In this document: positions 1 to 64,000 of the stretch, piece after piece
Position numbering within the stretch: the first letter of the stretch is position 1
How the letters are laid out: each line of letters opens with the position of its first letter
Origin: Candidatus Woesearchaeota archaeon
GTDB lineage: Archaea; Nanobdellota; Nanobdellia; UBA10117; ARS21
Direction of reading: 5' to 3'
NCBI GenBank assembly: GCA_964344705.1
Contig: CAYFOG010000003.1
Location: forward strand, 16,715 to 80,714
Length of the DNA stretch: 64,000 bases
The notes under the pieces: generated by a model
What the model was told of the DNA's origin: nothing
The model's database searches: none
The model's input: only the letters and a program-made list of their open reading frames with translations
Position numbers and translations under genes: made by a program

Positions 1-453
1 TATGAATATGTTGAATTTTTGAAGAAAACAAAAACTGCAGTATTGGTTAGAGATTGGATTATGGAATTAAATGAAGATTATTTGCTTGAGAATTATAATG
101 TTCCTCCAGGGGAATTGAGAAATAAAATATCAACCGCGGAATGGCTACTTTATGGTGCATCTGAATTATGTGTTTTGCTTGGAGAAATGGAAAAGATTTC
201 TGGAATAAATAAGCTTAAGTTTAGAATCAAGAATGGAATCAAGGAAGAATTAATTCCTCTTGTTAAACTTCGCGGAGTTGGACGGGTTCGTGCTCGTAAA
301 TTGTTCAATGCTGGAATTAAGAATGTTCTTGGGTTACGTAATGTTAGTACTGAAAAGATTGCGGGTTTGATTGGAAGCGAAAAAGTTGCTCAGTCGATTA
401 AGAAGCAAGTCGGTCATAAGCGTATGACTGAGGCAGATTTTGAGAATTATTGA
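1..453 (+). CDS. hel308: Hel308/Ski2-type DNA helicase, C-terminal HhH domain (5'-truncated by window edge; reading frame open from base 1)
   Basis: Frame 1 is open from position 1. The C-terminal motif ...LRGVGRVRARKLFNAGIKN... matches the Hel308 domain-5 helix-hairpin-helix signature (RVRARKLYNAGIR). Confidence 0.7.
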   Translation, partial: YEYVEFLKKTKTAVLVRDWIMELNEDYLLENYNVPPGELRNKISTAEWLLYGASELCVLLGEMEKISGINKLKFRIKNGIKEELIPLVKLRGVGRVRARKLFNAGIKNVLGLRNVSTEKIAGLIGSEKVAQSIKKQVGHKRMTEADFENY

Positions 454-1188
454 TTACAGTCGTCTGACAAAAACTAGGAACGCTGTGTGTCCGATTGATT
501 GAGATTTTGGTCTTGATATTCTTTGCTTGAAAGACCACTCTCTTTCCTGAACTTCAACTATTCTATCAACGAGCAAATTGTTTTTCTCTGCAAAGTTTGC
601 AAAATCCATAACTTGGGAAACTTGAGGAAGATATGCTACAACATATCCTCCAGGTTTTAGATTGTTTCTGATTGTTTTGACCTTCCACGGCTCGGCCAAG
701 TCAAGAACCATCAAATCGAAGTTTCTTTCTTTGATATCTTTGTGGGCATTGCCGTGCTTTGCTGTGATTTTTAATCCCAAGTATTTGAAATTCTCTTTTG
801 CAAGTTTGTGATTTGCTTTGGATTTCTCATAAGTTACAACTCGTCCTTTTTCTCCAACAATGTTTGCTAAAAATGATGCCATCCAACCAGTTCCGGTTCC
901 AGCATCAAGCACTTTTGAACCAGGTCCGATTCCTGTTTCTGTGATTATTAGTCCTGCATCTTTTGGTAGAATTATTTGCGGTCCTCGTTTTGTTTTTTTC
1001 ATTCTGTCGAATAGCGTTGGTTCAACTGCAGTAAATTGTGCTCCTCTTGTTGAAGTGATTGTATCCCCAAATTTCTTGATTTTTCCCAAGTCAATTCCTC
1101 CTTCTTTTGTGTGGAAGACTTCCTTTCTGGCTTTGACTAAATACCTGACTTCTTTGCCCAGAAGTAGAATTGCAGTTCCTTTTTTCAT
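454..1188 (-). CDS. trmI: tRNA (adenine-N1)-methyltransferase TrmI/Gcd14 family (SAM-dependent)
   Basis: SAM-binding motif VLDAGTGTG and overall TrmI-like layout (N-terminal beta domain plus Rossmann MTase); 244 aa. Confidence 0.65.
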   Translation of the reverse strand: MKKGTAILLLGKEVRYLVKARKEVFHTKEGGIDLGKIKKFGDTITSTRGAQFTAVEPTLFDRMKKTKRGPQIILPKDAGLIITETGIGPGSKVLDAGTGTGWMASFLANIVGEKGRVVTYEKSKANHKLAKENFKYLGLKITAKHGNAHKDIKERNFDLMVLDLAEPWKVKTIRNNLKPGGYVVAYLPQVSQVMDFANFAEKNNLLVDRIVEVQEREWSFKQRISRPKSQSIGHTAFLVFVRRL

Positions 1189-1234
1189 ATAATTCTGAGG
1201 GGAAAGAAGTATTTAAAACATTGGCTATTAATAG

Positions 1235-2113
1235 TTGGATATGGGTCTGAAATCTAGCTATGAGAAGAATTGGAAAAAGTTTATGATTCTCCCAATTGGG
1301 TTTTTGATTATTGCTTTGTTTATACTTGGGAATAATTATTCAAACACTGGTGATTTTATTGAAAAGGATATTTCTTTGAAAGGTGGTTTCTTGCTTACGA
1401 TTGAAAGTTCAAAGTTAATTGATATCCCAATTGCTGAGGAAGAATTGAGTGTAAGTTTGAATGAACAAGTTAGAATTCGTGAGCTCAGCAGTCTCGGATC
1501 TGGTGGAGTCGTGGGTTATTCATTTGAATATGCAGGTGAGAATATTGATGTTTTGATGAATGAGGCTGGAATTTTGGTTGGAAACACTAATCGGGACCGA
1601 ATGAGTGTTGAAGAAATTTCAAGCGCAATTAGTGAACGATTCTGGAATGGAACTGTTCGCGCGATTATGGTTGCAATTGGGGCAATGTCTGTCGTTATGT
1701 TTCTTTACTTCAGAAAGTTGGTTCCTGCATTAGGAATTATTATTTCCGGAGTATCAAATATTATTGGAACTTTTGCGGTTATGAGTTTGATGGGAATTAG
1801 TATTTCTGCATCAGGTATTGCTGCGATTTTAATGCTGTTGGGTTATTCAATTGACTCGAATATTGTCTTGACTGCTCGGGCGCTTAAGCGAAAAGAGTTG
1901 GCCTTGAATGATAGAATTTATTCTGCGATTAAAACTGGTCTAACAATGTCGGTGACTTCCATTGTTGCATTGTTTGTTTTGTATCTGGCAAGTACTGCTG
2001 CAATTTTGAAAACAATTTCACTAATTTTGATAATTGGGTTGTTGCTTGACTTGATGTACACTTGGATTCAGAACGCTGGAATACTTAGAATGTATTTGGA
2101 GAAGAAAGGATGA
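1235..2113 (+). CDS. secF: protein-export membrane protein SecF
   Basis: About 290 aa with a C-terminal 6-TM SecD/F domain (GYSIDSNIVLTAR); 4-nt overlap with the downstream secD. Confidence 0.65.
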   Translation: MDMGLKSSYEKNWKKFMILPIGFLIIALFILGNNYSNTGDFIEKDISLKGGFLLTIESSKLIDIPIAEEELSVSLNEQVRIRELSSLGSGGVVGYSFEYAGENIDVLMNEAGILVGNTNRDRMSVEEISSAISERFWNGTVRAIMVAIGAMSVVMFLYFRKLVPALGIIISGVSNIIGTFAVMSLMGISISASGIAAILMLLGYSIDSNIVLTARALKRKELALNDRIYSAIKTGLTMSVTSIVALFVLYLASTAAILKTISLILIIGLLLDLMYTWIQNAGILRMYLEKKG

Positions 2114-3636
2114 AAAGAGAATTGAGAAGTATATTATTTTCTGGAAGGGTTTTGATATTAATTTCAGTATTGCTTATGTCTTTGGCAGCAATTTCTCCAA
2201 ATCTAGATGGAGACGGTCTTGAGATTAAGCGAGTGGATGTGGACAGCAGTGCTAGCGTCAACGGAATTGAGGAAGATATGATTTTGTATAGTTTGAATGA
2301 TGTTGTAACAAACGAACTGGCTGATTTTCAAAATGCTATTGGGAATTTCAGGAACGGAGATATAGTTGAGGTTGTGACTGATGCTGGGAGAAGTAGCATT
2401 ATTTATGATAATGGTCTTGGTTTTAGTGTTGGTGAAATCCCAACGTCTAATTTGAAAAAGGGTCTTGATTTGGTTGGAGGAGTTCGAGTTGTTTTGAAAC
2501 CAGATACTTCAGATGAGTCTCAAATCTTGGATATGATTGATTTAATCGAACAGCGATTGAATGTTTTTGGTGTTGCAGATCTTTCAATTAGAAATTCTCA
2601 AGATTTGGAAGGTACAAATTATATTATTACTGAGATTGCTGGGGCTTCCAAGGAAGAAGTTTTAGATTTAGTTGCAAAACAGGGTAAATTTGAAGCTAAG
2701 ATTGGAAACGAAGTGGTCTTTACTGGTGGAACAGATATTAAATCTGTTTGTAGATCTGGCGAATGTTCAGGTATTCCTCTTCAACAGGGTTGCGGTCAGT
2801 CTGGAGATGGTTGGAGTTGTCAGTATTTCTTCAGAGTTGATATTAGTCATGAATCTGCTAGGAAACATGCTGATTTGACTTCAGAGTTGGATGTTGTTGA
2901 TGGTTATTTATCTGAGAAGTTGGATTTGTATTTGGATGATGAATTGGTAAACAGTTTGTATATTTCTGAAGGATTACAAGGTGATATAAGCACTTCCTTT
3001 ACAATTCAAGGGCCTGGAAGTGGTTTGACTGAAGAAGCTGCAATTCGAGATGCATTGGATAGTATGAAGAGAATGCAGACTCTTTTGATTACTGGAAGTT
3101 TACCTTTCTCTGTTGATGTTGAGAGAGTTGATGTTATTTCTCCAACTCTTGGAGAGAACTTCTTCACTAGCGCGTTGTTTGCAATTGTTCTAGCAATCTT
3201 TGCTGTTGGAGGAGTTATTTTTGCCAGATATAGAAAAGCTACGATTTCAATTCCAATCATTATTACTGGATTGAGTGAGGTATTTATCATCCTTGGATTT
3301 GCTGCGCTGATCCGATGGAATTTGGACTTGGCTGCGATTGCAGGAATTATTGCTGCAGTTGGAACTGGAGTGGATGATCAGATTGTTATTACTGATGAAG
3401 TTATGTACGGACGTCGCAATGATGAAAAATGGTTACAGAGAATGAAGAATGCTTTTTTGATTATTTTTGCAGCCTACTTTACAATGGTTGTTGCAATGTT
3501 TCCTCTTTGGTATTTGGGCGCTGGAGTTCTGAGAGGTTTTGCTTTAACAACAATAGTCGGAGTTACAATTGGTGTGTTTGTGACTCGTCCAGCTTATGCA
3601 AAGATGATTGAAATCTTTATGGAGAAAGATGAGTAA
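2110..3636 (+). CDS. secD: protein-export membrane protein SecD
   Basis: 508 aa with N-terminal TM, a large periplasmic domain and a C-terminal SecD/F TM bundle (GTGVDDQIVITDEV); translationally coupled to secF. Confidence 0.7.
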   Translation: MKRELRSILFSGRVLILISVLLMSLAAISPNLDGDGLEIKRVDVDSSASVNGIEEDMILYSLNDVVTNELADFQNAIGNFRNGDIVEVVTDAGRSSIIYDNGLGFSVGEIPTSNLKKGLDLVGGVRVVLKPDTSDESQILDMIDLIEQRLNVFGVADLSIRNSQDLEGTNYIITEIAGASKEEVLDLVAKQGKFEAKIGNEVVFTGGTDIKSVCRSGECSGIPLQQGCGQSGDGWSCQYFFRVDISHESARKHADLTSELDVVDGYLSEKLDLYLDDELVNSLYISEGLQGDISTSFTIQGPGSGLTEEAAIRDALDSMKRMQTLLITGSLPFSVDVERVDVISPTLGENFFTSALFAIVLAIFAVGGVIFARYRKATISIPIIITGLSEVFIILGFAALIRWNLDLAAIAGIIAAVGTGVDDQIVITDEVMYGRRNDEKWLQRMKNAFLIIFAAYFTMVVAMFPLWYLGAGVLRGFALTTIVGVTIGVFVTRPAYAKMIEIFMEKDE

Positions 3637-4801
3637 GGTTCTTTTTGTATTTTTTTAAATCAAATTCCCATTCACAAGTTTTTGGATTGAAGAGTTCAGA
3701 ATAGTTTAATTTCATATTTATTTCTTTATTTTGCTTTCTTCGAAATATTACTTTGTTATCGTAATCCTTATCTATGTATTTTGGAAGAATTTCATTAGAG
3801 ATTTTTGTTTGACTTTCAAGATTTGTTGTTAATCCGATTCTAAGTTTGTTTGATAAATCAGTGGGTAGGTAAAAAGAAGTTATTATTGCCTTTTGTGCAA
3901 TCTCTTTGAATAACTCTTTGATTTGTTCTGGATTTTTTAATCTGATGAATATGTTTGCAACCACATTCTTGTCATCATTGAAAGGTCCGTAAAAAACTCG
4001 GACCTGTCGAAACAATTCATCGTGTGCAAGTTGTATGTCTCGAACAGATCTTTGTACCAACGCAACTCCTGCGCCCTGCCTTTCTCGAATTTTTGATTTT
4101 TTTCGTTTTATGTAATTCCACAAATTGTCTTCCAGATTGTCTCGTATCGCAAACCAAACTTTGTGAGAAGACCATCTCTTTCTTGAATACTCCACAATTA
4201 TTGGTAGAGTTATTGGGTTTTTTTCTATTAGTTTACTTAGTTTTTGTTCTGAAGGTTTTCTTAATGCATAATCAAACAAGGATTCAAAATGAGATGTGTC
4301 ATATGTTTGACTGAATTTGAAATTCCCTTCTGAATCAGTTACTTTGTGGAATGGTAAATAGGAATCTGCGACTTGATTGTAAGGAAATAGCTCAAAATCT
4401 TGAAGCAAATTAAGTTCTTTTGCTTTATTTAGAAATTCTTCCAGTTCTTTTTCTTTTCCTATTGGAATTGGAAAGTGTGTGCCAGTATAATTTACTAGCT
4501 TTGTTGCATTGTATCCGTAAAATGGAACAACGGAATATGGAATTGCAGTTAATAATTTTGGATGTGCTTCTTTTAGAAGAGTGTAAATAGTTTGCAAGTT
4601 TAGGCTTGCATAATTTATTCGGGAATGATAGGCTATATCTTTTCCTAAATACATAAACCATCTTTTGATTGTTCTTTCGCTGACTTTTTGTCCTCGCGTT
4701 TCAAGAAATTTTGATATGTTAAGTGGTGGCCTGATTTTTGGAGTGAAGGTTAAATTGTACATGAACTCTAGAAGCTCCTTGCTATAGGTTCTCAGTGCCA
4801 T
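3617..4801 (-). CDS. hypothetical protein (394 aa, soluble, no recognisable family)
   Basis: Long ORF with AT-rich codon usage consistent with its neighbours. Its stop overlaps the secD 3' end by 20 nt (convergent). No motif recognised. Confidence 0.45.
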   Translation of the reverse strand: MALRTYSKELLEFMYNLTFTPKIRPPLNISKFLETRGQKVSERTIKRWFMYLGKDIAYHSRINYASLNLQTIYTLLKEAHPKLLTAIPYSVVPFYGYNATKLVNYTGTHFPIPIGKEKELEEFLNKAKELNLLQDFELFPYNQVADSYLPFHKVTDSEGNFKFSQTYDTSHFESLFDYALRKPSEQKLSKLIEKNPITLPIIVEYSRKRWSSHKVWFAIRDNLEDNLWNYIKRKKSKIRERQGAGVALVQRSVRDIQLAHDELFRQVRVFYGPFNDDKNVVANIFIRLKNPEQIKELFKEIAQKAIITSFYLPTDLSNKLRIGLTTNLESQTKISNEILPKYIDKDYDNKVIFRRKQNKEINMKLNYSELFNPKTCEWEFDLKKYKKNLTHLSP

Positions 4802-4868
4802 GAAGAATTGTTATGTTCTAAAATAAAATAACTTTTAGTCTGGAACATATACTAAAAAATGAGCGAGA

Positions 4869-5138
4869 TTATCTTCTCGCTCGACGTGCTGTTGTTCGAC
4901 GGGCAGCTGATGCTCGTCTTCTAGCAGTTGTTCTTCGTGCAGCAGTGGTTCTTCGTGCGGTGGATGTTCGTCTCTTAGCTGTTGTTCGTCGTGCACTTGT
5001 TCGTCTTGCCGCTGTAGAACGTCGAGCCGTTGTTCGTCGTCTTGCTGTTGTTCTTTTTGCAGCTGTTCGTCTTGAACGAGTTCTTCTTGAACTGCCTGCA
5101 GAAGATCTTCCGAGAAGTCTTCTTAGAAGTGATCTCAT
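4869..5138 (-). CDS. arginine-rich low-complexity protein, (A-R-R-T-T)n pentapeptide repeats, 89 aa, predicted strongly basic
   Basis: The ORF is encoded by a GC-rich degenerate 15-nt tandem repeat. TTTTATATT (TATA-like) lies 26-34 bp upstream of the ATG on the minus strand, compatible with a leaderless archaeal promoter. Confidence 0.45.
   Translation of the reverse strand: MRSLLRRLLGRSSAGSSRRTRSRRTAAKRTTARRRTTARRSTAARRTSARRTTAKRRTSTARRTTAARRTTARRRASAARRTTARRARR
4880..5110. repeat. GC-rich degenerate 15-nt tandem repeat (about 15 units; plus-strand consensus near GCTGTTGTTCGTCGT)
   Basis: Visible periodicity (gttgttcgtcgt / gttcttcgtgc / gttcgtcttg ...) in an otherwise AT-rich divergent intergenic region. 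Confidence 0.7.
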
Positions 5139-5158
5139 ATAAATCTATAGTCTCTGGA

Positions 5159-5168
5159 ATATAAAAGC
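5159..5168 (-). promoter_or_regulatory. TATA-box-like element for the Arg-rich repeat gene
   Basis: Minus-strand TTTTATATT centred about 26-30 bp upstream of the ATG at 5138. Confidence 0.35.
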
Positions 5169-5211
5169 TTTATGTGGTAACTGTTAAAAATAAGGTTTGA
5201 GAATATAATTT

Positions 5212-6060
5212 ATGGTTTTGGAGTCGCTTACGGGGGCGGAATATGCTGAGAAAAGACCGGCCGAAATGTTTATTGTAGCGTTCGCATATACAACGATTGC
5301 TATCTTGCTTTCATTGTGGGTCTTTGCAGAATACGCTGGTTTGACTATGGTATTTTTTACAGTAATGGCTGCCATACCTTTGATGATTAAATTGATAGTT
5401 CTTGAAGAGCGGAAATTATTCTCACGAGTACATAACACAACTCATCGAGCTACAATACCTTTCTTTATCTTTTTGTTTCTGGGAATGGTTTCAGCATTTA
5501 CTTTCTTTTTTACAGTCTTGCCTGAAGCCACAGTTAATCAGATTTTCAATGTTCAAATATCTACTATTCAAAGTGTTAATGCCAATATTATAAGTCAACT
5601 TTCTGGACAATTCTTTGGAGATTTTTTTCCGTTAGTAATCTTCAATAATCTCAAAGTTATGACTTTTGCTGTATTATTTTCGTTCATTTATGGTTCGGGA
5701 GCAATATTTATTTTGACTTGGAATGCTTCTGTTCTAGGTGTGGCAATTGGAAGTTTGATACGGGAGATTGTTGGCGCTGCTGCAACGAGTGTTGGTGCAG
5801 TAGGCGTTGGTACTTATTTCGGTGCTGTTTCCATAAGCTTTGCCAGATATCTAATTCATGGAATTCCGGAGATTGGAGCATATTTTGTTGCCGGACTCGC
5901 GGGAGGAATAATCTCGGTCGGAGTTCTCAGGTATCAACTGTTTGATGAGAAATTTATGGTAGTTATGAAAGATGCTCTATTTTTACTAATTGTTGCAATC
6001 ATATTGGTCTTGATTAGTGGTGCAACAGAGGTTTTGATTTCGCCACTTTTCTACGCATAG
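5212..6060 (+). CDS. polytopic membrane protein, possibly DUF95/SpoIIM-like
   Basis: 282 aa with multiple hydrophobic helices; segment IFNNLKVMTFAVLFSFIYGSGAIFILTWNASVLG resembles SpoIIM-family cores. Confidence 0.35.
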   Translation: MVLESLTGAEYAEKRPAEMFIVAFAYTTIAILLSLWVFAEYAGLTMVFFTVMAAIPLMIKLIVLEERKLFSRVHNTTHRATIPFFIFLFLGMVSAFTFFFTVLPEATVNQIFNVQISTIQSVNANIISQLSGQFFGDFFPLVIFNNLKVMTFAVLFSFIYGSGAIFILTWNASVLGVAIGSLIREIVGAAATSVGAVGVGTYFGAVSISFARYLIHGIPEIGAYFVAGLAGGIISVGVLRYQLFDEKFMVVMKDALFLLIVAIILVLISGATEVLISPLFYA

Positions 6061-6090
6061 TTTTTTAAACTTTAATTCTATGGTCTATTC

Positions 6091-8595
6091 ATGGCTGAGA
6101 AGGAAGATAATGAATATGTTGACTTCAGTGAAGCTATTGCTAAATTAAAAAATTCTTGGAATAAAATAAACACTTACAAATATTTTGAACATATTGTTCT
6201 ATCAATAATTATTGGAATTTCTTTCTTTGTTCGGACGCGGAATCTTGATTCTTTGGGTGGCAAATATTTGGTTGGACTTGATCCTTATTACTATTTCAGA
6301 CTTGCTGGAGATGTCTTGGCAAATGGTAAAGTGTTATTGTTTGATACTTGGCGTAATCCTCCTCTTGGATCTGATCGAGGATTTGACTTATTTCCGTACA
6401 TCATGGCATATTGGTCAAAGTTCTTAGAAATATTTGGAGTTTCGCGAGAAATGGCTCATATAATTTATCCTCCGGTTGCTATGATTGGTATTTTAATTTT
6501 CTTTTATTTATGGTTGCGATTATTGGTTAGCAAACGTGTTGCAATAATTGCTTCGCTATTTTTGGCAGTAATTCCTGGGTTTGTTTTCAGAACTGCGGCG
6601 GGTTTCGCAGATCATGAAGCCATTTCAATTATGTTCATGTTCCTATCGCTTTGGTTGTTTACTAAGGCGGATTTGATGAAAATTTCACGAAATAAATATT
6701 TGATGATGTTTGGTGCGGGTCTTGCTGCATTTGGAATGGGTGTAACTTGGGTTGGTTATCCAATGTTGATTATTGTAATCTCCGGTTACTTGTTGAGCAA
6801 AATGCTTCTTAGCAAAGAGCGTGATGGTTATCCAAAATATTTTTGGTTCCTGACGTTTGCTGCTTTGATGTTTTTGGTAGGTAAATTACATTGGAAGAGC
6901 TATGGTTGGTTAATCGGGTTCTTCTCATTTGGAGTCTTGTTGGTTTATGATTTATTGAAAGATAGGAAATTTTTTGTTCCTAATTCGGTTTTGTCTATAT
7001 TGATTGTTGGTGTTGGAGGGTTGCTACTAAATAGTTTATTTGGTTTCTTTGATGTTGGTGCTTTCCTTTGGAATATTTTACACGCGGGTGGAGGAGATAA
7101 GTTAGCGGGAACTACTTCAGAAATTGCTCGGACTTATGTTACTTCTGGAAATAGTTATCTGGATAATTATGGCTACCTTACATTTATCTCATTATTTGGT
7201 GTTTTCTTTCTGAGTTGGAAATTGTTTATGGGTATTGGAAGAAGGCTTAGAATTACTTTAAGTTCAATTGCTGTTGGAAGTATTTTTGTTATCACAATGG
7301 GAAATTGGAATAGTGATTTCCAAATTCTTGGTAGCAATTACATTTATTTGATGCTAACTGTATTGTTTGGTCTTGTTTCTTATTATTTGTATTTGTATTA
7401 TAATAAACGCAAGGATTTTGATGTGTTGTCAAATTTGAAAAATATTAATCTGGTTATGCCAATCATTTTCTTTTTGATTATGGGTTTGCTTGCTCGAACA
7501 GCAGTGAGATTTATTTTTGTATTTGCGCCAGCGATTGCTTTATTATCGGCTGTTGCATTTGATGATTTTCTGAAACATGCAAAGCGCTACAAATTTGCAC
7601 AGCTCGGAGTTGTTCTGCTTATTGGTTTGTTGTCATTCGGCGCATTTGGTGAGGCTGCGCACGTTAGTGACGGAATGCGATCTGGACTTCCTGGGATGTG
7701 GGAAGACTCGATGGATTGGATCCGCGAGAATACTCCGGAAGGTTCTGTAATATCTCACTGGTGGGATTATGGTTATTGGACTCAAACTATTGGAAATCGT
7801 CCATCAATTAGTGATGGTGGTAAGCCAGGTGGTCAATTCTTTATTTATACTTTGGCCAGATACGGTATGACTCACGATAATATTAAGGAAAGCATGGAAT
7901 ATTTTGCTGCACACGAAGTTGATTATCTTCTTTATTCTGGTGAAGAGCTTGGAAAATATGGCGCATTTGCAACTCTTGGTTCAGATAAATATAATGACCG
8001 GGTTTCTGTGATTGGTATTTTTGCTTTGCAAGGTGAAGATGAGGCGCGGGACGGAAAGAAATTAGTATATAGTGGAAGTTGGCCTATTGATTCTCCAATT
8101 ATAGAAGGTAAAAGAGTTATACCTGCAGGTGCCGGACGAATAAACAAAGTTGAATTATATTTTGATGATGCTGAAGAAATAATTCTTGCACCGAAGGCAA
8201 CAGTTGTTGCTAATGGTTTTGAGCAAGAATATGAAATTCCTTGTTTAGTTACTGATAGCTTCAAGATTACTTATGAAGTTGGATCTGAAGTTATTGATGG
8301 TTGTGTTAGATTAATTCCGGGCGTTCAAGGAGAATATCAGAATCCTGTTGCAGGATTATTATTCATGTCTGAAAAAGTTAAAGATGGTTTGTTCGCGCGA
8401 CTTTATATTAACGGTGAACAACTTCCAGAATTTACTCAAACATATTCTTCGGATGTTCCTATAATGATTTACAATGGACAATTGGTTGGTCCGGTTAAGA
8501 TTTGGAGATTAAATTATCCAGACAATTTGGAAAATGTAGCTCGATTCTTGGATAGCGACAAGATGCCTGAGTTTGAAGAAAATTATAATTCATGA
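6091..8595 (+). CDS. aglB: archaeal oligosaccharyltransferase AglB (STT3 family, GT-C)
   Basis: 834 aa with about 13 N-terminal TM helices and the diagnostic WWDYGYW motif (SHWWDYGYWT) in the C-terminal soluble domain. Confidence 0.85.
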   Translation: MAEKEDNEYVDFSEAIAKLKNSWNKINTYKYFEHIVLSIIIGISFFVRTRNLDSLGGKYLVGLDPYYYFRLAGDVLANGKVLLFDTWRNPPLGSDRGFDLFPYIMAYWSKFLEIFGVSREMAHIIYPPVAMIGILIFFYLWLRLLVSKRVAIIASLFLAVIPGFVFRTAAGFADHEAISIMFMFLSLWLFTKADLMKISRNKYLMMFGAGLAAFGMGVTWVGYPMLIIVISGYLLSKMLLSKERDGYPKYFWFLTFAALMFLVGKLHWKSYGWLIGFFSFGVLLVYDLLKDRKFFVPNSVLSILIVGVGGLLLNSLFGFFDVGAFLWNILHAGGGDKLAGTTSEIARTYVTSGNSYLDNYGYLTFISLFGVFFLSWKLFMGIGRRLRITLSSIAVGSIFVITMGNWNSDFQILGSNYIYLMLTVLFGLVSYYLYLYYNKRKDFDVLSNLKNINLVMPIIFFLIMGLLARTAVRFIFVFAPAIALLSAVAFDDFLKHAKRYKFAQLGVVLLIGLLSFGAFGEAAHVSDGMRSGLPGMWEDSMDWIRENTPEGSVISHWWDYGYWTQTIGNRPSISDGGKPGGQFFIYTLARYGMTHDNIKESMEYFAAHEVDYLLYSGEELGKYGAFATLGSDKYNDRVSVIGIFALQGEDEARDGKKLVYSGSWPIDSPIIEGKRVIPAGAGRINKVELYFDDAEEIILAPKATVVANGFEQEYEIPCLVTDSFKITYEVGSEVIDGCVRLIPGVQGEYQNPVAGLLFMSEKVKDGLFARLYINGEQLPEFTQTYSSDVPIMIYNGQLVGPVKIWRLNYPDNLENVARFLDSDKMPEFEENYNS

Positions 8596-10391
8596 GATTA
8601 ATTGAATGGTGTAAACAAAACTGGATGTTTTTGGGAGCTCTTGGTTTTCTAGCTGCGTTGAATTATTTGTATTTGAGTCCTTTGGAAAGTTTGCCGAGTC
8701 CACTTTATGGTGGAGATTATTATTATCAGCTGGGTCAAACAAATCATTTCAAATTTGGAGGAAGTCCTTTTGACTCTTCTACAATACTTGGTGCGCTTCC
8801 GGGATATTTTATTCTTTATACAATTGGTGCGGGCCTGATTGCGAAGCTTGGATTTGACGCAATTACCGCACACTTTATTTTTTCATACATAGTTCTGTTG
8901 TTGGGTGGAATTGTATTCTATGCTTTAGTTAAGAAATTATTCAACTCAAAAGTATTGGGTGTTGTTGGAGTTTTGGTGTTCTTTATGGCAGACAAGTTTC
9001 CAATTTTGAAGTATACTCCTTTTTCTGAGATGTTGATTATGCCTTTGATAATTTTACTTTTGTACAACTTTCTGAAAGATAGCTCAAAAAAGAATGCATT
9101 GATTTTAGGCGTAGGATATGGTTTTGCAGGTTTAGCGCACAGTATTTCGTTCATTGGGAGCACGTTGTTAATTTTTGCTGCTTTCTTGTGGTATGGTTTG
9201 CGGAGAGTGGGAAGCTTTAATTCGAAATTGAAGCCATATGTTATCGTTGCGGTTGTTGGTGGATTAATTGCAATGGCTTATTGGGCTGGACCAATATTTG
9301 TTTATCAAGGACAAACAAGTCCAAATTACAATGAGTGGAATAATCCTGATTGGTCCGATTTAGGATTCCAATTTGAATTTGTTAAGACAGTTATTGTTGG
9401 TGGTTTGTTCAGCTTCGGAACAATTAGCATTGCATTTGTCTCACTGTTCACTTTGCTTGGTTTAATTGGTTTGTTCCTGCATAAAAAATCTAGAGCTTTT
9501 GGCACAGAAAGTTATCTTAAATTTCTACTTGCAAGTGGATTAATTATCACACTTCATTATCTTGTTACTTCCAATTTATTTGGAATGCATTTTATTCCTG
9601 ATCGATTAAACACAATGTTGATGCTTCCAGTTTGGAGTTTACTTTTTGTCTACGGAGTAAGATTTGGTATTAGATTTAGCAAGAGTTTCAGCCTGACAAG
9701 AAAACAATGTGTTTCACTTATTGTCTTGGCTTTGTTAGTTTTCCAAGTAAGCGCATACAGTGTTAAGTCTAATGGTCAATGGTATCAAGGTGCTCGTAAT
9801 GAATTACCAATTCATATTGTTGATGCTTCTGATTATTTTATTGAACATAGTGATGTAAATGATGTTATTCTTACTACGAAGGAGCTTGGCTTTTCAATTA
9901 ATGCTTTAAGTGGTAGAAAACTTGTCTCAGTACGTCGGGCTCAGAATGATCCTTTTGTAGATATGGATCCTCGAGAGATAGATCATGCAATTATTTTGTA
10001 TGGAAATAATGATGCGATGCGTAAAGCTTTGCTTGAGAAATACAGTATTGATTATTTGTACTGGGATCAATATTGGTTCCAAAGTGAATATACTTTTGAC
10101 AGCTCTGGACAAATAGTGGGTAGTTTTGATCCTCTAATTGTATTTGATACTGAGGCGAACCGTAGAAGTTTGAACAAGTATGGAATTCAATATGTTCCAC
10201 AACACACGTGGGTGGACCCTGCGCTTCGAGGTGATGAATATAGAACTTTTGATTTGCTTTTGATATCTCCACAAAATTATCGAAACTTTGCAACTCCGTG
10301 GACGACGGGACTTGATAAATATTTGACGGAAGTTTGGAGATATGATGGTGATGGGCAAGTTTTGAGTAAGGTTTACAAAGTTGATTTGTAG
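8592..10391 (+). CDS. GT-C-like polytopic membrane protein (STT3/PMT/ArnT-like paralog lacking the WWDYG motif)
   Basis: 599 aa with an N-terminal multi-TM region and a C-terminal soluble domain. The ATGA start/stop overlap with aglB indicates co-translation. Confidence 0.4.
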   Translation: MRLIEWCKQNWMFLGALGFLAALNYLYLSPLESLPSPLYGGDYYYQLGQTNHFKFGGSPFDSSTILGALPGYFILYTIGAGLIAKLGFDAITAHFIFSYIVLLLGGIVFYALVKKLFNSKVLGVVGVLVFFMADKFPILKYTPFSEMLIMPLIILLLYNFLKDSSKKNALILGVGYGFAGLAHSISFIGSTLLIFAAFLWYGLRRVGSFNSKLKPYVIVAVVGGLIAMAYWAGPIFVYQGQTSPNYNEWNNPDWSDLGFQFEFVKTVIVGGLFSFGTISIAFVSLFTLLGLIGLFLHKKSRAFGTESYLKFLLASGLIITLHYLVTSNLFGMHFIPDRLNTMLMLPVWSLLFVYGVRFGIRFSKSFSLTRKQCVSLIVLALLVFQVSAYSVKSNGQWYQGARNELPIHIVDASDYFIEHSDVNDVILTTKELGFSINALSGRKLVSVRRAQNDPFVDMDPREIDHAIILYGNNDAMRKALLEKYSIDYLYWDQYWFQSEYTFDSSGQIVGSFDPLIVFDTEANRRSLNKYGIQYVPQHTWVDPALRGDEYRTFDLLLISPQNYRNFATPWTTGLDKYLTEVWRYDGDGQVLSKVYKVDL

Positions 10392-10431
10392 CTTAACAAT
10401 ATCTTTTTAAGTCTCCCTCCAAGTTAAGATT

Positions 10432-11367
10432 ATGCGTACAATATTGGTCACTGGCGGGGCTGGCTTTCTTGGAAGTCATCTTTGCAGATATCTTCTAGAG
10501 CGTAATGGTAACAAGGTCATTTGTCTGGATAATTTCTTCACTGGACAGATGGATAATTTACGAGAATTAGAAAGCAATCCAAATTTTAAGATTATCTCTC
10601 ATGATATTACTGAACCTTTAGTTGAAAGAGTTACGGAACATGTGGATGAAATTTACAATCTTGCTTGCCCGGCAAGTCCGATTCATTATCAGTTTGATCC
10701 AATTGAAACAATTAAAGCAAATACTGTTGGCGTAGTTAATGTTCTTGAGTTTGCTCGATTAAATGGTGCAAAGATTTTACAGGCTTCGACTTCTGAAATC
10801 TATGGTGATCCTGAAGTTCATCCTCAAGTTGAGAGTTATCGAGGTAATGTGAATACTCTCGGTCCGCGAGCATGTTATGATGAAGGTAAGCGTGTTGCTG
10901 AAACTCTGTTTATGGATTATCATCGGAAATATGGACTTAATATTCGAATTGTCAGAATCTTTAACACGTATGGTCCCAACATGGCTAGGAATGATGGACG
11001 AGTTGTTAGTAATTTTATTATTCAAGCATTGAACAATCAACCAATTACAATTTATGGGGATGGTAATCAAACTAGAAGTTTTTGTTATGTTTCGGATTTG
11101 GTTGAAGGATTGTACAAAACTATGAATTCTGAAGAAATGATACCGATTAATCTTGGAAATCCTGATGAATTTACAATTAAAGAATTGGCTGAAAAAGTGA
11201 TTAGTCTTACTAGTTCAAAGTCAGAGATTGTTTATCATGAACTTCCCATTGATGATCCCAAACAGCGTCAACCGAACATTGACCGTGCAAACTCAGTCTT
11301 GACCTGGTCTCCAAGAGTTAGATTAGATGAGGGTTTGAAAAAAACTATTTCTTATTTTAAGACTTAA
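10432..11367 (+). CDS. uxs: UDP-glucuronate decarboxylase / UDP-xylose synthase (short-chain dehydrogenase/reductase family)
   Basis: [14 protein letters not shown] Rossmann motif plus [14 protein letters not shown]...IKANTVG typical of UXS; 311 aa. Confidence 0.75.
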
Positions 11368-12226
11368 TCATTTGTGTTAATCCGTCTCTCAAAGAGATTT
11401 TTGGTTCCCAATTAAGTTTTGCTTTTGTTTCAGAAATATCTGCGCAGAATTTTCCGACTTCTCCTTGCCTTTCATTTGTAATATTTATGTTTGAATTTGA
11501 ATTTGTTAATTCTTTTATCATATTTGCAAGATCTCCCAATCTTGTTTGTGTTCCCGATCCAATATTTAGAGTCAGTTCTGATTTGTCTTTTAGCTTTACA
11601 AATGCATCTACTACATCCTCGATGTGGATAAAGTCAATTATTTTTTCAGAACCATATAATTCAACATCTTGATTATTCTTGAACATGTTGATAAATATTG
11701 GAATGACTCTTCCTGCGTCTCCGTGCCCATATACATTACTCATTCGAACAATATTGTAATCTAGGTTGTAAGTTTTTCCGTATGATTTTATGAGTGCTTC
11801 TCCGGCTAATTTTGAAGCTGCGTATGGATTTTCTGGATTCAATTCTGTATTTATTTTTACTGGTAATTCGCTTTGTGTTCCATAAACTTCTCGGGATGAT
11901 GCAAAAATTAGTTTCTTTTTGTGTTTTGAACATGCTTCAATTATATTTTTGGTTGATTCAATATTTACCTTGTAAGTTAGTTCTGGATTTTCAATAGAAG
12001 TCATTACTTGACTAATCGCTGCCAGATGGTAGATTATATCGTTTTGTGAGATTAATTCCTCAAAGTCTTCCACTATGTCTTGCTCAACTACTTTTACTTT
12101 TTCATTGAGAACTATGTCATTTTTTCTGTAGAAATTGTCAATTATTGTAATTTCGTGTTTCGAACAAAGTTGATTTGCAAGGTATTTGCCTATAAAACCG
12201 GCTCCGCCAGTTATCAGAATCTTCAT
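11357..12226 (-). CDS. NAD-dependent nucleotide-sugar epimerase/dehydratase (GalE-like)
   Basis: [14 protein letters not shown] and the YAASK (YxxxK) catalytic motif; convergent 11-nt overlap with uxs. Confidence 0.7.
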
Positions 12227-12277
12227 ATTGCTTTCTTTTGAGTAAATTTAATAAAGGTTGTTAAGTATGGTATTTCG

Positions 12278-12988
12278 ATGCCAAGAAAAAGTAAACCAAT
12301 GGTTAGTTTTCTAATGCCTGCTCTTAATGAGGAAGATGCGTTGCCTGTAGTTATCAAGTCTATACCTGCTGCTAAATTGAAGAAGGCGGGCTATAGTGTT
12401 GAAATTGTAGTTGTTGATAACGCAAGTACTGATAATACTGCTAAAGTTGCTAAAAAGCTTGGTGCTCGAGTTGTCAAAGAGATGAAACGCGGCTATGGTT
12501 CTGCTTACAAAAAAGGTTTCAGATCTGTCAAAGGAGATATTGTAATTACTGGAGATGCAGATAACACTTATCCTTTCAAAGATGCACTTAAATTTGTCAG
12601 AATTTTGGAAAAAGAAGATTTAGAGTTCATTACTACTAATCGCTTTGCAAACATAGGTAAAGAATCTATGACTTTCCGGAATAAATTTGGTAATTATGTT
12701 TTCAGAACTGCAACTAATTTCTTGTTTGGATTGCGACTTGATGATTCTTGGTCTGGAATGTGGATTTTTAGAACCAAAGCTTTGAAACATTTGAACATCA
12801 CTAGTGATGGTATGCCTTTGTCTCAGGAAATTAAGATTGAGGCTTTCAGGAAATTGGGTGTTCGGGCCAAAGAGATTCCAATCAATTTTACTAATGTTAG
12901 AATTGGTGAGGCGAAACTGGAACCTTGGAAAGATGGTGTTCGAACTTTGAAGTTTTTTGCTCGTAAGAAATTGGGTTTGGTTCGCTAA
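12278..12988 (+). CDS. GT2 glycosyltransferase, dolichyl-phosphate sugar synthase (Dpm1-like)
   Basis: N-terminal VSFLMPALNEE...VVDNASTDNT and DAD motif (GDADNTY), typical of GT2 Dpm1/AglD-like enzymes. Confidence 0.7.
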   Translation: MPRKSKPMVSFLMPALNEEDALPVVIKSIPAAKLKKAGYSVEIVVVDNASTDNTAKVAKKLGARVVKEMKRGYGSAYKKGFRSVKGDIVITGDADNTYPFKDALKFVRILEKEDLEFITTNRFANIGKESMTFRNKFGNYVFRTATNFLFGLRLDDSWSGMWIFRTKALKHLNITSDGMPLSQEIKIEAFRKLGVRAKEIPINFTNVRIGEAKLEPWKDGVRTLKFFARKKLGLVR

Positions 12989-13369
12989 TTATTTTTTGAA
13001 TGTAAATTTTGAGTGGAAACTGTAGCTATAGAAAGCTACAAATATTGCTGAGATTAATTTTGCAATATGTGCTTGGATTCCGAAACTTTCCACTATGAAA
13101 ATTATGATGAGCGTGTTGAGTAATATTCCGCCAATGCTTACTCCGGTAAAAATTGATGCTTGTCTTTTGTAATTCTTGCTGTATTGTTTAAATGTGAAGA
13201 ATTTGTTCATAAAGAAATTGTATATATATCCAATTGTTTCTGCAAAAATTACTACTGGAATATAGAATAGTGCTAGAACGTTGTTGAGAATGTAAATCAA
13301 AGACCAAGTTATGAAGGTTGCTGTTCCTCCGACTATAAGGAATCTTATGAGTCTTCGATAGCTTTTCAT
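12989..13369 (-). CDS. GtrA-family small membrane protein (polyprenyl-sugar translocation)
   Basis: 126 aa, 4 TM, N-terminal LIRFLIVGGTATFITW GtrA signature. Confidence 0.65.
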   Translation of the reverse strand: MKSYRRLIRFLIVGGTATFITWSLIYILNNVLALFYIPVVIFAETIGYIYNFFMNKFFTFKQYSKNYKRQASIFTGVSIGGILLNTLIIIFIVESFGIQAHIAKLISAIFVAFYSYSFHSKFTFKK

Positions 13370-13404
13370 GTATAAGATTGTTATATAAAACTTATAAATA
13401 GATT

Positions 13405-14109
13405 GTGTGTAGTTTTTTGATGTCTAAGAGGTTAAAAGTTTTTGCGATTGTTCCTGCGTATAACGAAGAAAGGCGGATTTCCAAAGTTATCAACGATTTG
13501 AAAAAGTATAAGTACAATATGGTGATTGTTGATGATGCTTCTGTTGATGGCACAGTTAAAGTTGTTAAGAAATTTAGAAATATAATTTTGGTTGAACAGA
13601 AAATTAACAGCGGTCAGGGCGCAGCGCTTCGGGTAGGAATTAAACGTGCTTTGAAAGAAGGTGCAGATATTATTGTTACGTTTGATGGTGATGGTCAACA
13701 TCAGGCCAAAGAAATAAGTGAATTGATTGCTCCAATTGAGGCAGGAGTTTCAGATATTTCGTTGGGTTCCCGCTTTCTTGGGAAAAATACAGACATGCCT
13801 TTATCTCGGAAGATTCTGCTGAGCGGTTCGGTATGGATTGAAAGAATATTTTTTGGGATAAAATTAAGTGACGCTCATAACGGATTTAGGGCAATGTCAC
13901 GAAAGGCGGCTCAAAAAATTAGAATTAAGGAAAATAGAATGGCTCATGCTTCTGAAATAATCAAGGAAATTTCTCGACACGGTCTTAGATATAATGAAGT
14001 TCCTGTTCAAATTATATATAACAAGGAAACTCTTGATAGTGGAACGGGTTCGTATCGAACGGCGATTGGTGTTCTTTTCAAGATTATTAGTTGGAAGCTT
14101 TTTGATTGA
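13405..14109 (+). CDS. GT2 glycosyltransferase (dolichyl-phosphate glycosyl synthase-like)
   Basis: VFAIVPAYNEE...VDDASVDGT...FDGDGQH motifs. Confidence 0.7.
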   Translation: MCSFLMSKRLKVFAIVPAYNEERRISKVINDLKKYKYNMVIVDDASVDGTVKVVKKFRNIILVEQKINSGQGAALRVGIKRALKEGADIIVTFDGDGQHQAKEISELIAPIEAGVSDISLGSRFLGKNTDMPLSRKILLSGSVWIERIFFGIKLSDAHNGFRAMSRKAAQKIRIKENRMAHASEIIKEISRHGLRYNEVPVQIIYNKETLDSGTGSYRTAIGVLFKIISWKLFD

Positions 14110-14164
14110 ATTGGAAAGCAATAAAAGATTTAAGTGTGAGCGAAGAAGATTGGGAGAATGATGA

Positions 14165-15646
14165 ATGGTTGATTATCTTCGTAGAGTCTTAAAGGGCGGA
14201 TCTTACTATTTTATTGGATTGATTATTGCCGGAATTGTTGCATATACTTCTCGAGTTGTGCTGGTTCGAAGTTTGGCTCCTGAGGACTATGGTTTATTTG
14301 CTGCAATGTTTACTGCCATTGCATTTTTTTTGTTTTTTAGGAATTTCGGATTGAATGTTTCTATTGGAAAATTTATCCCTCAATTTAAAGTTAGGAGAAA
14401 ATATTCTGAAATCAAAACTTCAGTAATATCAGTATTATTCTTTCAATTATTAATTTCAAGTTTGTTTGTTGTTCTGTTTTGGTTGAGTGCAGACTTCTTA
14501 GCTTTGAATTATTTCAAAGATGCTAGAGCAAGTTTTCTAATTCGTGTGTTCTCATTTTATTTTATTACAAGTATATTTTTCAAGAATCTCTCTTCATTCT
14601 TCAAAGGTTTTCAAAAGAATCGATTACAATCTTTGGTTGAACCGATAAAAAATATTAGCATACTTACAATGATTGTAATTTTTCTTTACTTGGGTTATGG
14701 TGTTCTTGCTCCAATTCTTGCTTATGTTTTTGCAGGCCTGGTTTTATTGTTACTATTTATTTATCCAGTTTTTAAGACATTCAATTTCAGGAGGTATCCT
14801 TTCAAAGAGTTGAGCGTGTTCAAACGAATGTTTCTATTTGGTCTTCCAGTAATGATGACTGGTGTTGGAAACAAATTTGTTAGTTATTTTGACACTTTGA
14901 TGCTGACTTATTTTTCGAGCTTGGCTGAAGTTGGAGCATATAATATTGTTCTTCCAACAGCATTGCTTTTTATGTTGCCTGCCTCGGCGATTGGTGCGGT
15001 CTTTATGCCGTTAATTTCTGAATTGTCTGCACGCAAAGATTTTGAACGTGTTAAAGTTGGCATGAGTTTGTTGTACAGATATTTGTACATGTTTAGCGCT
15101 CCAATAATTTTTAGCTTATTTATCTTCGCAGATATTCTTATTGAAAAATTGTTTGGTCCGGGTTATTTAATTGGTATTTTGGCATTTAGAATTTTGTTAG
15201 TTGGAGTTCTGTTCAATATGTTGTCTGAATTGAATAATCAATATCTGATTGGTACTGGTTGCCCTAAGAAAGTATTTTGGGTTGTATTCTTTGGATCGGT
15301 TCTCAATGTTGGTTTGAATATCTTCTTAATTCCTGTTTACGGAATTTCTGGTGCAGCAGTTGCTACCAGTTTGAGTTATCTTTTGATGTTTTCCTTATCG
15401 ACTGCCAAAGTTATTCGTGGAACTAGAATGAAACTTCCAATATTCAACTGGTTTGCACTAATACTTGGTTTGATGGCTTTTATTGGTGTGGTGTATTTCA
15501 TTAAAGGTCTAATTTCTTGGAATGTGTGGTTGGAAGGTATTGTTTCATTATCTATCGGATATGTTGTTTATTTGTATGTTTTGAAGATTCTAGGTATTTT
15601 GAATGTTGAAGAAATTATGTCGTTTGTTCGAAGAATTACTAGTTAG
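14165..15646 (+). CDS. Wzx/RfbX-type oligosaccharide flippase (MOP superfamily)
   Basis: 493 aa with about 12-14 TM, polysaccharide biosynthesis protein-like. Confidence 0.65.
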   Translation: MVDYLRRVLKGGSYYFIGLIIAGIVAYTSRVVLVRSLAPEDYGLFAAMFTAIAFFLFFRNFGLNVSIGKFIPQFKVRRKYSEIKTSVISVLFFQLLISSLFVVLFWLSADFLALNYFKDARASFLIRVFSFYFITSIFFKNLSSFFKGFQKNRLQSLVEPIKNISILTMIVIFLYLGYGVLAPILAYVFAGLVLLLLFIYPVFKTFNFRRYPFKELSVFKRMFLFGLPVMMTGVGNKFVSYFDTLMLTYFSSLAEVGAYNIVLPTALLFMLPASAIGAVFMPLISELSARKDFERVKVGMSLLYRYLYMFSAPIIFSLFIFADILIEKLFGPGYLIGILAFRILLVGVLFNMLSELNNQYLIGTGCPKKVFWVVFFGSVLNVGLNIFLIPVYGISGAAVATSLSYLLMFSLSTAKVIRGTRMKLPIFNWFALILGLMAFIGVVYFIKGLISWNVWLEGIVSLSIGYVVYLYVLKILGILNVEEIMSFVRRITS

Positions 15647-15771
15647 TACAACTTAAGATATTTATCAGTTATGAGTTTTATATCAAAGTCTTTTGCTCGG
15701 ATAATTACTAGTTAGTACAACTTAAGATATTTATCAGTTATGAGTTTTATATCAAAGTCTTTTGCTCGGAT
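15634..15771. repeat. perfect 69-bp tandem duplication (2 units: 15634-15702 and 15703-15771) spanning a convergent gene junction
   Basis: Identical string AATTACTAGTTAGTACAACTTAAGATATTTATCAGTTATGAGTTTTATATCAAAGTCTTTTGCTCGGAT occurs twice head-to-tail. Copy 1 carries the flippase stop codon; copy 2 carries the last 10 codons and stop of the minus-strand GT4 gene. Confidence 0.9.
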
Positions 15772-16797
15772 TTTTCCGTTCTTGGAGATTTTTTTCTGGA
15801 GTTCTTGATTGTTTAGCAATTCTGAAACTTTTTTGTATAAATCATTTGAATCTTTTGGTTTTGATAGTAGAATGTTTTTTCTATTTTTGAATAGTTCTTG
15901 TGTTTCTGGAAGTTTGGAAGTTATTGTAGGTATTCCCATCGCCATGCTTTCGATTACTGACAGCGGATTTGATTCTGTTGCATCTAAATTTGGATAAGGA
16001 AATACTGTTATGTGTGCTTCCGATAGATAATCAATTAGGTTCTTTTCGTCTAGAATAATTTTATAGTTTTTTTGATTTTCTAGTTGTTTATCTATTTTCT
16101 TCTTGTTCTCTTTGAACGCCTCTGAGTGTTTGCATAGAAACGTGAAGACTGTGTCGTCTTTGAATTTTGGAATTATATCTACAAGATATTTGTATCCTTT
16201 TCTGTCTGCAAGCGGACCGTAGAATAGAACTATTTTTTTGGTTTTTGACTTGGTTTTTGATTTTACATTGAACTTTTTCAAATCTATATGTGAATTGATG
16301 TATCGAATTTTGGATTTTGACGTTCCATATTTTGTTATGATTTTTTCAATTGATTTGCTTCCAAGCGTAACGTTGGATAATAGATTTAAAATTGGTGATG
16401 CGAAATATGTTCTTTTGTATTTTGTTTTTGATTTCAGAGTATGTATTCTTTTTACTTTTTGGAAAGGTTTTCCAATTATTGTTCTTATTGCAAGCAGTGG
16501 AGATGAACTGAATCCATGAATTACATCAAATTTTACATTTTCTACCAGTTCAACTTTTCTTATTCCAGTCAGAGTAAATAATAGTTTGTTAACTTTGTCA
16601 CCAAAGGGCATCTTTATTCTGTAAACTTTGACTCCATCTATTCTTTCTTTTTCAAGTAGCGGACGTCGATGGTCCGTAATTATTATTGCATTGTGCCCGC
16701 GGGAATTGAGTTCCTTTGCTAATTGGAGTGTTGATAAATTTGTGGCTTCTACTTTATTCTTATGAAATGCATTTATTACAAGAGCTATGTTTTTCAT
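15712..16797 (-). CDS. GT4-family glycosyltransferase
   Basis: C-terminal GT-B motif ...ESNPLSVIESMAMGIPTITS...; 361 aa. Confidence 0.7.
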   Translation of the reverse strand: MKNIALVINAFHKNKVEATNLSTLQLAKELNSRGHNAIIITDHRRPLLEKERIDGVKVYRIKMPFGDKVNKLLFTLTGIRKVELVENVKFDVIHGFSSSPLLAIRTIIGKPFQKVKRIHTLKSKTKYKRTYFASPILNLLSNVTLGSKSIEKIITKYGTSKSKIRYINSHIDLKKFNVKSKTKSKTKKIVLFYGPLADRKGYKYLVDIIPKFKDDTVFTFLCKHSEAFKENKKKIDKQLENQKNYKIILDEKNLIDYLSEAHITVFPYPNLDATESNPLSVIESMAMGIPTITSKLPETQELFKNRKNILLSKPKDSNDLYKKVSELLNNQELQKKISKNGKIRAKDFDIKLITDKYLKLY

Positions 16798-17483
16798 TTT
16801 GCTAATCGTTCTGCTTGTTTCCAGTCTTCGTCAGAATCAATATTTACTATTTCCCTATCAATTATGTAACTTGTACATCTGTCTCCGAACAGACTGTTCT
16901 TTTCCATTAATGTTTCTGGAGTCATAATGTAAATTTGTCCATTTTTCCAATAAGTTTGTTTTAAATCTTGACGTCTGGTTGATTTTTTATCATCATCTAT
17001 TGGTGTGTTATTTGATATGTTGAGAACTTGTCCTTCTTCAGTTAAGGTTTTTTGCCATATTGGATTGAAATGTTTTGGGGTTGGTGAGAGAGATATTAGT
17101 GAATCCCAATTTCCGTTCAAAACTGTTTCAATCGCCTCATCAATTTCTTCAGCTTTTTGGAATTGTGCGGTTGGTTGTAAGAGTACAATTAGCTTTATTT
17201 GGGAGTTTAGATTTTTAACAGTGTGTTGTAAAACTGGTAGTGTTGGAGTATTGTCTTGCGCAAGATCTTCAGGTCTATCTATTACTTCGGCACCATATCT
17301 TTGTGCGACTTCTTTAATTTCTGTGTCCTCAGTTGAAACAACTATTCGATTTATGTGTTTGGACTGCTTTGCTGCGTTGATTGTGTAAGAAATTAGTGGT
17401 TCTCCATTTAGCAATTTTATATTCTTGCGAGGAATTCCTTTTGAGCCTCCTCTTGCTGGAATTATTGCAATGACTCCTTCCAT
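16794..17483 (-). CDS. neuA: CMP-N-acylneuraminate (nonulosonate) cytidylyltransferase
   Basis: N-terminal IAIIPARGGSKGIPRKNIKLLNGEPLI signature of NeuA/KdsB-type cytidylyltransferases; 229 aa. Confidence 0.8.
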   Translation of the reverse strand: MEGVIAIIPARGGSKGIPRKNIKLLNGEPLISYTINAAKQSKHINRIVVSTEDTEIKEVAQRYGAEVIDRPEDLAQDNTPTLPVLQHTVKNLNSQIKLIVLLQPTAQFQKAEEIDEAIETVLNGNWDSLISLSPTPKHFNPIWQKTLTEEGQVLNISNNTPIDDDKKSTRRQDLKQTYWKNGQIYIMTPETLMEKNSLFGDRCTSYIIDREIVNIDSDEDWKQAERLAK

Positions 17484-18634
17484 TAATAGTTTAACCTCTT
17501 CTGAACATTAACTTCTGATTTTGCTAGTATGTCTGCTATTTGTTTTGCTGTGTTTGGTTTGAAATATAATTCGCTTTTTGGATAAGTTCCGTTTTTGACT
17601 TGTTTGAGTATTGCTTCTTTTATTTTTTCTGAATTGTGCGGGACAGTTATCACATTCTTGTCTTTTAATCGTCCTTGTTGTCGTGTCCCAATATTTACTG
17701 CTGGAGTTCCAAGGAATGAGCTTTCTTTGATTCCTGCGGAGGAATTTCCCACTATACATGATGCGTTTTTCATTAATTTTGCAAATAATTTCGGATCTAA
17801 AAAAATAAAAAAATGTACATGATTTTGTTCTGTGTGTTCTCGATAAATACGAATTGCTTTGCTTAATTCATCCGTTCCTGCATCGACATTTGGCCAGATC
17901 CAAATTGTTGGGATTTTTAACTCATCTATTGCTTTGATTGTTTCCTCGGCTTGCTTCTTGGCTTCTTTATGTTCTGTTGTAACGGGATGTTGCATTACAA
18001 TAATATATCCTTTTGACAGGTCTGGTTGTGCTCCAACTCCGCTTATTTCGCCTTCCCATAATTCCACCATATCTAAAGTTAAGTCTTGGTTGTTTAGAAA
18101 TTCTGCGTCTGGGCTTCCAACATTATAAACATCTTCAGGATATTCACCTAATTTTAGTATTCGTTCTTTTGAGATTTCGTTTGTTGAGAAGTGTATGTGC
18201 GCAAGCTTTGTTACTGCATGTCTGACTGATTCATCAATTGTTCCAGTTACATCTCCACCTTCTATGTGTGCAAGCGGTATGTTCAGGTATGCTGCTGCGA
18301 TTGATGGTGCTAAGATTTCATATCTGTCTCCGCGGATTAAAACTATATCAGGTTTTAGATTTTCAAATGCTGTTGAAAATTCTAGCAATCCCAGTCCTGT
18401 TGTTTTTGCCATTGCTGTGGGTGTTCCTCCTTCCAACAACATAGTTATTTTTTTGTTAATTTTGAATCCATCTTCTTCAATCTTAGTTATTATTTTACCA
18501 TATTTATCAATTAACGCTGAACCTGCAACAATTATTTGTAATTCTAATTCTGGATGCTCGTCTATTGCTTTCAAGATTAATTTTCCTCGTGCATAATGTG
18601 CCCTGTTTGTTATTACTACGCAGACTTTTTTCAT
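17483..18634 (-). CDS. neuC: UDP-N-acetylglucosamine 2-epimerase (hydrolysing), NeuC type
   Basis: 383 aa with an N-terminal VCVVITNRAHYARGK.. motif typical of NeuC/SiaA hydrolysing epimerases. Confidence 0.75.
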   Translation of the reverse strand: MKKVCVVITNRAHYARGKLILKAIDEHPELELQIIVAGSALIDKYGKIITKIEEDGFKINKKITMLLEGGTPTAMAKTTGLGLLEFSTAFENLKPDIVLIRGDRYEILAPSIAAAYLNIPLAHIEGGDVTGTIDESVRHAVTKLAHIHFSTNEISKERILKLGEYPEDVYNVGSPDAEFLNNQDLTLDMVELWEGEISGVGAQPDLSKGYIIVMQHPVTTEHKEAKKQAEETIKAIDELKIPTIWIWPNVDAGTDELSKAIRIYREHTEQNHVHFFIFLDPKLFAKLMKNASCIVGNSSAGIKESSFLGTPAVNIGTRQQGRLKDKNVITVPHNSEKIKEAILKQVKNGTYPKSELYFKPNTAKQIADILAKSEVNVQKRLNY

Positions 18635-19740
18635 TCTATTGCCTCCTGAGTAATTGGGTCAAATCGTTTCAAATCAATTTTTGTGGTTTTTCCAATTATA
18701 TTTGAGAATTCTTCAGAAGGTAATCCTCCGGCATATTGTTGCGGACGCATTGCATAAATCATTTCTTTTGTAATTGTAGTTCCGGCAGAAATATTTTGTC
18801 CGGCCATAAGTGACTTTCTGAATAATGGTCTGAAAACTGCTTCATCTTCATTAAGTGTTTTCTCAGTTTTTCCGAGACTTCTTTTTGTTGATTCAGAATT
18901 TAATATTTCTTGTTGTTTTTCTAAAGTTGATTCTAATTCTCTAATTCTAGAAACTAATTGCTTAAACTCTTCGGGAGTTTGTGAGACTTTATGATCTGCC
19001 CCATAGAAATCTCTTGATAAGGTGAAATGTTTTTCAATCACTTTGGATCCAAGTGCGACTGCAGCGACTGCTGCATCATTTTCGATTGAATGATCTGAAA
19101 ATCCAATTGGGATATCAAATTTTTCACTGTAAAATTTTATTGTGTTCAGATTTAGCTCTTCTGGAGGACAGGGATATTTGGATACGCAATGAAGTAGTAT
19201 TGGTGTTGTATTTTTTGATTTTAGAAAGTTGATTGCTTTTTCAGTTTCCTCGAGAGTTGACATTCCTGAGGAAAAAATTATTGGTTTTTTTGTTTCTGCC
19301 AAATAATCTAGAATTACAAAGTCAAGTATGTCTCCAGACCCTACTTTCCATACTTTGGGATTTAATTTGTTTAATCTCTTTGCTGCGCCCCGGCTCATTG
19401 GTGTTGACATGAACATTATTTTTTGTTCGTCGCAGAATTCTTTCAATGGTTTCCAAAATTCAAGAAAGGGTGTTGCGTGAGTGTTTCTAGAAACCCATGA
19501 ATATCTGTCTGATCCTTTTTTGGTGAAGTGTGGTGAAGTGAAATCAATGTTTAGTACTTCATCATGAACGTAATGAGTTTGGAATTTGACTGCATCTGCT
19601 CCGGCCTCTTTTGCTTTCAGAACAAGCTCTTTTGCATTGTCAAGATATTCTTCAACAGATCTGGATTCTTCAGTTTGAATAAAATTCTTTCCAATTTCGG
19701 CGATGATAAATGTGCGTGCTAGAAGTTTATCAAGTTCCAT
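18631..19740 (-). CDS. neuB: N-acetylneuraminate (nonulosonate) synthase, NeuB family with C-terminal SAF domain
   Basis: TIM-barrel motif GADAVKFQTHY plus a C-terminal SAF/antifreeze-like domain; 369 aa. Confidence 0.8.
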   Translation of the reverse strand: MELDKLLARTFIIAEIGKNFIQTEESRSVEEYLDNAKELVLKAKEAGADAVKFQTHYVHDEVLNIDFTSPHFTKKGSDRYSWVSRNTHATPFLEFWKPLKEFCDEQKIMFMSTPMSRGAAKRLNKLNPKVWKVGSGDILDFVILDYLAETKKPIIFSSGMSTLEETEKAINFLKSKNTTPILLHCVSKYPCPPEELNLNTIKFYSEKFDIPIGFSDHSIENDAAVAAVALGSKVIEKHFTLSRDFYGADHKVSQTPEEFKQLVSRIRELESTLEKQQEILNSESTKRSLGKTEKTLNEDEAVFRPLFRKSLMAGQNISAGTTITKEMIYAMRPQQYAGGLPSEEFSNIIGKTTKIDLKRFDPITQEAIE

Positions 19741-19787
19741 GAGTTTGGGTTGGAACTATCATTTTAAAGGTTATGAAAGAAAAATAG

Positions 19788-21173
19788 TTAGAGTCTTTTG
19801 AATTCTTTCTCAAACCCGTCTACTAGAAGTTTGGTGTTGTTTTGATCCTTCATGAATTTCTTATATTTTCCCACATAAAACGCCTGTCCGGGATGTGTTG
19901 CTTCAATAACTGCGTTTATGTATTTGTATTGCTGTTTAGTCGTTAGTTTCTTTTTGAGTGTTCTCGTTATTGCGTTTGGAAGTTCATAGAAATCTCTGAC
20001 TCTTTCAAAATAATCAAATATATCATAATATGCTCGCCCCAGAACGATTGTGGGTTTTTTGTGTAGTAATGCTTCCCATCCCGTATTTGAATTAATTGTT
20101 ATTACTCCTTTTGAATTCTTTAGAATGTCGTGAGTGTTGGTTTTTGTATTAATTAGTCTAACATTGTATAGTTTTTTTATTTTTCTTAATTCGGATATCT
20201 TGAATTCTCCTTCTCCATTTGGATGTTGTTTTACATATAATTTGTATTTTATTGGTAGATGTTTTGAAATTGATTCAATTAATTGAAATTGATTATAATA
20301 TTGTGGTGCTCGTAGAAGTATTTGTGCATCTCCGCTTCGATGTAATGGAAAATATAAATATTTTTCATTGAAATTTGGTGGTTCAGTCATATGTTTTGCA
20401 ATGGGTTTTCTTAATGGTCTGATGCTCTGTTCTTTTGCAATATGCCATAAATTTGCATAAGGATTCCTGAATTTTTCATATCGTGCATTGCTGTATATGC
20501 TTCTCACAAATGACGCTAGCTCGATTATTCCCGGTACTCTGAAAACATTGTATGTTAATTTCTTTTCTTTTTTTGTGGGAGTTAGATAGTTCTTAACTCG
20601 TTTTATTTGTTTTGTAGTCAATTTTTTGTTTTTGTTTTTCTTCCAGTATTTTGTTAACTCGTCCCATCGTCCGGCGGGATCTTTGACAGTTACAAATGTG
20701 TTTGGAATTGGATTAACTTTGTAAATCATTTGTATTGCTCTGAACCTTGGTGCAACACATCTCGGTACCAAATTTACAAATCTTTCTTGACCTCCGAGAA
20801 TTACGTCTGGTTTGTGTTTCTTCAAATATTCTTCCCAGAACTTGAAATGTTTTACCAAATCTTGGAATGCGTGTTTGCGTTTTTTTGAAGAGTAATTCTT
20901 GTCTGCAGTTAGAAGTAGGTTCATGTTTGTATTGTATTTGTCTTCATATTTTTCAAGCTCTTTTTGTAAATTATTGATTTTGTAGGTTTCAAACTTGTCA
21001 AGAATATTTTCAACGGTTTTCCCTCGTTGCTTTAGAAAATTTTCTGCCTTTTTTGAATAAGTGACGTTCTGGACCGTGTAACCTCTTGCTTCAAACTCTT
21101 CAGTTAGAACTAATTCTCGCTTTGCGAAAGTTAAGGAGTTTGATATGAATATGATTTTTTTTACTTTTTTCAT
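19788..21173 (-). CDS. KpsS/KpsC-like (Capsule_synth family) putative keto-sugar transferase
   Basis: 461 aa. The segment YLYFPLHRSGDAQIL resembles the conserved PLQ..DSQ core of KpsS/KpsC beta-Kdo transferases. The gene sits directly upstream of neuB-neuC-neuA. Confidence 0.4.
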   Translation of the reverse strand: MKKVKKIIFISNSLTFAKRELVLTEEFEARGYTVQNVTYSKKAENFLKQRGKTVENILDKFETYKINNLQKELEKYEDKYNTNMNLLLTADKNYSSKKRKHAFQDLVKHFKFWEEYLKKHKPDVILGGQERFVNLVPRCVAPRFRAIQMIYKVNPIPNTFVTVKDPAGRWDELTKYWKKNKNKKLTTKQIKRVKNYLTPTKKEKKLTYNVFRVPGIIELASFVRSIYSNARYEKFRNPYANLWHIAKEQSIRPLRKPIAKHMTEPPNFNEKYLYFPLHRSGDAQILLRAPQYYNQFQLIESISKHLPIKYKLYVKQHPNGEGEFKISELRKIKKLYNVRLINTKTNTHDILKNSKGVITINSNTGWEALLHKKPTIVLGRAYYDIFDYFERVRDFYELPNAITRTLKKKLTTKQQYKYINAVIEATHPGQAFYVGKYKKFMKDQNNTKLLVDGFEKEFKRL

Positions 21174-21212
21174 GGCGAATTTTGTTAATTGGAGTTATAA
21201 ATATTATGAAAT

Positions 21213-22484
21213 TTAATACTTCAGTCTGCTGAAATGTTTTTTCAATATTTTGTTGTTTATTGATGCCAGATTTTTGTTTAAGGTTTGAGATTTCAATATC
21301 TGCGCATTTGGCAGTTTTTTCAATTGTTTGTATCTGTTTTGTTGATCTTCCAAGTTTTGTTTGATAATTGTTTTTCTTCGTTTCTTGAGTTTTGTGATGT
21401 TGGTATCTATAATGAATGTTTGGTCTGGCTTTGGAAATAATCTCAAGAGCAATTTCATTATTATTGATTTCTCTGCGTAAGGATATTGCCCGTAAACATG
21501 GTAAAAATATCTGTCACAAATTACTAATTCTCTGTTTCGTAGTTTTGGATATATTTTTGTTAGATATGTTGTTAGATATTCAACAAATAAGTATGTGAAA
21601 AATAATTCGTATTTTAAACTGAATTTTGGTGTCTTTTCAACTGTTGCAGTTTTGTATAAAGCTTTCTTTGGTATTTTTTGTAATAGTTTTGTTAAAGGTA
21701 AGATTGGATTCCATCCAAAATAGAAATAATTTGCTTTGAGTTTTAATTTGTCAAACAATTTGTTGTATGTTTTTACTGACTCTTTGGAGAGTGTTGATTT
21801 TCCAGAACCGTTTGGTCCAATCAAAGCGATTAGTGCGCCTTTTCTTTTCGATGAACTCCGTTTTGTGAAGAATTGTATTAATTGCTTTGTAAGAAGCATT
21901 TGAGTCTTTATATTTAAGATTGGTTTTATTGGTAGTGTTAGTTTTTTTTCATTGATTAGTTTGTAAAAATTTCTTTTCCAGCCATATTTTTCTAATTGTG
22001 AGTTTATGTACTCATAGTCTAAGTTTTTGTTTTTGAAAATCTTTTTTTCGGTTGGAGTTATTTTTCTATTTTCAAATAATATGTGTGCAGCATGAATCAA
22101 AACTTGGTCCTCTTTGCTTGGAATTTTCACTAGTGGATTTAATTGCTTGGCTCTTTGAGTGACTTTTTCTTGGTTCAAGGCTTTTATTCCGAGCCATGCA
22201 ATTCTACGATGCAAATGTAAAATAATTATGAAATTTTTCTCAAATTTTACCATCATTGTTTTGAAAGGTTCATTCTTTTCAGTCAGATAAATTTGATATT
22301 TATTTTTTTGAAGAACTTTCATTGCTTGTTTGTAGTCTTTGTTATTTTGGAATAAAATATCAAGTCCTCCGATTGGAGTGTTATGTTTTTCAGTCTGTTT
22401 GAAAAGATTGTAATCTATTTTTGATTTATTGAAAAGCGTGAGTGGAAGTTTGTATATTTCGGGAATTTTGTATTCTACAAGCAT
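21213..22484 (-). CDS. two-domain protein: N-terminal LicD/nucleotidyltransferase-like domain plus C-terminal P-loop kinase
   Basis: N-terminal G(G)LDILF plus an HLH motif; Walker A LIALIGPNGSGKSTL at about residue 215. Paralogous in architecture to the 25339-26604 protein. Confidence 0.45.
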   Translation of the reverse strand: MLVEYKIPEIYKLPLTLFNKSKIDYNLFKQTEKHNTPIGGLDILFQNNKDYKQAMKVLQKNKYQIYLTEKNEPFKTMMVKFEKNFIIILHLHRRIAWLGIKALNQEKVTQRAKQLNPLVKIPSKEDQVLIHAAHILFENRKITPTEKKIFKNKNLDYEYINSQLEKYGWKRNFYKLINEKKLTLPIKPILNIKTQMLLTKQLIQFFTKRSSSKRKGALIALIGPNGSGKSTLSKESVKTYNKLFDKLKLKANYFYFGWNPILPLTKLLQKIPKKALYKTATVEKTPKFSLKYELFFTYLFVEYLTTYLTKIYPKLRNRELVICDRYFYHVYGQYPYAEKSIIMKLLLRLFPKPDQTFIIDTNITKLKKRRKTIIKQNLEDQQNRYKQLKKLPNAQILKSQTLNKNLASINNKILKKHFSRLKY

Positions 22485-22535
22485 TTCTGGTTTCTTCCAA
22501 TATGTTTTATAAATTGTGTTAAATTGTGTTCTATT

Positions 22536-24260
22536 TTATTTGTAGATTGTTGCTAACGTTTGTACTTTTCGTCCAAGCAGTAGGTTAAATATTGTTTTGA
22601 ATGGTTTATTCTTTCTTAATAAGAATTGGTAATCTTGTACTTCTACTTTTTTACCGGAACAATATTCTAATAGTCCTTTCCAATGTTCTTTAGTTAATAA
22701 TCTTTCATTTCCAAAATCTTTTTCAGGATAATTGTTGTTTGGAATGCTTATTATTACTGCTTTTCTTGAAACTCTTAATTGTTCGTCCAAAAGTTTCTTT
22801 ATTTCGCTATTACTAAAGTGTTCAAAGAATCCTTGAGAGATAGTTACGTCAAATTCGTTTTTCTTGAAAGGTAACTTGAATGCATCTGCGTACTTTAATT
22901 TGAGTTTGCCGTTGAATTCCTTGTTATTTTCTGAAACAGATCTTAATATTTCTTTGTCATTATCTATTGACGTTACTTTGTGCCCTAAATGAGATAACAA
23001 TATTCCCATTACGCCCGTTCCTGAACCTACTTCCAATATCTTTTTTGGTTTTTGTGAAATTATCTTATCAAATAATTCGGCGTGGTAATAGTTTCCAAGA
23101 AACTCCTTTAATGTTATTTTTTCTTTATAGTAGTCTCCCCAGGTTTTTTCTTTCTTTTTTGTTAAATCTTGGTAGATATTTAGCGTTTTTCTTGCAGTTT
23201 CTTTCCAACTAAACTTCTTGGATTGTTTTAATCCCGACTTAATGAGTTTATTTCTTAGTCGTTTGTCTGTTATTAGTGATTCCATTGCTTTTTGAATTTG
23301 TTTTGTATTGTTTGGATTTATTAGGATTGCGGCATCTTCTACTACTTCGAGTAGACTTGAATTATTTGAAGTTATTACGGGACATTTACAGCTCATTGCT
23401 TCCAGAGGAGGGAGCCCAAAACCTTCATATAAAGAAGGATAAACAAACATCTTTGCATTTGAATATATTTCTGGAAGTTCGCTTGTTTTTACATTTTCCA
23501 AAAAAGTTATTTTTTTTCCTAAGTTCTCAGTCTTTACTAATTCAAATATTTGTTCATATTTCCAACCTTTTCTTCCGACTATCAATAATTGTTCATTCGG
23601 ATTTTTTGCTACCACTTTTGAGAATGCTTTTATCAAATTAGTTATATTTTTTCTAGGTTCCAATGTTCCCACGAACAGGATATAATCTTTGTTCAGTTTA
23701 TACTTCTTCAAGGTTTGATTTGATTTGGTTGGTTTGAAAATTTTGTTTGTTGCGAGCAAAGTTACATCTATTTTTTCATTAACTATTCCTAATTGTTTAT
23801 GTACGTCTTTTTTTGTTGATTCACTTATTGTAATTATCTTTTCGTTTCTTCTCGAGATTATTGGTAACGCAAATTTGTGATGAATTGTTGAAAATTTTGG
23901 TTGTGTTTCTGGAACTACTAACGGTACTAAGTCACAAATTGTTGTTATCTTCTTGTATTTTGAAGGTAGTAAGAATGGACCTATTTGTGCTGTTTCATGA
24001 ACAATAGTTAAATTGTGGTTTCTCAACCTGAACGGAATCTCGATTAATTTTCTGAATTCTCTTGCAAAAGGTATTTTTCTAATAGGTATAATTATTTCAT
24101 TTTTGTTTTTGTAAAGAAGGTCCTTGTTTAATTTGTTGTGAATTAAATAATATTCATTATTCTTATCTAATTTGTGTAGCTCCTCGACCAAATTTCTCAC
24201 ATAGGTCGCTATTCCTGCAGCACCATCGTCGATTGCGTCAGTTATTATTCCGATTTTCAT
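22536..24260 (-). CDS. GT4 glycosyltransferase fused to a C-terminal class I SAM-dependent methyltransferase
   Basis: GT-B C-terminal motif EGFGLPPLEAMSCKCPVITS in the first 360 aa, then ILEVGSGTGVMGILLSHLGHKVTSIDND (MTase motif I); 574 aa. Confidence 0.7.
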   Translation of the reverse strand: MKIGIITDAIDDGAAGIATYVRNLVEELHKLDKNNEYYLIHNKLNKDLLYKNKNEIIIPIRKIPFAREFRKLIEIPFRLRNHNLTIVHETAQIGPFLLPSKYKKITTICDLVPLVVPETQPKFSTIHHKFALPIISRRNEKIITISESTKKDVHKQLGIVNEKIDVTLLATNKIFKPTKSNQTLKKYKLNKDYILFVGTLEPRKNITNLIKAFSKVVAKNPNEQLLIVGRKGWKYEQIFELVKTENLGKKITFLENVKTSELPEIYSNAKMFVYPSLYEGFGLPPLEAMSCKCPVITSNNSSLLEVVEDAAILINPNNTKQIQKAMESLITDKRLRNKLIKSGLKQSKKFSWKETARKTLNIYQDLTKKKEKTWGDYYKEKITLKEFLGNYYHAELFDKIISQKPKKILEVGSGTGVMGILLSHLGHKVTSIDNDKEILRSVSENNKEFNGKLKLKYADAFKLPFKKNEFDVTISQGFFEHFSNSEIKKLLDEQLRVSRKAVIISIPNNNYPEKDFGNERLLTKEHWKGLLEYCSGKKVEVQDYQFLLRKNKPFKTIFNLLLGRKVQTLATIYK

Positions 24261-24284
24261 ATTTTATCAATTAATTAAGGATTG

Positions 24285-25241
<957 letters not shown>

Positions 25242-25338
25242 CTATTGGAGTTGTATGTGAATTTAAAAGTTTAATTAAACTAAGTTCAATAAACAATGTC
25301 TTTGCTAAACCTTAAAAGATTTGTTTTGATGGCTAAAC

Positions 25339-26604
25339 ATGAGTTCACGTAAGAATGCTCTTAGAATTCTTAGGAAATTTGGCCAGAGCAAAGTTAATTA
25401 TGCGATTATGCGTAATTGGGAATTTTTGACTAAAGATGTTCGTCTTGGAAAAGATATTGACATTGTTATTGATTCAAAGAGCGTAGGTAAAGCTGGAAAA
25501 ATTTTGCTCAAAGAAGGTTTTGTTCGTGAGAAAATATCTCCCTACTCTCATCACTTTGGATATGCTAAATATTTTTCAAAGGAATTGAAGTTGGTTAAGT
25601 TTCATTTCCATGTTGGAGGAATAAGTGGCCGTCATGTGACTTATTTGTCTGCTGAGCAAATATTGCGTCGTCGAGAAAGGATTGGGAAATATTATGTTTT
25701 GTCTCCTGAAGATTTGTATATTTCGTTGGTTTTACATTCTCCTGGAAGCAAAAGATATTCTAAAGTTGTAAACAAGTTGAAAAAGCTTGACAAAGAATAT
25801 TTGAGAGTTAATTTGATTGATATTTTTGGAACTTCGCTTGGAACAAAAGTTTTTGAAAGTAAGTTTTCAGATTTAAGGAACTTAAAGACACAAATCCGCG
25901 GTAAAGTGTCTTTGGGTGATCCAATTGGCGCGATTTATATCCTTGGAATGTCTGTAATTTGGTATATTCCAAAACTTATTCGTGGTTCTCCAGTTGTAAG
26001 CTTTATTGGGATGGATGGTTCTGGAAAAACTACTGCAACTTCTAAGATGATTGAGCTCTTGAAGGAGCATCGGATAAAAAGTGAGTTGGTTTATGTGGGT
26101 CGAGGTAGAGGAAATATTCTTCCGATTCAATTTTTTGGTAGAAAGTACAAACGTAGAGAGAAACAGATTGATTCTAAGTCAAAAAAGAATAAGGATATTA
26201 AATTTTCAAGAAAAGTTTTGTACTCTTTGGCTGCGCCGGTGTTTTACTTGGACTTTTTGTTAAGATATTTCAGAGTTTTTGTTGCTCGACGAACTAAGAA
26301 AGTTGTAATCACAGATAGATTTGCAACGGACTTCTTGATTATGAAGAATGTTCCGTTGTGGTTGAGAAATTTATTGTATATTTTGTCTCCGAAACCCAAC
26401 GCAGTTATTTATTTGTATAATTCTCCAAGGCTCTTGTATAAACGAAAACCGGGTCACCCGGCAGGTGATTTAGAGCGTCAAGAAAAATTATATGCTTCGG
26501 TTCTTAGAAAAGTGAAAAAAGTTCACAGAGTTAAAAGTTTGAATGAGTGTCAAACAATCCAAGATGTTTCAGAAATTATTTTTGGTGAGATAATTTCAAA
26601 TTAA
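25339..26604 (+). CDS. two-domain protein: N-terminal LicD/nucleotidyltransferase-like domain plus C-terminal thymidylate-kinase-like P-loop kinase
   Basis: N-terminal RLGKDIDIVID (GxDxD NTase-like) plus an FHFHVGG motif; Walker A SFIGMDGSGKTT (Tmk-type GxDGxGKTT). Confidence 0.45.
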   Translation: MSSRKNALRILRKFGQSKVNYAIMRNWEFLTKDVRLGKDIDIVIDSKSVGKAGKILLKEGFVREKISPYSHHFGYAKYFSKELKLVKFHFHVGGISGRHVTYLSAEQILRRRERIGKYYVLSPEDLYISLVLHSPGSKRYSKVVNKLKKLDKEYLRVNLIDIFGTSLGTKVFESKFSDLRNLKTQIRGKVSLGDPIGAIYILGMSVIWYIPKLIRGSPVVSFIGMDGSGKTTATSKMIELLKEHRIKSELVYVGRGRGNILPIQFFGRKYKRREKQIDSKSKKNKDIKFSRKVLYSLAAPVFYLDFLLRYFRVFVARRTKKVVITDRFATDFLIMKNVPLWLRNLLYILSPKPNAVIYLYNSPRLLYKRKPGHPAGDLERQEKLYASVLRKVKKVHRVKSLNECQTIQDVSEIIFGEIISN

Positions 26605-27610
26605 AGCTTTTGTAGAGTTTCAAATAATTTTCATTCATCTGCTTTTCATCGTACAGTTTTTTTACTCGCGCTCTTGCAGATTTTCCAAGGCGTTTCTGAA
26701 GTTTTGGATTTGATTTTAGCTTCTTAACTGCTGAGGTAATTTGCTTTGGTGAGTAAGTATCAACACATATTGCTGTATTTCCTACAATCTCCTTTATGTG
26801 TGGAAGGTTTGTTGTTATTATTGGTTTTCCACAAGACATTGTTTCAATTAAAGTGAGTGGAATTCCAATTGAAGAAACGTCTGATCGGAAAGGTAACACG
26901 ATTATGTCTGATTTATTGTAATCTTTGACTATGTTTTTGCTTGGTCCGTAAACTTTGATTCTTTCGTTGTGTTTCTTTGCGTAGCTTTCCGTTTTTTCTG
27001 AATACTGTGTTAGGTGTAAATTTAGATTTAGCTCTTTATCATCTAACAATTTGAAGGCTTTTACTGCGTCTGGAAAACCTTTGAGTGGTGTGTTATGTCC
27101 AAAATACGCTAAAGTTAATTTTTTGTTCTTTGATGTTTTAGTTGGTTTGAATTTGTTTGTGTCTATTCCTAACCGAATTAGTTTTGTGTTTGGAAGATTT
27201 AGTTTGTTTTTGAGATATTTTGTTGGAACTACAATTGTGTTCATCTTGCTTATTGCTCGGGTTTTGAAAGTGAGAGGTATGAAATTAGTTATTGTTGCAG
27301 GAATCATTCTTAATAAATATGTAATTTTTGATTTTTCATAGAATTTTAAGTATTCAAGTATATATCTTAAATATTCCAGAGGATTGCTTGCTAGATTTGA
27401 GTGTAATGAATATATTGCTTTATCTGAAATGTTCTTGTTTGTTAGTGCTGGAAGAAATCCTGAAGTATGTATATGATATAAATCTGCAGAATTTCCGTTG
27501 TGAGTTATTTTGTACTTCTTTTTCTGCATATAGTTTTTGATTTCTGATTGAATTTGTACTAATCCTTCTGCTTTGAAATCTTTGAAATCTCCAATAAACG
27601 ATACTTTCAT
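26576..27610 (-). CDS. GT4-family glycosyltransferase
   Basis: ...GIPLTLIETMSCGKPIITT... GT-B C-terminal motif; last gene of the heptose operon, with a 4-nt overlap to the upstream GT9. Confidence 0.65.
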   Translation of the reverse strand: MKVSFIGDFKDFKAEGLVQIQSEIKNYMQKKKYKITHNGNSADLYHIHTSGFLPALTNKNISDKAIYSLHSNLASNPLEYLRYILEYLKFYEKSKITYLLRMIPATITNFIPLTFKTRAISKMNTIVVPTKYLKNKLNLPNTKLIRLGIDTNKFKPTKTSKNKKLTLAYFGHNTPLKGFPDAVKAFKLLDDKELNLNLHLTQYSEKTESYAKKHNERIKVYGPSKNIVKDYNKSDIIVLPFRSDVSSIGIPLTLIETMSCGKPIITTNLPHIKEIVGNTAICVDTYSPKQITSAVKKLKSNPKLQKRLGKSARARVKKLYDEKQMNENYLKLYKSFNLKLSHQK

Positions 27611-28602
27611 CTCAATTCCCTCAAAACATCAGCTAATTTTATTTTATTCAGCTCTTTTCCGTTTCCAAAATATTTTCCCCTGTTGTTGTAACTTGGTGCT
27701 TTTTGCTTCCAGATTACTTTGCTTCCTTTGTTTAACGGCCCGAGTCGCTTTGGATCAGTTGGTCCAAACAGCGCGATTACATTGTTGTTGACTGCTGATG
27801 CCATGTGCATTGGTCCAGAATCATTACAAATTATTTTGTTACACTTGGCCATTAATGCTACGCTTTGGTGAAGTGTTGTTGTTCCTATTACTGAGTTTAC
27901 TGTTTTGGATTTTAGTATTTCTTCTTCTTTGTCTTTGTCCGTTGGTCCACCGAGCAAAAGTATTGGTTGCTTAATCTTTTTCACAAGCTCAACATACTTT
28001 TTGATATTCCAGATTTTTGCGTTTAGTGTTTGGCCGGGGTTGTCGCCTCCGCCAGGACATATTCCAATCGTGTTCTTTGTTAGTTTATGAGTTCTAAAGA
28101 ATTTGTTTGCAAAGTTTTTGTCTTCTTTTGTGAGGATTAAATCTAGTTTTGTATCATAATAGTTTGGTTCAAAGTTTAGTGCATTGAGTTGGTTTAGATA
28201 ATAATAGATATCGTGCCGTCTTCGGCCATAATGTATTTTGTGTGTTAATCCGTACCCTTCTTTTCCGTTTCTGTCAAATCCAATTCGCGTTGGAATGTTA
28301 AACAGCCGTGCAGTTAGGTTGAATATCCAATGCCGGTCAAGAACGAAGATTATGTCGTAGTTATCTTCTCGGATTCCCGCGATTAGGTTAATTAGTTTGA
28401 GTGGTTTCTTCTTGAAGAACATTGCTTCATCAAATTTTATTATGTTGTTGATGTTTGGGTTGTTTAGAAGTGCTTGTGAAGCAGACTTTCCGACTAGATA
28501 ATCTATTCTTGCTTTGGGGTGCGTTTGTCGAAGTTGTCTGACTAAGGGTGTGGTCATTAACGTATCTCCAATTGCTCCTATCTTAAACAATAATATTTTC
28601 AT
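27607..28602 (-). CDS. GT9 ADP-heptose:acceptor heptosyltransferase (WaaC/WaaF-like)
   Basis: N-terminal ILLFKIGAIGDTLMTTPLVRQLRQ..P.A.IDYLV is the GT9 heptosyltransferase signature; 331 aa. Confidence 0.75.
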   Translation of the reverse strand: MKILLFKIGAIGDTLMTTPLVRQLRQTHPKARIDYLVGKSASQALLNNPNINNIIKFDEAMFFKKKPLKLINLIAGIREDNYDIIFVLDRHWIFNLTARLFNIPTRIGFDRNGKEGYGLTHKIHYGRRRHDIYYYLNQLNALNFEPNYYDTKLDLILTKEDKNFANKFFRTHKLTKNTIGICPGGGDNPGQTLNAKIWNIKKYVELVKKIKQPILLLGGPTDKDKEEEILKSKTVNSVIGTTTLHQSVALMAKCNKIICNDSGPMHMASAVNNNVIALFGPTDPKRLGPLNKGSKVIWKQKAPSYNNRGKYFGNGKELNKIKLADVLRELR

Positions 28603-29512
28603 TTGCTTTTATCCATTCAATATATTCTTTTATTCCGCTTTCCAAATTGTATTTGGATTTGTAGTTTGGCAAAAAGTTGTTTGTGTCTGCTTGTGTGAAC
28701 TCTTGGTAGAATTTGTATGGGTTGTCAATGTATTCTGGTTCGAGGTTTGTGCCTAAGTTTTTGTTTAATTCTTCAACGATTTTATTGAAATCTTCGGGGG
28801 TTCCAGTTGCTACGTTGTATATTCCGGACGGTGCGTTCATTGCGATTATGTTTGACTCAACTATGTCTTTGATATAAACAAAATCTCGTTTCTGTTGTCC
28901 GTGTTTGAATATTTTTGGTTTATTTCCCTCTTTCATCTGCAAGTATAGTTGCCAAATCATTGATGACATCTTTGTTTCCATTTTGTAAGTCTCTCTCGGT
29001 CCGTAGACATTGAAGTATCTTAGTCCAACAATGTGAGTGTTTGGATTTTCCTTTAGAGTTTGTCTTGCTATATTGTCGCAAGATAGTTTTGAGTATCCGT
29101 ATATGTTTGCAGGAAATTCGCCTTTCCCAACTGTGTTTGGTGGTACTGTTAATCCGTATGTTGCTCCAGAAGAGGCATAGATAAGTTTGATATTATTTTT
29201 CACACAGTGATTGATTAGTCGCTTTGTTACATTTGTGTTGATTTCCATCACAAGCTTTTGGTCGGTTTCTGTTGTGACAACTTGTGCGCCTTGGTGGAAG
29301 ATTGTTGTTGGTTTATCCAACGCGTTCCAATCAAATTCTCGCAAGTCGGAAGTTATTACTTCACCATTGAAACCGTACAAGTTCTTGAAGTGTCCTGTGC
29401 TGAAGTCATCAATAACAGTTATCTTTGCTTTAGGATATATTTCTTGCAGCTCTAATGCTAAGTTGGAACCTATAAACCCCGCACCTCCCGTTACTACAAA
29501 GTGTTCAACCAT
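28583..29512 (-). CDS. hldD: ADP-L-glycero-D-manno-heptose 6-epimerase (HldD/RfaD-like SDR)
   Basis: [18 protein letters not shown]...VIDDFSTG plus a YGYSK catalytic motif; embedded between hldE and GT9. Confidence 0.7.
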   Translation of the reverse strand: MVEHFVVTGGAGFIGSNLALELQEIYPKAKITVIDDFSTGHFKNLYGFNGEVITSDLREFDWNALDKPTTIFHQGAQVVTTETDQKLVMEINTNVTKRLINHCVKNNIKLIYASSGATYGLTVPPNTVGKGEFPANIYGYSKLSCDNIARQTLKENPNTHIVGLRYFNVYGPRETYKMETKMSSMIWQLYLQMKEGNKPKIFKHGQQKRDFVYIKDIVESNIIAMNAPSGIYNVATGTPEDFNKIVEELNKNLGTNLEPEYIDNPYKFYQEFTQADTNNFLPNYKSKYNLESGIKEYIEWIKANENIIV

Positions 29513-30926
29513 TTTGACTTTTCCTTATTCTTTCAATTGTGTTTGTAGATGATTTTCCTTCCACTAATTTGATTATTTTTACTTCTCCACCGTGCTTTTG
29601 GACTGTTTCTGTTTCTGGCAAATCTTTGGCGTTGTAGTCTCCTCCTTTTACATGAACGTCTGGTTGGAGTTGGTTGAGCAGTTCTTCAGGAGTGTCTTCA
29701 TCAAATAGAACAACATAATCTACTGTAGTTAAGTTTGCTGCAAGTTCTGCTCTTTCGGTTTCGCTGTTGATTGGTCGTTTTGGACCTTTGTATCTCTTAG
29801 TTGAAGCATCTGTGTTGATTGCTAATATTAGAATGTCGCCGAAAGCTTTGGCTGTGTTAAGCAATTGTGTGTGTCCGACATGAAGTAAATCATATATTCC
29901 GTTTGTTGTGACTATTTTCTTTCCTTCGGCTTTTAGTTTTTGGACAATTTGTGATAGTTCTTCTTGAGTTTTTATCTTTGAATGCTTTCCATTGAATGAT
30001 GATTTTAATTCTTCTGAAGTGAGCGTTGCTGTTCCGAACTTTCCTACAACTACGCCCGCTGCCTGGTTAGCAATCTGTGTTGCTTCGTATAATTCTGCTT
30101 TTGAGGCTAGCGCAAGTGTTAATGCCGCTATGAATGTGTCTCCCGCTCCAGAAACATCGTAAACTTCGCGGGCTTTCGTTGGTAGATGATTGTATTCTTT
30201 TGTATATTTGTTGTATGAGGAAGTTCCATTTGGTCCTTGTGTGATTATTACATGAGTATTGTGTTTTTCTGCAATTAATTGGGATAATTCTTCCGGGGAG
30301 GTGTTTGTGTTTGTTATTTCTTTTGCTTCTTTTATGTTGGGCGCAATTGTAAACACATCTTTGAATAAATTCATATTGATTGGTTTTGGGTCCACAACAA
30401 TCACTATGTCGAGTTTCTTTAACTCTTCGGTTAGTTCTTTTGTTAGCGTTCCTTTGTTGTAATCTGATAATAGGATCATGTCAAACTGATTTGATTTGAT
30501 GAACTTGATTATTTGTTGGACATGTTCTGATTGAATTGGTTTTGGATCTTCAAAATCCACTCTCAATGCTTGTTGGTTTTGTGCAACTAGGCGGGTTTTC
30601 TTTATTGTTGTGAAGTTATTTCTTTCAATTAGAAAGGTATTGATGTTTGCTTGCTTGAACAGTTCTAGCATCGGCTCTTTGAACTTGTCGTTTCCAACCT
30701 GTCCAATTACTGTGCACTTTGCTCCGAGTGCTACCACGTTGTTTGCAGTGTTTGCTGCGCCACCAAGTCTGTGTTCTCGGTTGTTGTTTGAAACGTTGAG
30801 AACTGGTACTGGTGCTTCTGGATTGATTCGGTTTATGTCTCCGAATAAGTATTCGTCAAGAATTAAATCTCCGATTACAAGTATGTGCTTCTTTGGAAAT
30901 TCCTGAATGGTCTTAATCAGTTTCAT
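29505..30926 (-). CDS. hldE: bifunctional D-beta-D-heptose 7-phosphate kinase / D-beta-D-heptose 1-phosphate adenylyltransferase
   Basis: N-terminal pfkB ribokinase-like domain (GGAANTANN, DVSGAGDTF) plus a C-terminal cytidylyltransferase-like domain (NGIYDLLHVGHTQLL); 473 aa. Confidence 0.85.
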   Translation of the reverse strand: MKLIKTIQEFPKKHILVIGDLILDEYLFGDINRINPEAPVPVLNVSNNNREHRLGGAANTANNVVALGAKCTVIGQVGNDKFKEPMLELFKQANINTFLIERNNFTTIKKTRLVAQNQQALRVDFEDPKPIQSEHVQQIIKFIKSNQFDMILLSDYNKGTLTKELTEELKKLDIVIVVDPKPINMNLFKDVFTIAPNIKEAKEITNTNTSPEELSQLIAEKHNTHVIITQGPNGTSSYNKYTKEYNHLPTKAREVYDVSGAGDTFIAALTLALASKAELYEATQIANQAAGVVVGKFGTATLTSEELKSSFNGKHSKIKTQEELSQIVQKLKAEGKKIVTTNGIYDLLHVGHTQLLNTAKAFGDILILAINTDASTKRYKGPKRPINSETERAELAANLTTVDYVVLFDEDTPEELLNQLQPDVHVKGGDYNAKDLPETETVQKHGGEVKIIKLVEGKSSTNTIERIRKSQNG

Positions 30927-31503
30927 TTACTTTGTAGATTATATGGTCAACTAGTTCACACCAAGTATGGATTATGTTTATGTGTGACTCTTGGATTCTT
31001 GCAGTTGTGTGAGAAGGTATAATTATATTTGAATCTAAAGTTAGTTCGTTAATTGTTCCGCCAGTTTTTCCGTTAAGGCATATTGTTTTCATACCTTTTT
31101 CCTTTGCAGTTTCAAAGGCATTATGAATATTCTTTGAGTTTCCCGAGGTTGTGATTCCGACTAGAACGTCTCCCGGTCTTCCCAAGCCTTCAACTTGTCG
31201 TGAAAATACAAACTCATAACCATAATCGTTTGATGCAGCGGTTACTGCTGACGCATCTGAGGACAGTGCAATCGCTGGAACACTTGGTCGCTCTTTGTTG
31301 TATCGAATAATTAATTCTGCTGCGAAGTGTTGTGCGTCTGCTGCTGAACCGCCGTTTCCGCAAGTTAGTATTTTATTTCCGTTTCTTACTGATTCAAGGA
31401 TTATTTCTCCCGCTCCAACTATTTGATTTAGGTATTTGTCATCCAATAGTTTCTTTTTCGTTTCAATTGACTCTTCTAAGAAGTCTCTAGCTATTTCTTT
31501 CAT
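30913..31503 (-). CDS. gmhA: phosphoheptose (sedoheptulose-7-phosphate) isomerase, SIS domain
   Basis: CGNGGSAADAQHFAAEL...GITTSGNSKNI is the canonical GmhA motif set; 196 aa. Confidence 0.85.
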   Translation of the reverse strand: MKEIARDFLEESIETKKKLLDDKYLNQIVGAGEIILESVRNGNKILTCGNGGSAADAQHFAAELIIRYNKERPSVPAIALSSDASAVTAASNDYGYEFVFSRQVEGLGRPGDVLVGITTSGNSKNIHNAFETAKEKGMKTICLNGKTGGTINELTLDSNIIIPSHTTARIQESHINIIHTWCELVDHIIYKVNETD

Positions 31504-32612
31504 CTTTTCTTTCTTCTTTTTTGTTTGTATATTAACTTTTCAGCGTTTCGGAATACATCATTGACTGTGATTTTATCCATCCAATTTTGTGAGGGAAGCT
31601 TGAAGCTTCCCAAATGCGGGTTAATAACTGGGGCTTCTTTTGATTTGTAAAGTGAGAGGTTGTTTTTACCATATGGTGCGTATCGGACTGGAGTATTGGG
31701 TCCAAACAGTCCAATTGTATCTGTTCCTTGCGCTGCCGAGATGTGTAGAGGTCCCGTATCGTTTGAAATGTAGATGTTACATCGTTCTGTGAGTCCGAAT
31801 AATTGTTTCAATGAGAATTTTCCTGCAAGATTGTAAACTGATTCCCGGTAATTCATTTGTTCTATTATGTTTTCAATGTATTTGTGATGGTTTAATGTAT
31901 CGGGAATTAGAATTATTGCATTATGCTCTTCAATTAGCTTGTCCGCAAGTTTTGCGAAGTTGTTTGCTGACCATCTACGCCACTTTGCTGTTCCAGCACT
32001 CGTGACAGTCATTCCAACTATTGGTCTGCGCTTTGGAAGTCTTTTGAAGAAGTTGTCTACTCTTTTTTTGTCTGAATTCGAGTATTTTAGTAGACTTAGT
32101 TTGTCTGGTTTATTGGGTTTTATGTTTAGAGGTTTGAGTAAATTCAAGAAAGTGTTGACTGCGTGAATTTTATCATTATAATGAACTAATTGATCGTAAA
32201 GTTTTGCTCTCAGACCGTGTGAAAAACCAATTACTGTTTCCGAAAGATGGTTTGTTAGAAGAGCAGATAGTTTTAGATATGGTTCTAAGTCAAAGGCCAA
32301 GTCATATTTCTTATATTGCTTTGTGAGTGTTAGTAAATTGTGTGGTTCAAATAGTTCTATATCGTCGATGAATGGTTGATTATTATATACTGCTTTGTTT
32401 TGATTTCTGCATAGAACAGTTATTCTTGTGTTCGGATAGTTTTGTTTGAATTGTTGGATTAATGGCAAAGTTAGAACTGATTCTCCAATTGCCCAGAGTT
32501 TTACAAATAGCACTTCTTCTGGAACTGCTTTCTTTTGTCGCTTCAAAAGTGAGAGTGTATTTACTAGTGGAGTTCCTACGATTTTGTCTATCTTTCGTTG
32601 TAAACTAAGCAT
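31500..32612 (-). CDS. GT9 heptosyltransferase (second copy)
   Basis: GT9-like fold (ESVLTLPLIQQFK...TVLCR) with a C-terminal GPNTPVRYAPY motif; 370 aa. Confidence 0.65.
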   Translation of the reverse strand: MLSLQRKIDKIVGTPLVNTLSLLKRQKKAVPEEVLFVKLWAIGESVLTLPLIQQFKQNYPNTRITVLCRNQNKAVYNNQPFIDDIELFEPHNLLTLTKQYKKYDLAFDLEPYLKLSALLTNHLSETVIGFSHGLRAKLYDQLVHYNDKIHAVNTFLNLLKPLNIKPNKPDKLSLLKYSNSDKKRVDNFFKRLPKRRPIVGMTVTSAGTAKWRRWSANNFAKLADKLIEEHNAIILIPDTLNHHKYIENIIEQMNYRESVYNLAGKFSLKQLFGLTERCNIYISNDTGPLHISAAQGTDTIGLFGPNTPVRYAPYGKNNLSLYKSKEAPVINPHLGSFKLPSQNWMDKITVNDVFRNAEKLIYKQKRRKKR

Positions 32613-33132
32613 TTTTTATCTTATTTGCTGCGTCTAGCAAATCCTCTGCGATGAATGTTGGTTTTGAGTTTGATTCTGGTTGTATTTCAGATATTCCAGT
32701 TGTTACTAAGACTGATTTCAGTCCCACGCTCTTAGCCAGTTCTATATCTGAGGATCTGTCGCCGATAACATATGAGTTATTTTTGTCAAAATTTGGTGTG
32801 AACAGTGGTTCAATTAGTTTTGTTTTGGGCTTTCTACAGTCGCAGTTGTCTTGTGGAGTGTGTGGACAGAATAGAACTTCTTCAATGTTGATATTTGCTT
32901 GTTTTAGTTCTTCGAGCAAGTGATTGTTGAACTCGTGCATTTGCTCTTCAGTATAGAATCCTCGACCAATTCCTGATTGATTTGTGACAATTATTAGTTT
33001 GAAGCCTTGCTCTTGTAGACTTTGAAGACCTTTGATTGTGTTTGGTAGGAGTTCTGAGTCTCCAATATTGTGAGTGTATCCGTCGTCTTTGTTGATTGTC
33101 CCATCTCGGTCTAGAAATATGATTCGAGTCAT
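32605..33132 (-). CDS. gmhB: D,D-heptose 1,7-bisphosphate phosphatase (HAD superfamily, GmhB)
   Basis: IFLDRDGTIN...VTNQSGIGRG...CDCRKPK are the GmhB HAD motifs and zinc-binding cysteines; 175 aa, first gene of the operon. Confidence 0.85.
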   Translation of the reverse strand: MTRIIFLDRDGTINKDDGYTHNIGDSELLPNTIKGLQSLQEQGFKLIIVTNQSGIGRGFYTEEQMHEFNNHLLEELKQANINIEEVLFCPHTPQDNCDCRKPKTKLIEPLFTPNFDKNNSYVIGDRSSDIELAKSVGLKSVLVTTGISEIQPESNSKPTFIAEDLLDAANKIKNA

Positions 33133-33176
33133 GGATTGGCTTAGTAAGAGGTTTAAAAATGTTTATGAAATAAGGT

Positions 33177-33515
33177 TCAACAGTCTTCGCACCAGATTTT
33201 GTTGGCTATGATTTCGAAGTCTCCTCGATAAATATCTACCTTTCCTTGAATTTTTAGCTGGGTTCCGTTTGTTTGGTAATTATCAAAAAGAATTACAGGG
33301 ATTGTTTCTGTTTGAGTCTTGAGTTTGATAAATGTGAATGATTCTTTTGGCGCGATTTTCTCTATTTCTCCTTGAACGATAACTTCTTTTCCAAAGTGAT
33401 TCTCTATGGAGTCGTTTATAGGTTGGGCAACTGAAACTTCTGCAACAATGAATAATACAAAAGTTGCTACAAATATCCAGACTAGTGCTAGTTTTGTTAG
33501 TGTGGTTTCGTTCAT
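33177..33515 (-). CDS. membrane-anchored OB-fold protein (hypothetical)
   Basis: 112 aa with an N-terminal signal-anchor helix followed by a short beta-rich domain resembling OB/tRNA_anti-like folds. Confidence 0.35.
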   Translation of the reverse strand: MNETTLTKLALVWIFVATFVLFIVAEVSVAQPINDSIENHFGKEVIVQGEIEKIAPKESFTFIKLKTQTETIPVILFDNYQTNGTQLKIQGKVDIYRGDFEIIANKIWCEDC

Positions 33516-33620
33516 AGAAAGATATGTTTTGATATCTTTTAGTTAGTATGGGACAATTATTTTTCAGCAGTTTCTGGAGCATCGAAAAGTATTTATTGAG
33601 ATTTGACTCTTTTAATAGTA

Positions 33621-33880
33621 TGGTTGCTCAAAAATCGAAGTCGGGCGAGATTATTGGAAAGACTGTTGTATCTAAGTCTGGGCGTAAGTTTGGAGTTCTT
33701 GGAGATCTAATTTTTGAATCTCGAACGGGTGAATTGATTTATTTGAGTGTTAAGACTCCGACAGCATATTGTCTAAGTTTAGATTTGGAAAAATCTCGAG
33801 GAGGAGAACATTTGATTCCGTTTAGTGCAGTTATTTCTACAGGTGACTTTGTAATTGTTGCTGAAGAAGATATTGTATAA
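33621..33880 (+). CDS. PRC-barrel domain protein
   Basis: GKTVVSKSGRKFGVLGDLIFESRTGELIYLSV is a PRC-barrel signature. The start chosen is ATG (MVAQ) rather than the longer upstream alternative at 33548. Confidence 0.5.
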
Positions 33881-33940
33881 AACTAACTTCGTTGTTTTTT
33901 GACCTGTGGTTAATTAATATATTCATTTTTTAGTTAATAT

Positions 33941-35140
33941 ATGATTGAATTGGTTTTCGGACTAATTATTGGAGTCTTTCTAGGAATTCTTACGGGTCTT
34001 ATTCCTGGACTACATACTAATACTATTGCAATAATTTTAATGGGTCTTGTTTTGAGAGGTTGGTTGGATTTTAGTAATACTGTTGTTGTTGCGGGATTGG
34101 TGTGTATGCTTGTTGTTCACTCGTTTGTTGATTATATTCCGAGCATATTTTTTGGTGCTCCAAACTCTGATACGGTTCTTAGTGTTTTACCAGGTCATCG
34201 TCTATTGTTGAAAGGTGAGGGCTACTTTGCATTGCGTGAGACTGTTGTTGGAGGAATCACTTCCGTTATTATTGGGTTGCCTTTCTTGATATTCTTTAGT
34301 TGGTTCTTAATGAATTGGTTGGATTTTTTGAAATTGTTTGTGGCGCCGGTTTTGATAATTATTACTTCGTGGTTGATATTGAGTGAGGTTAATTTGAAAA
34401 AAATTGTTTGGGCAACTTTTATCTTTCTTTCTGCAGGAGTCTTGGGAATAATTAGTTTGAATACTTATATTGTGAAAGATCCTTTGTTTCCTTTATTGAG
34501 TGGATTTTTCGGAGTAAGTATGTTACTATTTAGTCTTGGAAAACGTGGTGTTGTTCCCTCGCAAAAAATTGGGGGTGAATTTGAATTATTTAGTTTTGGG
34601 AATTTGGCTTTGGGTTTCGTCAGTTTATTTGCCAGCAGTTTGATGGTGTTGTTTCCTAGTTTAGGTCCAACGCAAAGTGCAACGGTCGCTCAAGCAGTAC
34701 TTAGAAAAAGTTCACATCGAAAATTCTTGAATGTTATGGGCGGAATTAATACTTTGGATGTATTGTTTACGCTTGTTATGTTGTATTTGGTCGGTTCTGC
34801 CCGAAGCGGCGTTCTTGTTGTTGTTCAACAATTATTTGAGATAAATTTGAATATTTTTTTGGTAATGTTGTTATCTTTGTTCATTGGTTTGGGAGTTGGA
34901 GTTCTTGTTAGTTTATATATTGGAAAAAGAGTTAGTAAAGTTGTTTCGAAGATAAATTATAATCTGGTTTCAATACTTATGATTCTTTTTCTTGGAATCT
35001 TGGCAATTTTCCTTTCTGGATTTTTGGGTTTGTTTCTGATGAGTATTTCAACAGCAATTGGAATTATATCTCAAATGGTGGGTGTTAAAAAGGTCCATGC
35101 GATGGGCGTCCTAACTCTTCCAACTATTTTAAATTTTTAA
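33941..35140 (+). CDS. polytopic membrane protein, TctA/DUF112-like transporter family
   Basis: 399 aa, about 10-12 TM, N-terminal GILTGLIPGLHTNT resembling the TctA G..PG.G motif. Confidence 0.4.
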   Translation: MIELVFGLIIGVFLGILTGLIPGLHTNTIAIILMGLVLRGWLDFSNTVVVAGLVCMLVVHSFVDYIPSIFFGAPNSDTVLSVLPGHRLLLKGEGYFALRETVVGGITSVIIGLPFLIFFSWFLMNWLDFLKLFVAPVLIIITSWLILSEVNLKKIVWATFIFLSAGVLGIISLNTYIVKDPLFPLLSGFFGVSMLLFSLGKRGVVPSQKIGGEFELFSFGNLALGFVSLFASSLMVLFPSLGPTQSATVAQAVLRKSSHRKFLNVMGGINTLDVLFTLVMLYLVGSARSGVLVVVQQLFEINLNIFLVMLLSLFIGLGVGVLVSLYIGKRVSKVVSKINYNLVSILMILFLGILAIFLSGFLGLFLMSISTAIGIISQMVGVKKVHAMGVLTLPTILNF

Positions 35141-35659
35141 TTACATCTCAAAAGATATTGAGTCTCTTCTTTGTTTTTCTATTACTTCATTTCCTTCTTT
35201 GGTTAAATAATATTTTCTTGGTCTTGTTCCGGTTGTTGCTACAAAACCTCTATATTCAAGTTCAATTAATTTGTTGCGAATAGTTCTTTCGGATTTATCT
35301 AGAGAATATGCTAATTTTAATTGAATTGGGGATACTGCAAAATGTACTGAGTCTGCTTTTCCTTGTTTGAGTAATATTAGGAATTGTAGCTCAGACATTC
35401 TGAACATTGCAGGTTTTATATTTGCGATTGGTTGTTGCGAGGTATATTTTTGAGTTGTGGAAAGTTTTGGAATTTCGTTTTTCCAATTTCCACTAATTTC
35501 CAAAGATTTTTCCAATAGTTTTTCTTGTTTTTCTTGGAGATTTTTGAGACTTTCTTGGAGATTTTTTATTGTTGTTTCACTTTGAGAAAGCTTTGATTTG
35601 AGGTGCTCTATGTCGATTTTATGGTCGTTGAGAATTTCGCGTATAGCTTTTGGAATCAT
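35141..35659 (-). CDS. coiled-coil + C-terminal winged-helix DNA-binding protein (the ORF track extends it to a TTG at 35782)
   Basis: C-terminal SELQFLILLKQ...ERTIRNKLIELEYRGFVATTGTRPRKYYLTKEG is a wHTH. The first ATG is at 35659, with a TTTTTATA TATA-like element about 30 bp upstream. The upstream extension is encoded by the TTTCCA repeat DNA. Confidence 0.5.
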   Translation of the reverse strand: MIPKAIREILNDHKIDIEHLKSKLSQSETTIKNLQESLKNLQEKQEKLLEKSLEISGNWKNEIPKLSTTQKYTSQQPIANIKPAMFRMSELQFLILLKQGKADSVHFAVSPIQLKLAYSLDKSERTIRNKLIELEYRGFVATTGTRPRKYYLTKEGNEVIEKQRRDSISFEM

Positions 35660-35689
35660 GCGTTTTAGACTTGATAATCGTATAAAAAC

Positions 35690-35910
35690 ATTTATCGTTT
35701 GGAAAAAGGTTTCCAAAGTTTTTCCACTAATTTCCAAAGTTTTTCCACAAAAAGACCCCTTTATTTCCACTGGAGTTTCCAATTGAATTGGTTAAAAACC
35801 ACCTTACTTAATGCTTATTGTTTATTTTTTGTCCATTTTGTTTGGAAAGAGTTTTGGAAAAGTTTTGGAAAGAGTTTCCAAAGTTTTTCCACTAATTTCC
35901 ACTGTTTTCC
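35690..35910. repeat. array of TTTCCA(C/A)/GTGGAAA-type direct and inverted repeats (ORB-like), including an exact 27-bp duplicate
   Basis: TTTCCAAAGTTTTTCCACTAATTTCCA occurs exactly at 35710-35736 and 35875-35901. TTTCCACTAATTTCCAAAG also occurs at 35487-35505 inside the ORF. Multiple TTTGGAAA/TTTCCAAA 8-mers lie in both orientations between the Cas4-like and wHTH genes. Confidence 0.8.
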
Positions 35911-36620
35911 AAAGAAGTTTGTATGTGTGTGCTGGATTCTTTTTTGCTAAAACAAGTATCGTAAAATTCGCAATAATTACAGAAATATGATTCTTCTCTT
36001 ACAGGAGGTGTTGATGTTTTTAGCGCATTAGCTAATACTGTTCCTCTTGCTTCCAAATAACCCAGCATATTTCGCTTCTCAACCTCAAAGGTTTTTATCT
36101 TACTTAAGGAAAAGTAAACTATCATTAATTTTTTGACATCTTTTTGTTGGGATTCAGGTAACATTGAGAAGTATGATTGTATCTGCATAGTATGTTCGGG
36201 TTTGGGTTGTTTTGGTATTCGTTCTGTTGTCTTGAATTCATACATTATGTTGTTGGAAAATACGTCAATAAATCCTATGGCATCGAATACAGAAAAAGGT
36301 GCTTGGAGAAATACTTCATTTTCTTCTTCAGGAATGTGTTCTTGGAAGAAATTATGAATTGCGTGTCCTCTTGAAAATATCCAAAGTTTTTCCAAAGATA
36401 TTGGGATTTCTTCAGTTAAATCATAATAGGACTTTCTGAGGCAGTGTCCAGTTAGTCGAGTTACTCCAAAACGTGGTTTCTTGTTTGGATCTTTCTTTTT
36501 TCTTGGCTTTTGTCCGGCAAGAAGTGCTCTAAGGACAACATTTGGGTAGTTTTCAAAATTACTTTCTCTTACTTCATCAATATGTCTTTCCACACCATCT
36601 GGACAAATAATGTTACTCAT
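35892..36620 (-). CDS. Cas4/RecB-family PD-(D/E)xK exonuclease with 4-Cys Fe-S cluster (stand-alone; Dna2-nuclease-like)
   Basis: All Cas4 signatures are present in order: GVTRLTGHCLRKSYY (N-terminal Cys), GHAIH, AIGFIDVF (motif II Asp), YEFKT (ExK), QIQSYF (QxxxY), and C-terminal CNYCEFYDTC (CxxCx5C). Its 8-nt overlap with the PolD DP2 stop implies an operon. Confidence 0.8.
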   Translation of the reverse strand: MSNIICPDGVERHIDEVRESNFENYPNVVLRALLAGQKPRKKKDPNKKPRFGVTRLTGHCLRKSYYDLTEEIPISLEKLWIFSRGHAIHNFFQEHIPEEENEVFLQAPFSVFDAIGFIDVFSNNIMYEFKTTERIPKQPKPEHTMQIQSYFSMLPESQQKDVKKLMIVYFSLSKIKTFEVEKRNMLGYLEARGTVLANALKTSTPPVREESYFCNYCEFYDTCFSKKESSTHIQTSLENSGN

Positions 36621-39600
36621 TTATGAAACCTCCAAGACTTATTTGTTTTGTAGCATCTTTCCCGAAGACTGATTCGACTCTGCTGCTAAACAATCTTATC
36701 GATTCTCTCAAGTATTCACTAGTACCTTCAATTTCAATTAAGTTTAAAGTTGGCTCCAAATATTTCTTTACTGAACCTTCACTTATTGTGTATATTACTT
36801 TCGGTTTGTTGCATTTTACACACTTACCTGCGAGAGGTGGTCGACGATATTTTTCATTACAAGCAATGCAACGGAATCTTTGCATTGTGAACTTGCGCAT
36901 GTTTCCCTTAAGATCTCTTATGAAGTGTCCGTTGATTATTAGCTCACCAACTTTGTGTAAATCTACAGCACGTATTTTGTCAGCTAAATCGAGCTGCCCT
37001 TCCATTTTTTCCACCATTGTTGGAAGATATTTATATGCAGAAACATTTACTCCTTTGTTCATGTCTGAAACGGTATGTGTGAATCCGTGATTTTGATATT
37101 GATCTTCTTGGTCAATTACATCACCTATCGATTTAACTCTTACCTCCCAAGGATATTTCATTCCCAATGTTGCTTCATAAAACTCTAAAGGATAATCCCA
37201 AGTAATATTTAAATCGTATACTTCATCGTCAACTTCTTTGGAATTTAATATCGTAGATATAACTAAGGGTGCGTCCATGCTTCGGGCACCTCTTCGGTCA
37301 GGTAAAAAGTCTCTTGAGAAATTTAGGAATGCATCCAAAGTTAACATTATTGCTGTTTCTTCTCCATCTAAATCTCTACGTTGTGCTGCATGCCACATTG
37401 GATGGGCGATTACTCCTGAAATATTTGAGAATCCAATTATCCGACCAATGATTCCTGCTGACGTGTGTGGGGCAAGTCCGATTATTAGTTGTCCGATTAG
37501 ATCTTCATTTGTTGCGATGTTGTAGAATGCAGGCAATTTGTATAAATTCACAAGTTCTTCATCAACAAAATCTGCAACTCGTTTGAACACTGAGGTTGCG
37601 GATTCAATTCCTAAGAATTCTTCGTTCGGTAGAATTACGTCTTGAGGGAATATTTCCACCAATTGGGTTGGTTTCGTTAGTGGTTGGTTATGAACATCTT
37701 TTGTATATCCTAATTTATTTGCTTTCTTGACAGATAGTCCAATTTCTTTTGGTGTAAAGTGTGTTGCTCCCAATTCAGTTCCGTCATATCTTACTGTTCC
37801 ATCTTTGTTTACTCGGAGCGAGTGTTTGGCGCGTAGTAAACCTTTGGTTGGGTGTTCAACGTATCGGAATTTGTTCATTGTCGCTCGAACGCCTTTAATT
37901 AGTTTAGGGAAAGGTCCGTCCCATTCTTTTTTTATTCTCTTTGAAAGTTCAGGTAGAGCATACTTTCTCCTTTCGTAAGGGACGCAGGTTGGTGTTTCAG
38001 GTGTTGAATATTTTTTCTTTGTTTTGTAATCCACATATTGTTGTTGAGTATTTTCAGAATTACAGTGTTCGCACTTCTGAAATATTGTTGATTTGTTGCA
38101 GTCCAAACATTTGATTATTGGGAAGTCTGCAGTTACATGTCCAACAGTAATTGCTTCATTGAATGATCTCAATCGTCCACCTTCATTTCCAACCGGGAAT
38201 AAGAAATTTGGTGAGCCTTTCAAATCTCGCATTTTTGCCTTTTCAGGTCTTCCCATTCTTGCGCCGATTCCTGTTCCAAATTTATTTCTGAATTTTATGT
38301 CTGTTCTGAAGTGTGTATTTAGAATATTTTGATTTAATTTTGTTAAGATTATTTTATTGTCTTTTATCGTATGCGGACAACCAATTAATTCTAGCAATCT
38401 TTTTTCGGGCGCATCTGCAGGCATTTCTGATTTTATGTAATTTTGAAGTTGGATTTTTTGTTTTTCTTGGAGAGCGTCTAAATAGAATGTGAACTCTGGA
38501 TGTAGGGGAATGTTAAAATCTTTTGAGAGTTTGATAGCTGTGTCAAAATTTATTTCGGGTGGGATAAACGTGTTGAAAAAATCCTTTGGTAAATTGTGAT
38601 ACGTTTTCGGGTTGTCTTTGATTGCTTTCTTCAATTCCTGCGCCCACCATTCTGGACAATATCCTGCAGGAACGAGAAAGTGTCCGTTTTCTGTGAATTC
38701 TCCCGGAGATATTAGTATGTCTCCCAAATATAATATTTCTGCGATTTCTTTTGTGAGTTCCTTTGCCTCTTCTTCGGTTTTTGGTTTGTGTACTGATCCG
38801 TCTTTAAGTTTTACAATTGGTCCTTCAATTGAATCGCAAGAAGTAAGTGAAGTTGATTTCCCGGGTCGCTCAACCCTTAGTTGTGTTCCGATAGCCAAAT
38901 AATTGTTTAAGACTTGCATTGTTATTGGAGATATTGCCCAAGATCCATGACCTGTTAATCTTGACCTTCCATATCTTTGTCTGAAGCCACCCTGTCTTAA
39001 TGGGTGTGTGAATACGGGCCGTCCTGCAACAATTTCTGCAATATATGAATAATTTGGTTTGAGTTTGTTGTTGTCCTTTTCCTCAGTTTTCTGTCCATCT
39101 GCTTGTTCATGAATTTGTTTTTTTAGCTCTTGGTAATCATTTAGCCACTGCCAGTCTAAATCAAAATCTTTGCCCCAATTATTTAGCTTTTTCATTACTT
39201 TTCCGCCTTTTAGTGGAAGCGCGTCAGTCAACATGAGCGCAACACCGCCTCGAATTCTGTCAGTTTCAATTCGTGAGAGTCCTTTGAAATTTGATACTGT
39301 TAATTCAGAAGTTGGATCTCCGTCGAGCTCCACGGGAAGATTTGAAATTATGTGTCTAATTTCTTCTTCAGTTGGTTTGTATTGTTTTCTCTCAACTCGT
39401 TCGTAATAATCCATGACTTCTGTGTACATTCTTTTGATTTCTTGAGTCGTTGGATCATATTTTTCTATTCCTTGCTTTTTTCGGACGTAATCTGCAATTA
39501 CTGTTGTGACTGCTGACGCTGTTGCTCCACCGCCTCGAATCGGTCCAGCATAGTAAAGTGCTAAATAATCCTTTCCGTCGTTTCGTTTTTTGAATTTTAC

Positions 39601-40008
39601 ATCGATTAAGCCTTCTAAAGGTGCTGAAACAACGCCTTGTGTAATGTATGCGAAGCCGGTTCTGATGCCAATATTTATTGCAGTTATTTTGTTCTCAAAT
39701 TTACAAAATTTTTCTGAGCTTATTTCATCCGCCAGAACGAGCGCTACGCGCCAATCTCCAAAACCATATTGTTTTTCAAGTTCGCTGATTCTTTCAACAA
39801 TTCCGCTTCCAATTAAATTTGGAGATATGGATCCCATGATTGCTTCAACCCTTTCTGCGACAGAAGCAGCAATTGGAATATCACATTTGGTTTGTGGGTC
39901 AATTCCTGCTTTTCTTGCTTGGTTTGCTAATTCACGTAGTTCAAGAGTTTTTGATTTGAGTGTTGAAAAATATTCTTCGATATGTTTGGGTGCAACAAGA
40001 TTTGACAT
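36613..40008 (-). CDS. polC: DNA polymerase II (PolD) large catalytic subunit DP2
   Basis: 1131 aa with the archaea-specific DP2 architecture and C-terminal zinc-ribbon cysteines (CIACNEKY...CVKCNKPK). Length indicates no intein. Confidence 0.85.
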   Translation of the reverse strand: MSNLVAPKHIEEYFSTLKSKTLELRELANQARKAGIDPQTKCDIPIAASVAERVEAIMGSISPNLIGSGIVERISELEKQYGFGDWRVALVLADEISSEKFCKFENKITAINIGIRTGFAYITQGVVSAPLEGLIDVKFKKRNDGKDYLALYYAGPIRGGGATASAVTTVIADYVRKKQGIEKYDPTTQEIKRMYTEVMDYYERVERKQYKPTEEEIRHIISNLPVELDGDPTSELTVSNFKGLSRIETDRIRGGVALMLTDALPLKGGKVMKKLNNWGKDFDLDWQWLNDYQELKKQIHEQADGQKTEEKDNNKLKPNYSYIAEIVAGRPVFTHPLRQGGFRQRYGRSRLTGHGSWAISPITMQVLNNYLAIGTQLRVERPGKSTSLTSCDSIEGPIVKLKDGSVHKPKTEEEAKELTKEIAEILYLGDILISPGEFTENGHFLVPAGYCPEWWAQELKKAIKDNPKTYHNLPKDFFNTFIPPEINFDTAIKLSKDFNIPLHPEFTFYLDALQEKQKIQLQNYIKSEMPADAPEKRLLELIGCPHTIKDNKIILTKLNQNILNTHFRTDIKFRNKFGTGIGARMGRPEKAKMRDLKGSPNFLFPVGNEGGRLRSFNEAITVGHVTADFPIIKCLDCNKSTIFQKCEHCNSENTQQQYVDYKTKKKYSTPETPTCVPYERRKYALPELSKRIKKEWDGPFPKLIKGVRATMNKFRYVEHPTKGLLRAKHSLRVNKDGTVRYDGTELGATHFTPKEIGLSVKKANKLGYTKDVHNQPLTKPTQLVEIFPQDVILPNEEFLGIESATSVFKRVADFVDEELVNLYKLPAFYNIATNEDLIGQLIIGLAPHTSAGIIGRIIGFSNISGVIAHPMWHAAQRRDLDGEETAIMLTLDAFLNFSRDFLPDRRGARSMDAPLVISTILNSKEVDDEVYDLNITWDYPLEFYEATLGMKYPWEVRVKSIGDVIDQEDQYQNHGFTHTVSDMNKGVNVSAYKYLPTMVEKMEGQLDLADKIRAVDLHKVGELIINGHFIRDLKGNMRKFTMQRFRCIACNEKYRRPPLAGKCVKCNKPKVIYTISEGSVKKYLEPTLNLIEIEGTSEYLRESIRLFSSRVESVFGKDATKQISLGGFINE

Positions 40009-40029
40009 GCTAATTTCATTATGATGATG

Positions 40030-40037
40030 TTTAAATA
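40030..40037. promoter_or_regulatory. shared, near-palindromic TATA element (TTTAAATA) for divergent PolD-DP2 and padR-like promoters
   Basis: Lies about 25 bp from the DP2 ATG (40008, minus) and about 25 bp from the PadR-like ATG cluster (40057/40060, plus). Confidence 0.35.
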
Positions 40038-40056
40038 TGATTGTGTGAAAAAGTAT

Positions 40057-40386
40057 ATGATGGGAAATGGATCTCGAGGGCGACCAACATTTAGTCCAAT
40101 AAGAGACAATCTGGTTGAACTTTTATTTTTTGTAGGTAATAGTTACGGATATGATTTGTACAAGAAATATATACAAGTCTTTCACAAAACAACTATGAGA
40201 TCAATTTATTATCATTTGAATAAAGGTGTGGAGCTTGGTGTGTTTAAGATTGACAAAGTTGAAAATATTCCGGGAAATTATTCTTGGGGCGAAGGTGTTA
40301 GACGCGTGGTGTTTGCACTTGATGAAAAAGCTCAACCTAAAAAGGATGTGCGTGTTTTGAAGCGTCTTAAAGAAATTTCTAAGTGA
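40057..40386 (+). CDS. PadR-like winged-helix transcriptional regulator (start placed at second Met cluster; track start is 40021)
   Basis: LVELLFFVGNSYGYDLYKKYIQVF...MRSIYYHLNKGVELGVF...RRVVFAL matches the PadR pattern. The earlier ATGs would overlap the divergent DP2 promoter TATA. Confidence 0.45.
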   Translation: MMGNGSRGRPTFSPIRDNLVELLFFVGNSYGYDLYKKYIQVFHKTTMRSIYYHLNKGVELGVFKIDKVENIPGNYSWGEGVRRVVFALDEKAQPKKDVRVLKRLKEISK

Positions 40387-40672
40387 AAATGATAAGACTC
40401 TGAGCCCTGTATTTCTCATGGAACTTAGTTATTGTTAATTGATTTTCATTTTATATTTTCTTTCTTTTCTATATTGAAAATAATAATATATAATATATTA
40501 ATCGTTTTGATTTTATAATTCAAATACAAGTTCTATAGGAAATAAAAGGGTAGGAGGTCTGTATTTTATAAGCAAATTTAAAAGCATAGCGGCACAGTTA
40601 TACGTTTTTGTAGAATTTTTTAGATTCTCAAACGGATAAAGTATTTTAAGCTCAGTTTCTTATGGAACTTTT
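40387..40672. promoter_or_regulatory. candidate chromosomal replication origin (oriC): AT-rich DUE-like region with flanking direct repeats, immediately upstream of cdc6/orc1
   Basis: A 286-bp non-coding, extremely AT-rich stretch (..aataataatatataatatattaat..) is bounded by TTTCTCATGGAACTTAG (about 40414) and TTTCTTATGGAACTTTT (about 40655). A GGAAATAAAAGGG element is present. Its position next to orc1 and PolD genes is the classical archaeal oriC context. Confidence 0.45.
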
Positions 40673-41950
40673 ATGAGTGATCCACAAACCAAATTGAACG
40701 ATTCAGGAATTGAAGAAAAACAAGTCACGGAAGAAGTTGAACGCACGCGAGACGAATTAGATGATTTATTCGATGATTTTGTTTCAAAAAAATCCATTTT
40801 CATCAATAAAGATGTTTTATCTATCCGCCACGTTCCCAAAACAATACCTCACCGAAAAGAACACATCAAAAAACTAGGAATGATTTTGGCACCAGCGCTT
40901 AGAAACGACAGACCTTCAAATATTTTTGTCTATGGAAAAACAGGAACTGGAAAAACTTTGTGTGTATTACACACACTGAATAGAATTGTTGACCGAATTA
41001 AGGGAACTGATTCTTCTTTATCTTTTGCATACTTAAACTGTAAATTGAAGAAAGTTGCAGATACGGAATACCGAGTCATCGCTTCCCTTGCTAAAGAATT
41101 GGGTGCCAATGTTCCAGTTACAGGTTTACCAACTGATGAAGTATACAATATTTTCTTAAAAAAACTCGATGAACAAGAACAAGTTGTTATCTTAGTATTG
41201 GACGAAATCGATAGATTAGTTAAAAAAACAGGTGACGAAATATTATATAGCTTAACTCGAATCAATTCCGAACTCAAAAAATCAAAACTTTGTTTAATAG
41301 GAATTTCAAACGATGTTCGTTTCATTGAAAATATCGATCCAAGAGTTAAGAGCTCGCTAGGTGAAGAAGAACTAATCTTCCCACCATATAATGCTCTCGA
41401 GTTAAAAGATATTTTGAGTGAGCGAGCAACAAACGCATTCGCAGAAAATTCAATTCATCCAGCAGTACTACCGAAATGTGCAGCATATGCTGCCAAAGAG
41501 CATGGTGATGCCCGACGAGCTCTTGACTTATTACGAGTTGCGGGAGAAGTTGCTGAACGAGCTGCAGCAGAAGAAGTTAAGATGGATCATATTCGCGAGG
41601 CAGAAGACAAAATCGAAAAAAATAGAATACTTGAACTAGTCAAAACGCTACCAAACCAATCAAAATTATTAATTTACTCAATATTTATTTTAAGTAAAAA
41701 TAAAACTGACAAACTCGTTACGGGAGAAATATATCAAACCTATGCCGAGTTATGTAAAATTAACGACAACTCAATTTTAACACAACGAAGAATTTCAGAT
41801 CTAATTTCAGAGTTAGATATGCTTGGTTTGATTAATGCTCGAGTAATAAGTAAAGGACGACACGGACGCACTCGCGAGATTTATTCCACAATTCCAGCAG
41901 ATTTAACTGAAATTATAACTGAAGATTTGAAAGGTGAATTAAGATTATGA
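40673..41950 (+). CDS. cdc6: Orc1/Cdc6 replication initiator (AAA+ plus C-terminal winged helix)
   Basis: Walker A VYGKTGTGKT, Walker B VLDEID, C-terminal wH; 425 aa. TATA-like gtattttaa about 30 bp upstream. Confidence 0.9.
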   Translation: MSDPQTKLNDSGIEEKQVTEEVERTRDELDDLFDDFVSKKSIFINKDVLSIRHVPKTIPHRKEHIKKLGMILAPALRNDRPSNIFVYGKTGTGKTLCVLHTLNRIVDRIKGTDSSLSFAYLNCKLKKVADTEYRVIASLAKELGANVPVTGLPTDEVYNIFLKKLDEQEQVVILVLDEIDRLVKKTGDEILYSLTRINSELKKSKLCLIGISNDVRFIENIDPRVKSSLGEEELIFPPYNALELKDILSERATNAFAENSIHPAVLPKCAAYAAKEHGDARRALDLLRVAGEVAERAAAEEVKMDHIREAEDKIEKNRILELVKTLPNQSKLLIYSIFILSKNKTDKLVTGEIYQTYAELCKINDNSILTQRRISDLISELDMLGLINARVISKGRHGRTREIYSTIPADLTEIITEDLKGELRL

Positions 41951-43317
41951 TTAACCAAGAAATCATCAAACAATTATTGGACAAAGGGATTCTACCCACA
42001 TCGGAAAATATTGAAAAGGCCACACAGGAAGTAGTAATTGTTAAACCAAAAATTGATGATTTGCGTGCTCGTTTGAAGATTGTCAAGGAATTCGACTATA
42101 AACAAAAGAAGATTACTCCGGCTGATTTTACTGAACACTATCGCGAGAGGTATAAAACTATGAAGAATATACTATTCAATCGACCTGAAGCAGCAACAGC
42201 AGTTTCAATTGACCGCGCTAAGCAAGGTTTCGGAAACGATGATCAAATTATAATTGCAATGGTTTCAGATATCAATAGAATGACTACTGGAACAATCAAA
42301 ATAACTGTAGAGGATTTAAGTGGTCAAATGGACATAATCATATCATCAAAAAACACTGATTTGATTGAGGAAGCCAAGTTTTTGACACTCGATGAAGTCC
42401 TAATTTTCAAAGGGCGAGTTATGAGAGATGTTATGTTTCTACAAGAGATAATCTTACCTGATATTCCACAACAACCAGTACAATATAGTCCTGAAGAAGT
42501 TTACGCGGTGTTTTCAGGAGACATTCATGTTGGATCGAAGCTATTCCTGCCAAAACAATTTGGTTCGTTTATAGATTGGTTAAGTGGAAAAGTTGGAAGT
42601 GAGCGTCAGAAAGAGATCGCGAAGAAGACCAAATATTTCTATATTCCTGGAGACTTGGTCGACGGTGTTGGAATTTTTCCAAGACAGAACAAAGAATTGG
42701 AAATTGGAGATTTGAGAGGGCAATACGAAGAGCTTGCAAAATATCTTGCTCGCGTGCCGAGTGACAAACAGATAATAATCTGCCCGGGAAATCACGACGC
42801 AGGCGTGCGTCTGGAAGAACCACAGCCTCGAATGAAAGATTACGCTGAATCAATTCTTGAATTACCAAATGTTACTATGGTCACAAATCCATCTTATACA
42901 AATATTCATGCGATAGATAAATACAAAGGTCAAGATGTTCTGATGTATCATGGATATTCCTTCGATAGATTAATTGATCAAGTTGAAGGTTTGCGTTTGG
43001 CAGGAGGATATGAGAAGGCAGACGAAATTCACAAGTTCTTGTTGAAACGCCGACACTTGAGCCCGACTCACAATCTAAATTTAACAATTCCAATGAAGCA
43101 AGATCCGCACGCAATTACACAAATTCCAGACATTATGGTTTCAGGTCATATTCACAAAGCAAATATTGGGAATTATAAAAACACAGTTTCGATTTCCGGA
43201 AGCTGCTGGCAATCAGTTACAGACTTTCAATTGAAATTTGGTCATGTCCCCGATCCAGGAATGATTCCAATCATGAATCTGAAAACACGAAAGTCAAACA
43301 TGCTTAGCTTCAAGTAG
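41947..43317 (+). CDS. polB2: DNA polymerase II (PolD) small subunit DP1 (calcineurin-like phosphoesterase, 3'-5' exonuclease)
   Basis: Phosphoesterase motifs GDIHVGS, GDLVDG and PGNHDA; N-terminal OB-fold region. 4-nt overlap with cdc6. Confidence 0.85.
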   Translation: MINQEIIKQLLDKGILPTSENIEKATQEVVIVKPKIDDLRARLKIVKEFDYKQKKITPADFTEHYRERYKTMKNILFNRPEAATAVSIDRAKQGFGNDDQIIIAMVSDINRMTTGTIKITVEDLSGQMDIIISSKNTDLIEEAKFLTLDEVLIFKGRVMRDVMFLQEIILPDIPQQPVQYSPEEVYAVFSGDIHVGSKLFLPKQFGSFIDWLSGKVGSERQKEIAKKTKYFYIPGDLVDGVGIFPRQNKELEIGDLRGQYEELAKYLARVPSDKQIIICPGNHDAGVRLEEPQPRMKDYAESILELPNVTMVTNPSYTNIHAIDKYKGQDVLMYHGYSFDRLIDQVEGLRLAGGYEKADEIHKFLLKRRHLSPTHNLNLTIPMKQDPHAITQIPDIMVSGHIHKANIGNYKNTVSISGSCWQSVTDFQLKFGHVPDPGMIPIMNLKTRKSNMLSFK

Positions 43318-43332
43318 TTATTTATACTTTAA

Positions 43333-44166
43333 TTGCTTGGAAAGAACATGTTCCCGTTGTTCGGATTTGTTATACATGTAGCTTTATTTGCAGCCGTACA
43401 AATTCTAGGAATTTTTACTGGATTAAATGCTTTAAAAATATTAGATAGTTCTTCCACAGCTATTCAAGAAGTTCCACTATCCGCAACAATATTGTCTTTT
43501 CTGATTGCATTTAGTTTATTATTTTTGCTTTTGAGATTTTCAGGTAAGTTTAATTTGTTCAAATACTTCTTTTATTTTCTAATTATAATTGGAAGTAAGC
43601 TCGTATTTGAAGCTTTCTTTGCACCACTGATTGCAAACATTCTAACGTTATCTTTATTGGCGCTGTTTTTATTTTACAAATCTTTACTAGTCCATAACTT
43701 AACTTTAGGAATCACCATTGCTGGAGTGGCAGTCAGTTTAGGTTTGAGTTTCAGCTTTTCAACAGTGTTATTTTTGATAGGAATATTTTCATTCTATGAT
43801 GTTTTGGCAGTTTATAGAAGTTCACACATGATCAATTTGTTCAAAGGAATGGCCAAGAAAGGAGTTATTCTTGCAGTTATGGTTCCTCAACATTTAAGCA
43901 AAATCAGTGCTAAATCAAATGAGTTCAAGCCAGGACAAGGCGTCTTTGTTTTAGGCACAGGAGATTTAGCATTTCCATTATTTCTTGCAGTTAGCGCATT
44001 AAAGTTTTCAGTTGTTAGTGCTTGGTTTATTGCGAGCGGAGCAATTTTTGGATCTGCACTTGTTTATTATCTTTTGAATACTCAGAAATCAAATAGAGCA
44101 ATGCCAGCATTACCGCCAATTGCGCTTTGTAGCGTGCTAGGATTCTTACTGAGTTTGGTTGTTTAA
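43333..44166 (+). CDS. presenilin/signal-peptide-peptidase homolog (A22 intramembrane aspartyl protease, PSH-like)
   Basis: The YD (FSFYDVLAVY), GxGD (LGTGDLAFP) and PAL (AMPALPP) motifs are present in the correct order within a roughly 9-TM protein. Confidence 0.7.
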   Translation: MLGKNMFPLFGFVIHVALFAAVQILGIFTGLNALKILDSSSTAIQEVPLSATILSFLIAFSLLFLLLRFSGKFNLFKYFFYFLIIIGSKLVFEAFFAPLIANILTLSLLALFLFYKSLLVHNLTLGITIAGVAVSLGLSFSFSTVLFLIGIFSFYDVLAVYRSSHMINLFKGMAKKGVILAVMVPQHLSKISAKSNEFKPGQGVFVLGTGDLAFPLFLAVSALKFSVVSAWFIASGAIFGSALVYYLLNTQKSNRAMPALPPIALCSVLGFLLSLVV

Positions 44167-44813
44167 TGTTCACCTTCAATATCTAAAAGTTCACGAATAA
44201 GTTTTGCTTTCTTTGGACCGAGTTTGTCAATTTTTGTCAAATCTTCTTCAGTGGCATTTAGTAAACTAATTGGCGATTTGAATTCCTTCAACAGAGATTT
44301 TGCAAGTTTTGGCCCAACAAGAGGAAGACCTTCCACCAAAAATTGTTGCTGTTCTTCAATCGACCAAGTTCGTTTCGATCCTCGAAGTGAAATTTCTTTA
44401 TTATTTTCAAGCTGCTCTCGTTTTGCAAGTGAAATTAACAAGTTTACAGTCTCTTCAGTATCTTGTGAAAATAAGAAAGGAATTTGATAGTCCAAAGTTA
44501 GTGAAAGCATCGCTGCCCTGATGGCATTTGGATGAACATTCCGAATTTCAAAAATATTTTGAATATCTCCTTCAATAATGTAAAGCGGTTTTTGAAAATT
44601 TTCTCGCAGTTCTTTTGCTTGCGTGAATAATCGTCCATCAACTAACGAGTTAACAAAGTCTGGAACTTTCTTCAATTCTACAACACATTCGTTTGAGAGA
44701 ATAAAATCTCCAACTTCTAAAGCTTTAGTTTCTATTTGAATATCTTTTTCATAGAGATATCTAGGCAATTGACCTTTGTTCTCTCTGTGATCAACAATTA
44801 TCTTAAGATCCAT
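44163..44813 (-). CDS. hef: Hef/XPF-family ERCC4 nuclease domain + tandem HhH (C-terminal half of Hef as a separate ORF)
   Basis: ERCC4-like core (VDHREN...GDFIL...VELKK) and C-terminal HhH2 (LPLVGPKLAKSLL...IDKLGPKKAKLIRELL). The start overlaps the upstream helicase ORF by 11 nt in a different frame. Confidence 0.7.
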   Translation of the reverse strand: MDLKIIVDHRENKGQLPRYLYEKDIQIETKALEVGDFILSNECVVELKKVPDFVNSLVDGRLFTQAKELRENFQKPLYIIEGDIQNIFEIRNVHPNAIRAAMLSLTLDYQIPFLFSQDTEETVNLLISLAKREQLENNKEISLRGSKRTWSIEEQQQFLVEGLPLVGPKLAKSLLKEFKSPISLLNATEEDLTKIDKLGPKKAKLIRELLDIEGEH

Positions 44814-46254
44814 TTTCGAGGAGTTCTTTCATTCGACGTTCTTTATGGTATGAGACCCAGTAGTATTTTTCGTCAATTGTGTCCTTTGTTATTAACATAT
44901 ATACCTTGCCAATGTTCACTCTTCCAATTCTTCCTCTTCGTTGTATGGTTCTTAATGCCGAGGGAACTGGCTCAAAGAAAATTCCAATATCTGCGTTTTC
45001 AATGTGAAGACCTTCTTCACTTACTGATGTTGCAACCAAAACATTAAATTCGCCATCTTTGAATTTTTCTAAAGTTTCAATTTGTTTCTTTTGACTCATA
45101 CCTTCCTTTTGACCAACAAATGCTTTTGCGCTACTTCGCGTATGGAGATTAATTTGCTCCGTTAGAAATTCAACAGTTTTTCTGAGTTGTGAGAAAATTA
45201 TAATTTTTTCATTTTTATTTTGTGTCAGTTCCAAGACTTTTGAAATTTTAGGATGTTCAATACCTTCATCCACTAAATTTTGCGCAGTTATTTTTGCGCG
45301 CTTGAAATCCCACTCATTAATAATTCTTTGAGAAGCTTTGGTTGATTTGGCTTGTGACTCAATCTTTTCTAATGCTTTACTGAAAGTATGAAGATTTTGG
45401 GTTTCAAGAGTTTCAATTAAATGTAATAGTTTGATTAATACGGTTAGTTCAGAAACTAGAAAATAAGTGTCTGGTCCTTTCTGTCTTTGTGAAAAAAGTG
45501 CGCGCTGAGTTTTCAGCAATTCAACCTTTCTTAGATGCGAAATGTCCTGACTTTTTATTGCGCCCCTTCCGTACAGAAGGTTGACATGTTTTTTGAGTAT
45601 ATTTTGAAGATAAGCTTTGACTTTTTTGTAATCAGCAGGAAGTTCAACCATCATTCGTTCAATCTCCTTTTTCTTGAGATGTTTTTTGAGATGCGGATTT
45701 TCTTCAGTAAGCAATTCAAAATTGTCAATGAATAAATTTTGCTTTATTTCATCTAATCTTTGCTGATCTGAAGCAGGACTTGCGGAAAGTGCAAGTATTT
45801 GTGAAGTTTCACTAAACTGTTTTGCAAGCCAAACGTAAGCGTAGTCTCCAGTTGCGCGATGAGCTTCGTCAAAAATTGCAAGTGAGATGTCTTGTGGTTT
45901 GAAATATCGTTTGATGAGGTCTGACTCGATTGTTTGAGGTGTAGCACAAATTATTTCCGAAGTTTTCCAGAGTTCCTTTCTTTGTGAAGGTGGAATTGCA
46001 CCAGTTAAATGTATTATTTTTTCATCCGGTTGAAAATATTCTTTGAAAGATTTCTCGTGCTGTACTGTGAGAGGTTTTGTTGGAGCCATAATTAAGATTT
46101 TACCTTTGTCCATGTTGAGAGATGCCAAAGCGATGGCGACAATGGTTTTACCTGCACCTGTTGGCAAAACAACGAATGAATTTTTGTCCACAATTTTTCC
46201 CAAAATTTGCTCTTGATAAGTTCTGAGCTTAAGTTTATCCTTTAGAAATTGCAT
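44803..46254 (-). CDS. hef: Hef-family SF2 helicase domain (DEAH box) as a separate ORF
   Basis: Walker A VLPTGAGKT, DEAH box FDEAHRATG, helicase C motifs (QRRGRIGR); 483 aa. Confidence 0.75.
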   Translation of the reverse strand: MQFLKDKLKLRTYQEQILGKIVDKNSFVVLPTGAGKTIVAIALASLNMDKGKILIMAPTKPLTVQHEKSFKEYFQPDEKIIHLTGAIPPSQRKELWKTSEIICATPQTIESDLIKRYFKPQDISLAIFDEAHRATGDYAYVWLAKQFSETSQILALSASPASDQQRLDEIKQNLFIDNFELLTEENPHLKKHLKKKEIERMMVELPADYKKVKAYLQNILKKHVNLLYGRGAIKSQDISHLRKVELLKTQRALFSQRQKGPDTYFLVSELTVLIKLLHLIETLETQNLHTFSKALEKIESQAKSTKASQRIINEWDFKRAKITAQNLVDEGIEHPKISKVLELTQNKNEKIIIFSQLRKTVEFLTEQINLHTRSSAKAFVGQKEGMSQKKQIETLEKFKDGEFNVLVATSVSEEGLHIENADIGIFFEPVPSALRTIQRRGRIGRVNIGKVYMLITKDTIDEKYYWVSYHKERRMKELLENGS

Positions 46255-46278
46255 GAGAAATTTTTGTGATTGTAGTAT

Positions 46279-46986
46279 TTATTGATTTGTATTAATTAGT
46301 TTACTGACGAATTTTTTCATTTTTTCTTTATGTCCAGCACCAACAATTATCAAAAGTTTCGAATCGGGAAATTTTCTTGAAATAAGTTGAACTTGATTTT
46401 GCATGTAAGTATCTCGCTCGGAAACAAGTACTCGATAGAATCCAGGAAATTTGTGACTCAGCTCTGAAATTAATTTATGAACAAGCCGATCTTTTGGAAC
46501 TTTTGTTAAATCAAGATTTATTTTGTTTTTACTGAAACCACCAAATAGCAAATATAGAACTAACTTTGATTTTTCTTTCATTGGAATATTTTTTGACATC
46601 CGATAAAGTGTGATTGAAATGTCTCTATCAATTAGCGCAACTTTTGCATCAATCTTCTTTGCCTCAAGAATTCCAGTTTTCATGTCGATACCTGGTTCTT
46701 GACCAGTTTTCTTTCCAAGAATTTTTTGTGAAATTGAACCGATAATGTAAAATAGAAACCCGAAAAGTCCGAGCTTTAATGCAGTTCTCAAATTCATTTT
46801 TCGCCTCCGTCTCGACATTAGTGCAGCATATCTTTGAGCATCAAGCTCCACAGCAATAATATTTGGTTTAAATTCCTTTACTTCTTTTTTGATTTCTTCA
46901 ATACTCTGTTCAGAAATGTGAGACGTTCCAATAACTCTAATTCGTTGATTTGTTTTTTTCAAGTCGCGAGGAGCATTTGCTTTCAT
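46279..46986 (-). CDS. TraB/PrgY-family protein
   Basis: N-terminal IRVIGTSHISEQS...IIAVELD motif typical of TraB-family proteins; 235 aa with a C-terminal TM. Confidence 0.6.
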   Translation of the reverse strand: MKANAPRDLKKTNQRIRVIGTSHISEQSIEEIKKEVKEFKPNIIAVELDAQRYAALMSRRRRKMNLRTALKLGLFGFLFYIIGSISQKILGKKTGQEPGIDMKTGILEAKKIDAKVALIDRDISITLYRMSKNIPMKEKSKLVLYLLFGGFSKNKINLDLTKVPKDRLVHKLISELSHKFPGFYRVLVSERDTYMQNQVQLISRKFPDSKLLIIVGAGHKEKMKKFVSKLINTNQ

Positions 46987-47034
46987 ATACTACTTATTAG
47001 AAATGCTTTTATTTAAAAACACTATTGAATTGTT

Positions 47035-47295
47035 ATGTTAAGCACTAAAAACTTGGGCAGTGTTCAAGGATTATCAGTTTACACTGATGCTGGAGAATTT
47101 TTTGGAATTATTGAAGAAGCAATTCTACACGCGAATAAAGTTGATTCCTGGAAAGTTAGATCAACTTCAAAATCTTACTTATCCAAAGCAATGCCGGGCA
47201 CAAAAGGAGTGATATTACCTCACCACCACGTCAAAGCAATTGGTGATGTTGTTCTGATTTCAAGATCTGCAGCACCAGCAATATCTGAAGACTAA
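47035..47295 (+). CDS. PRC-barrel-like small protein
   Basis: 86 aa; the QGLSVYTDAGEFFGIIEEAIL pattern is similar to the PRC-barrel at 33621-33880. Confidence 0.4.
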   Translation: MLSTKNLGSVQGLSVYTDAGEFFGIIEEAILHANKVDSWKVRSTSKSYLSKAMPGTKGVILPHHHVKAIGDVVLISRSAAPAISED

Positions 47296-47342
47296 TTGTG
47301 TCACTCTGATATCTTTTTAAGCTTTGATGATATCGCTAGTTA

Positions 47343-49205
47343 ATGGGTTTTAAGAATACATCTGAACTTGAAGTTCCCAATAAACTTGTAGATAAAATTA
47401 TTGGACAATCCAAAGCAGTTTCAATTATCAAAAAAGCTGCAAAACAAGGAAGACACGTTCTTTTGATTGGTGAACCGGGCACTGGGAAATCAATGCTTGG
47501 TCAGGCTTTAGCCGAAATTGCACCGCGGCAAAATTTACAAGACATCTTAGTTATACCTAATCTCAAAGATGAAAACAATCCAAAGATTCGTTCTTTACCT
47601 TCTGGACGAGGACAAGAGATAATTTCACGAGCTAAACAAAGAGCAGATATTGGTAACCGAAGACAAACAGTTGTGTTCTTCTTTTTGGCAATCATTGCGG
47701 CATTCTTCCCTTGGTGGATTCGAAATAACTATGGAGATATTATGGCAGCAGCTTCACTTATTTCTGGAATGATGTTCTTGTTACTTTATGGAGTCATGAC
47801 TAGCATGGGTGCAAAGCGAAAACAAATTCTTGAGCCAAAACTTCTCATTGATACAGCAAAAAATAATGCTGCGCCGTTTATTGATGCAACGGGAGCACAT
47901 GCCGGAGCTTTACTTGGTGATGTTCGACACGATCCATTTCAATCCGGAGGATTAGGAACGCCTGCGCATATGCGAGTTGAGCCAGGAATGATTCACAGAG
48001 CAAATCAAGGAGTTTTATTTATTGATGAAGTGGCGACACTCAATCCAACAACTCAACAAGATCTTTTGACGGCCATGCAGGATCGAAAATATTCAATCAC
48101 TGGACAATCTGAACGGAGTGCGGGCGCAATGGTTCGAACTGACCCGGTTCCGTGCAAATTTATTTTAGTTGCGGCAGGAAATACAGATACAATTCAAAAA
48201 ATGCATCCTGCTTTAAGATCCAGAGTTCGAGGGTATGGATATGAAGTTGTAATGGACAAGTTTATTGATGACACGCCAAAGAACAGAGATTATTATTATA
48301 GGTTTATTGCACAAGAAGTTTTGAAGGATGGAAAAATTCCACATTTTGATAAGAAAGCATGTGATGAAATTATTAGAATTGCTCGGAGAATGGCGGGCCG
48401 TAAAAGCAAACTAACTCTTAAATTTAGAGAACTTGGAGGAATTGTTCGCGGAGCGGGCGATTTAGCATCAGAGGAAAACAGTAAATATGTCGAACTTAAA
48501 CATGTTCGTGCAGCCATGAAGATTTCAAAGACTTTGGAACAACAGCTTGCTGACAAACACATTGAACACATTTCAGATTACAGAATTATTCGTAGCGAAG
48601 GAACAGAAGTTGGAAGAGTAAATGGTCTGGCAGTTATCGGAGATTCGGGAATTGTTTTACCGATTGAAAGTGAGGTTGCAAAAGGCGGAAAGAAACGAGA
48701 AATTATTGCAACAGGAAAGCTTGGAAAGATTGCAAAAGAGGCAATCGACAATGTTAGCGCAATAATCATGAAACATTTTGGAGAAGACATCAAAGATAAG
48801 TATGACTTGTATGTTCAGTTTATTCAAACTTATGAAGGTATTGAAGGAGATTCTGCGAGCGTTTCAGTTGCAAGTTCAATTATATCTGCTTTGAGAAATG
48901 TACCATTGAAACAAAATGTTGCAATGACTGGAAGTCTATCTGTTCGTGGAGAAGTTCTACCTGTTGGTGGAGTGACTCCCAAGATTGAAGCTGCAATCGA
49001 GGCAGGTTTGAAGGAAGTAATAATTCCAAAACAAAATGAAAAAGATATTGTGCTAAGTCCTACTATGCGGAGAAAAATTAAGATTCATTTTGCAGATAAT
49101 TTAATTGACGTTCTAAAAATATCGCTTGACAATCGAAAAGGTAAAAAGGTAATTCAAGCATTGAAGACTAATGGAATTAAATCCCGAAAAACTAAAAAGA
49201 ATTGA
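47343..49205 (+). CDS. lonB: archaeal membrane-bound Lon protease (LonB)
   Basis: AAA+ Walker A GEPGTGKS, a two-TM insertion within the ATPase domain ([13 protein letters not shown]...), and a C-terminal protease domain with catalytic Ser in [11 protein letters not shown] plus a downstream Lys. Confidence 0.9.
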
Positions 49206-49326
49206 GGCAGTTTTATCTCGTTCAGATTTTAAGAGTGTTGAAGAATTTGTGAACCATGCAGTTGAAATGTTATTATTTGCTGAAGAGAACAGAGACAAGT
49301 TTGCTAAGATGGTCGGCAGTGAGTGA
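49171..49326 (+). CDS. possible small ORF (51 aa) overlapping the lonB 3' end, weak ribbon-helix-helix-like pattern
   Basis: ATG at 49171 in a different frame from lonB; [36 protein letters not shown]... Too short for the ORF track. Speculative. Confidence 0.15.
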
Positions 49327-49347
49327 CAAAATCGTTTTAAATTTTAC

Positions 49348-50808
49348 GTGGTTCTTTTTCCTATGAAAATAAAATTGCGTGAAGGAGATATTTATGAATG
49401 TAAGGAAAGCATTCTACTTTTTCTGACTGAAGAACAAATCAAAAATTTGGATAGCAAACTAGTTGATTTAGCAGATAGTTCAATTCACGCAGAAAATTTT
49501 AAAGGTAAAAAATATGAGGCATTGGTTGTTCCAGTTGTAGGTCGAAGTTTTGACAGAATTGTTATGGTCGGCCTCGGCAAACGCGAAGAATTAAACAATG
49601 AAATCTTTCGCAGAGCGGCAAATGTTGGTGTACAAGTGTTTTCAAAATTAAAAGTTAAAGAATTCTCAACTTTTGCAGAATATGATGTGGATATTGTTCG
49701 AGCACTCTCAGATGGATTCAGACTTTCAAATTATTCTTTTGATAAATATAAAACTGAAAAGGATGACAAATTTCTAAGAGTTCAAAAAATTGATATGTAC
49801 GTACATGAGATTAAAGATGACTTCAAAAAAGCAATTGATTTTTCTGAAGCAACCTGTGAGGCCACAAATTTTGTTAGAGATTTACAGACAGATGATGCAG
49901 ATGTTGTTAATCCAGAGTATCTAGCAGATTTGGCAAAAAGCATGTCAACAAAATATCGATTACATTTGGAATTATTGGATCGGGCTGCTTTGAAACGCAA
50001 AGGCTTAGGCTTGCTTCTTGGTGTCGGACAGGGAAGTAGATTTGAACCTCATTTAATAATTCTTGAATACAAAGGAAATCCAAGTTCCAAGGAAAAGATT
50101 GCAATTGTTGGTAAAGGCGTTACTTATGACACTGGCGGATTGGATATCAAACTTCGTTCAATGAAGGAAATGAATACAGATATGTCTGGTGCGGCAGTAG
50201 TTTTAGGAATTGTGAGAGCTGCGGCTGAATTAAAACTAAAGAAAAATATTTTAGCAGTTGCACCTGTTGTTGAGAACGCAGTAGGATCAAAAGCGTACAA
50301 ACCTGGAACAATTCTAGATTCTTATCTTGGAAAAACTGTCGAGATTGGAAACACAGATGCAGAAGGTCGACTAGCGCTCGCAGACGCAATGGCATATGTT
50401 GTTAAGAATTACAAACCAAAGAGAATTGTGGATTTTGCAACTCTGACTGGTTCAATTGTCGCTGCACTGGGTGAAGATTATGCGGGATTATTTTCAACTG
50501 ATAACGTTGCAGATAAAATTATTGAATCTGGAGATTATGTCGGCGAGAAAGTTTGGCGAATGCCTTTGCCTGAAGATTATGAAGAATTATTAAAATCAAA
50601 AATTGCTGATTTGAACAACATTTCAAGCTCGAATTATGGTGGCGCAATAACTGCTGCATTGTTTTTGAAGAATTTTGTTGGAGAAACTCCTTGGACACAT
50701 ATTGATATTGCTGGAACTGCGCGAGGTTCAAAACGAAAACACTATTGGCCAATATATGGGACGGGATTTGGAGTGCGTCTTGTTTTGGAATGGCTAAGAA
50801 AGAATTAA
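49348..50808 (+). CDS. pepA: leucyl aminopeptidase (M17 family)
   Basis: NTDAEGRLALADA metal-binding motif and GKGVTYDTGG; 486 aa. Confidence 0.9.
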   Translation: MVLFPMKIKLREGDIYECKESILLFLTEEQIKNLDSKLVDLADSSIHAENFKGKKYEALVVPVVGRSFDRIVMVGLGKREELNNEIFRRAANVGVQVFSKLKVKEFSTFAEYDVDIVRALSDGFRLSNYSFDKYKTEKDDKFLRVQKIDMYVHEIKDDFKKAIDFSEATCEATNFVRDLQTDDADVVNPEYLADLAKSMSTKYRLHLELLDRAALKRKGLGLLLGVGQGSRFEPHLIILEYKGNPSSKEKIAIVGKGVTYDTGGLDIKLRSMKEMNTDMSGAAVVLGIVRAAAELKLKKNILAVAPVVENAVGSKAYKPGTILDSYLGKTVEIGNTDAEGRLALADAMAYVVKNYKPKRIVDFATLTGSIVAALGEDYAGLFSTDNVADKIIESGDYVGEKVWRMPLPEDYEELLKSKIADLNNISSSNYGGAITAALFLKNFVGETPWTHIDIAGTARGSKRKHYWPIYGTGFGVRLVLEWLRKN

Positions 50809-50862
50809 TTTTTTACTACGTCGCGTCGTAATCCTTAAAAGCCTGTAAGCTCATGTTTCATT

Positions 50863-52134
50863 ATGTTAGATATCAAACTGTTTCGTGAAAAACCTGACTT
50901 AATTCGTGGTTCTGAGAAAATGCGCTTTAAAAATCCAAAAGTAGTAGACCAAGTTATACGACTCGACAACCGATGGAGAAAAACAATTCATGAAATGGAG
51001 AAGCTTAAGGCCGAGCGGAATAAAGTTTCCAAGGAAATCAATGCTTTGAAGAAGTCAGGTAAGAACGGAGTGACGAAGATTCGCGCGATGAAGAAAGTTG
51101 GACAAGACATCAAAGATTTACAAGTTAAAGCTGATAAATTAATTATCCAAAGAGATGAACTTCGATACAAAGTTGGAAATATTTTACACAAATCTGTTCC
51201 AGTTGCTAAAACTGAAGAAGGAAATGAAATTGTTCGGAAGCGCGGTAAACTTCCAAAATTCAGCTTTCCAGTTAAACATCAAGTTGATTTGCTACTCGAT
51301 TTAGATCTGGCAGATTTTGACAAAGCTTCAAAAGTTTCAGGAGCACGATTCTATTATTTGAAGAATGAATTAGTTATACTCAATTTTGCGATTCTCAGAT
51401 ATGCAATGGATACTTTAGTTAAGCAAGGATTTACTCCAATGTGGACACCAGTTCTTTTGCGACACGAACCAATGAAAGCTGCAGCCGAACTTGGAGATTT
51501 TGAAGAACAACTTTACAAAATTCAAGATGAAGATTTGTATCTGATTGCAACATCTGAACAAACACTTGCAACTTTCCATATGAATGATGTGTTTAATTGG
51601 AAAGATTTGCCAAAAGCTTATACTGCCTATTCCTCATGTTTCAGAAAAGAAGCAGGAAGTCACGGAAAAGACACTAAAGGAATTTTTAGAGTTCACCAAT
51701 TTGATAAAATTGAACAGTATGTGTTCTGTCATCCAGATGAAAGTTGGAAGTGGCATGAAAAGATGATTGAAGTTACTGAAGATATTTTCAAAGGCTTGGA
51801 AATTCCTTACCAAATCGTGAATATTGCATCAGGAGAGATGAATGATAACGGATCCAAGAAGTATGATATTGAAGGATGGTTTCCTGCTCAAAATAAATAT
51901 CGCGAATTATGTTCTGGAACTAACGTTACTGACTATCAAGCTCGAAAGGTTAATGTTAAATTCGATGACCGAGATGGTCGCCGTAAAGTGGTCCATACTT
52001 TGAATTGTACGGCTGTTGCGAGCGAAAGAACAATGGCTTGTTTGCTTGAGAATAATCAGCAAAAAGATGGCTCTGTCAAAATTCCTAAAGCGCTTTGGAA
52101 ATATACTGGATTCAAAGCAATCAAACCAAAATGA
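50863..52134 (+). CDS. serS: seryl-tRNA synthetase (class II)
   Basis: N-terminal coiled-coil arm (MLDIKLFRE...) plus a class II catalytic core (FRKEAGSHGKDTKGIFRVHQF, GSGTNVTD). Confidence 0.9.
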   Translation: MLDIKLFREKPDLIRGSEKMRFKNPKVVDQVIRLDNRWRKTIHEMEKLKAERNKVSKEINALKKSGKNGVTKIRAMKKVGQDIKDLQVKADKLIIQRDELRYKVGNILHKSVPVAKTEEGNEIVRKRGKLPKFSFPVKHQVDLLLDLDLADFDKASKVSGARFYYLKNELVILNFAILRYAMDTLVKQGFTPMWTPVLLRHEPMKAAAELGDFEEQLYKIQDEDLYLIATSEQTLATFHMNDVFNWKDLPKAYTAYSSCFRKEAGSHGKDTKGIFRVHQFDKIEQYVFCHPDESWKWHEKMIEVTEDIFKGLEIPYQIVNIASGEMNDNGSKKYDIEGWFPAQNKYRELCSGTNVTDYQARKVNVKFDDRDGRRKVVHTLNCTAVASERTMACLLENNQQKDGSVKIPKALWKYTGFKAIKPK

Positions 52135-52793
52135 AAATTCTAGCATTTACAGATTTCCATGGAAATGAAAAGACAATATACAAGATATTGAAACGTGCTG
52201 AGAAAGAAAACCCTGATGTTTTAGTTTGTACAGGAGATTTTACAACATTTGGAAAGAATCTCAATAAAATAATGTCAAAATTTTTGATTGGCAAGCCTTT
52301 AGTATTTATTCCTGGAAATCATGAAGACAATGAGAAGTCTTTGTACGTTTTTGCTAAAAAACCTGAAGCTCTACTTGTTCATCAAACCGCGATTGTTGTT
52401 GGAGGTATTTTGTTTGTTGGAAGTGGAGGAGGAATTTATGGAAAAACTGAACCAACTCTAGATATCTCAAAGAAAATTTTGACTCTAAAGATTAAGAACT
52501 TCAAGAATAACCATCCGGACGGGAAAGTTGTGTTCTTGACACATCGTCCCGCTTATGGAACTAAGTGTGATTTTATGTCAGATATCAAAGAACATGTCGG
52601 CGCGACAAATATTACTGAATTCATTGAGAAGAATACAATTGATTTGCATATTTGCGGACACATTCATGAATGTTTCAATACTCGAGATAAGATTGGAAAG
52701 ACCATTACTATGAATCCAGGTCCAGATGGGACAATAATTAATGTTTCAAATAAAATTACTATTTCAAAAAATAATTCATTTAGTAGATTTTAA
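52131..52793 (+). CDS. calcineurin-like metallophosphoesterase
   Basis: MKILAFTDFHGN...VCTGDFT...GNHED motifs. The ATG overlaps the serS stop (ATGA). The track's longer start at 52095 lies inside serS. Confidence 0.65.
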   Translation: MKILAFTDFHGNEKTIYKILKRAEKENPDVLVCTGDFTTFGKNLNKIMSKFLIGKPLVFIPGNHEDNEKSLYVFAKKPEALLVHQTAIVVGGILFVGSGGGIYGKTEPTLDISKKILTLKIKNFKNNHPDGKVVFLTHRPAYGTKCDFMSDIKEHVGATNITEFIEKNTIDLHICGHIHECFNTRDKIGKTITMNPGPDGTIINVSNKITISKNNSFSRF

Positions 52794-52799
52794 AACTAG

Positions 52800-54854
52800 T
52801 TGTCTAGTGATATTTTTATGGTGGAGTTAATTATCTCTGAGAAACCGTCTGCTGCTGAAAAAATTGCTGCAAGTTTTGATAAGTCTAGTTTGAAGCGTCT
52901 TAATGGAGTGAAGTATTGGGAAGCAGATAATGGAAATATTCTGATTGGTTCTGCAGTTGGACATTTGTTTGGTTTAAAGAAAACTGAGAGATTTTATCCA
53001 GTGTTTAATCTTGAGTGGCAACCATCTTATTCAAGTCGCGGAGGCGCCTTTCAAAAACCATATTTTCAAACTTTGAAAAGTCTTGGAAAGAAAGCCGATG
53101 CGGTAACTGTTGCGACAGACTATGATATCGAAGGAGAAGTTATTGGTCTGAATGTTGTTCGTGAGTTGTTAGGTTTGAAGGACGCAAACAGAATGAAGTT
53201 CTCTACACTTACGGTTGAGGAGTTACGAGAAGCATACAAAAATAAAACTAAGACTTTAGATTGGGGACAAGCAAATGCCGGAGTTGTTCGACATACTCTT
53301 GATTGGTATTATGGAATTAACTTGTCTCAAATAATTTCCAAATCACTTTCAGCTGTTTTGAACAGATATCAGCCTTTGAGCATTGGAAGAGTTCAAGGAC
53401 CTGCGCTTGCGATATTGGCTGAACGTGAGCTTGAAATTAAGAAGTTTAAACCTGAACCTTTTTGGCAGATTTTTGCAAACCTTTGGTTGAATTCTCAGAA
53501 GTTTCAAGCAGTTCATGAGAAAGATAAGTTCTGGAAAAAGGCCAATGCTGATAAAATATTTGCAAAGGTTAAAGATAAGCCTGGACGAATTGTTGATATT
53601 AAGAAACGCAAGCAAAAAGTTCCAGTTCCAGTTCCGTTTGATTTAACATCCCTTCAAATTGAAGCTTATAGAGTTTTCAAATACAGTCCGTCAATGACTT
53701 TGAAGATCGCTCAAACGCTTTACACTAAAGCCTTAATTTCATATCCTCGAACTTCAAGTCAGAAGTTGCCAAAGGCTTTGAATTTCAAGAAAATAATTTC
53801 CAAACTCGGTTCAAATCCTGCTTATTATGAAATCGCTAAAGAAGTTTTAGCTACTAAATTGATTCCGAAACAAGGTCGAAAGTCTGATCCTGCGCATCCA
53901 GCAATTCATCCAACAGGTGAAAGAGCTGGAGCTTTGGCTGAACCGGACAGGAGAATCTATGATTTGATTGTTAGACGATTCTTTTCCGTATTTGGTCAAG
54001 ATGGAGAACGCGAGACAACGGCAGTCAGGATAGATGTTGAGAAAGAGATTTTCAAATTTTCTGGGACTGTTACAACTAACACTGCTTGGCAGAAATGGTA
54101 CGGCCCTTATGCTTTGCGGAAAGAACTTGAATTGCCCCCACTTAAAGTTGGACAAGTGTTGAATCAGAATACTGAACTGCTTGAGAAAGAAACTCAACCG
54201 CCTGCGCGATATAATGTTGCATCTTTGATTAAACTATTGGAGAAATTGAACTTAGGAACTAAAGCGACACGTTCGCAAATTATTGAAACGCTTGTGAAGA
54301 GGAATTATGTTCAAGGCAATCCGATGGAAGTCACTGAGTTTGGAATGAAAGTTTATCATGTCTTCAAGAAACACGCGCCAGAAGTTTTGAGTGCGAAGTT
54401 AACTCGAAATTTTGAAAAAGGAATGGACGGAATTCGTGAGGGCAAAGTTAAACCTGAAGCAGTTATAAAAGTTGGACAAGATGCAGTTACTAAATTATAC
54501 TCTCAGTTGAAGGAAAGTTCTGAAGCGATTGGTAAAGCGCTATCTGCAAGTTTTGTTGAAACCAAAAAGAAACAAGTTACGTTGTTTAAGTGTGTAAAGT
54601 GTAAGAAAAATGATTTAGTTGTTCGAAGGTCGCGCGCGTCTCGGAAAAGATTTATTGCTTGTTCAGGTTATCCTAAGTGTAAATTTACTTGGCCTCTTCC
54701 TCAGAAAGGAATTTTGAGCGTGGTAAAAAATAAAAAGTGTGAGTACTGTAATATACAAATGTTGCAGACGCGATCTGGTCGACGACGACCTTGGATTTTC
54801 TGCCCAAATCCAGATTGTGAAAGTAAAAAGAAAGATGAAACCGAAGACAGTTGA
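52800..54854 (+). CDS. topA: type IA DNA topoisomerase (Topo I/III-like) with C-terminal zinc ribbons
   Basis: Toprim (ELIISEKPSAAEKIA, TDYDIEGE), active-site Tyr region ISYPRTSSQ, and C-terminal CxxC...CxxC repeats (CVKCKK..., CSGYPKC, CEYC...CPNPDC). Confidence 0.85.
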   Translation: MSSDIFMVELIISEKPSAAEKIAASFDKSSLKRLNGVKYWEADNGNILIGSAVGHLFGLKKTERFYPVFNLEWQPSYSSRGGAFQKPYFQTLKSLGKKADAVTVATDYDIEGEVIGLNVVRELLGLKDANRMKFSTLTVEELREAYKNKTKTLDWGQANAGVVRHTLDWYYGINLSQIISKSLSAVLNRYQPLSIGRVQGPALAILAERELEIKKFKPEPFWQIFANLWLNSQKFQAVHEKDKFWKKANADKIFAKVKDKPGRIVDIKKRKQKVPVPVPFDLTSLQIEAYRVFKYSPSMTLKIAQTLYTKALISYPRTSSQKLPKALNFKKIISKLGSNPAYYEIAKEVLATKLIPKQGRKSDPAHPAIHPTGERAGALAEPDRRIYDLIVRRFFSVFGQDGERETTAVRIDVEKEIFKFSGTVTTNTAWQKWYGPYALRKELELPPLKVGQVLNQNTELLEKETQPPARYNVASLIKLLEKLNLGTKATRSQIIETLVKRNYVQGNPMEVTEFGMKVYHVFKKHAPEVLSAKLTRNFEKGMDGIREGKVKPEAVIKVGQDAVTKLYSQLKESSEAIGKALSASFVETKKKQVTLFKCVKCKKNDLVVRRSRASRKRFIACSGYPKCKFTWPLPQKGILSVVKNKKCEYCNIQMLQTRSGRRRPWIFCPNPDCESKKKDETEDS

Positions 54855-54974
54855 ACAAGACTTGCAAAGTTTGAATGAGGACGAGCTTTTATCCAATTGG
54901 AAAGAACGCAAATGGAATTGGATTTGGTATGTTGCGGCGTTTCTAGTATTTATTGTAATCTTTTACTATATGTT

Positions 54975-55670
54975 TTAAAACAAACTGAATTTTCGTTTTT
55001 CAGTTGCTTCTTCAATATTTTCTTGAGTGATTTTGAAATTTACTTCTTTTCTTGGAATTGAGCGATGTTTGAGAAGTTTAAGAATTCGCCCAGTTTCTCG
55101 AATTTCTAATTTTACTATACATTTTGATGTGTATTTCATTAAGTCTCCACCAACCATTTTGATATCATTCTTTCTTTCAAAGTCAGCATAGACTTGATTT
55201 GTTAGCAGAATTGGAATTACTAATTTGTGAGATATTTTCCTGAGTATGCTGAGTTGTCGAGCCATTTCTTTATTTACGTCGTAGGCTTCTCTTTCTCCAA
55301 GCTCCAATCTATAAAGCATAGATATGGAATCGACCACAATTAGTTTCGGTTTATGTTCTTCTGAAAATTTTTCAAGACTATTGAAGAGGTCTGTTTGCTC
55401 TTTGAACGTTGTTGGCTTGAAGATTATTAGATTTTTTAATCTGCGCTCATGAGTCTCAGGAAACATTTGCTTTACTCTGTCTATTGAAAAGCCACCTTCT
55501 GTGTCAATGAAGATAATTTTCTTGTTTTTTGCGTTGTAAAGTGCAGCGAGAATTGCTATATTAGTTTTTCCCGATCCACTTGGCCCATAGATTGTTGTGG
55601 TAACTTCATTTTCTAGTCCACCTTCCAGAATATTGTCGATAAGTTCAGAACCCGTACTACATCGTTTCAT
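54975..55670 (-). CDS. radB: RadB / KaiC-like RecA-superfamily ATPase (archaeal Rad51 paralog)
   Basis: Walker A TIYGPSGSGKTN and Walker B LIVVDS; 231 aa, the size of RadB rather than RadA. Confidence 0.75.
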   Translation of the reverse strand: MKRCSTGSELIDNILEGGLENEVTTTIYGPSGSGKTNIAILAALYNAKNKKIIFIDTEGGFSIDRVKQMFPETHERRLKNLIIFKPTTFKEQTDLFNSLEKFSEEHKPKLIVVDSISMLYRLELGEREAYDVNKEMARQLSILRKISHKLVIPILLTNQVYADFERKNDIKMVGGDLMKYTSKCIVKLEIRETGRILKLLKHRSIPRKEVNFKITQENIEEATEKRKFSLF

Positions 55671-55702
55671 TTCATAATGTTTTTATATGGACATTTAAGA
55701 TA

Positions 55703-55948
55703 TTGTATATGGTAGTATCTACTCGTAAGAAAGATTATATGAATAAATATAACAAGCGACCTGAAGTTAAAGCGCGAAAAGCAGAATACATGCGCAAAGT
55801 TAGATCTAAGGCTGATCGAGAAGCAGCAGAACGACTTGTCAATTCTTTGTTAGAACAAGGTTTTGAAAATTGGGCGTTCGATATTGCTCAAGAAAGAGCT
55901 CCACATATGTTAGTAACTGCCAAAAATCGAGTTAGAAAGAGAAAGTAA
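55703..55948 (+). CDS. small basic hypothetical protein
   Basis: 81 aa, Lys/Arg-rich (KRPEVKARKAEYMRKVRSK...RVRKRK); no recognised family. Confidence 0.3.
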   Translation: MYMVVSTRKKDYMNKYNKRPEVKARKAEYMRKVRSKADREAAERLVNSLLEQGFENWAFDIAQERAPHMLVTAKNRVRKRK

Positions 55949-55995
55949 AGGCATCCACTCAATCCACTTTTAAAATTTAATGTTTTTCCCTTTTT

Positions 55996-58281
55996 ATGCC
56001 TAAAGCTGAAATTATCTTAAAAGTTCAAGAAGCCGTTCAGGACGACGTTGATAAAGGTGTTGTCCGTGTTGAAAATGAATATTTGAAAAAGCTTGGAATT
56101 GAACAAGGCGATTTTGTTGAAATTCAAGGTGACAAAAAGACTGTCGCTATTGCAGGTAGAGCTTTTCCAGCAGATTTGGGTCTTGGAACTATTCGAATGG
56201 ATCCATTGAGTAGAAAAAATGCTGGAACAAGCGTTTCCGAAAGAGTAACTATTCGCGCAGCTGAAGTTGAAGTTGCAAAAAAAGTTACTTTGGCACCAGC
56301 ACAGAAAGGTGTCCGAATTAAAGCTCCAGCGCAAATGTTTCAACGAGCACTTCTCAGACGACCAATCTCTAAAGGAGATATAGTTACAATCAGCACCTCA
56401 AGACGAAGACGTTTCAATAATCGTGGAGATCCTCTGATGGAATTTGCGGAAGCACTTGCAGGTTTGGATATTGGTGGCGCATTACCATTTATGTCGGGAC
56501 TGCGGTTTGTAGTTGTTAGTGCAACCCCTAAAGGGGCGGTTCTGATTACTGAAGACACTAAGATTGAATTGAGATCTGAGGCCGTACAAATTTCAGAAGA
56601 TGCAGTTCCAGATGTTTCTTATGAGGACATTGGTGGACTTAAAGGTGAAGTTGAAAAAGTCCGTGAAATGATTGAAATTCCAATGAAGCGTCCAGAACTA
56701 TTTGATCGTTTAGGAATTCAACCTCCAAAAGGAGTCCTTCTTTACGGACCGCCCGGAACAGGTAAGACTTTGTTAGCTAAAGCAGTCGCCTCGGAATCTC
56801 AAGCATCTTTTCACTTAATAAATGGTCCAGAAATTATGAGTAAGTTTGTTGGAGATGCTGAAAAGAAAATTAGAGCCATTTTCGATGATGCTGAAAAGGA
56901 AGCCCCAAGCATTATATTCATTGATGAAATTGACGCAATCGCACCGAAGCGAGAAGAAAGTTATGGTGAAGTTGAGCGAAGAGTAGTTGCACAGTTATTG
57001 ACTCTTATGGATGGAATGAAGGGTCGAGGAAAAGTTATCGTCATTGCAGCCACAAATCGGCAGGACGCACTTGATCCAGCACTTAGACGGGGTGGAAGAT
57101 TTGATAGAGAAATTGAAATTGGTGTTCCAAACAAAGAAGGTCGATTACAAGTTTTGAAAATTCATACCAGAAATATGCCGCTAGCAAGAAATGTCAGTTT
57201 GAAGGAATTAGCAGATGTTACTCATGGTTTTGTTGGGGCAGACTTAGAAGCGCTAGCTAAAGAGGCCGCGATGAACGTTATTCGTAGAGTTATTATGAAG
57301 CACGATTTGAAAGATGACGAACCCCTTACTGATGAAATTATGAAGAAACTAGTAGTTAGAATGGCAGATTTCAAAGATGCATTGAAGAATGTTACTCCTT
57401 CAGCTATGCGTGAAATTTTAGTTGAAACTCCAAATGTTCCTTGGGAACGAATTGGAGGTCTGGAGAAAACTAAGGCAGAATTAATTGAATCTGTTGAGTG
57501 GCCAATCAAGAATAGAAAGATGTTCACAGATATGGGAATTAGACCTCCGCGAGGAATTTTACTTTATGGGCCTCCAGGAACAGGTAAGACTTTGTTAGCT
57601 AAAGCAGTCGCAACTGAAAGCGAGGCAAATTTTATTTCTGTTAAAGGTCCAGAACTGCTGAACAAATGGGTTGGAGAATCTGAGAAAGCAGTTCGAGAAA
57701 TATTCAAGAAAGCTAAGCAAGTTGCACCGGCAGTTATTTTCTTTGACGAAATTGATTCTATTGCGGGATCTCGAGGAGCAAGAGAAGGTTCAAAGGTTTC
57801 CGAGAGTGTTGTCAATCAAATTTTAACCGAAATTGACGGTGTTGAAGAACTTAGTGATGTTGTAGTTATCGCTGCGACGAACAGACCCGAATTGGTTGAT
57901 GCTGCATTACTTCGGCCTGGACGATTTGACCGACACTTGTTAGTAAGTCCTCCAAATAAAGAGGCAAGAATTGAAATTCTAAAAGTTCACACTAAAGATG
58001 TTCCTTTAGCCAAAGAGATTTCATTGTCCAATTTAGCCAAAGATATGGATGGATATTCTGGAGCAGATATTGAAGCAGTAGTCCGAGAATCGGCGATGAT
58101 TGTTTTGCGAGAAATCAAAGAAGGAAAAAAAGGCAAAGGAAAAGTTACAAAGAAACATTTTGCTGAAGCTTTGAAGAAAGTTAAACCTTCATTGAGCAAG
58201 CTTGAACTCGATAAGTATCGTGAAGCACTTGAAGCGGCATCTGTAGCTGCGCCAAAGAATGGTCCGAGCTATATGGGTTAA
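55996..58281 (+). CDS. cdc48: CDC48/VCP-type AAA+ ATPase (double AAA cassette)
   Basis: N-domain plus two AAA modules with Walker A GPPGTGKT (twice) and Walker [17 protein letters not shown]; 761 aa. TATA-like cttttaaaattt about 30 bp upstream. Confidence 0.95.
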
Positions 58282-58310
58282 GCTTTTTAGTTTGTGCATC
58301 TTAAAATAAT

Positions 58311-58991
58311 ATGGCTGAACAATCTTCGCGCTATATTAGTTTTAATGGAAAAGTTAGTGCAAGTCCTTCTTTCAAGAATCTAGATTCATACAAAGTTCGA
58401 GTGACATCAACAAAACAAGTTTATGATTCAATAAAGCATCTTGGCGAGGCAAAAGTTGATGAGAATGCAGGAATCATTCTTGGCAATGTTTCATATTCTG
58501 GTGAAAATAATTCAGTTCTTACTTTGAATGTTACAGGATTCAAACCTTTATCTTATAGAGAACGTAATGATGAACGCCTAGATGGAAAGGAAGGTCCGCA
58601 AATTGGATTTTTAACTAAATTGGCCTTTAGTGTTATTCTTGCCAGAAAGCCAAAAGATCTTCCTCAAGGCGGAACATATCTCACCCGGAAAGTTATTGCT
58701 TTGCTTGGGCAATTAGGTTCAGGAATAGGTTTTTATCATTCACATCCAACTATTGACAAACTTGGATCTTCAGATAAAAAAGAGATTAAACAAATGGTTT
58801 CTGTACCGCAATTCAAAGATTCTGTAAAATTTCATGTTCTGGCTCGCTCATCAGGAATAGGTTTTAGCTTATATTATTTAGGAAGAGTTCCAGGAATGAA
58901 ATTTATGAACAAACGATTAAAACCAGTTGAGCCAATTGCATATTATACGATTGATGATAAAATTGTTCCAATTCCTTGGGAAATTATCTAA
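58311..58991 (+). CDS. MPN/JAMM-domain protein (putative metalloisopeptidase, Rpn11/JAMM-like) with N-terminal extension
   Basis: MPN signature Glu followed by GIILG (DENAGIILGN) and the JAMM-type GFYHSHPT...S.D motif; 226 aa. Immediately downstream of cdc48 with a 29-bp gap. Confidence 0.5.
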   Translation: MAEQSSRYISFNGKVSASPSFKNLDSYKVRVTSTKQVYDSIKHLGEAKVDENAGIILGNVSYSGENNSVLTLNVTGFKPLSYRERNDERLDGKEGPQIGFLTKLAFSVILARKPKDLPQGGTYLTRKVIALLGQLGSGIGFYHSHPTIDKLGSSDKKEIKQMVSVPQFKDSVKFHVLARSSGIGFSLYYLGRVPGMKFMNKRLKPVEPIAYYTIDDKIVPIPWEII

Positions 58992-59878
58992 CCCAAAACA
59001 ATTGGTTTATCATCTACAATTATTGTATGCTCAAACTGAGCCACGAGTGATCCTTTTTCTTCTAATAGAACTTTATGATCGTATAGAATATCTGCCTTTA
59101 CAAATGAGTTTAGTGCCAACCTAGTTTTCAACGGACCAAACTTATTTTGTAATTCTCTTTCCGAAAATGGAAGAGTTTTGTAGGTTTCAACAATATGTTT
59201 TAATATTTCTTTATACATGCGAACTGGTTTAGCTTCCTTGAGTTCGTAGATTCCTGAGCTTGCGCCACCCTTTACGGCTCCGCGTCCGTTAGTTACGAAA
59301 GGCTCTATTGCAATTACGTCGCCCTTTTTCAGAGTTTCATTGCTCTTGTTGTCATAATTTGGAATGTTATATCCAGTATGAACAGCATACCTATCAATGC
59401 CGTGTCCGGACAAATTTTTGATTACTCTGTAACCTGCCTTTTTTGCAGTGCCCTCTATTTGAGCACCAATATCGGAGACTTTAACCCCGGGCTTGAGAAT
59501 TTTTATGGCGTTGTCGAGAGCAGATCTTGCCGTTTTTATCATCTTATCATGCTCTTTTGTATCAACTCCGAATGAAATCGCGCTATCTACAATGTATCCG
59601 TCTACGTGTACGCCCGCATCTAACTTTACTAAATCCCCTTTCTTTATCACGTTTTTATCGTTGTACAGAGCAGAATAATGTGCTGCTACATCATTAACCG
59701 AAACATTTGCCGGGAAAGCCAAGTCTGCGCCAAGTTCTCTAGTCTTAGATTCAATTTTTTCAGTCAATTCTAAATAAGATATTCCTGGCTTTGCTAAACT
59801 CTTCCCATATTTTTTTACTTTTTTGGAAATCTCGCTCGCTTTTTTGTATTTTGTCAGTGCTTCTTTACTTAGTCCCAT
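58988..59878 (-). CDS. map: methionine aminopeptidase, type 2 (archaeal/eukaryotic form)
   Basis: Pita-bread fold motifs (DAGVHVDGYIVDSA, HGIDRY..H, AIEPF); 296 aa. Confidence 0.85.
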   Translation of the reverse strand: MGLSKEALTKYKKASEISKKVKKYGKSLAKPGISYLELTEKIESKTRELGADLAFPANVSVNDVAAHYSALYNDKNVIKKGDLVKLDAGVHVDGYIVDSAISFGVDTKEHDKMIKTARSALDNAIKILKPGVKVSDIGAQIEGTAKKAGYRVIKNLSGHGIDRYAVHTGYNIPNYDNKSNETLKKGDVIAIEPFVTNGRGAVKGGASSGIYELKEAKPVRMYKEILKHIVETYKTLPFSERELQNKFGPLKTRLALNSFVKADILYDHKVLLEEKGSLVAQFEHTIIVDDKPIVLG

Positions 59879-59884
59879 TTCAGT

Positions 59885-62215
59885 TTAGAACCATTGGTCA
59901 AGTCCTGTATTAAGGTTTTTGATTTGCTCCTCTGAATAACCAAAGAGTTCAAGAATTTTATATGTTGCGCCAATTACTTGATTGTTGATATAATAATCTT
60001 CATCAATTTCTTCTATTTTTGTTTGTTCAGGTAGTTTTACTCTATCACTAATTCGTTTTGAAATTCCCTTAGTGACGACATAATTCACAATCGTTCCTGC
60101 TCCAACTTTAATTCCACTTTGAGCTAATAATTCTCCTGCTGCAACTTGCGGTCCGCGCGTTTTATATTCATGCAGTTGTTTTGTCAATCTGTTTGAAATT
60201 ATTAAATCCCGAATATCTATGTTTTTACTTCTAACATTTGCAATTATTTCTTGTATTTTTTCCAATGCTGGCTTTCCATCAACTTCAGTTAGAATTTTAT
60301 TAAGTGTTTCAACTTGTGCTTTTTGTGCGAGCTTTGACCAATCCCCTCTCCGAGACTCCAAACCCTTTACAATTAATTTATCGTTTTGATCCAATAAAGC
60401 ATACCTCTTTTTTGCACCCGCACCAGAACCTTTCTTCTCAAGAAATACTCCAGACTTGAACAAACCTTCTTCTTCAAGTTCCATTGGGTTTGGAAGGAGT
60501 TTATTTGCCTCGACTTTGAAGTCATCCATTGAATCAGAATCGATTAGGAATACAGAATCAGTATCTCCATAGATTACTTTTATATCATGTTTTTCTGCCA
60601 AGTCAATTGTGTTGTGAATATATTTTCTTCCCATTGCAGTTATTGATCGTGCGCAATCCAAAGAGTACCATCTCGCACCAAAGAATGCTAAGTATCCGTA
60701 GAAAGAATTAGCAAGAATTTTTAGTCCGTATGATTCTGCATCTAAAGTCCTATACTCATCTGAATCTTTCTTATATTTCTTTAGTTCATATTTCACTTCA
60801 AATCTTCGAGTAATTATTCTCTCAATTAGTTCCGGCACGAAACCTTTCTTAGATTTATCAAAAAACACTGCTTTATCAGGAAGATTTATTTTTTCTTCAT
60901 CACTCCCTTTGAATTTCATAGTATACTTATCGATGTTGTGAGCAATCAGAATTGTCGGATACAAACTTCGGAAGTCAAAAACTCTAACATCTTTGTAAAC
61001 TCCCGGTGTTGGCTGATACACAAATGCACCTTCTGCTTGTGTCGCACGTCTTTTTATTATTTCATCATTTGAAGGACGATTTTCAATTATTCTATTCTGC
61101 TCAATTGCACTTTTGATTATGAACTGTTCTACAAGTCTACCATATCTCATTCGAGTTACATCAAACAAAGGTAGTCCTGTGAATTTTGAAAATTGTAATG
61201 CGATGGGCAATATTTTCTCAGCAAGCAAATAAGTTAGTTTGGAATCTAATAAATTATATTCCGAAAATCGATTCATATTTTCATCGCTTTTATCTAACCA
61301 TGCTTCATGAGGTAAAACTCCCAGTTCTAGTTTTTTCTGTCCCAAAATTTCTTCAGATACATTATCTAAAGAAAGTGAACTTGTTTTCAGTTTCGGAGCC
61401 AAGACATTTCGAATAAAAATATATGCGTCCAAATGAGTTATCCCATTTATTTTTACAGGTCTGGCGTTTCTGGTTCCACGCGTAAAAATTGGTTCTTCAT
61501 TTAATGGCGCCAAAGTTAGTTTTACTTTATTTTTCGCTGCACGCTCTTTAATAAACCACAAGTCAAATATATCTGAGTTGTAACCAGTTATAATATCTGG
61601 TTTAAATTTATTTATTGTTTCTCTAAAATCTTCCAAAAGTTCTCTTTCTGAAGCGACCGAATTTATGTATTTGTGTTTTTTCTTAAAGTCTCGGATTATT
61701 GTAACTTTTTCAAAATCTTTACTATAATATGAGATTGATACAATTTTGTCAATCAAGGGATCTGGAAAATTTCCGTCACTTGTAGTCTCAATATCAAATG
61801 CAAGAATCTTTGGTTGAAAGTTTTTGTATAATTCTATTCCATTATCCAAAATTGACCGGAAAACATATGGAATGTCTGCTTCATAAACTTCTTTCACGCT
61901 TGGCAATTCACGTATTGTTTCACGGATAACTGGAACTTCTCTGGGAAAATTGACAACGATCTTCAGAAATTTAGTTTCTTTGTTTTGAAAATTTTTAATT
62001 ACCTTTTCAACCCCAACAACCTTTCTTTGTTTATCTTTGAATTCGTAAGTTAGTGCAAGAATATCCTTTTTCGCCTGCTCCAAATTAATTGGGAGCACCA
62101 TAAAATAAGGTTCTGGCGCATCAAAGTCTTCTACAATCTTTTTTCCGTCCGAAGTTTTGATTAATTTGAGATGCCGTTGGCTATCTTCTGAATAAACAAC
62201 ATCAATAATAGTCAT
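59885..62215 (-). CDS. polB: family B DNA polymerase (PolB) with 3'-5' exonuclease domain
   Basis: Exo I FDIETT, Exo II/III motifs, polymerase motif A DFRSLYPTI, motif B KILANSFYGY, motif C YGDTDS; 776 aa, no intein. Confidence 0.9.
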   Translation of the reverse strand: MTIIDVVYSEDSQRHLKLIKTSDGKKIVEDFDAPEPYFMVLPINLEQAKKDILALTYEFKDKQRKVVGVEKVIKNFQNKETKFLKIVVNFPREVPVIRETIRELPSVKEVYEADIPYVFRSILDNGIELYKNFQPKILAFDIETTSDGNFPDPLIDKIVSISYYSKDFEKVTIIRDFKKKHKYINSVASERELLEDFRETINKFKPDIITGYNSDIFDLWFIKERAAKNKVKLTLAPLNEEPIFTRGTRNARPVKINGITHLDAYIFIRNVLAPKLKTSSLSLDNVSEEILGQKKLELGVLPHEAWLDKSDENMNRFSEYNLLDSKLTYLLAEKILPIALQFSKFTGLPLFDVTRMRYGRLVEQFIIKSAIEQNRIIENRPSNDEIIKRRATQAEGAFVYQPTPGVYKDVRVFDFRSLYPTILIAHNIDKYTMKFKGSDEEKINLPDKAVFFDKSKKGFVPELIERIITRRFEVKYELKKYKKDSDEYRTLDAESYGLKILANSFYGYLAFFGARWYSLDCARSITAMGRKYIHNTIDLAEKHDIKVIYGDTDSVFLIDSDSMDDFKVEANKLLPNPMELEEEGLFKSGVFLEKKGSGAGAKKRYALLDQNDKLIVKGLESRRGDWSKLAQKAQVETLNKILTEVDGKPALEKIQEIIANVRSKNIDIRDLIISNRLTKQLHEYKTRGPQVAAGELLAQSGIKVGAGTIVNYVVTKGISKRISDRVKLPEQTKIEEIDEDYYINNQVIGATYKILELFGYSEEQIKNLNTGLDQWF

Positions 62216-62607
62216 TATTCTGATTCTTCGCCCTTGATTTGATTGAAGAATCTTCGCATATCTCGTTGAACTTGGTCTGCGTCAACCTTAAGCTTTTCAA
62301 GACTTAAATGAAGTCTTTCTTCATCTTTTACAAGATTTGCAATTTGATCAAAAGGCGCTGTTGCTCTTTGGAAGTCAGCAAGTCCAATAGAACCATATGG
62401 AGAATTGTCCATCTCCTGCGCGACCTTTGCAACGAGGCTCCCAAGCCATAGATTTAATGAATCCTTAACTTCAGATCGAATTTGTTTCCCATCAGTAATC
62501 GATGCTCGCATCAGTCTTACAACTCTTGCGCGAGGAAAAGGTAAACTTTCATCATCATCCTCTTCAGTTATTTGCTCTTCTACTGGCATTTTTTCGTCAG
62601 TTTCCAT
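62215..62607 (-). CDS. histone-fold protein of the NF-YC/Dpb3/H2A-like (CBFD_NFYB_HMF) type with acidic N-terminus
   Basis: ESLPFPRARVVRLMRA (alpha1, cf. LPLARIKKIMK), long alpha2 IRSEVKDSLNLWLGSLVAKVAQE, L2 and alpha3 ...FQRATAPFDQIANLV (cf. NF-YC ...AITKFDQFDFLI). The stop overlaps the polB ATG (TAATG). Confidence 0.55.
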   Translation of the reverse strand: METDEKMPVEEQITEEDDDESLPFPRARVVRLMRASITDGKQIRSEVKDSLNLWLGSLVAKVAQEMDNSPYGSIGLADFQRATAPFDQIANLVKDEERLHLSLEKLKVDADQVQRDMRRFFNQIKGEESE

Positions 62608-62654
62608 GTTATATGGTTAGTTGTAAAAGCTTTAAAATTTAAGGATTTGCCTTT

Positions 62655-63044
62655 TTAATCAGACAAATCAATATCGCTCTCGTATTGCGTTTCCTCTAAT
62701 TCTTGTACTTCGTTTTCATCTTCTTCATCAAAATTGTAACCATATTCTTCTTCAATGATTTTATTACAAATTTGTGAGACTCCATACTTCAACAATTCTT
62801 CAGTGGGTTCTTCATGAATCGCCTCTGCAACAGCAGTGAGAAGAGTCATTACATTCTCTGAAAGTTCATAACTTCCACCCCTTTGACCGTTTACATATTG
62901 TGAGATTGCCGATACTTGGGAATTCATCAATTCCGCAATATCTTTTTGAGAAATTCCTCTTCCTTTGAGTTCTTTTGCAAGCGCAGCTTTAACCGAATGT
63001 ATTGCTGTTCGAGCAATAAACTCGTGAGGATACACAATTGGCAT
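62655..63044 (-). CDS. HTH (XRE-like) domain protein with acidic C-terminal tail
   Basis: ISQKDIAELMNSQVSAISQYVNGQRG helix-turn-helix; C-terminal 35 aa are D/E-rich (EEDENEVQELEETQYESDIDLSD). Confidence 0.45.
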   Translation of the reverse strand: MPIVYPHEFIARTAIHSVKAALAKELKGRGISQKDIAELMNSQVSAISQYVNGQRGGSYELSENVMTLLTAVAEAIHEEPTEELLKYGVSQICNKIIEEEYGYNFDEEDENEVQELEETQYESDIDLSD

Positions 63045-63084
63045 GAGTGTTGATTATTGTGCGTGGTTAAAAGTATTTTGCTAG

Positions 63085-63360
63085 TTAAGAGAAGTTTTTG
63101 ATGAAAATTCGAGTGATAAATCCACTAACTATTAACAGTCCAAGCCCCACAGCCATTGCTTCTCCATAACTCAGATATGATGAACTCCATCGACTAATGC
63201 CGCTCCATAATAATATGAACCCAATTCCTGCAGTAAATGCGAGCATGAAATGACGAATAATTGCTGCTTGTTTATCAAATTCTTTTTGTCTTTTACGTCG
63301 TTTTTTTGCAAGGAAGCTAGCACGCCTTTTTTGTGACCGTGTTAGTTTTGAAAAGTCCAT
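63085..63360 (-). CDS. small membrane protein (hypothetical)
   Basis: 91 aa with a basic N-terminus (KRRASFLAKKRRKRQ) followed by two predicted TM helices. Confidence 0.3.
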   Translation of the reverse strand: MDFSKLTRSQKRRASFLAKKRRKRQKEFDKQAAIIRHFMLAFTAGIGFILLWSGISRWSSSYLSYGEAMAVGLGLLIVSGFITRIFIKNFS

Positions 63361-63407
63361 AATATGGTTTGAGCTGAGAATATTAAAATGTTTTTGAAAT
63401 AATTAAT

Positions 63408-63413
63408 CAAAAA
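63408..63413 (-). terminator. oligo-T run immediately 3' of tRNA-Cys (archaeal-type terminator)
   Basis: Plus-strand aaaaaa equals TTTTTT on the minus strand directly after the tRNA discriminator base. Confidence 0.4.
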
Positions 63414-63487
63414 AGCGCGGAGAGGGATTTGAACCCCCGAATGACGGGACTGCAACCCGTCGCCTTACCGGACTTGGCCACCCGCGC
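63414..63487 (-). tRNA. tRNA-Cys (anticodon GCA)
   Basis: The reverse complement folds as a cloverleaf: acceptor GCGCGGG/TCCGCGC, D-arm GCC-AAGTCCGGTAA-GGC, anticodon stem ACGGG/CCCGT with loop TTGCAGT (GCA), T-arm GGGGG-TTCAAAT-CCCTC, and discriminator U (Cys identity). CCA is not encoded and an oligo-T follows. Confidence 0.8.
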
Positions 63488-63575
63488 CTATTTTTAGGGC
63501 TGATTTTTCATTTAAAACTCTTTCTGAGCTGGTTTTTCGGATTAAACTTATATAGTTCAAACGTCATTTTTGAAA

Positions 63576-63743
63576 ATGGCAAAAAAGACTAACACCATGA
63601 ATTATTGGTATGCTATTTACGGCTTGCTTCTTCTTGCATTAGGTTGGATGACCTATAGTGGAGGTTTTTCAATTGAGCAGGCTTTCGGTGGTCTACTAAT
63701 GTTGTGGGGTTTGAAGAAACTCTTTATGGGTCACGCTTGTTAA
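63576..63743 (+). CDS. possible small membrane protein (55 aa)
   Basis: ATG with ttatatagtt TATA-like 20-27 bp upstream; MAKKTNTMNYWYAIYGLLLLALGWMTYSGG... is a single hydrophobic helix. Below the ORF-track size cutoff. Confidence 0.25.
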   Translation: MAKKTNTMNYWYAIYGLLLLALGWMTYSGGFSIEQAFGGLLMLWGLKKLFMGHAC

Positions 63744-63751
63744 ATCGTGAC

Positions 63752-64000
63752 TTATTTTCTTTTTAGAATGTAACTTTTGATAGTGTCTTCTATCTCGTAA
63801 CCTTTGGATTTGAGCATGTCTCTTAGCTTGTCTGCAGTTTTGAAGTCTTTTTTGAGCCGAGCTTTCAATCGTTTTTCTGCCAGACGCTTTATTGTGAAAG
63901 GAATTGACTTGGATTTTAATTTTCTAAGGTTGAATCCAAAAATATTATCAAATCTCAGAATTAAATACACTTTTTCATTCTCTGGAACTTTCTTATCATT
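63752..64000 (-). CDS. cysS: cysteinyl-tRNA synthetase, C-terminal end (5' part beyond window edge)
   Basis: C-terminal tail ...RLKARLKKDFKTADKLRDMLKSKGYEIEDT... matches the conserved CysRS terminus (R..AR..KD...AD.LRD.L...G). The reading frame stays open to the window end. Confidence 0.55.
   Translation of the reverse strand, partial: NDKKVPENEKVYLILRFDNIFGFNLRKLKSKSIPFTIKRLAEKRLKARLKKDFKTADKLRDMLKSKGYEIEDTIKSYILKRK

Follow-up and report, generated by a model that had tools for sequence, protein, structure and literature searches.

What would an archaeon do with a complete set of enzymes for making ADP-L-glycero-D-manno-heptose and two family 9 glycosyltransferases (GT9s), and where did it obtain them? 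These questions are raised by a span of seven minus-strand ORFs (26576–33132) in a 64,000-nucleotide stretch of DNA, hereafter called the window. An earlier note on this DNA had described the seven genes as an overlapped operon in an archaeon that also has AglB. The ORF listing and family models bore out its account of the gene content, gene order, strand, and overlaps of 4–20 nt, and our survey of the contig agreed with its view of the host.

An overlapped operon in an archaeal glycosylation island

The operon begins with gmhB (32605–33132; 175 amino acids), which encodes a member of the GmhB phosphatase family, followed by GT9a (31500–32612; 370 amino acids), a GT-B enzyme of archaeal family 9 orthogroup 'a' and a predicted heptosyltransferase. 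The next two genes are gmhA (30913–31503; 196 amino acids), assigned as a sedoheptulose-7-phosphate isomerase by TIGR00441, and hldE (29505–30926; 473 amino acids), assigned as a bifunctional heptose-7-phosphate kinase/heptose-1-phosphate nucleotidyltransferase by NF008454 and TIGR02199. They are followed by hldD (28583–29512; 309 amino acids), an ADP-glyceromanno-heptose 6-epimerase by TIGR02197; GT9b (27607–28602; 331 amino acids), a WaaF-like GT-B enzyme of archaeal family 9 orthogroup 'b' and a predicted second heptosyltransferase; and finally a GT4 gene (26576–27610; 344 amino acids), a retaining GT-B glycosyltransferase by PF00534. In transcription order the stop/start overlaps are 8, 4, 14, 8, 20, and 4 nt, and the 3′ end of the GT4 gene overlaps a convergent gene (25339–26604) by 29 nt. 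The gene boundaries matched those called independently for this contig in public assemblies, and at least 17 independently assembled contigs carried the identical locus. Upstream of gmhB lies a 44-nt intergenic region on the minus strand (33133–33176), in which inspection revealed a TATA-like TTTTTAAA box (33152–33159) positioned 20–27 nt before the gmhB ATG. We regard this box as a putative archaeal promoter that would yield a leaderless or short-leader mRNA. No transmembrane segments were predicted in the operon proteins.

That the host is an archaeon is shown by genes elsewhere on the contig for PolD DP2 (36613–40008), the PolD small subunit, Cdc6/Orc1, LonB, Cdc48, and PolB; it is marine and belongs to an uncultured lineage of DPANN archaea in the class Nanoarchaeia. 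Its AglB/STT3 oligosaccharyltransferase (6091–8595, plus strand; PF02516, E 3e-17) contains WWDYG at residues 557–561 and multiple transmembrane segments, and scored 111.7 bits against TIGR04154, which is under the cut-off. The AglB gene shares a ~28-kb glycosylation island with the heptose genes, which are 18 kb away. Between them lie genes for an AglJ-like Dol-P-hexose GT2 (12278–12988, plus strand), a GtrA-like protein (12989–13369, minus strand), a PpgS-like polyprenyl-P-HexNAc GT2 (13405–14109, plus strand), and a MOP/Wzx flippase (14165–15646, plus strand), all assigned at the family level only, with NCBIfam scores under the curated cut-offs. This group would provide the lipid-carrier and flipping steps (12278–15646). 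A KpsS/Capsule_synth-like protein (19788–21173) is encoded in the same island, as are NeuB/NeuC/PseF-like CMP-nonulosonate genes.

Pathway enzymes and glycosyltransferases

Family matches for the seven genes were far beyond chance, and those of the four pathway enzymes were at or near the equivalog level, with intact catalytic motifs. HldE combines a PfkB domain with a cytidylyltransferase-like domain. Its domain II exceeded the TIGR02199 cut-off (191 versus 181.5 bits), and scores fell below the cut-off for the full-length protein against NF008454 (444 versus 521 bits, over residues 6–470) and for domain I against TIGR02198 (320 versus 345 bits). The protein has GAGD at 260, HVGH at 349, and LVEGKSST at 454. 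At position 5 of its (F/L)xxGxSTT motif, Lys replaces Arg, and therefore the nucleotide is likely ADP, although it may be CDP or UDP. HldD (302.9 bits against TIGR02197; cut-off 274.6) has GGAGFIG at residue 9 and YGYSK at 138. GmhA, which contains an SIS_2 domain, scored 211.3 bits against TIGR00441 (cut-off 209.45) and 230 bits against NF010546, and shares 48–58% identity with its counterparts in other DPANN loci and 52% with that of Methanococcus maripaludis. The best NCBIfam model for GmhB was the beta-specific phosphatase NF006506 (168 bits, below the cut-off of 178), compared with only 110 bits for the alpha-specific model NF050049. GmhB has DRDGT at residue 8 and a Zn loop, CPHTPQDNCDC, in its translation, and shares 50% identity with the GmhB portion of a protein from another DPANN contig in which GmhB is fused to HldE (GmhB::HldE).

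Both GT9 proteins matched PF01075 (E 4.7e-31 for GT9a, 5.3e-33 for GT9b), and GT9b also exceeded the TIGR02195 cut-off (140.4 versus 134.6 bits). AF2 models (pLDDT 93.9 and 95.1, respectively) placed GT9a closest to 3TOV, WaaF (1PSW), and WaaC among PDB folds (TMq 0.64–0.78) and GT9b closest to WaaF 1PSW (TMq 0.77). The orthologs show little or no variation in the D-x-G-x-x-H motif and in an N-terminal acidic residue: in GT9a, D285 and H290 (DTGPLH) are invariant and position 44 is Glu in 45 of 53 sequences and Asp in the other 8; in GT9b, G12-D13 is conserved and D261, G263, and H266 are invariant. A C-terminal four-Cys motif, which may resemble the iron finger of TibC, occurs in about half of the GT9a family and is missing from the window GT9a. 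The GT4 protein matched PF00534 (E 2.3e-22) and PF13692 (E 4e-18), and its orthologs, encoded in glycan loci in M. maripaludis and on the DPANN contig L087, are 35–37% identical to it.

The operon resembles the bacterial ADP-heptose and WaaC/WaaF/WaaQ system in its four enzyme families, their domain architecture, the GT9 GT-B fold, and the N-terminal acidic residue and donor-site D-x-G-x-x-H motif of its GT9s. Unlike the bacterial LPS enzymes, however, the window GT9s belong to separate archaeal orthogroups, and all of the genes sit in one operon, whereas those of E. coli are scattered. To our knowledge, a Kdo2-lipid A acceptor is not to be expected in an archaeon. Heptose can be put to use without LPS, as in the S-layer glycoprotein of Aneurinibacillus thermoaerophilus, which receives it from GDP-D-glycero-alpha-D-manno-heptose by way of alpha-anomer intermediates, with HddA as a separate kinase and HddC as the GDP-transferase. 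The GmhA and GmhB steps are common to both systems, as would be the use of heptose in a surface-protein glycan; in contrast to that system, the window has an rfaE domain II nucleotidyltransferase (ADP, beta), a GmhB that best fits the beta model, and HldD.

Relatives and origin of the cassette

Orthologs of GT9a and GT9b co-localize with gmhA, hldE, and hldD in MAGs of Woesearchaeota and Nanoarchaeota and in M. maripaludis. The M. maripaludis locus (L090) contains gmhA, hldC, hldA, gmhB, both GT9 orthologs, hldD, and GT4 genes, with an adjoining Wzx flippase, and its proteins are 39% (GT9a), 47% (GT9b), and 52% (HldD) identical to ours. Compared by genes alone, the M. maripaludis clusters of strains KA1 and JJ (PMC12667266) share with the window the same gene set, placement in a variable surface-glycan island, and an archaeal host with AglB. 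They differ in that HldE is fused here, as in other DPANN archaea, but split into HldA and HldC there, and in gene order, with all seven genes overlapping in the window. The two GT9 orthologs are adjacent in Methanocaldococcus (whose GT9b is 52% identical to ours) and M. maripaludis, as seen at loci L089 and L090, and GT9a orthologs lie directly upstream of gmhA in the DPANN loci L086 and L087. Because one congener (L091) has only gmhB–GT9a–gmhA–hldE, with hldD–GT9b–GT4 absent, the first four genes appear to form a core module and the last three, starting with hldD, an accessory module that may extend or alter the glycan. All seven genes are under purifying selection (dN/dS 0.07–0.13 against a congener).

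The earlier note had treated the heptose toolkit as a bacterial trait that is odd in an archaeon, which does not fit with the essentially identical gene set of M. maripaludis or with the published archaeal NDP-heptose enzymes, and had held the GT9 genes to be likely bacterial imports. In our trees, which were neighbor-joining only with 100 bootstraps and biased bacterial sampling, the GT9a and GT9b orthogroups excluded 28 bacterial GT9s from hldE neighborhoods (84/100 and 100/100 bootstraps, respectively), to which the window proteins are only 19–28% identical. Every named protein among the best 120 GT9a matches was archaeal (Aenigmarchaeota, Woesearchaeota, Undinarchaeota, and Nanoarchaeia), and the named GT9b matches came from DPANN archaea, Methanocaldococcus, and Methanococcus, together with one partial protein from a Thermodesulfobacteria MAG. 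The HldE clade (89/100 bootstraps), which is DPANN-archaeal, took in all nine of the sequences identified as archaeal by name or gene context and none of 80 named bacterial ones. Clustering with well-sampled archaeal clades, which the note had named as the outcome that would tell against transfer, is thus largely what we found for HldE, GT9a, and GT9b, and a bacterial affiliation survived only in part, for HldD. This protein grouped with M. maripaludis and Campylobacterota/Bacteroidota-type HldD, apart from the HldD-like genes of two DPANN loci (L086 and L088), and is 43–50% identical (BLASTP) to Campylobacterota HldD compared with 36–37% to those HldD-like genes; hldD has therefore probably undergone some old exchange between domains. 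A recent acquisition of the operon from Gram-negative bacteria, or a mis-assembled bacterial fragment, would also accord with its slightly raised GC3 (0.322 versus 0.272 in the other genes) and with HldD (0.377) and GT9b (0.364) being above every other window gene. Yet the comparison of GC and codon usage with flanking genes, which the note had proposed, gave only a mild difference (overall GC 0.365 versus 0.352), the best bacterial identities were 42% for HldE, 50% for HldD (BLASTP), and 27% for the GT9s, and archaeal core genes flank the operon on many independent contigs as well as in congeners, whose loci are 76–91% identical to it. We consider a recent origin of this kind very unlikely, and the sequences carry no sign of it.

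Destination of the heptose

We somewhat favor the view that the operon serves as the nucleotide-heptose module within a strain-variable surface-glycan island of marine Nanoarchaeia, most likely an N-glycan island whose product is delivered by AglB. The seven genes would be transcribed as one mRNA from the TATA-like box upstream of gmhB, with the overlaps providing translational coupling, and a cytoplasmic location is predicted for each of the seven products. GmhA would convert sedoheptulose-7-phosphate to D-glycero-D-manno-heptose-7-phosphate, the HldE kinase domain would produce the beta-1,7-bisphosphate, and GmhB would take off the 7-phosphate, the overall cytoplasmic product being ADP-L,D-heptose. 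We infer which nucleotide and acceptor are used, in what order the sugars are transferred, and that AglB delivers the glycan: the inverting enzymes GT9a and GT9b would each add one heptose to a dolichyl-phosphate-linked oligosaccharide, GT4 would add a further sugar, the MOP flippase of the island would translocate the product across the membrane, and AglB would attach it to surface proteins at their Asn residues. We know of no link between GT9 enzymes and the heptose of Thermoplasma acidophilum, whose N-glycan nevertheless offers a precedent for heptose in an archaeal AglB-type glycan. That heptose is a rare isomer otherwise found in few bacterial LPSs (PMC11407970). The ADP-heptose genes of M. 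maripaludis (strains KA1 and JJ) are located at N-glycan cluster 1 or 2, which vary among strains, and stand in place of agl genes in these known N-glycan loci (PMC12667266). Archaeal NDP-heptose enzymes have been found to produce ADP-heptose in vitro (Tang et al., Science 2024, as related in PMC11573728 and PMC11461863).

The same pathway could instead supply heptoses to a lipid-anchored polysaccharide, lipoglycan, or capsule-like polymer made without an AglB-dependent N-glycan, a possible but doubtful alternative. The 18 kb separating AglB from the cassette count against the N-glycan reading, as do the KpsS-like and nonulosonic-acid genes, which together with the Wzx-type flippase also fit such a polymer; bacterial GT9 enzymes use glycolipid acceptors, and loci L086, L089, and L090 have no AglB gene less than 10 kb from the cassette. 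Set against these points are the STT3 genes 1–5 kb from the heptose genes in L087 (directly beside) and L088 (close), and the M. maripaludis cassette taking the place of agl genes. Wzx flippases and polyprenyl-P GT2s function in either route. Direct O-linked heptosylation of proteins by the GT9s, in the manner of the bacterial autotransporter heptosyltransferases TibC and AAH (PMC4358343), would involve enzymes that are likewise ADP-heptose-dependent, of GT-B fold, and active on surface proteins. TibC is a distant structural relative of the GT9s (probability 1.0, TMq 0.52–0.58), and the four-Cys motif of the GT9a family would suit this reading. We nonetheless think it unlikely: the TibC match (11–13% identity) is far weaker than those to WaaF, WaaC, and 3TOV, sequence searches with the GT9s found no TibC, the window proteins have no evident dodecamer or iron-finger features, GT9a having no Cys motif, and the operon contains no gene for an autotransporter-like substrate. 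DPANN archaea are episymbionts as a rule, and the nucleotide-heptose might conceivably serve a non-structural purpose, as a small molecule or a signal to the host cell, with the GT9s using a different donor. The role of NDP-heptoses outside bacteria has openly been called elusive, but we find this use highly improbable because the pathway genes are tightly interleaved, with apparent translational coupling, with two genes for GT9s and one for a GT4, and this pairing of pathway and glycosyltransferases recurs in distant archaea within glycan islands that have flippases.

A heptosylated surface glycan, the product that the earlier note had suggested, is plausible. Publications already describe NDP-heptose enzymes from archaea as well as the ADP-heptose clusters of M. 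maripaludis, and the window operon adds one more archaeal example. The cassette is common to many archaea, including cultured methanogens, and the operon described here is a typical case of a little-studied archaeal trait.

A seven-gene operon for probable ADP-heptose synthesis

The seven genes of the operon lie on the minus strand and run, in transcription order, from gmhB (32605–33132) through GT9a (31500–32612), gmhA (30913–31503), hldE (29505–30926), hldD (28583–29512) and GT9b (27607–28602) to a GT4 gene (26576–27610), with successive stop/start overlaps of 8, 4, 14, 8, 20 and 4 nt. The same boundaries were found in public assemblies in which this contig had been annotated independently, and the start codons chosen for the two family-9 glycosyltransferases, GT9a and GT9b, are supported by conserved residues near the N termini (an invariant D9 in GT9a, and K2-I3-L4, conserved family-wide, in GT9b). 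The Pfam and NCBIfam assignments of all seven proteins agreed with the names given in the earlier note and, together with our ORF list, confirmed its description of the gene content, order, strand and overlaps. No transmembrane segment was predicted in any of the seven proteins. Reading by eye, we also noted a TTTTTAAA box 20–27 nt upstream of the gmhB ATG, inside a 44-nt intergenic gap, which, as a sequence pattern, resembles an archaeal TATA box and would give a transcript that is leaderless or has a short leader.

GmhA, the sedoheptulose-7-phosphate isomerase, scored 211.3 bits against TIGR00441 (cut-off 209.45), and HldD, the ADP-heptose 6-epimerase, scored 302.9 bits against TIGR02197 (cut-off 274.6) and retained intact GGAGFIG and YGYSK motifs. 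HldE is a single 473-amino-acid protein in which a PfkB-type heptose-7-phosphate kinase domain is fused to an rfaE-type heptose-1-phosphate adenylyltransferase domain. Its second domain passed TIGR02199 (191.2 bits; cut-off 181.5), its first fell below the cut-off of TIGR02198 (320 bits; cut-off 345), and the full-length protein aligned end to end with NF008454 at 444 bits, below the cut-off of 521, with the GAGD and HVGH motifs intact. GmhB, with an intact DRDGT motif and Cys/His Zn loop, matched best to the beta-specific model NF006506, just short of its cut-off (168 bits; cut-off 178), as opposed to 110 bits for the alpha-specific model NF050049 (cut-off 250).

The beta (ADP) route was favored over the alpha (GDP) route because the beta GmhB model outscored the alpha model, the nucleotidyltransferase belonged to the rfaE domain II type, and an HldD epimerase was encoded. 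On the same three grounds we rejected a GDP-alpha-heptose route of the S-layer type, and the sequences indicate that ADP is the likely nucleotide of the heptose product. The corresponding motif of HldE reads LVEGKSST, with Lys458 at position 5, where the Arg linked to promiscuity would sit; passages in commentaries on Tang et al. state that this Arg is not strictly needed for promiscuity (PMC11573728; PMC11461863).

Two archaeal GT9 orthogroups and their ancestry

Both GT9 proteins matched PF01075 (E = 4.7e-31 for GT9a and 5.3e-33 for GT9b), and their AF2 models (pLDDT 94–95) had a GT-B fold, with 3TOV, 1PSW and 2H1H as the best PDB matches; the predicted folds were closest to 3TOV, WaaF and WaaC, with TibC distant. 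GT9b carries G12-D13 together with D261/G263/H266, an N-terminal acidic residue plus the D-x-G-x-x-H donor-site motif, and GT9a carries G43-E44 (E in 45 of 53 sequences and D in the other 8) together with D285/G287/H290. We take the N-terminal acidic residue to be the catalytic base, Asp13 in WaaC, with the correspondence to WaaC drawn from phmmer alignments (range 216–296 in both proteins) and from the literature.

GT9b narrowly passed the HepII model TIGR02195 (140.4 bits; cut-off 134.6) and scored 104 bits against the E. coli-type RfaF model NF008162 (cut-off 569). GT9a passed none of the WaaC, WaaF and WaaQ equivalog models, scoring 102 bits against TIGR02201 (cut-off 170). Archaea are not known to make lipid A, and no lipid A or Kdo genes were found within the window. 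The name 'LPS heptosyltransferase II' should not be carried over to the archaeal GT9 proteins, and our analysis corrects a common habit of annotating them in this way.

Neither GT9 protein had a sequence match to TibC at E ≤ 0.001, and the structural match was weaker (TMq 0.52–0.58, at 11–13% identity). A C-terminal Cys4 iron-finger marks TibC and AAH, the bacterial autotransporter heptosyltransferases (BAHT), and GT9a of the window lacks the Cys motif that part of its family carries. We therefore rejected BAHT-like protein O-heptosylation as the leading model. Elsewhere in the GT9a family, 27 of the 53 members in alignment A2 carry a C-terminal Cys-rich motif, C..PC...C......C (residues ~322–354), which looks like a putative metal site; in the lineage of the window, all four Cys have been lost (YKSKEAPVINPHLGSF...).

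To place the proteins we built neighbor-joining trees with our own implementation, using Kimura-corrected distances and bootstraps. Bacterial outgroup loci came from a scan of GTDB genomes with the HldE alignment and form an arbitrary sample rather than a phylogenetically designed one; the patterns used in that scan were too conserved, and the matches listed were all bacterial, with no archaeal loci among them. The nearest named homologs of HldE belonged to Nanoarchaeota and Woesearchaeota (44–52% identity), and the best bacterial identity among the matches listed, from 80 bacterial genomes, was 42%. In a tree of 196 HldE sequences, all 9 sequences that were archaeal by name or context fell in a clade that contained 0 of the 80 named bacterial ones (89/100 bootstraps).

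The GT9 proteins gave a similar picture. Every named protein among the best 120 matches to GT9a was archaeal (Aenigmarchaeota, Woesearchaeota, Undinarchaeota or Nanoarchaeia), and the named matches to GT9b came from DPANN archaea and from Methanocaldococcus bathoardescens, M. indicus and Methanococcus maripaludis, plus a single, partial Thermodesulfobacteria MAG protein. GT9a and GT9b share ~25% identity with each other and 19–28% with 28 bacterial GT9s that adjoin bacterial hldE genes, and in a joint tree the GT9a orthogroup was free of bacterial members in 84/100 bootstraps and the GT9b orthogroup in 100/100.

HldD departed from this pattern. It shares 52% identity with HldD of M. maripaludis and 43–50% (BLASTP) with HldD of the Campylobacterota/Bacteroidota type, but at two other DPANN loci the HldD-like genes reach only 36–37%, and it grouped with the M. 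maripaludis and Campylobacterota/Bacteroidota-type proteins in 200/200 bootstraps (neighbor joining). These identities and this grouping imply that HldD has a separate history, one that, as far as the sequences tell, probably includes an old exchange between the domains, in either direction.

Base composition differed little between the operon and its surroundings: GC was 0.365, as against 0.352 in the rest of the window, and GC3 was 0.322 as against 0.272; no other window gene reached the GC3 of HldD and GT9b, although the margin was slight. This is at most a mild signal of transfer, and we rejected a recent horizontal transfer based on composition because the rise in GC3 was insufficient to call one. 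The earlier note had expected the GT9 genes to be of likely bacterial origin and had named phylogeny and composition as the checks. GT9a and GT9b instead form archaeal orthogroups apart from the 28 bacterial GT9s; clustering with archaea, which the note had said would count against its proposal, was found for HldE, GT9a and GT9b, with HldD as a partial exception, and the compositional shift was too small to indicate transfer. A recent bacterial origin of the operon is not supported by these sequence comparisons, and neither contamination nor recent bacterial transfer should be deduced from the presence of an 'LPS inner-core toolkit' in an archaeal MAG.

A widespread and modular cassette

Related gene sets occurred at other archaeal loci. 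A Woesearchaeota MAG (L086) has the order GT2-DUF2304-...-GT9a-gmhA-hldD-hldE-GT9b-GT9, another DPANN contig (L087) has STT3-GT2-DUF2304-GT9a-gmhA followed by a gmhB::hldE fusion, and in a Nanoarchaeota MAG (L088) STT3 lies ~5 kb from gmhA-hldE...hldD-GT4-GT9...GT9b. Among the methanogens, Methanocaldococcus bathoardescens (L089) has orthologs of GT9a and GT9b side by side, and M. maripaludis (L090) has gmhA-hldC-hldA-gmhB-GT9a-GT9b-hldD-GT4 followed by a GT9, a methyltransferase, a GT4 ortholog and a Wzx flippase. The M. maripaludis gene set is essentially that of the window, except that the kinase and the transferase are unfused there.

A heptose toolkit is thus not the rarity among archaea that the earlier note took it to be: the same cassette is found in DPANN and Methanococcales, and ADP-heptose clusters had already been noted within the strain-variable N-glycan clusters 1 (KA1) and 2 (JJ) of M. 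maripaludis, where strain S2 carries other agl genes (2025 paper; PMC12667266). The window operon is a well-preserved example of a widespread, already noted and functionally uncharacterized archaeal ADP-heptose cassette, and its own result is in that sense ordinary, one example among many. What is new here, by sequence comparison, is that GT9a and GT9b are distinct archaeal orthogroups common to DPANN and Methanococcales.

Several features of these loci deserve mention in their own right. The fusion gene (L087, 10001–11986), directly downstream of STT3-GT2-DUF2304-GT9a-gmhA, joins GmhB to the N terminus of HldE and is predicted to encode a 661-amino-acid protein with three activities. Close upstream of the heptose genes, the Woesearchaeota MAG (L086, 4403–5429) and L087 (7203–8230) have a GT2 gene paired with one for a small DUF2304 membrane protein, and in the Nanoarchaeota MAG a DUF2304 gene (L088, 7944–8273) occupies this position with no adjacent GT2. 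The pair is reminiscent of PpgS/Rv3632 of mycobacteria, a polyprenyl-phosphate sugar synthase pair; instead of it, the window has a PpgS-like GT2 (13405–14109) adjoining a GtrA-like protein.

Closer relatives delimited the parts of the operon. No operon gene is missing from the congener with 91% HldE identity (L092), where the overlaps are also unchanged, and dN/dS between it and the window was 0.07–0.13 for every operon gene, which indicates purifying selection on each of the seven. In another congener (86% identity) the operon was kept while the gene calls differed in the island beyond it. In a third (L091, 76% identity), which has the same PolD/Cas4/PRC flank, only gmhB-GT9a-gmhA-hldE was present, followed by unrelated glycan genes, suggesting a core module of these four genes and an accessory module, hldD-GT9b-GT4, where GC3 is also at its highest. 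This modularity of the operon, as read from gene content, is new from our analysis, and by the same comparisons the whole island behaves like a hypervariable surface-glycan locus.

The congeners offered two further observations. For L092, dS was 0.43–0.55 in the operon genes but 1.52 in PolD DP2 (36613–40008) and 1.13 in TctA (33941–35140), which are flanking core genes, despite similar amino-acid identities for operon and flank; the low operon values may be due to codon constraint, or related strains may recently have exchanged the glycan operon by recombination. In the flank, a stand-alone Cas4-like (PF01930) nuclease gene (35892–36620, minus strand) overlaps the 3′ end of PolD DP2 and is kept in all congeners, and near it we saw no CRISPR array or further cas genes.

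The glycosylation island and a proposed role for archaeal heptose

The contig encodes the archaeal proteins PolD DP2, PolD small subunit, Cdc6/Orc1, LonB, Cdc48 and PolB, and a cluster-mate of GT9b was deposited as 'Candidatus Nanoarchaeia archaeon' and is present also in Tara Oceans data, which together point to a marine DPANN archaeon as the host. An archaeal host with AglB, as had been claimed, is borne out by these core genes and by STT3/AglB itself (6091–8595), which matches PF02516 and has a WWDYG motif at residue 557.

The operon forms the right-hand end of a ~28-kb glycosylation island (~6–33 kb). Besides AglB, the island encodes a polytopic membrane protein, two SDR epimerases/dehydratases, an AglJ-like Dol-P-hexose GT2, the GtrA-like protein, the GT2 of PpgS type (a polyprenyl-P-HexNAc enzyme), a MOP/Wzx flippase, GT4 enzymes, NeuC/NeuB/PseF-like nonulosonate proteins, a KpsS-like protein, a GT4-methyltransferase fusion and Gmd. 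AglB with WWDXG, polyprenyl-phosphate glycosyltransferases and a flippase thus occur within one island, although all NCBIfam scores of its N-glycosylation genes were below curated cut-offs.

Other island genes are less readily named. The 599-amino-acid polytopic membrane protein (8592–10391, plus strand), whose start overlaps the AglB stop by 4 nt, matches DUF6541 only weakly, at 24 bits, which is under the cut-off, and could be a GT-C-like partner of AglB. Two proteins of ~420 amino acids are encoded at 25339–26604 (plus strand) and 21213–22484 (minus strand); the former matches NTP_transf_5, an uncharacterized nucleotidyltransferase family, and weakly a thymidylate-kinase-like P-loop family, and the latter has only the weak thymidylate-kinase-like match. 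The gene at 25339–26604 converges on the operon GT4 gene with a 29-nt overlap, an arrangement kept in congeners, and similar genes occur in other DPANN glycan loci (L087, 19204–20538; L091, 20538–21425; L092, 14323–15588 and 17783–19054).

As to what the operon does, we propose that GT9a and GT9b would add heptoses to a dolichol-linked oligosaccharide at the cytoplasmic face, that the GT4 enzyme would extend the heptosylated oligosaccharide, that the island flippase would translocate the glycan, and that AglB would transfer it to surface proteins. We infer the acceptor and the link to AglB from gene context, namely the adjacency of STT3 in L087 and L088 and the N-glycan loci of M. maripaludis, and from the N-glycan of Thermoplasma, the one known heptose-containing archaeal N-glycan (PMC11407970). 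That the cassette sits in AglB-linked glycan islands, with STT3 nearby in L087 and L088, is what our comparison of gene neighborhoods adds. The earlier note was right about gene content and about the probable role, a heptosylated surface glycan. The main rival is that the heptoses enter a lipid-anchored polysaccharide, a reading favored by the KpsS-like gene and the nonulosonate genes of the island. The latter belong to a nonulosonic-acid module (15712–21173, minus strand) comprising a GT4, a PseF-like CMP-transferase, a NeuC-like 2-epimerase, a NeuB/PseI-like synthase and a KpsS/Capsule_synth-like protein, with every NCBIfam score under its cut-off; its presence suggests a sialic-acid-like sugar, probably carried either by the heptose glycan or by a second one.

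Passages in commentaries on Tang et al. (Science, 2024) describe archaeal NDP-heptose enzymes as functional and say that the reason for archaeal heptose 'remains elusive' (PMC11573728; PMC11461863), and the literature that we searched, in part with one poorly targeted search, yielded no description of archaeal or DPANN GT9 heptosyltransferases. The locus and its relatives point to a purpose, with the pathway coupled to two conserved archaea-specific GT9s in N-glycosylation islands. In its full form, our proposal is that GT9a and GT9b would be the first archaeal heptosyltransferases, that these two archaea-specific orthogroups would act on dolichol-linked oligosaccharides and not on Kdo-lipid A, and that archaeal N-glycans would contain L,D-heptose, or D,D-heptose at loci lacking hldD, as a modular, strain-variable building block; we advance it tentatively, putting its chances slightly below even. 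The cassette is present in genetically tractable strains of M. maripaludis, so the hypothesis of a heptosylated archaeal N-glycan is directly testable, and the GT9 orthogroups, the modularity and the AglB-linked islands turn the question of why archaea make heptose into one that can be put to experiment in that organism. If true, the proposal would explain why archaea make ADP-heptose and would mean an LPS-independent diversification of the GT9 family on polyprenol-linked acceptors.

Follow-up and report, generated by a model that had tools for sequence, protein, structure and literature searches.

The window (the whole stretch of 64,000 nucleotides that was analysed) contains a group of replication genes and associated repeats, the coordinates of which are collected in Table 1. 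As read directly from the sequence, dp2, cas4L, the repeat array and ccwHTH are on the minus strand throughout. The orc1/cdc6 and dp1 genes, which form an operon with a 4-nt overlap (40673..43317, plus strand), are found 700 bp past dp2, and this is in agreement with the replication-associated setting proposed in an earlier, sequence-only reading. The fork-repair enzyme Hef is encoded in the same gene island, and the neighbor of the array and ccwHTH is a TctA transporter. The DP2 C terminus is a canonical PIP box (KQISLGGFINE), and the tail TKQIxLxxF/W is kept in all loci. The small winged-helix protein between dp2 and the ORB pair upstream of orc1, which appears PadR-like when inspected by eye, has no match in Pfam or NCBIfam.

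Table 1. Positions of genes and sequence elements in the window
Feature	Position	Strand	Description
ccwHTH	35141..35659	-	172 aa; start from 16 homologues and independent gene calls
Repeat cluster C	35458..35514	.	Inside ccwHTH ORF; five half-sites
TATA-like box TTTTTATA	35681..35688	-	21 nt upstream of ATG 35659
Repeat cluster B	35700..35781	.	Six TGGAAA half-sites (one inside ORB), phased 10-12 bp
Full ORB CTCCAGTGGAAATAAAGGGGTCT	35753..35775	-	TCC...GGAAA dyad plus G-string; PWM 31.7
Spacer between clusters A and B	35782..35842	.	61 bp, 75% A+T
Repeat cluster A	35843..35911	.	Minus-strand reading: four TGGAAA half-sites, then three inverted TTTCCA
Cas4L	35892..36620	-	Stand-alone Cas4-family Fe-S PD-(D/E)xK nuclease, 242 aa; Pfam, Foldseek, invariant residues
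dp2/cas4L junction	36613..36633	-	Sequence read directly
PolD large subunit DP2	36613..40008	-	1131 aa; Pfam PolC_DP2_N, _central, _cat, E 4e-81 to 3e-104
Small winged-helix protein	40021..40386	+	tblastn matches in ~20 loci
Probable oriC	40401..40553	.	Inverted ORB-like pair: 40401-40423 (-), 40531-40553 (+)
orc1/cdc6	40673-41950	+	Pfam Cdc6_C, Cdc6_lid, AAA
PolD small subunit dp1	41947-43317	+	Pfam Metallophos plus OB fold

Cas4L and its linkage to dp2

The assignment of Cas4L to the Cas4/RecB family, made earlier from its motifs, is borne out, as every listed motif is present and the Pfam Cas_Cas4 threshold is passed (37.8 bits, cut-off 22.7). The PADLOC matches are all to Cas4 models, but the score against the NCBI Cas4 equivalog is below its cut-off (36.7 against 65), which counts against the main reading. 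When compared with 17 homologues, down to 40% identity, the invariant residues are C60, H89 (in RGHAIH), D119, E128-x-K130, Q146...Y150 and C214/C217/C223. The fold of the AlphaFold2 model (pLDDT 79.9) is closest to that of the Cas4 protein SSO0001 (Protein Data Bank entry: 4IC1; Foldseek E 3.8e-8), and the next matches are EXO5, AdnAB, Cas4-Cas1-Cas2, MGME1 and Dna2. The N-terminal extension of ~50 aa has a family-specific Cys-knuckle, which is degenerate in the clade of the window, and the C-terminal tail ends in ...IQTSLENSGN.

The overlap between the DP2 stop and the Cas4L start is real: the two are joined by the 8-nt sequence ATGAGTAA (36613-36620), and the Cas4L ATG is preceded, at a distance of 7 nt, by a Shine-Dalgarno motif (GGAGGT). 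This geometry suggests translational coupling of dp2 and cas4L, although a clear Shine-Dalgarno core is present at just seven of 27 junctions. A survey of gene neighborhoods shows that the pairing recurs: dp2 immediately precedes cas4L, in the same orientation, in 22 of 25 species-level Woesearchaeota/Pacearchaeota genomes. Across these 22 species the gap ranges from -19 to about +115 nt, with an overlap in 13 of them, and the stop/start overlap persists down to 45% identity. The pair spans Woesearchaeota and Pacearchaeota of marine, groundwater and sediment samples, and the arrangement of the window itself is found on 18 independently assembled contigs and is therefore not an assembly chimera. 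In three species cas4L has been parted from dp2 by an inversion and the gene is retained, so the linkage is not obligatory; because the origin island is wholly syntenic in these compact genomes, the adjacency may also partly reflect a general conservation of gene order. The divergence of Cas4L matches that of DP2 almost one to one (Cas4L/DP2 identities of 87/88, 78/80, 68/66, 59/55, 52/54 and 45/48%), whereas the identity of ccwHTH drops much faster, from 82 to 32%. Judged from these sequence comparisons, the constraint on Cas4L appears housekeeping-like.

A PIP-like Qxx[LIM] motif is present within the last 10 residues in 24 of 40 distinct long Cas4L tails, against an expectation of 1.7. In 2000 shuffles this count was never reached, although the test overstates independence, as the tails are phylogenetically related. 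Most of the long-tailed members have a C-terminal QxxL motif, which follows a low-complexity linker, and several tails have full PIP boxes (for example, QSSLVRF, QKTLATIF, GLKNFF and NLNNFF). PIP boxes are also found at the ends of DP2 and PolB of the same lineage. Counting against such a function, the tail in the window (QTSLENSGN) is without the canonical PIP-box aromatics, and the repeat array encodes part of it. A PIP-like motif is lacking in the short-tailed members (FxRDKDL, KPKFID).

The repeat array, ccwHTH and the probable origin

The region 35458-35911 contains 19 TTTCCA/TGGAAA hexamers, spaced at 9-12 bp. From the rest of the window, 0.82 would be expected in 460 bp (Poisson P ~1e-19), and the densest cluster elsewhere has six. 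3' of cas4L there is a canonical origin recognition box (ORB) together with ~14 helically phased TGGAAA half-sites, and the exact 27-bp duplicate described earlier is indeed present (35709-35735 and 35874-35900). The Cas4L tail is encoded by the first two units of cluster A, a cluster that has the palindrome TTTGGAAA-CTC-TTTCCAAA. The end of cluster B, immediately before the ccwHTH promoter, is the palindrome TTTGGAAA-CCTT-TTTCCAAA. Cluster C encodes LEKSLEISGNWKNEIP, at the junction of the coiled coil and the linker of ccwHTH; in other lineages, the sequence of this cluster changes together with the local ORB core.

The initial proposal that the repeats are ORB-like is supported by the full ORB with its G-string. 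Near-identical ORBs are found at this intergenic site in each of the 15 loci carrying the ccwHTH gene, which come from 13 of the 25 species genomes, from the window and from another metagenome genome, seen on two contigs. The array and ccwHTH strictly co-occur, the array being present in 15/15 loci with the gene and in 0/10 without. The window has only one exact copy of TCCAGTGGAAA, which is within this ORB, and the ORB matches the mini-ORB of Pyrococcus abyssi, TTCCAGTGGAACT, at 11 of 13 bases (PMC1904270). With the ORB PWM at >=12 bits, only three matches are found in the 64 kb: the one in the array and the two of the inverted pair upstream of orc1. This array can be described as a second ORB cluster, having one full ORB, phased mini-ORB-like half-sites and two palindromes. 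With a spacing of 10-11 bp, the half-sites leave too little room for each to be occupied by its own Orc1, and none is present in the region upstream of orc1.

The inverted ORB pair of the probable oriC flanks 107 bp of DNA with 86% A+T. This DNA includes a DUE candidate, 40442-40501, which exceeds every other 60-bp segment of the 64 kb in A+T content and in instability. Inverted ORB pairs are found at the same place in loci L001, L004, L005, L007, L017 and L025. Because this pair surrounds the least stable DNA, the array is probably not the unwinding site of the origin. The 61-bp spacer in the array is not unusually unstable, as ~10% of the 60-bp windows of the window are less stable.

It had been suggested that the 5' region of ccwHTH is itself built from the repeats, but this followed from a misassigned start codon: the start at TTG 35782 is rejected, since homologues and gene calls begin at ATG 35659, which places the repeats at 35700-35781 upstream of the gene, in intergenic DNA. 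Nevertheless, the gene does have a separate repeat cluster inside it (cluster C). The TATA-like box, whose position is also kept in L004 and L005, may be the promoter for a ccwHTH transcript with a short leader or none. In the protein, residues 4-55 form an N-terminal coiled-coil helix and residues 88-152 a C-terminal winged helix, with a disordered linker (59-83) between them, and its AlphaFold2 model (pLDDT 77) matches TubR (Protein Data Bank entry: 4ASN; Foldseek E 3.4e-5), MarR family proteins and AspA; there are also weak matches to the Csa3/CasR winged helix.

Possible functions of Cas4L and of the array

The likeliest oriC is flanked by orc1/cdc6-dp1 and, in divergent orientation, by the dp2-cas4L operon. 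The whole is best explained, with moderate confidence, as the replication-origin island of a marine Woesearchaeota-type chromosome (DPANN, Nanoarchaeia). A replisome-linked role of Cas4L in this island is well motivated. Cas4L would be made in step with DP2, as ribosomes would reinitiate where the stop and start codons overlap, and its PIP-like tail would tether it at the fork via PCNA and/or PolD. There it could serve as a nuclease on 5' ssDNA ends or flaps, whether in Okazaki-fragment/primer processing or in resecting broken forks for recombination-dependent restart. The Dna2-like role proposed earlier is an analogy only: the helicase domain is absent, and flap processing is not favored over end resection by the evidence.

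It is conceivable, if rather doubtful, that Cas4L is instead a general nuclease of double-strand-break end resection and recombination repair, replacing NurA/HerA- or RecB-type resection in these reduced genomes, which is co-transcribed with dp2 in a compact island of replication and repair genes and acts outside the replisome. This would agree with the fold matches and with the Cas4-family proteins being 5'-3' ssDNA exonucleases related to the nuclease domains of RecB, AddB and AdnAB (PMC5704561; PMC12501428), as well as with the presence of Hef, with the retention of the gene after the inversions, and with the literature view of DPANN solo-Cas4 as "uncharacterized defence or repair". The overlap specifically retained with dp2 and the strong enrichment of the PIP-like motif argue for the replisome-linked role; in archaea, however, replication is hard to set apart from repair and fork restart, so that the two explanations overlap. 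A defense or anti-mobile-element function, with the position next to dp2 being genomic hitch-hiking, is unlikely. A distant relative (P0088, 26% identity), having the same N-terminal 4-Cys knuckle, has a type IIG-like restriction-modification (RM) enzyme on one side and HsdR on the other, which fits a defense ancestry. The adjacency of some DPANN solo-Cas4 genes to RM reported by Hudaiberdiev et al. and the exclusive PADLOC matches to Cas4 models also speak for a defense function. However, this RM-linked relative has no PIP-like tail, none of the 28 loci has RM or cas neighbors, and Cas4L evolves as slowly as DP2, being vertically inherited in a syntenic core island. As had been noted from the sequence, the window has no CRISPR-like array, and no cas domain is found in the 38 of its ORFs that were scanned with Pfam. 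Viral contigs carry no ccwHTH relatives and only one, distant, Cas4L relative (23% identity); the dp2-cas4L/ccwHTH region is not a mobile element. The location of the dp2-cas4L pair between two ORB clusters provides a testable clue to solo-Cas4 function in CRISPR-less archaea.

Concerning the array, the full ORB would be bound by Orc1/Cdc6, and the phased half-sites, including those within its own ORF, by ccwHTH as a dimeric coiled-coil winged-helix protein, generating an origin-proximal nucleoprotein complex that would regulate ccwHTH and possibly origin use or segregation. In Pyrococcus a second ORB/mini-ORB cluster inside dp1 is bound in vivo by Cdc6 (PMC1904270), and WhiP binds repeats within its own ORF, adjoining oriC3 (PMC3607249). 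The ccwHTH ORF likewise holds repeats. More tentatively, 35700-35911 and ccwHTH may not be an accessory Orc1 site at all but an origin or centromere-like partition site of their own, a lineage-specific second replicon module like WhiP/oriC3 or TubR/tubC. Their strict co-occurrence and joint absence from deeper branches, the iteron-like phasing with palindromes at the ends, the repeats within the ORF, the lack of half-sites upstream of orc1 and the best fold match of the winged helix, to the iteron-binding centromere protein TubR, with AspA among the further matches, are all consistent with this. That match is nevertheless generic, with MarR-family proteins at similar scores, and no partner NTPase (ParA, SegA, TubZ) or helicase loader is adjacent. 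Moreover, ccwHTH has just one winged helix, compared with two each in WhiP and Cdt1, the spacer DNA is not especially AT-rich, the array ORBs are direct, not inverted, and forks from the array would meet dp2-cas4L transcription head-on.

There is little likelihood that the repeats are a mere autoregulatory operator of the ccwHTH promoter with a coincidental resemblance to ORBs, as might be considered from the palindrome and cluster B adjoining the TATA box and from the similarity of ccwHTH to MarR-type repressors. A simple operator would not need 14 or more sites, with others inside two ORFs, and the same PWM independently picks the inverted pair upstream of orc1. The 21-23-bp element (TCC...GGAAA dyad and AAAGGGGT G-string) has kept almost every base across lineages at 45-60% protein identity.

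The nuclease encoded beside dp2

The 242-aa protein encoded directly after dp2, the gene of the PolD large subunit (DP2), is referred to as Cas4L. It matches the Pfam family PF01930 (Cas_Cas4/DUF83) with 37.8 bits (gathering cut-off 22.7, E 2.5e-9), and a precomputed PF01930 and/or PF12705 match exists for 53 of 57 homologues. The Fe-S ligand cysteines C60, C214, C217 and C223 (one N-terminal Cys and a C-x2-C-x5-C set), the RecB-type active site residues (D119, E128-x-K130 and Q146...Y150) and H89 are invariant in 17 homologues, at identities down to 40%. The top Foldseek matches of the AlphaFold2 model (pLDDT 79.9) are the chains of 4IC1, the Cas4 protein SSO0001 (E 3.8e-8, TM 0.51-0.61), followed by human EXO5, AdnAB, the Cas4-Cas1-Cas2 complex, MGME1 and, weakly, Dna2 (E 0.08). 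Together, the Pfam score, the invariant motifs and the 4IC1-like model identify Cas4L as a genuine Cas4-family Fe-S PD-(D/E)xK nuclease, for which both the cluster and the activity are predicted. This is in agreement with the sequence-only reading, which had recognized the Cas4/RecB hallmarks in this ORF, all of which are present, and had proposed an HMM search and a structure prediction as the check.

With CRISPR-associated Cas4 (SSO0001, PDB entry 4IC1; the type I-C Cas4-Cas1-Cas2) Cas4L shares, besides this best structural match, the same four cysteine ligands and the D, ExK and QxxxY motifs, but it is encoded without cas1, cas2 or a CRISPR array nearby, scores 36.7 against the NCBI CRISPR-Cas4 equivalog TIGR00372, below the cut-off of 65, and has about 50 more N-terminal residues than canonical Cas4. 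The lack of a CRISPR context claimed from the sequence holds: no CRISPR-like array is found in the window, no cas domain is found among the 38 window ORFs scanned with Pfam, and no cas neighbours are found at related Cas4L loci. Cas4L also belongs to the same nuclease superfamily as the Dna2 nuclease domain, EXO5 and MGME1, all three of which are among the fold matches, and its proposed role at 5' flaps or ends in replication would be analogous to that of the eukaryotic enzymes. The earlier label 'Dna2-like' is reduced to a mere analogy, since the protein has no SF1B helicase domain, and the fold match with Dna2 is weak; the similarity is one of function, not of membership.

The N-terminal extension (residues 1-50) is a four-Cys knuckle, C-x10-C-x2-C-x2-4-C-xP, in most of the wider family, including the deeper branches and distant relatives; in the clade of the window it is reduced to C6, three of the four cysteines being gone. 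Proteins in which the Cas4L domain is part of a fusion (P0102, P0094 and others) have no partner domain recognized by Pfam and no fusion with DP2. The C-terminal tails of the family fall into two kinds, very short ones and long ones of low complexity. Qxx[LIM] occurs in the last 10 residues of 24 of the 40 distinct long tails, compared with 1.7 expected by shuffling (0 of 2000 shuffles reached 24), a statistic which overstates independence because the 40 tails are phylogenetically related. A PIP box has the form Qxx[LIM]xx[FWY][FWY] and is typically located at the very C-terminal end, behind a flexible linker. Several of the tails are full PIP boxes (QSSLVRF, QKTLATIF, GLKNFF and NLNNFF), and the tail of the window protein, IQTSLENSGN, is a degenerate PIP-like version without aromatic residues. 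PIP boxes also end DP2 (TKQIxLxxF/W) and PolB of the same lineage. These sequences suggest that the tail of Cas4L may be a PCNA-docking tail. The PolB gene lies in the window, so that the genome encodes both PolB and PolD.

Linkage to PolD and the proposed role of the nuclease

DP2 (1131 aa) contains all three Pfam domains (N-terminal, central and catalytic; E 4e-81 or better). The cas4L ORF begins with the ATG at 36620-36618, and its first 8 nt (ATGAGTAA) overlap the 3' end of dp2, exactly as had been read from the sequence; a Shine-Dalgarno GGAGGT is located 7 nt upstream of this ATG. No Shine-Dalgarno motif common to all dp2/cas4L junctions is found, the motif being present in 7 of 27. The Cas4L homologues, in 57 clusters, make up a tight family found in DPANN archaea of marine, groundwater and sediment origin. 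A survey that took a single genome for each GTDB species yielded 25 loci, and dp2 is directly upstream of cas4L on the same strand in 22 of these, which answers in the affirmative the earlier question whether a cas4-like gene recurs 3' of dp2. The gaps range from -19 to about +115 nt, the majority of the genes overlapping or abutting; in one locus (L012) an apparent large gap is a frame-extension artefact, and the DP2 C-terminus abuts the Cas4L ATG. [quoted passage not shown] The arrangement of the window is present on 18 independently assembled contigs. An assembly chimera, in which the overlap would be unique to this contig, is ruled out by the identical junctions on these contigs and in related species.

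The sequence identities of Cas4L and DP2 between species follow each other almost one to one (87/88, 78/80, 68/66, 59/55, 52/54 and 45/48%), a divergence pattern which, as far as sequence comparison tells, is that of a housekeeping protein rather than of an arms-race gene. An origin of cas4L and ccwHTH from a mobile element or virus is rejected, as the neighbours are core genes and the scans of viral contigs are near-empty, with no ccwHTH relative and a single Cas4L relative of 23% identity.

A solo-Cas4 is carried by the majority of archaea and by nearly all DPANN archaea. The 2017 phylogenomic survey recorded it in most DPANN genomes, with no function assigned (Hudaiberdiev et al. 2017, PMC5704561), and its role is still uncharacterized ('defence or repair') in papers of 2024-2025 (M. 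mazei Solo-Cas4, PMC12501428). Like the solo-Cas4 of DPANN and other archaea, Cas4L is a stand-alone PF01930 Fe-S PD-(D/E)xK nuclease of a CRISPR-less, small-genome archaeon, vertically inherited and under purifying selection (PMC5704561, PMC12501428). Unlike the solo-Cas4 described, the Cas4L subfamily is operonic with dp2, with stop and start codons often overlapping, and has the N-terminal Cys-knuckle extension and the PIP-like C-terminal tail. The word polymerase has 0 occurrences in the text of the 2017 survey (PMC5704561), and the literature search for Cas4 and DP2 jointly in archaea gave a single paper, which concerns viruses of Asgard archaea. The literature searched appears to contain no description of the dp2-linked subfamily, of its PIP-like tail or of the pair of ORB clusters combined with ccwHTH; each part is of a known kind (Cas4 family, PolD, ORBs, winged-helix proteins).

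The conserved overlap with dp2, the DP2-like constraint, the PIP-like tail and the location in the origin island favour Cas4L as a replisome partner, which would act in 5'-flap or primer processing, or in the resection of broken forks for restart. Against such a role stand the broken dp2 linkage in three species, the synteny of the whole island in these compact genomes, and the presence of a relative of 26% identity, having the same N-terminal knuckle, inside a type I/IIG restriction-modification (RM) locus; a pure repair nuclease and a defence nuclease therefore remain as rivals. This relative (P0088; L030 8001-8717, and L031) is the one with informative context among the 3 proteins of the distant-relative search. 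Its four-Cys knuckle is intact, and its gene is flanked by a type IIG-like RM fusion on one side and HsdR/HsdM/HsdS on the other, in agreement with the proximity to RM genes described for some solo-Cas4 genes of DPANN archaea (PMC5704561). The dp2-locked, polymerase-paced subfamily with its PIP-like motif turns the solo-Cas4 question into a concrete biochemical one, of PCNA/PolD binding and of flap or end processing. The locus also bears on the evolutionary ties among CRISPR adaptation nucleases, RM-linked nucleases and the replication and repair nucleases (Dna2, EXO5).

The repeat array, ccwHTH and the probable location of the origin

Coordinates of the features discussed (window positions)
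Feature	Position	Strand	Description
Surface-glycan island	1-30000		SecDF, STT3/AglB, NeuB, CMP-sugar transferase, UDP-GlcNAc 2-epimerase, several glycosyltransferases, ADP-heptose-type genes
ORF of 89 aa	4869-5138		probably a low-complexity protein
Degenerate repeats	4887-5088		7 copies of a 31-nt unit, 15-54 nt spacing, TRF periods 18 and 33
Tandem duplication	15619-15756		69 bp, 94% identical
ccwHTH	35141-35659	-	172 aa
Half-site cluster in ccwHTH ORF	35458-35514		at coiled-coil/linker junction
Intergenic region	35660-35891		between ccwHTH and cas4L
Cluster B	35700-35781		non-coding
Full ORB	35775-35753	-	CTCCAGTGGAAATAAAGGGGTCT; in cluster B
Spacer	35782-35842		61 bp
Cluster A	35843-35911		four forward and three inverted half-sites, palindrome
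cas4L	35892-36620	-	242 aa
Cas4L N-terminal extension	36471-36620	-	residues 1-50
dp2	36613-40008	-	PolD large subunit
Small winged-helix gene	40021-40386	+	between dp2 and the inverted ORB pair
ORB-like inverted pair (PWM)	40401-40423	-	immediately upstream of orc1/cdc6
	40531-40553	+	
Least stable 60 bp	40442-40501		within the inverted pair
orc1/cdc6	40673-41950	+	
dp1	41947-43317	+	PolD small subunit
Split Hef	44163-46254	-	helicase gene 44803-46254; ERCC4/HhH nuclease gene 44163-44813
PolB	59885-62215	-	family B DNA polymerase, 776 aa, C-terminal PIP-like GLDQWF

The region 35458-35911 contains 19 TTTCCA/TGGAAA hexamers at a spacing of 9-12 bp, compared with an expectation of 0.82 in 460 bp elsewhere (P about 1e-19). 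Along the minus strand, cluster A, the spacer and cluster B follow one another in the intergenic region, and the exact 27-bp duplicate reported earlier is confirmed. The full ORB of cluster B has a TCC...GGAAA dyad and a G-string, and TCCAGTGGAAA has its single exact occurrence in the window at this ORB. In the full-length ORBs of Sulfolobus and Aeropyrum, a G-string is located 3' of the dyad. The G-string AAAGGGGT follows the dyad in the window ORB and in 24 related ORBs. The ORB core, CTCCAGTGGAAAT, is identical to the mini-ORB of P. abyssi, TTCCAGTGGAACT, at 11 of 13 positions (PMC1904270). Of the core dyad TTCC...GAA, the criterion of Matsunaga et al. 2007, the TTCC part is shortened to TCC in the window and complete in most related loci. 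With this dyad, G-string and mini-ORB agreement, the earlier description of the repeats as ORB-like stands.

Related loci with ccwHTH have 1-2 near-identical ORBs and genome-specific mini-repeats at the same intergenic position, the ORB consensus across related loci being TTCCATCGGAAA[CT]AAAGGGGTCA. The array and ccwHTH co-occur strictly (array in 15 of 15 loci with the gene and in 0 of 10 without). In the third half-site cluster, inside the ccwHTH ORF, a variable triplet (AGT-GGAAAT in the window, ATC-GGAAAT in the related locus L001, AAC-GGAAAT in L011 and L013) changes in step with the core of the local ORB, and this costs an amino acid change. The first array repeats encode the Cas4L tail SLE[NI]SGN in the clade of the window. 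The same mini-repeat DNA, read in one frame, encodes both the tail SLENSGN (35892-35915) and the ccwHTH segment LEISGN (35480-35500), so that the array extends into two coding sequences.

The start of ccwHTH is the ATG at 35659, in preference to the TTG at 35782, which is rejected, and a TTTTTATA box lies 21 nt upstream of this ATG. With this start, the repeats of cluster B are promoter-proximal and non-coding. The earlier claim that the 5' region of the winged-helix gene is itself built from the repeats is thus incorrect, the third cluster being internal to the ORF. The model of ccwHTH has a coiled-coil helix (4-55), a disordered linker (59-83) and a winged helix (88-152), whose closest fold is that of TubR, an iteron-binding centromere protein (E 3.4e-5, 27% identity over 78 residues). 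Further fold matches are MarR regulators and AspA, and the Csa3/CasR winged helix is matched weakly at the sequence level. As in TubR-tubC and AspA, a small winged-helix protein is encoded beside direct repeats phased at about 10-12 bp; unlike in these systems, no TubZ, ParA or ParB partner is present, no partner NTPase gene (TubZ or ParA) adjoins ccwHTH, the context is chromosomal rather than that of a plasmid, and the TubR fold similarity is common to many MarR-type regulators. A precedent is WhiP of Sulfolobus, which beside oriC3 binds to repeats located within the ORF that encodes it (Samson et al. 2013, PMC3607249). Like WhiP, ccwHTH is a winged-helix protein encoded beside origin-type repeats, some of which lie in its own ORF; unlike the Cdt1-related WhiP with its tandem winged helices, its model has a coiled coil and a single winged helix. 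The half-sites of the array are spaced too tightly for one Orc1 per site. In a working model, Orc1 would bind to the full ORB and ccwHTH to the phased half-sites.

A PWM built from the array-type ORBs and run over the whole 64 kb gives only three hits of at least 12 bits, being the array ORB and the inverted pair upstream of orc1/cdc6. This pair encloses 107 bp of 86% A+T, within which lie the 60 bp that are highest in A+T and lowest in thermodynamic stability in the window, and inverted ORB pairs recur upstream of orc1 in related loci, including those lacking the array. Half-sites are absent upstream of orc1. Gene orientation and AT skew switch near 40 kb, and GC skew across the 64 kb is uninformative. 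From the inverted pair, the least stable DNA, the recurrence in relatives and the switch in skew and orientation, the classical oriC/DUE is most likely the orc1-upstream region, 40401-40553. The array as the primary oriC is down-weighted by the same features and by its own geometry: its ORBs are direct rather than inverted around an AT-rich element, its spacer contains 75% A+T, and its DNA does not rank with the least stable of the window. Judged by its repeats, the array is an additional ORB cluster, separated from the orc1-upstream region by dp2-cas4L.

In Thermococcales, Cdc6/Orc1 binds in vivo to two ORB clusters about 5 kb apart, at oriC and inside dp1 (Matsunaga et al. 2007, PMC1904270). 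The window resembles this oriC region in having two ORB/mini-ORB clusters about 5 kb apart which bracket orc1/PolD-subunit genes, one of them extending into coding sequence, with the TTCC...GAA core. Unlike in Thermococcales, the clusters of the window bracket dp2-cas4L, not cdc6, and the second cluster is intergenic and within the ccwHTH ORF, tied to a lineage-specific winged-helix gene. For the uncultured Woesearchaeota this amounts to an explicit prediction of oriC, which comprises two ORB clusters and a winged-helix protein as the candidate origin-associated factor.

It is possible, if on balance unlikely, that both halves of the locus can be read jointly, such that Cas4L is a true replisome component, an Fe-S 5'-flap or 5'-end nuclease tethered by PCNA and/or PolD and produced in a fixed ratio with DP2, which performs a Dna2/EXO5-like step of lagging-strand maturation or fork restart in Woesearchaeota/Pacearchaeota, and that ccwHTH with the helically phased half-sites, some in its own ORF, forms an origin-proximal complex specific to the lineage, with an initiator, regulator or partition function, which cooperates with Orc1 at the second ORB cluster. 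If true, this would be the first defined cellular role for any DPANN solo-Cas4.

Other features of the window

The small winged-helix protein encoded between dp2 and the orc1-upstream ORB pair occurs in about 20 related loci and is PadR-like by eye, with no Pfam/NCBIfam match. Its annotated ATG is just 12 nt from the dp2 ATG, and translation probably starts at M13 or M14 instead. Beyond dp1, Hef is split into helicase and ERCC4/HhH nuclease genes in different frames, a split common to the clade of the window (L004-L010); in deeper relatives the protein is fused (728-742 aa). The first 30 kb form a large surface-glycan island, in which the degenerate repeats lie within the 89-aa ORF and the tandem duplication lies between two convergent glycan-biosynthesis genes.

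Follow-up and report, generated by a model that had tools for sequence, protein, structure and literature searches.

In a tiny marine DPANN archaeon (Nanobdellota/Woesearchaeota-type), an array of TTTCCA/TGGAAA hexamers a few kilobases from the chromosomal replication origin may well represent a conserved composite cis-element of the origin neighbourhood that is not itself an origin. With moderate confidence, we propose that a canonical origin recognition box (ORB) embedded in this array is bound by Orc1 and that the hexamers are bound by the product of an adjacent wHTH gene, forming an origin-linked autoregulatory complex, and that the array most likely serves for control or assembly and is not a second origin. 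An earlier note on this DNA had offered a second Orc1-binding origin element, iterons for the wHTH protein and an autoregulatory operator as alternatives; given the strict co-occurrence of gene and array, the TubR-like fold of the protein, and the helical phasing of the repeats, the iteron or wHTH-operator reading is now the best supported and appears plausible.

In the window (the whole 64-kb stretch of DNA that was analysed), the array spans approximately 450 bp (~35458-35912) and is larger than first described, with a third block located within the wHTH coding sequence (Table 1). The exact 27-bp duplication claimed in the earlier note (TTTCCAAAGTTTTTCCACTAATTTCCA, at 35710-35736 and 35875-35901) is present and extends to 28 nt (35709-35736 and 35874-35901), and no more than two other exact direct repeats of at least 20 nt exist in the window. 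The third partial copy (TTTCCACTAATTTCCAAAG, at 35487-35505) and the palindromes that had also been claimed were all recovered (GGAAAAAGGTTTCC is located at 35701-35714 and TTTCCACTGGAGTTTCCA at 35764-35781), as was the described gene context of a Cas4-like nuclease, the wHTH gene, and cdc6. Nineteen of the 132 hexamers in the window fall within 35440-35930, a region of 490 bp that makes up 0.77% of its length; at their densest they number 13 per 250 bp versus a mean of 0.5 (25-fold local enrichment), and the second-densest site in the window has 4 per 250 bp. The 17-mer TTTCCAAAGTTTTTCCA and the 16-mer TTTCCACTAATTTCCA occur three times each in a scan of the window, every copy being within the array. 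The motif is thus not part of a low-complexity AT-rich background, which the earlier note had considered as a way in which its reading could fail. A scan of 34.5-41 kb against Rfam returned a chance lncRNA (E 0.78) as the sole match, leaving the array unexplained by any RNA family, and a tRNA scan found none near the array.

Table 1. Features of the array, the adjacent genes, and the replication origin (positions in the window)
Feature	Position	Strand	Description
Coiled-coil wHTH gene	35141..35659	-	172 aa; start ATG at 35659, the Met from which homologues align
Third hexamer block, intragenic	35458..35514	-	wHTH codons for LLEKSLEISGNWKNEIPK; gene strand: four TGGAA then two TTCCA
Putative TATA box of wHTH gene	35681..35688	-	TTTTTATA on gene strand, ~22-30 nt upstream of ATG
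Proximal composite block	35700..35781	-	Gene-strand order: TGGAAA, ORB, four TGGAAA, one inverted TTTCCA
Canonical ORB	35753-35774	-	ACTCCAGTGGAAATAAAGGGGT; dyad core and G-string
Spacer between intergenic blocks	35784..35842	.	59 bp, moderately AT-rich, poorly conserved between lineages
Distal hexamer block	35843..35911	-	Minus-strand order: four TGGAAA then three TTTCCA, 10-12 bp start-to-start
Cas4-like PD-(D/E)XK nuclease (4-Cys)	35892..36620	-	Last gene of PolD DP2-nuclease pair
Canonical oriC core	40402..40552	.	4.6 kb from array, just upstream of cdc6
orc1/cdc6	40673..41950	+	Sole initiator gene of the window; 4.8 kb from array

The distal block covers the final codons and the stop codon of the nuclease gene, whose poorly conserved C-terminal tail runs into the block in this lineage, and holds one copy of the 28-mer (35874-35901); the other copy (35709-35736) lies in the proximal block, which stops ~10 bp upstream of the TATA box of the wHTH gene. 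A T5 run in the spacer, on the gene strand, may be the terminator of the nuclease gene. Exact matches between the blocks of one genome span 27-39 nt in W, L001, L007, and L011, 20 nt in L009, and 10-14 nt in L002 and L012, and between-genome exact matches of blocks average 17-19 nt; this uneven signal is suggestive of concerted evolution of the two blocks. The third block contains the invariant 16-mer TGGAAATTAGTGGAAA. By synonymous-codon resampling, its hexamers exceed the synonymous-codon expectation in all 11 genomes tested, and the block is retained in L044, L006, and L016 despite differing protein sequence. On this comparative evidence, selection acts at the DNA level inside the wHTH coding sequence.

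It is hardly credible that the array is non-functional, be it low-complexity AT-rich DNA, a by-product of coding (of a TTG-start ORF or of coiled-coil heptads), or an assembly artefact. Coiled-coil heptads (21 nt) alone give a 10.5-nt periodicity at 35520-35600, and contigs often end at the array, but neither the local enrichment nor the excess over synonymous-codon expectation fits such a view, and the position and architecture of the array are conserved across independent assemblies in which the identity of the wHTH protein ranges from 35% to 100%. The 213-aa TTG-start variant of the wHTH ORF was rejected, its extension not being conserved and occurring in just three database entries with mis-called extensions, and therefore the array is mostly non-coding and does not reflect the coding sequence of a long TTG-start ORF, another outcome that the earlier note had regarded as refuting. 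Taken as sequence comparison, these data already refute the non-functional reading.

The resemblance to ORBs and mini-ORBs that had been pointed out earlier holds in part. We defined an ORB by the dyadic core TTCCA-N-TGGAAA followed by an A-rich spacer and the G-string GGGGT, and the site in the proximal block has no mismatches to the ORB pattern of the clade. It is identical to the published M. luminyensis ORB2 (GTTCCAGTGGAAATAA-AGGGGT) at 20 of 22 positions and agrees with the archaeal consensus CTTCCAGTGGAAACGAAAGGGGT, so that the comparison with published ORBs favours the earlier suggestion. ORB-like sites with at most three mismatches number 3 in the 64 kb versus 0.03 expected, the other two being the inverted pair at cdc6, and in 11 related loci a relaxed ORB-tail pattern matches at oriC and at the array and only four times elsewhere in ~180 kb. 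The ORB is the presumed docking site of Orc1/Cdc6, and the product of orc1/cdc6 the presumed reader of ORBs. The mini-ORB part of the resemblance was not retained. Mini-ORBs are 13-bp dyadic units with an invariant TTCC...GAA (PMC1904270), whereas what is repeated in this genome is the half-site TGGAAA, with spacers that vary from 4 to 6 nt and no TTCC-N4-GAA in the runs, and the hexamers were therefore rejected as mini-ORBs of the published type. Each hexamer corresponds to the right-hand half of the ORB core (GTGGAAA), and in the most divergent lineage, L017, alone the repeats are dyad-like, full mini-ORB-like 12-mers (TTCTATCGGAAA).

Judging from its sequence, the element next to cdc6 is the true oriC of this clade. 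Inverted ORB-like elements (40402-40422 on the minus strand and 40532-40552 on the plus strand) surround a segment of ~110 bp with an AT content of 88-92%, a layout that is conserved across all lineages, and a mini-ORB-like sequence (TTCCATAAGAAA, 40656-40670) overlaps the start of cdc6. Nearest-neighbour stability identifies 40426-40530 as the least stable duplex of the window on the 60-bp as well as the 100-bp scale, and AT and GC skews at third codon positions place a strand-composition switch at 40.39-40.67 kb, between 40386 and 40673. The compositional asymmetry at oriC is odd and one-sided. A 121-aa ORF by oriC, which has no Pfam or PDB match, was rejected as a binder of the hexamers because it occurs in array-less lineages.

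A canonical ORB 4.8 kb from cdc6 in an island of replication genes, with two repeat blocks on either side of a moderately AT-rich spacer, might suggest that the array functions as a second origin or forms part of oriC itself, but we consider this very unlikely. No DUE was found in the array, and its spacer lies at the 13th-20th percentile of duplex instability, where 40426-40530 ranks first. ORBs of the arrays all have the orientation of the wHTH gene and are single or direct, never forming an inverted pair; the inter-ORB spacer in L003-5 is ~33 bp and not AT-rich, third-codon-position skews are alike on both sides of the array, and the module is dispensable in sister clades. Because the array has neither the inverted ORB pair nor the least stable duplex nor the composition switch, it does not appear to be a second origin, and this proposal of the earlier note is not sustained.

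Hexamers in the array are spaced by 10-12 bp (mean 10.6). The GGAAA core of the ORB is 12 bp and 22 bp from the adjacent hexamers, and the ORB is therefore in phase with the array. Among same-orientation neighbours in 12 genomes, spacings of 10 bp were observed 31 times, 11 bp 16 times, 12 bp nine times, 21-22 bp five times, and 33 bp twice, and the direct-repeat runs terminate in a convergent pair, TGGAAA-N3-4-TTTCCA. As read from these spacings, the phasing matches the helical repeat of DNA; canonical oriC has no phased hexamer runs. AA/TT periodicity of 10-11 bp is also strongest in the array region among all parts of the window. At 35480-35630 this signal comes partly from the coding of the coiled-coil heptads, and for this reason it is not counted as independent evidence. 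Two other places in the window were judged to be chance occurrences: a phased or ORB-like site at 52153-52175 (TTTCCATGGAAATGAAAAG), which lies within the DFHGN motif of a metallophosphoesterase and has no G-string, and a site at 16460 with one inverted pair only.

The wHTH gene is followed by a convergent TctA gene. A T/A-rich box comparable to its putative TATA box is found at the same position in all loci, which suggests a promoter function, and the distance of the box from the ATG implies a leaderless or near-leaderless mRNA. In an AF2 model of the protein (pLDDT 77), the best PDB match found by Foldseek is TubR (4asn_A; E 7.8e-5, TM 0.72, 27% identity over 78 columns), which is the only match at E<=1e-3; AspA is also listed, and MarR-type folds score slightly worse. 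TubR is also the top match of the sequence profile against PDB (E 0.004). Model and profile thus place the predicted fold closest to that of TubR, and any homology would be remote. Pfam searches of the protein returned no family at threshold, only coiled-coil noise and sub-threshold wHTH families, and a wider family search provided no link to any named family. From its sequence relatives the family is narrow and lineage-specific, comprising 45 clusters at 90% identity and 23 representatives at 50% identity among 1.84 billion. A mobile-element origin of the module was rejected, as no relative of the wHTH protein was found in 2.9 million viral contigs. Within the family, an N-terminal motif (ILNDHKxDIExLK) is strongly conserved, and the recognition helix reads SERTIRNKL without exception in lineages whose hexamer is TGGAAA; L017, the sole lineage with RTIHNK, has CGGAAA instead, a single co-variation event.

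All 21 loci from metagenomes and genomes in which the wHTH gene or a fragment of it was detected carry one or two ORBs and 6-18 hexamers, whereas the eight loci that have the cdc6-DP2-nuclease synteny but no wHTH gene all have 0 ORBs and 0-2 hexamers. These surveys show strict co-occurrence of wHTH gene and array across the sequences compared. Orthologues of the distal block are present in L001, L002, L007, L011, and L012, and in L003-5, L009, and L014 its position is occupied by an ORB and two hexamers. Considering that ORB and hexamers are never found apart, the comparative data cannot allot them to different proteins.

In the proposed two-protein arrangement, the hexamers would be iteron-like sites of the adjacent wHTH protein, with TGGAAACCTTTTTCCA and TGGAAATTAGTGGAAA as candidate targets of its dimer. 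A dimer would nucleate on a convergent TGGAAA/TTTCCA pair, further copies would occupy the phased direct repeats on one face of the DNA, and the three blocks (distal, promoter-proximal, and that at ~+145 to +200 in the coding sequence) might be bridged via the coiled coil. Since the proximal block ends so close to the TATA box, the complex would set the expression of the wHTH gene, an autoregulation that could take the form of repression or activation. In the phased array the ORB takes the place of exactly two slots, so that occupancy by Orc1 and by the wHTH protein would be coupled, and such coupling would tie the locus to the state of the initiator. Binding partners, cooperativity, looping, and regulatory outcome are what we infer from this architecture. 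At 10.6 bp per site, the pitch fits the 85-aa wHTH domain and not Orc1, which touches DNA through winged-helix and AAA+ domains (PMC3089459), and the fact that oriC is free of phased hexamer runs, though Orc1-dependent, also counts for two proteins.

It is also possible, though doubtful, that the whole array is an accessory Orc1/Cdc6 cluster in which the strong ORB nucleates cooperative filling of the weaker half-site hexamers. The role of such a cluster would be titration or sequestration of the initiator or looping to oriC, and the wHTH gene would be a mere neighbour with an Orc1-controlled promoter. A canonical ORB lies within each unit, and Orc1 could read all sites because the hexamer is a half-site of the ORB core and the L017 repeats are mini-ORB-like dyads. 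Precedents include the dp1 cluster of Thermococcales (PMC1904270), oriC2D of H. hispanica (PMC3936714), and Cdc6-1 of M. thermautotrophicus; by analogy with the dp1 cluster, which lies in coding sequence and needs no second protein (PMC1904270), this would be a point against the two-protein reading. However, the hexamers in this genome lack the TTCC-N4-GAA dyad of mini-ORBs, their pitch over at least four successive sites is too narrow for an initiator with two DNA-contacting domains, such runs are not seen at the bona fide oriC of these genomes, the array is missing in sister lineages that share the cdc6-DP2-nuclease layout but have no wHTH gene, and full ORBs number one or two versus 11 in oriC2D.

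The likeness to TubR raises two related ideas that go beyond autoregulation. It is rather unlikely, but conceivable, that initiator box and TubR-like iteron array form one phased scaffold, an unrecognised origin-proximal centromere/initiator-control site, in which a wHTH filament would pass the origin region, just after its replication, to a partner for segregation or condensation or, alternatively, would gate the availability of Orc1 in the manner of datA plus an accessory factor. We regard as unlikely a chromosomal centromere-like site proper. On such a site, the TubR-like wHTH protein would coat the phased blocks close to oriC and thereby assemble a complex for segregation or organisation, comparable to tubC-TubR, parC-ParR, stbS-StbA, or origin-proximal parS-ParB, and through its conserved N-terminal helix it would recruit a partner encoded elsewhere. 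TubR being the best match by both structure and sequence, AspA being among the matches, the tubC-like layout of direct-repeat blocks upstream of the binder's own gene, the nearness of the origin, and the strong conservation of the N-terminal motif are all consistent with such a site. Nevertheless, no FtsZ/TubZ, ParA, SegA, or other NTPase was detected in the operon, the scanned portions of the window, or the related loci, the similarity to TubR is remote, a centromere does not predict an embedded ORB, and sister lineages do without the module.

To our knowledge, the control of replication and the segregation of chromosomes in DPANN archaea appear largely unstudied, segregation being uncharacterised. 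A recent preprint on 208 complete Nanobdellota genomes simply rotates them to ORC1/Cdc6 and uses neither the term 'ORB' nor 'skew'. The locus offers a testable handle, consisting of 450 bp of DNA, two small proteins (Orc1 and the 172-aa wHTH protein), and sister lineages that differ naturally in having or lacking the module. Should the two-protein reading be true, this would be the first archaeal initiator box, as far as we know, within a phased iteron array of a second DNA-binding protein, and bacterial initiator-titration or origin-proximal centromere sites might have an archaeal counterpart in it. If Orc1 alone binds, it would assemble on helically phased half-sites, for which we know of no prior description, and a centromere/initiator-control site would connect the start of replication with the organisation of the chromosome in DPANN archaea. 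A further outcome of the analysis is the location of the real oriC of the clade.

With its one or two ORBs at 4.6 kb from oriC, conserved in all wHTH-bearing lineages, the array may be placed among extra-origin ORB clusters. One of these lies inside the dp1 gene of Thermococcales, a second ORB/mini-ORB cluster that is bound in vivo by Cdc6/Orc1 in Pyrococcus (Matsunaga et al. 2007, PMC1904270); cooperative binding of M. thermautotrophicus Cdc6-1 to multiple mini-ORBs is among the work cited there (PMC1904270). Both the dp1 cluster and the array provide extra initiator boxes a few kb from oriC in a cdc6-PolD island and are clade-conserved and partly coding. The array differs from the dp1 cluster and its 13-bp dyadic mini-ORBs in being located across the origin, past DP2 and the nuclease gene, in having only one or two full ORBs, in consisting of hexamer half-sites at strict helical phasing, and in being tied to a dedicated wHTH gene, without which it does not occur. 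In Haloarcula hispanica, oriC2D is an ORB-rich region downstream of cdc6E that exerts negative control on oriC2 (Wu et al. 2014, PMC3936714). The array resembles oriC2D and, by analogy, datA of E. coli in being a cluster of initiator elements apart from the origin, which in those cases has been proposed to control initiation through titration of the initiator; the 722 bp of oriC2D contain 11 ORBs without any associated DNA-binding gene, whereas the array has few ORBs and mostly hexamers.

The array shares its ORB sequence family with the canonical oriC 4.6 kb away but differs from a canonical archaeal oriC in having no DUE, inverted ORB pair, adjacency to cdc6, or composition switch. Plasmid-type iterons (repeats of 17-22 bp with an adjacent Rep gene and an AT-rich origin) were rejected as a model, as the units here are 10-12 bp and neither a Rep domain nor a DUE is found. 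In parC-ParR of R1 and stbS-StbA of R388, two sets of direct repeats with a periodicity of ~11 bp lie around or upstream of the promoter of the binder gene and are bound cooperatively on one face of the DNA. Those binders have RHH or HTH folds, and their sites are plasmid-borne and have no ORB; the repeats of the array, unlike theirs, flip orientation within a block. Similar to tubC-TubR (PDB 4asn), the array combines a small wHTH binder with blocks of repeats directly upstream of its gene. It differs in being chromosomal and archaeal, in having no tubZ GTPase, in the N-terminal coiled coil and linker of the protein, and in its units of 10-11 bp with a TGGAAA core plus an initiator ORB instead of 12-bp repeats. 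In TubR systems the site is always upstream of tubR, consists of direct repeats in blocks, and also represses the promoter (PMC6009700), and this double role of the tubC site as an operator is the one that we propose for the array.

Re-checking bore out what the earlier note had read from the array between the nuclease gene and the gene of the coiled-coil winged-helix (wHTH) protein. The exact duplication there measures 28 nt (35709-35736 and 35874-35901); only two other direct repeats in the window are exact over at least 20 nt. TTTCCA/TGGAAA, present 132 times in 64 kb, occurs 19 times within 35440-35930; its density, on average 0.5 per 250 bp, peaks there at 13, and the next-densest place in the window reaches 4. 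Read on the gene (minus) strand, these hexamers form three blocks, all containing the 16-mer TGGAAATTAGTGGAAA, which is also found in most lineages examined with small variations at most. Because every wHTH homologue in the alignment starts at MIPKAIREILNDHK, the gene start was set there and a 213-aa TTG-start ORF was dismissed as an artefact. Public gene calls likewise stretch the wHTH ORF into the array in three database entries (P0003, P0005, and P0010), and a spurious ORF is called within the array of a related locus (L007, 6670-6891). In the window's lineage, the poorly conserved C-terminal tail of the nuclease (...SLENSGN*) carries the distal block in frame (35892-35920); the stop codon comes earlier in other lineages (the window was compared with L002 and L001).

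Features of the array, the cdc6-proximal origin (oriC), and their surroundings
Feature	Position	Strand	Remarks
69-bp exact tandem duplication	15634-15702 / 15703-15771		between two convergent genes; may reflect recent duplication or misassembly
Left flank	21-33 kb		glycosyltransferase and sugar-nucleotide cluster
wHTH gene	35141-35659	-	start set by homologue alignment
Third hexamer block	35458-35514	-	within wHTH coding sequence
TTTTTATA box (putative TATA box)			about 22-30 nt upstream of the wHTH ATG
Proximal hexamer block	35700-35781	-	stops about 10 bp short of the TTTTTATA box
Array ORB	35754-35774	-	exact copy of the clade pattern
Distal hexamer block	35843-35911	-	four TGGAAA, then three TTTCCA; spans nuclease stop codon
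Array			between the nuclease gene and the coiled-coil and winged-helix gene
Cas4-like 4-Cys nuclease	35892-36620	-	gene calls and Pfam
PolD DP2	36613-40008	-	gene calls and Pfam
121-aa ORF	40021-40386	+	without known function; between DP2 and oriC, right of DP2
oriC ORB	40402-40422	-	degenerate
oriC ORB	40532-40552	+	degenerate
Mini-ORB-like TTCCATAAGAAA	40656-40670		overlaps cdc6 start codon
cdc6	40673-41950	+	beyond AT-rich intergenic region, right of the 121-aa ORF
PolD DP1			right of cdc6
Right flank of oriC	41947-58281		replication/repair island: DP1, XPF/Hef-type nuclease and helicase, TraB-family protein, LonB, type IA topoisomerase-like protein, RadB, Cdc48
35-nt exact direct repeat	56755-56789 and 57577-57611		in the parts of the Cdc48 gene that encode its two AAA domains

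The suggested resemblance to origin recognition boxes (ORBs) proved well founded, as a canonical ORB is embedded in the array. At the same place, related loci share a conserved larger unit, TTCCAnnGGAAAyAAAGGGGTC, and the clade ORB pattern, drawn from related loci of six genomes and further contigs, has one exact copy in the window. Extended to ACTCCAGTGGAAATAAAGGGGT, this ORB agrees at 20/22 positions with the published ORB2 of Methanomassiliicoccus luminyensis (GTTCCAGTGGAAATAA-AGGGGT) and is consistent with the archaeal consensus CTTCCAGTGGAAACGAAAGGGGT (PMC4153887 Table 2); it also fits the euryarchaeal consensus (PMC1868953). With up to three mismatches allowed, the pattern matches only three sites in 64 kb (0.03 expected), namely this ORB and the two at oriC. 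Considering such sequence identity, Orc1/Cdc6 is presumed by default to read the array ORB.

The two oriC ORBs are inverted around approximately 110 bp of 88-92% AT, which is the segment of lowest duplex stability in the whole window at both 60- and 100-bp scales. This architecture is kept in every lineage examined, including a near-invariant ...TATTATCAATATAGAAAAGAAA... core. Third-codon-position skews independently mark an origin at cdc6: on the plus strand, AT3 skew is -0.18 to -0.46 and GC3 skew +0.11 to +0.67 in every gene left of 40386, whichever its strand, and both fall to about 0 from cdc6 rightward, with the switch between 40386 and 40673. GC3 skew is reversed right of oriC only in cdc6, XPF, and TraB. 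The pattern is strongly one-sided about oriC, without mirror symmetry. Left of the origin the top strand is G/T-rich, a polarity that runs counter to the bacterial leading-strand rule, and related contigs have raw skews of similar appearance. On either side of the array, the wHTH, nuclease, and DP2 genes have the common left-hand skew composition, spacer stability is unremarkable (13th-20th percentile), and array ORBs are single or direct, always oriented as the wHTH gene. The idea that the array is a second origin was thus rejected, since a skew switch, an unstable duplex, and an inverted ORB pair are all absent there. Judging from sequence, the real origin of this clade would be oriC at cdc6, not the array. 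The mini-ORB-like site at the cdc6 start could mediate autoregulation. The origin-adjacent 121-aa ORF is conserved and unannotated, with no Pfam or PDB sequence match.

A metagenome scan with the nuclease profile gave 30 loci, in which ORBs and hexamers were counted over the 460 bp following the nuclease (343 bp in L028, whose contig stops there). Every locus in which a wHTH gene or a fragment of it was detected has 1-2 ORBs and 6-18 hexamers. Eight loci without a wHTH gene, all from more distant lineages, have 0 ORBs and 0-2 hexamers and retain cdc6, the 121-aa ORF, DP2, and the nuclease; an equally distant locus with a wHTH-like gene (L044) has an elaborate array. The 121-aa ORF was ruled out as the specific partner of the array because it is present in both groups of loci.

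Across twelve genomes (wHTH identity 35% to 100%), each array comprises one or two direct composite units, in the order ORB, 2-5 TGGAA(A) at helical spacing, and 0-3 inverted copies, and the proximal unit adjoins the putative TATA box in all of them. Same-orientation neighbours are spaced by 10 bp (31 cases), 11 (16), 12 (9), 21-22 (5), or 33 (2), and the main class averages 10.6 bp. The GGAAA core of the ORB keeps this register, with 12 bp to the hexamer upstream of it and 21-22 bp to the following one, so that the ORB fills exactly two "slots". Other spacers vary among genomes and are often identical in both blocks of one genome (aaactt in the window, aaacat in L001, atctat in L007), which explains the exact 28-mer; as a general homogenisation signal, this block identity is uneven. 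Public contigs often stop at or inside the array (L013, which begins 20 bp before the wHTH gene, L022, L028, and L031), consistent with assembly breaks at repeats. For the intragenic block, synonymous-codon resampling, based on the DP2 and wHTH codon usage of the genome concerned, yielded 1.2-3.0 TGGAA/TTCCA for the richest 90-nt window versus 4-7 observed, and the share of resamples that matched or exceeded the actual count was 0 to 0.03 in 11 of 11 genomes. This block, kept despite different linker peptides (GKQNFQFPIPISN in L044, GKGSDRFPTENSD in L006), is under DNA-level selection.

The AlphaFold2 model of the wHTH protein (pLDDT 77) has four parts: a helix (4-55), a disordered linker (59-83), a winged helix (88-152), and a C-terminal helix. 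At E<=1e-3 the model matches a single PDB entry, TubR of pBM400 (4asn_A; E 7.8e-5, TM 0.72, 27% identity), which also heads the sequence-profile search (E 0.004); MarR-type regulators and AspA, an archaeal centromere protein, rank behind it. A centromere-like role of the array is possible, although no motor gene was found in the window portions scanned or in related loci. This is a very small family, with 45 clusters and 23 representatives among 1.84 billion, and no relatives were found in viral contigs. Conservation is very strong in the N-terminal motif ILNDHKxDIExLK (residues 9-21), and at the extreme C-terminus (163-170) Q163 and F170 are invariant; both motifs may serve protein-protein interaction, and the C-terminal residues depart from a canonical PIP box.

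Five features favour the adjacent wHTH protein as the reader of the hexamers: array and wHTH gene are strictly linked; hexamers lie at and inside this gene; the protein has a TubR-like fold; a pitch of 10.6 bp fits a small wHTH domain and sits uneasily with an initiator that contacts DNA through two domains (PMC3089459); and the true oriC has no such hexamer runs. In L017, RTIHNK replaces RTIRNK in the recognition helix and CGGAAA replaces TGGAAA in the repeats, a hint of co-variation from one lineage. The main rival is that Orc1 reads all array sites, hexamers included: the hexamer corresponds to one half of the ORB core, the L017 repeats resemble full mini-ORBs, and extra ORB clusters are bound by Cdc6 in Thermococcales (PMC1904270) and are proposed to act by titration in Haloarcula (PMC3936714). 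We regard this as rather unlikely. Based on the ORB identity, the five pointers to the wHTH protein, and the L017 hint, we favour, at roughly even odds, a two-protein complex whose binding we infer and which would autoregulate the wHTH gene and couple it to Orc1 occupancy.

The one recent paper on complete Nanobdellota genomes that we retrieved makes no mention of ORBs or skew. Taken singly, ORBs, ORB clusters outside the origin, and phased iteron operators are already known; what appears undescribed is their combination here, in which an ORB keeps the register of a helically phased hexamer array, this array falls into three blocks, of which one is intragenic, and the whole is tied to a lineage-specific TubR-like gene beside a DPANN oriC.
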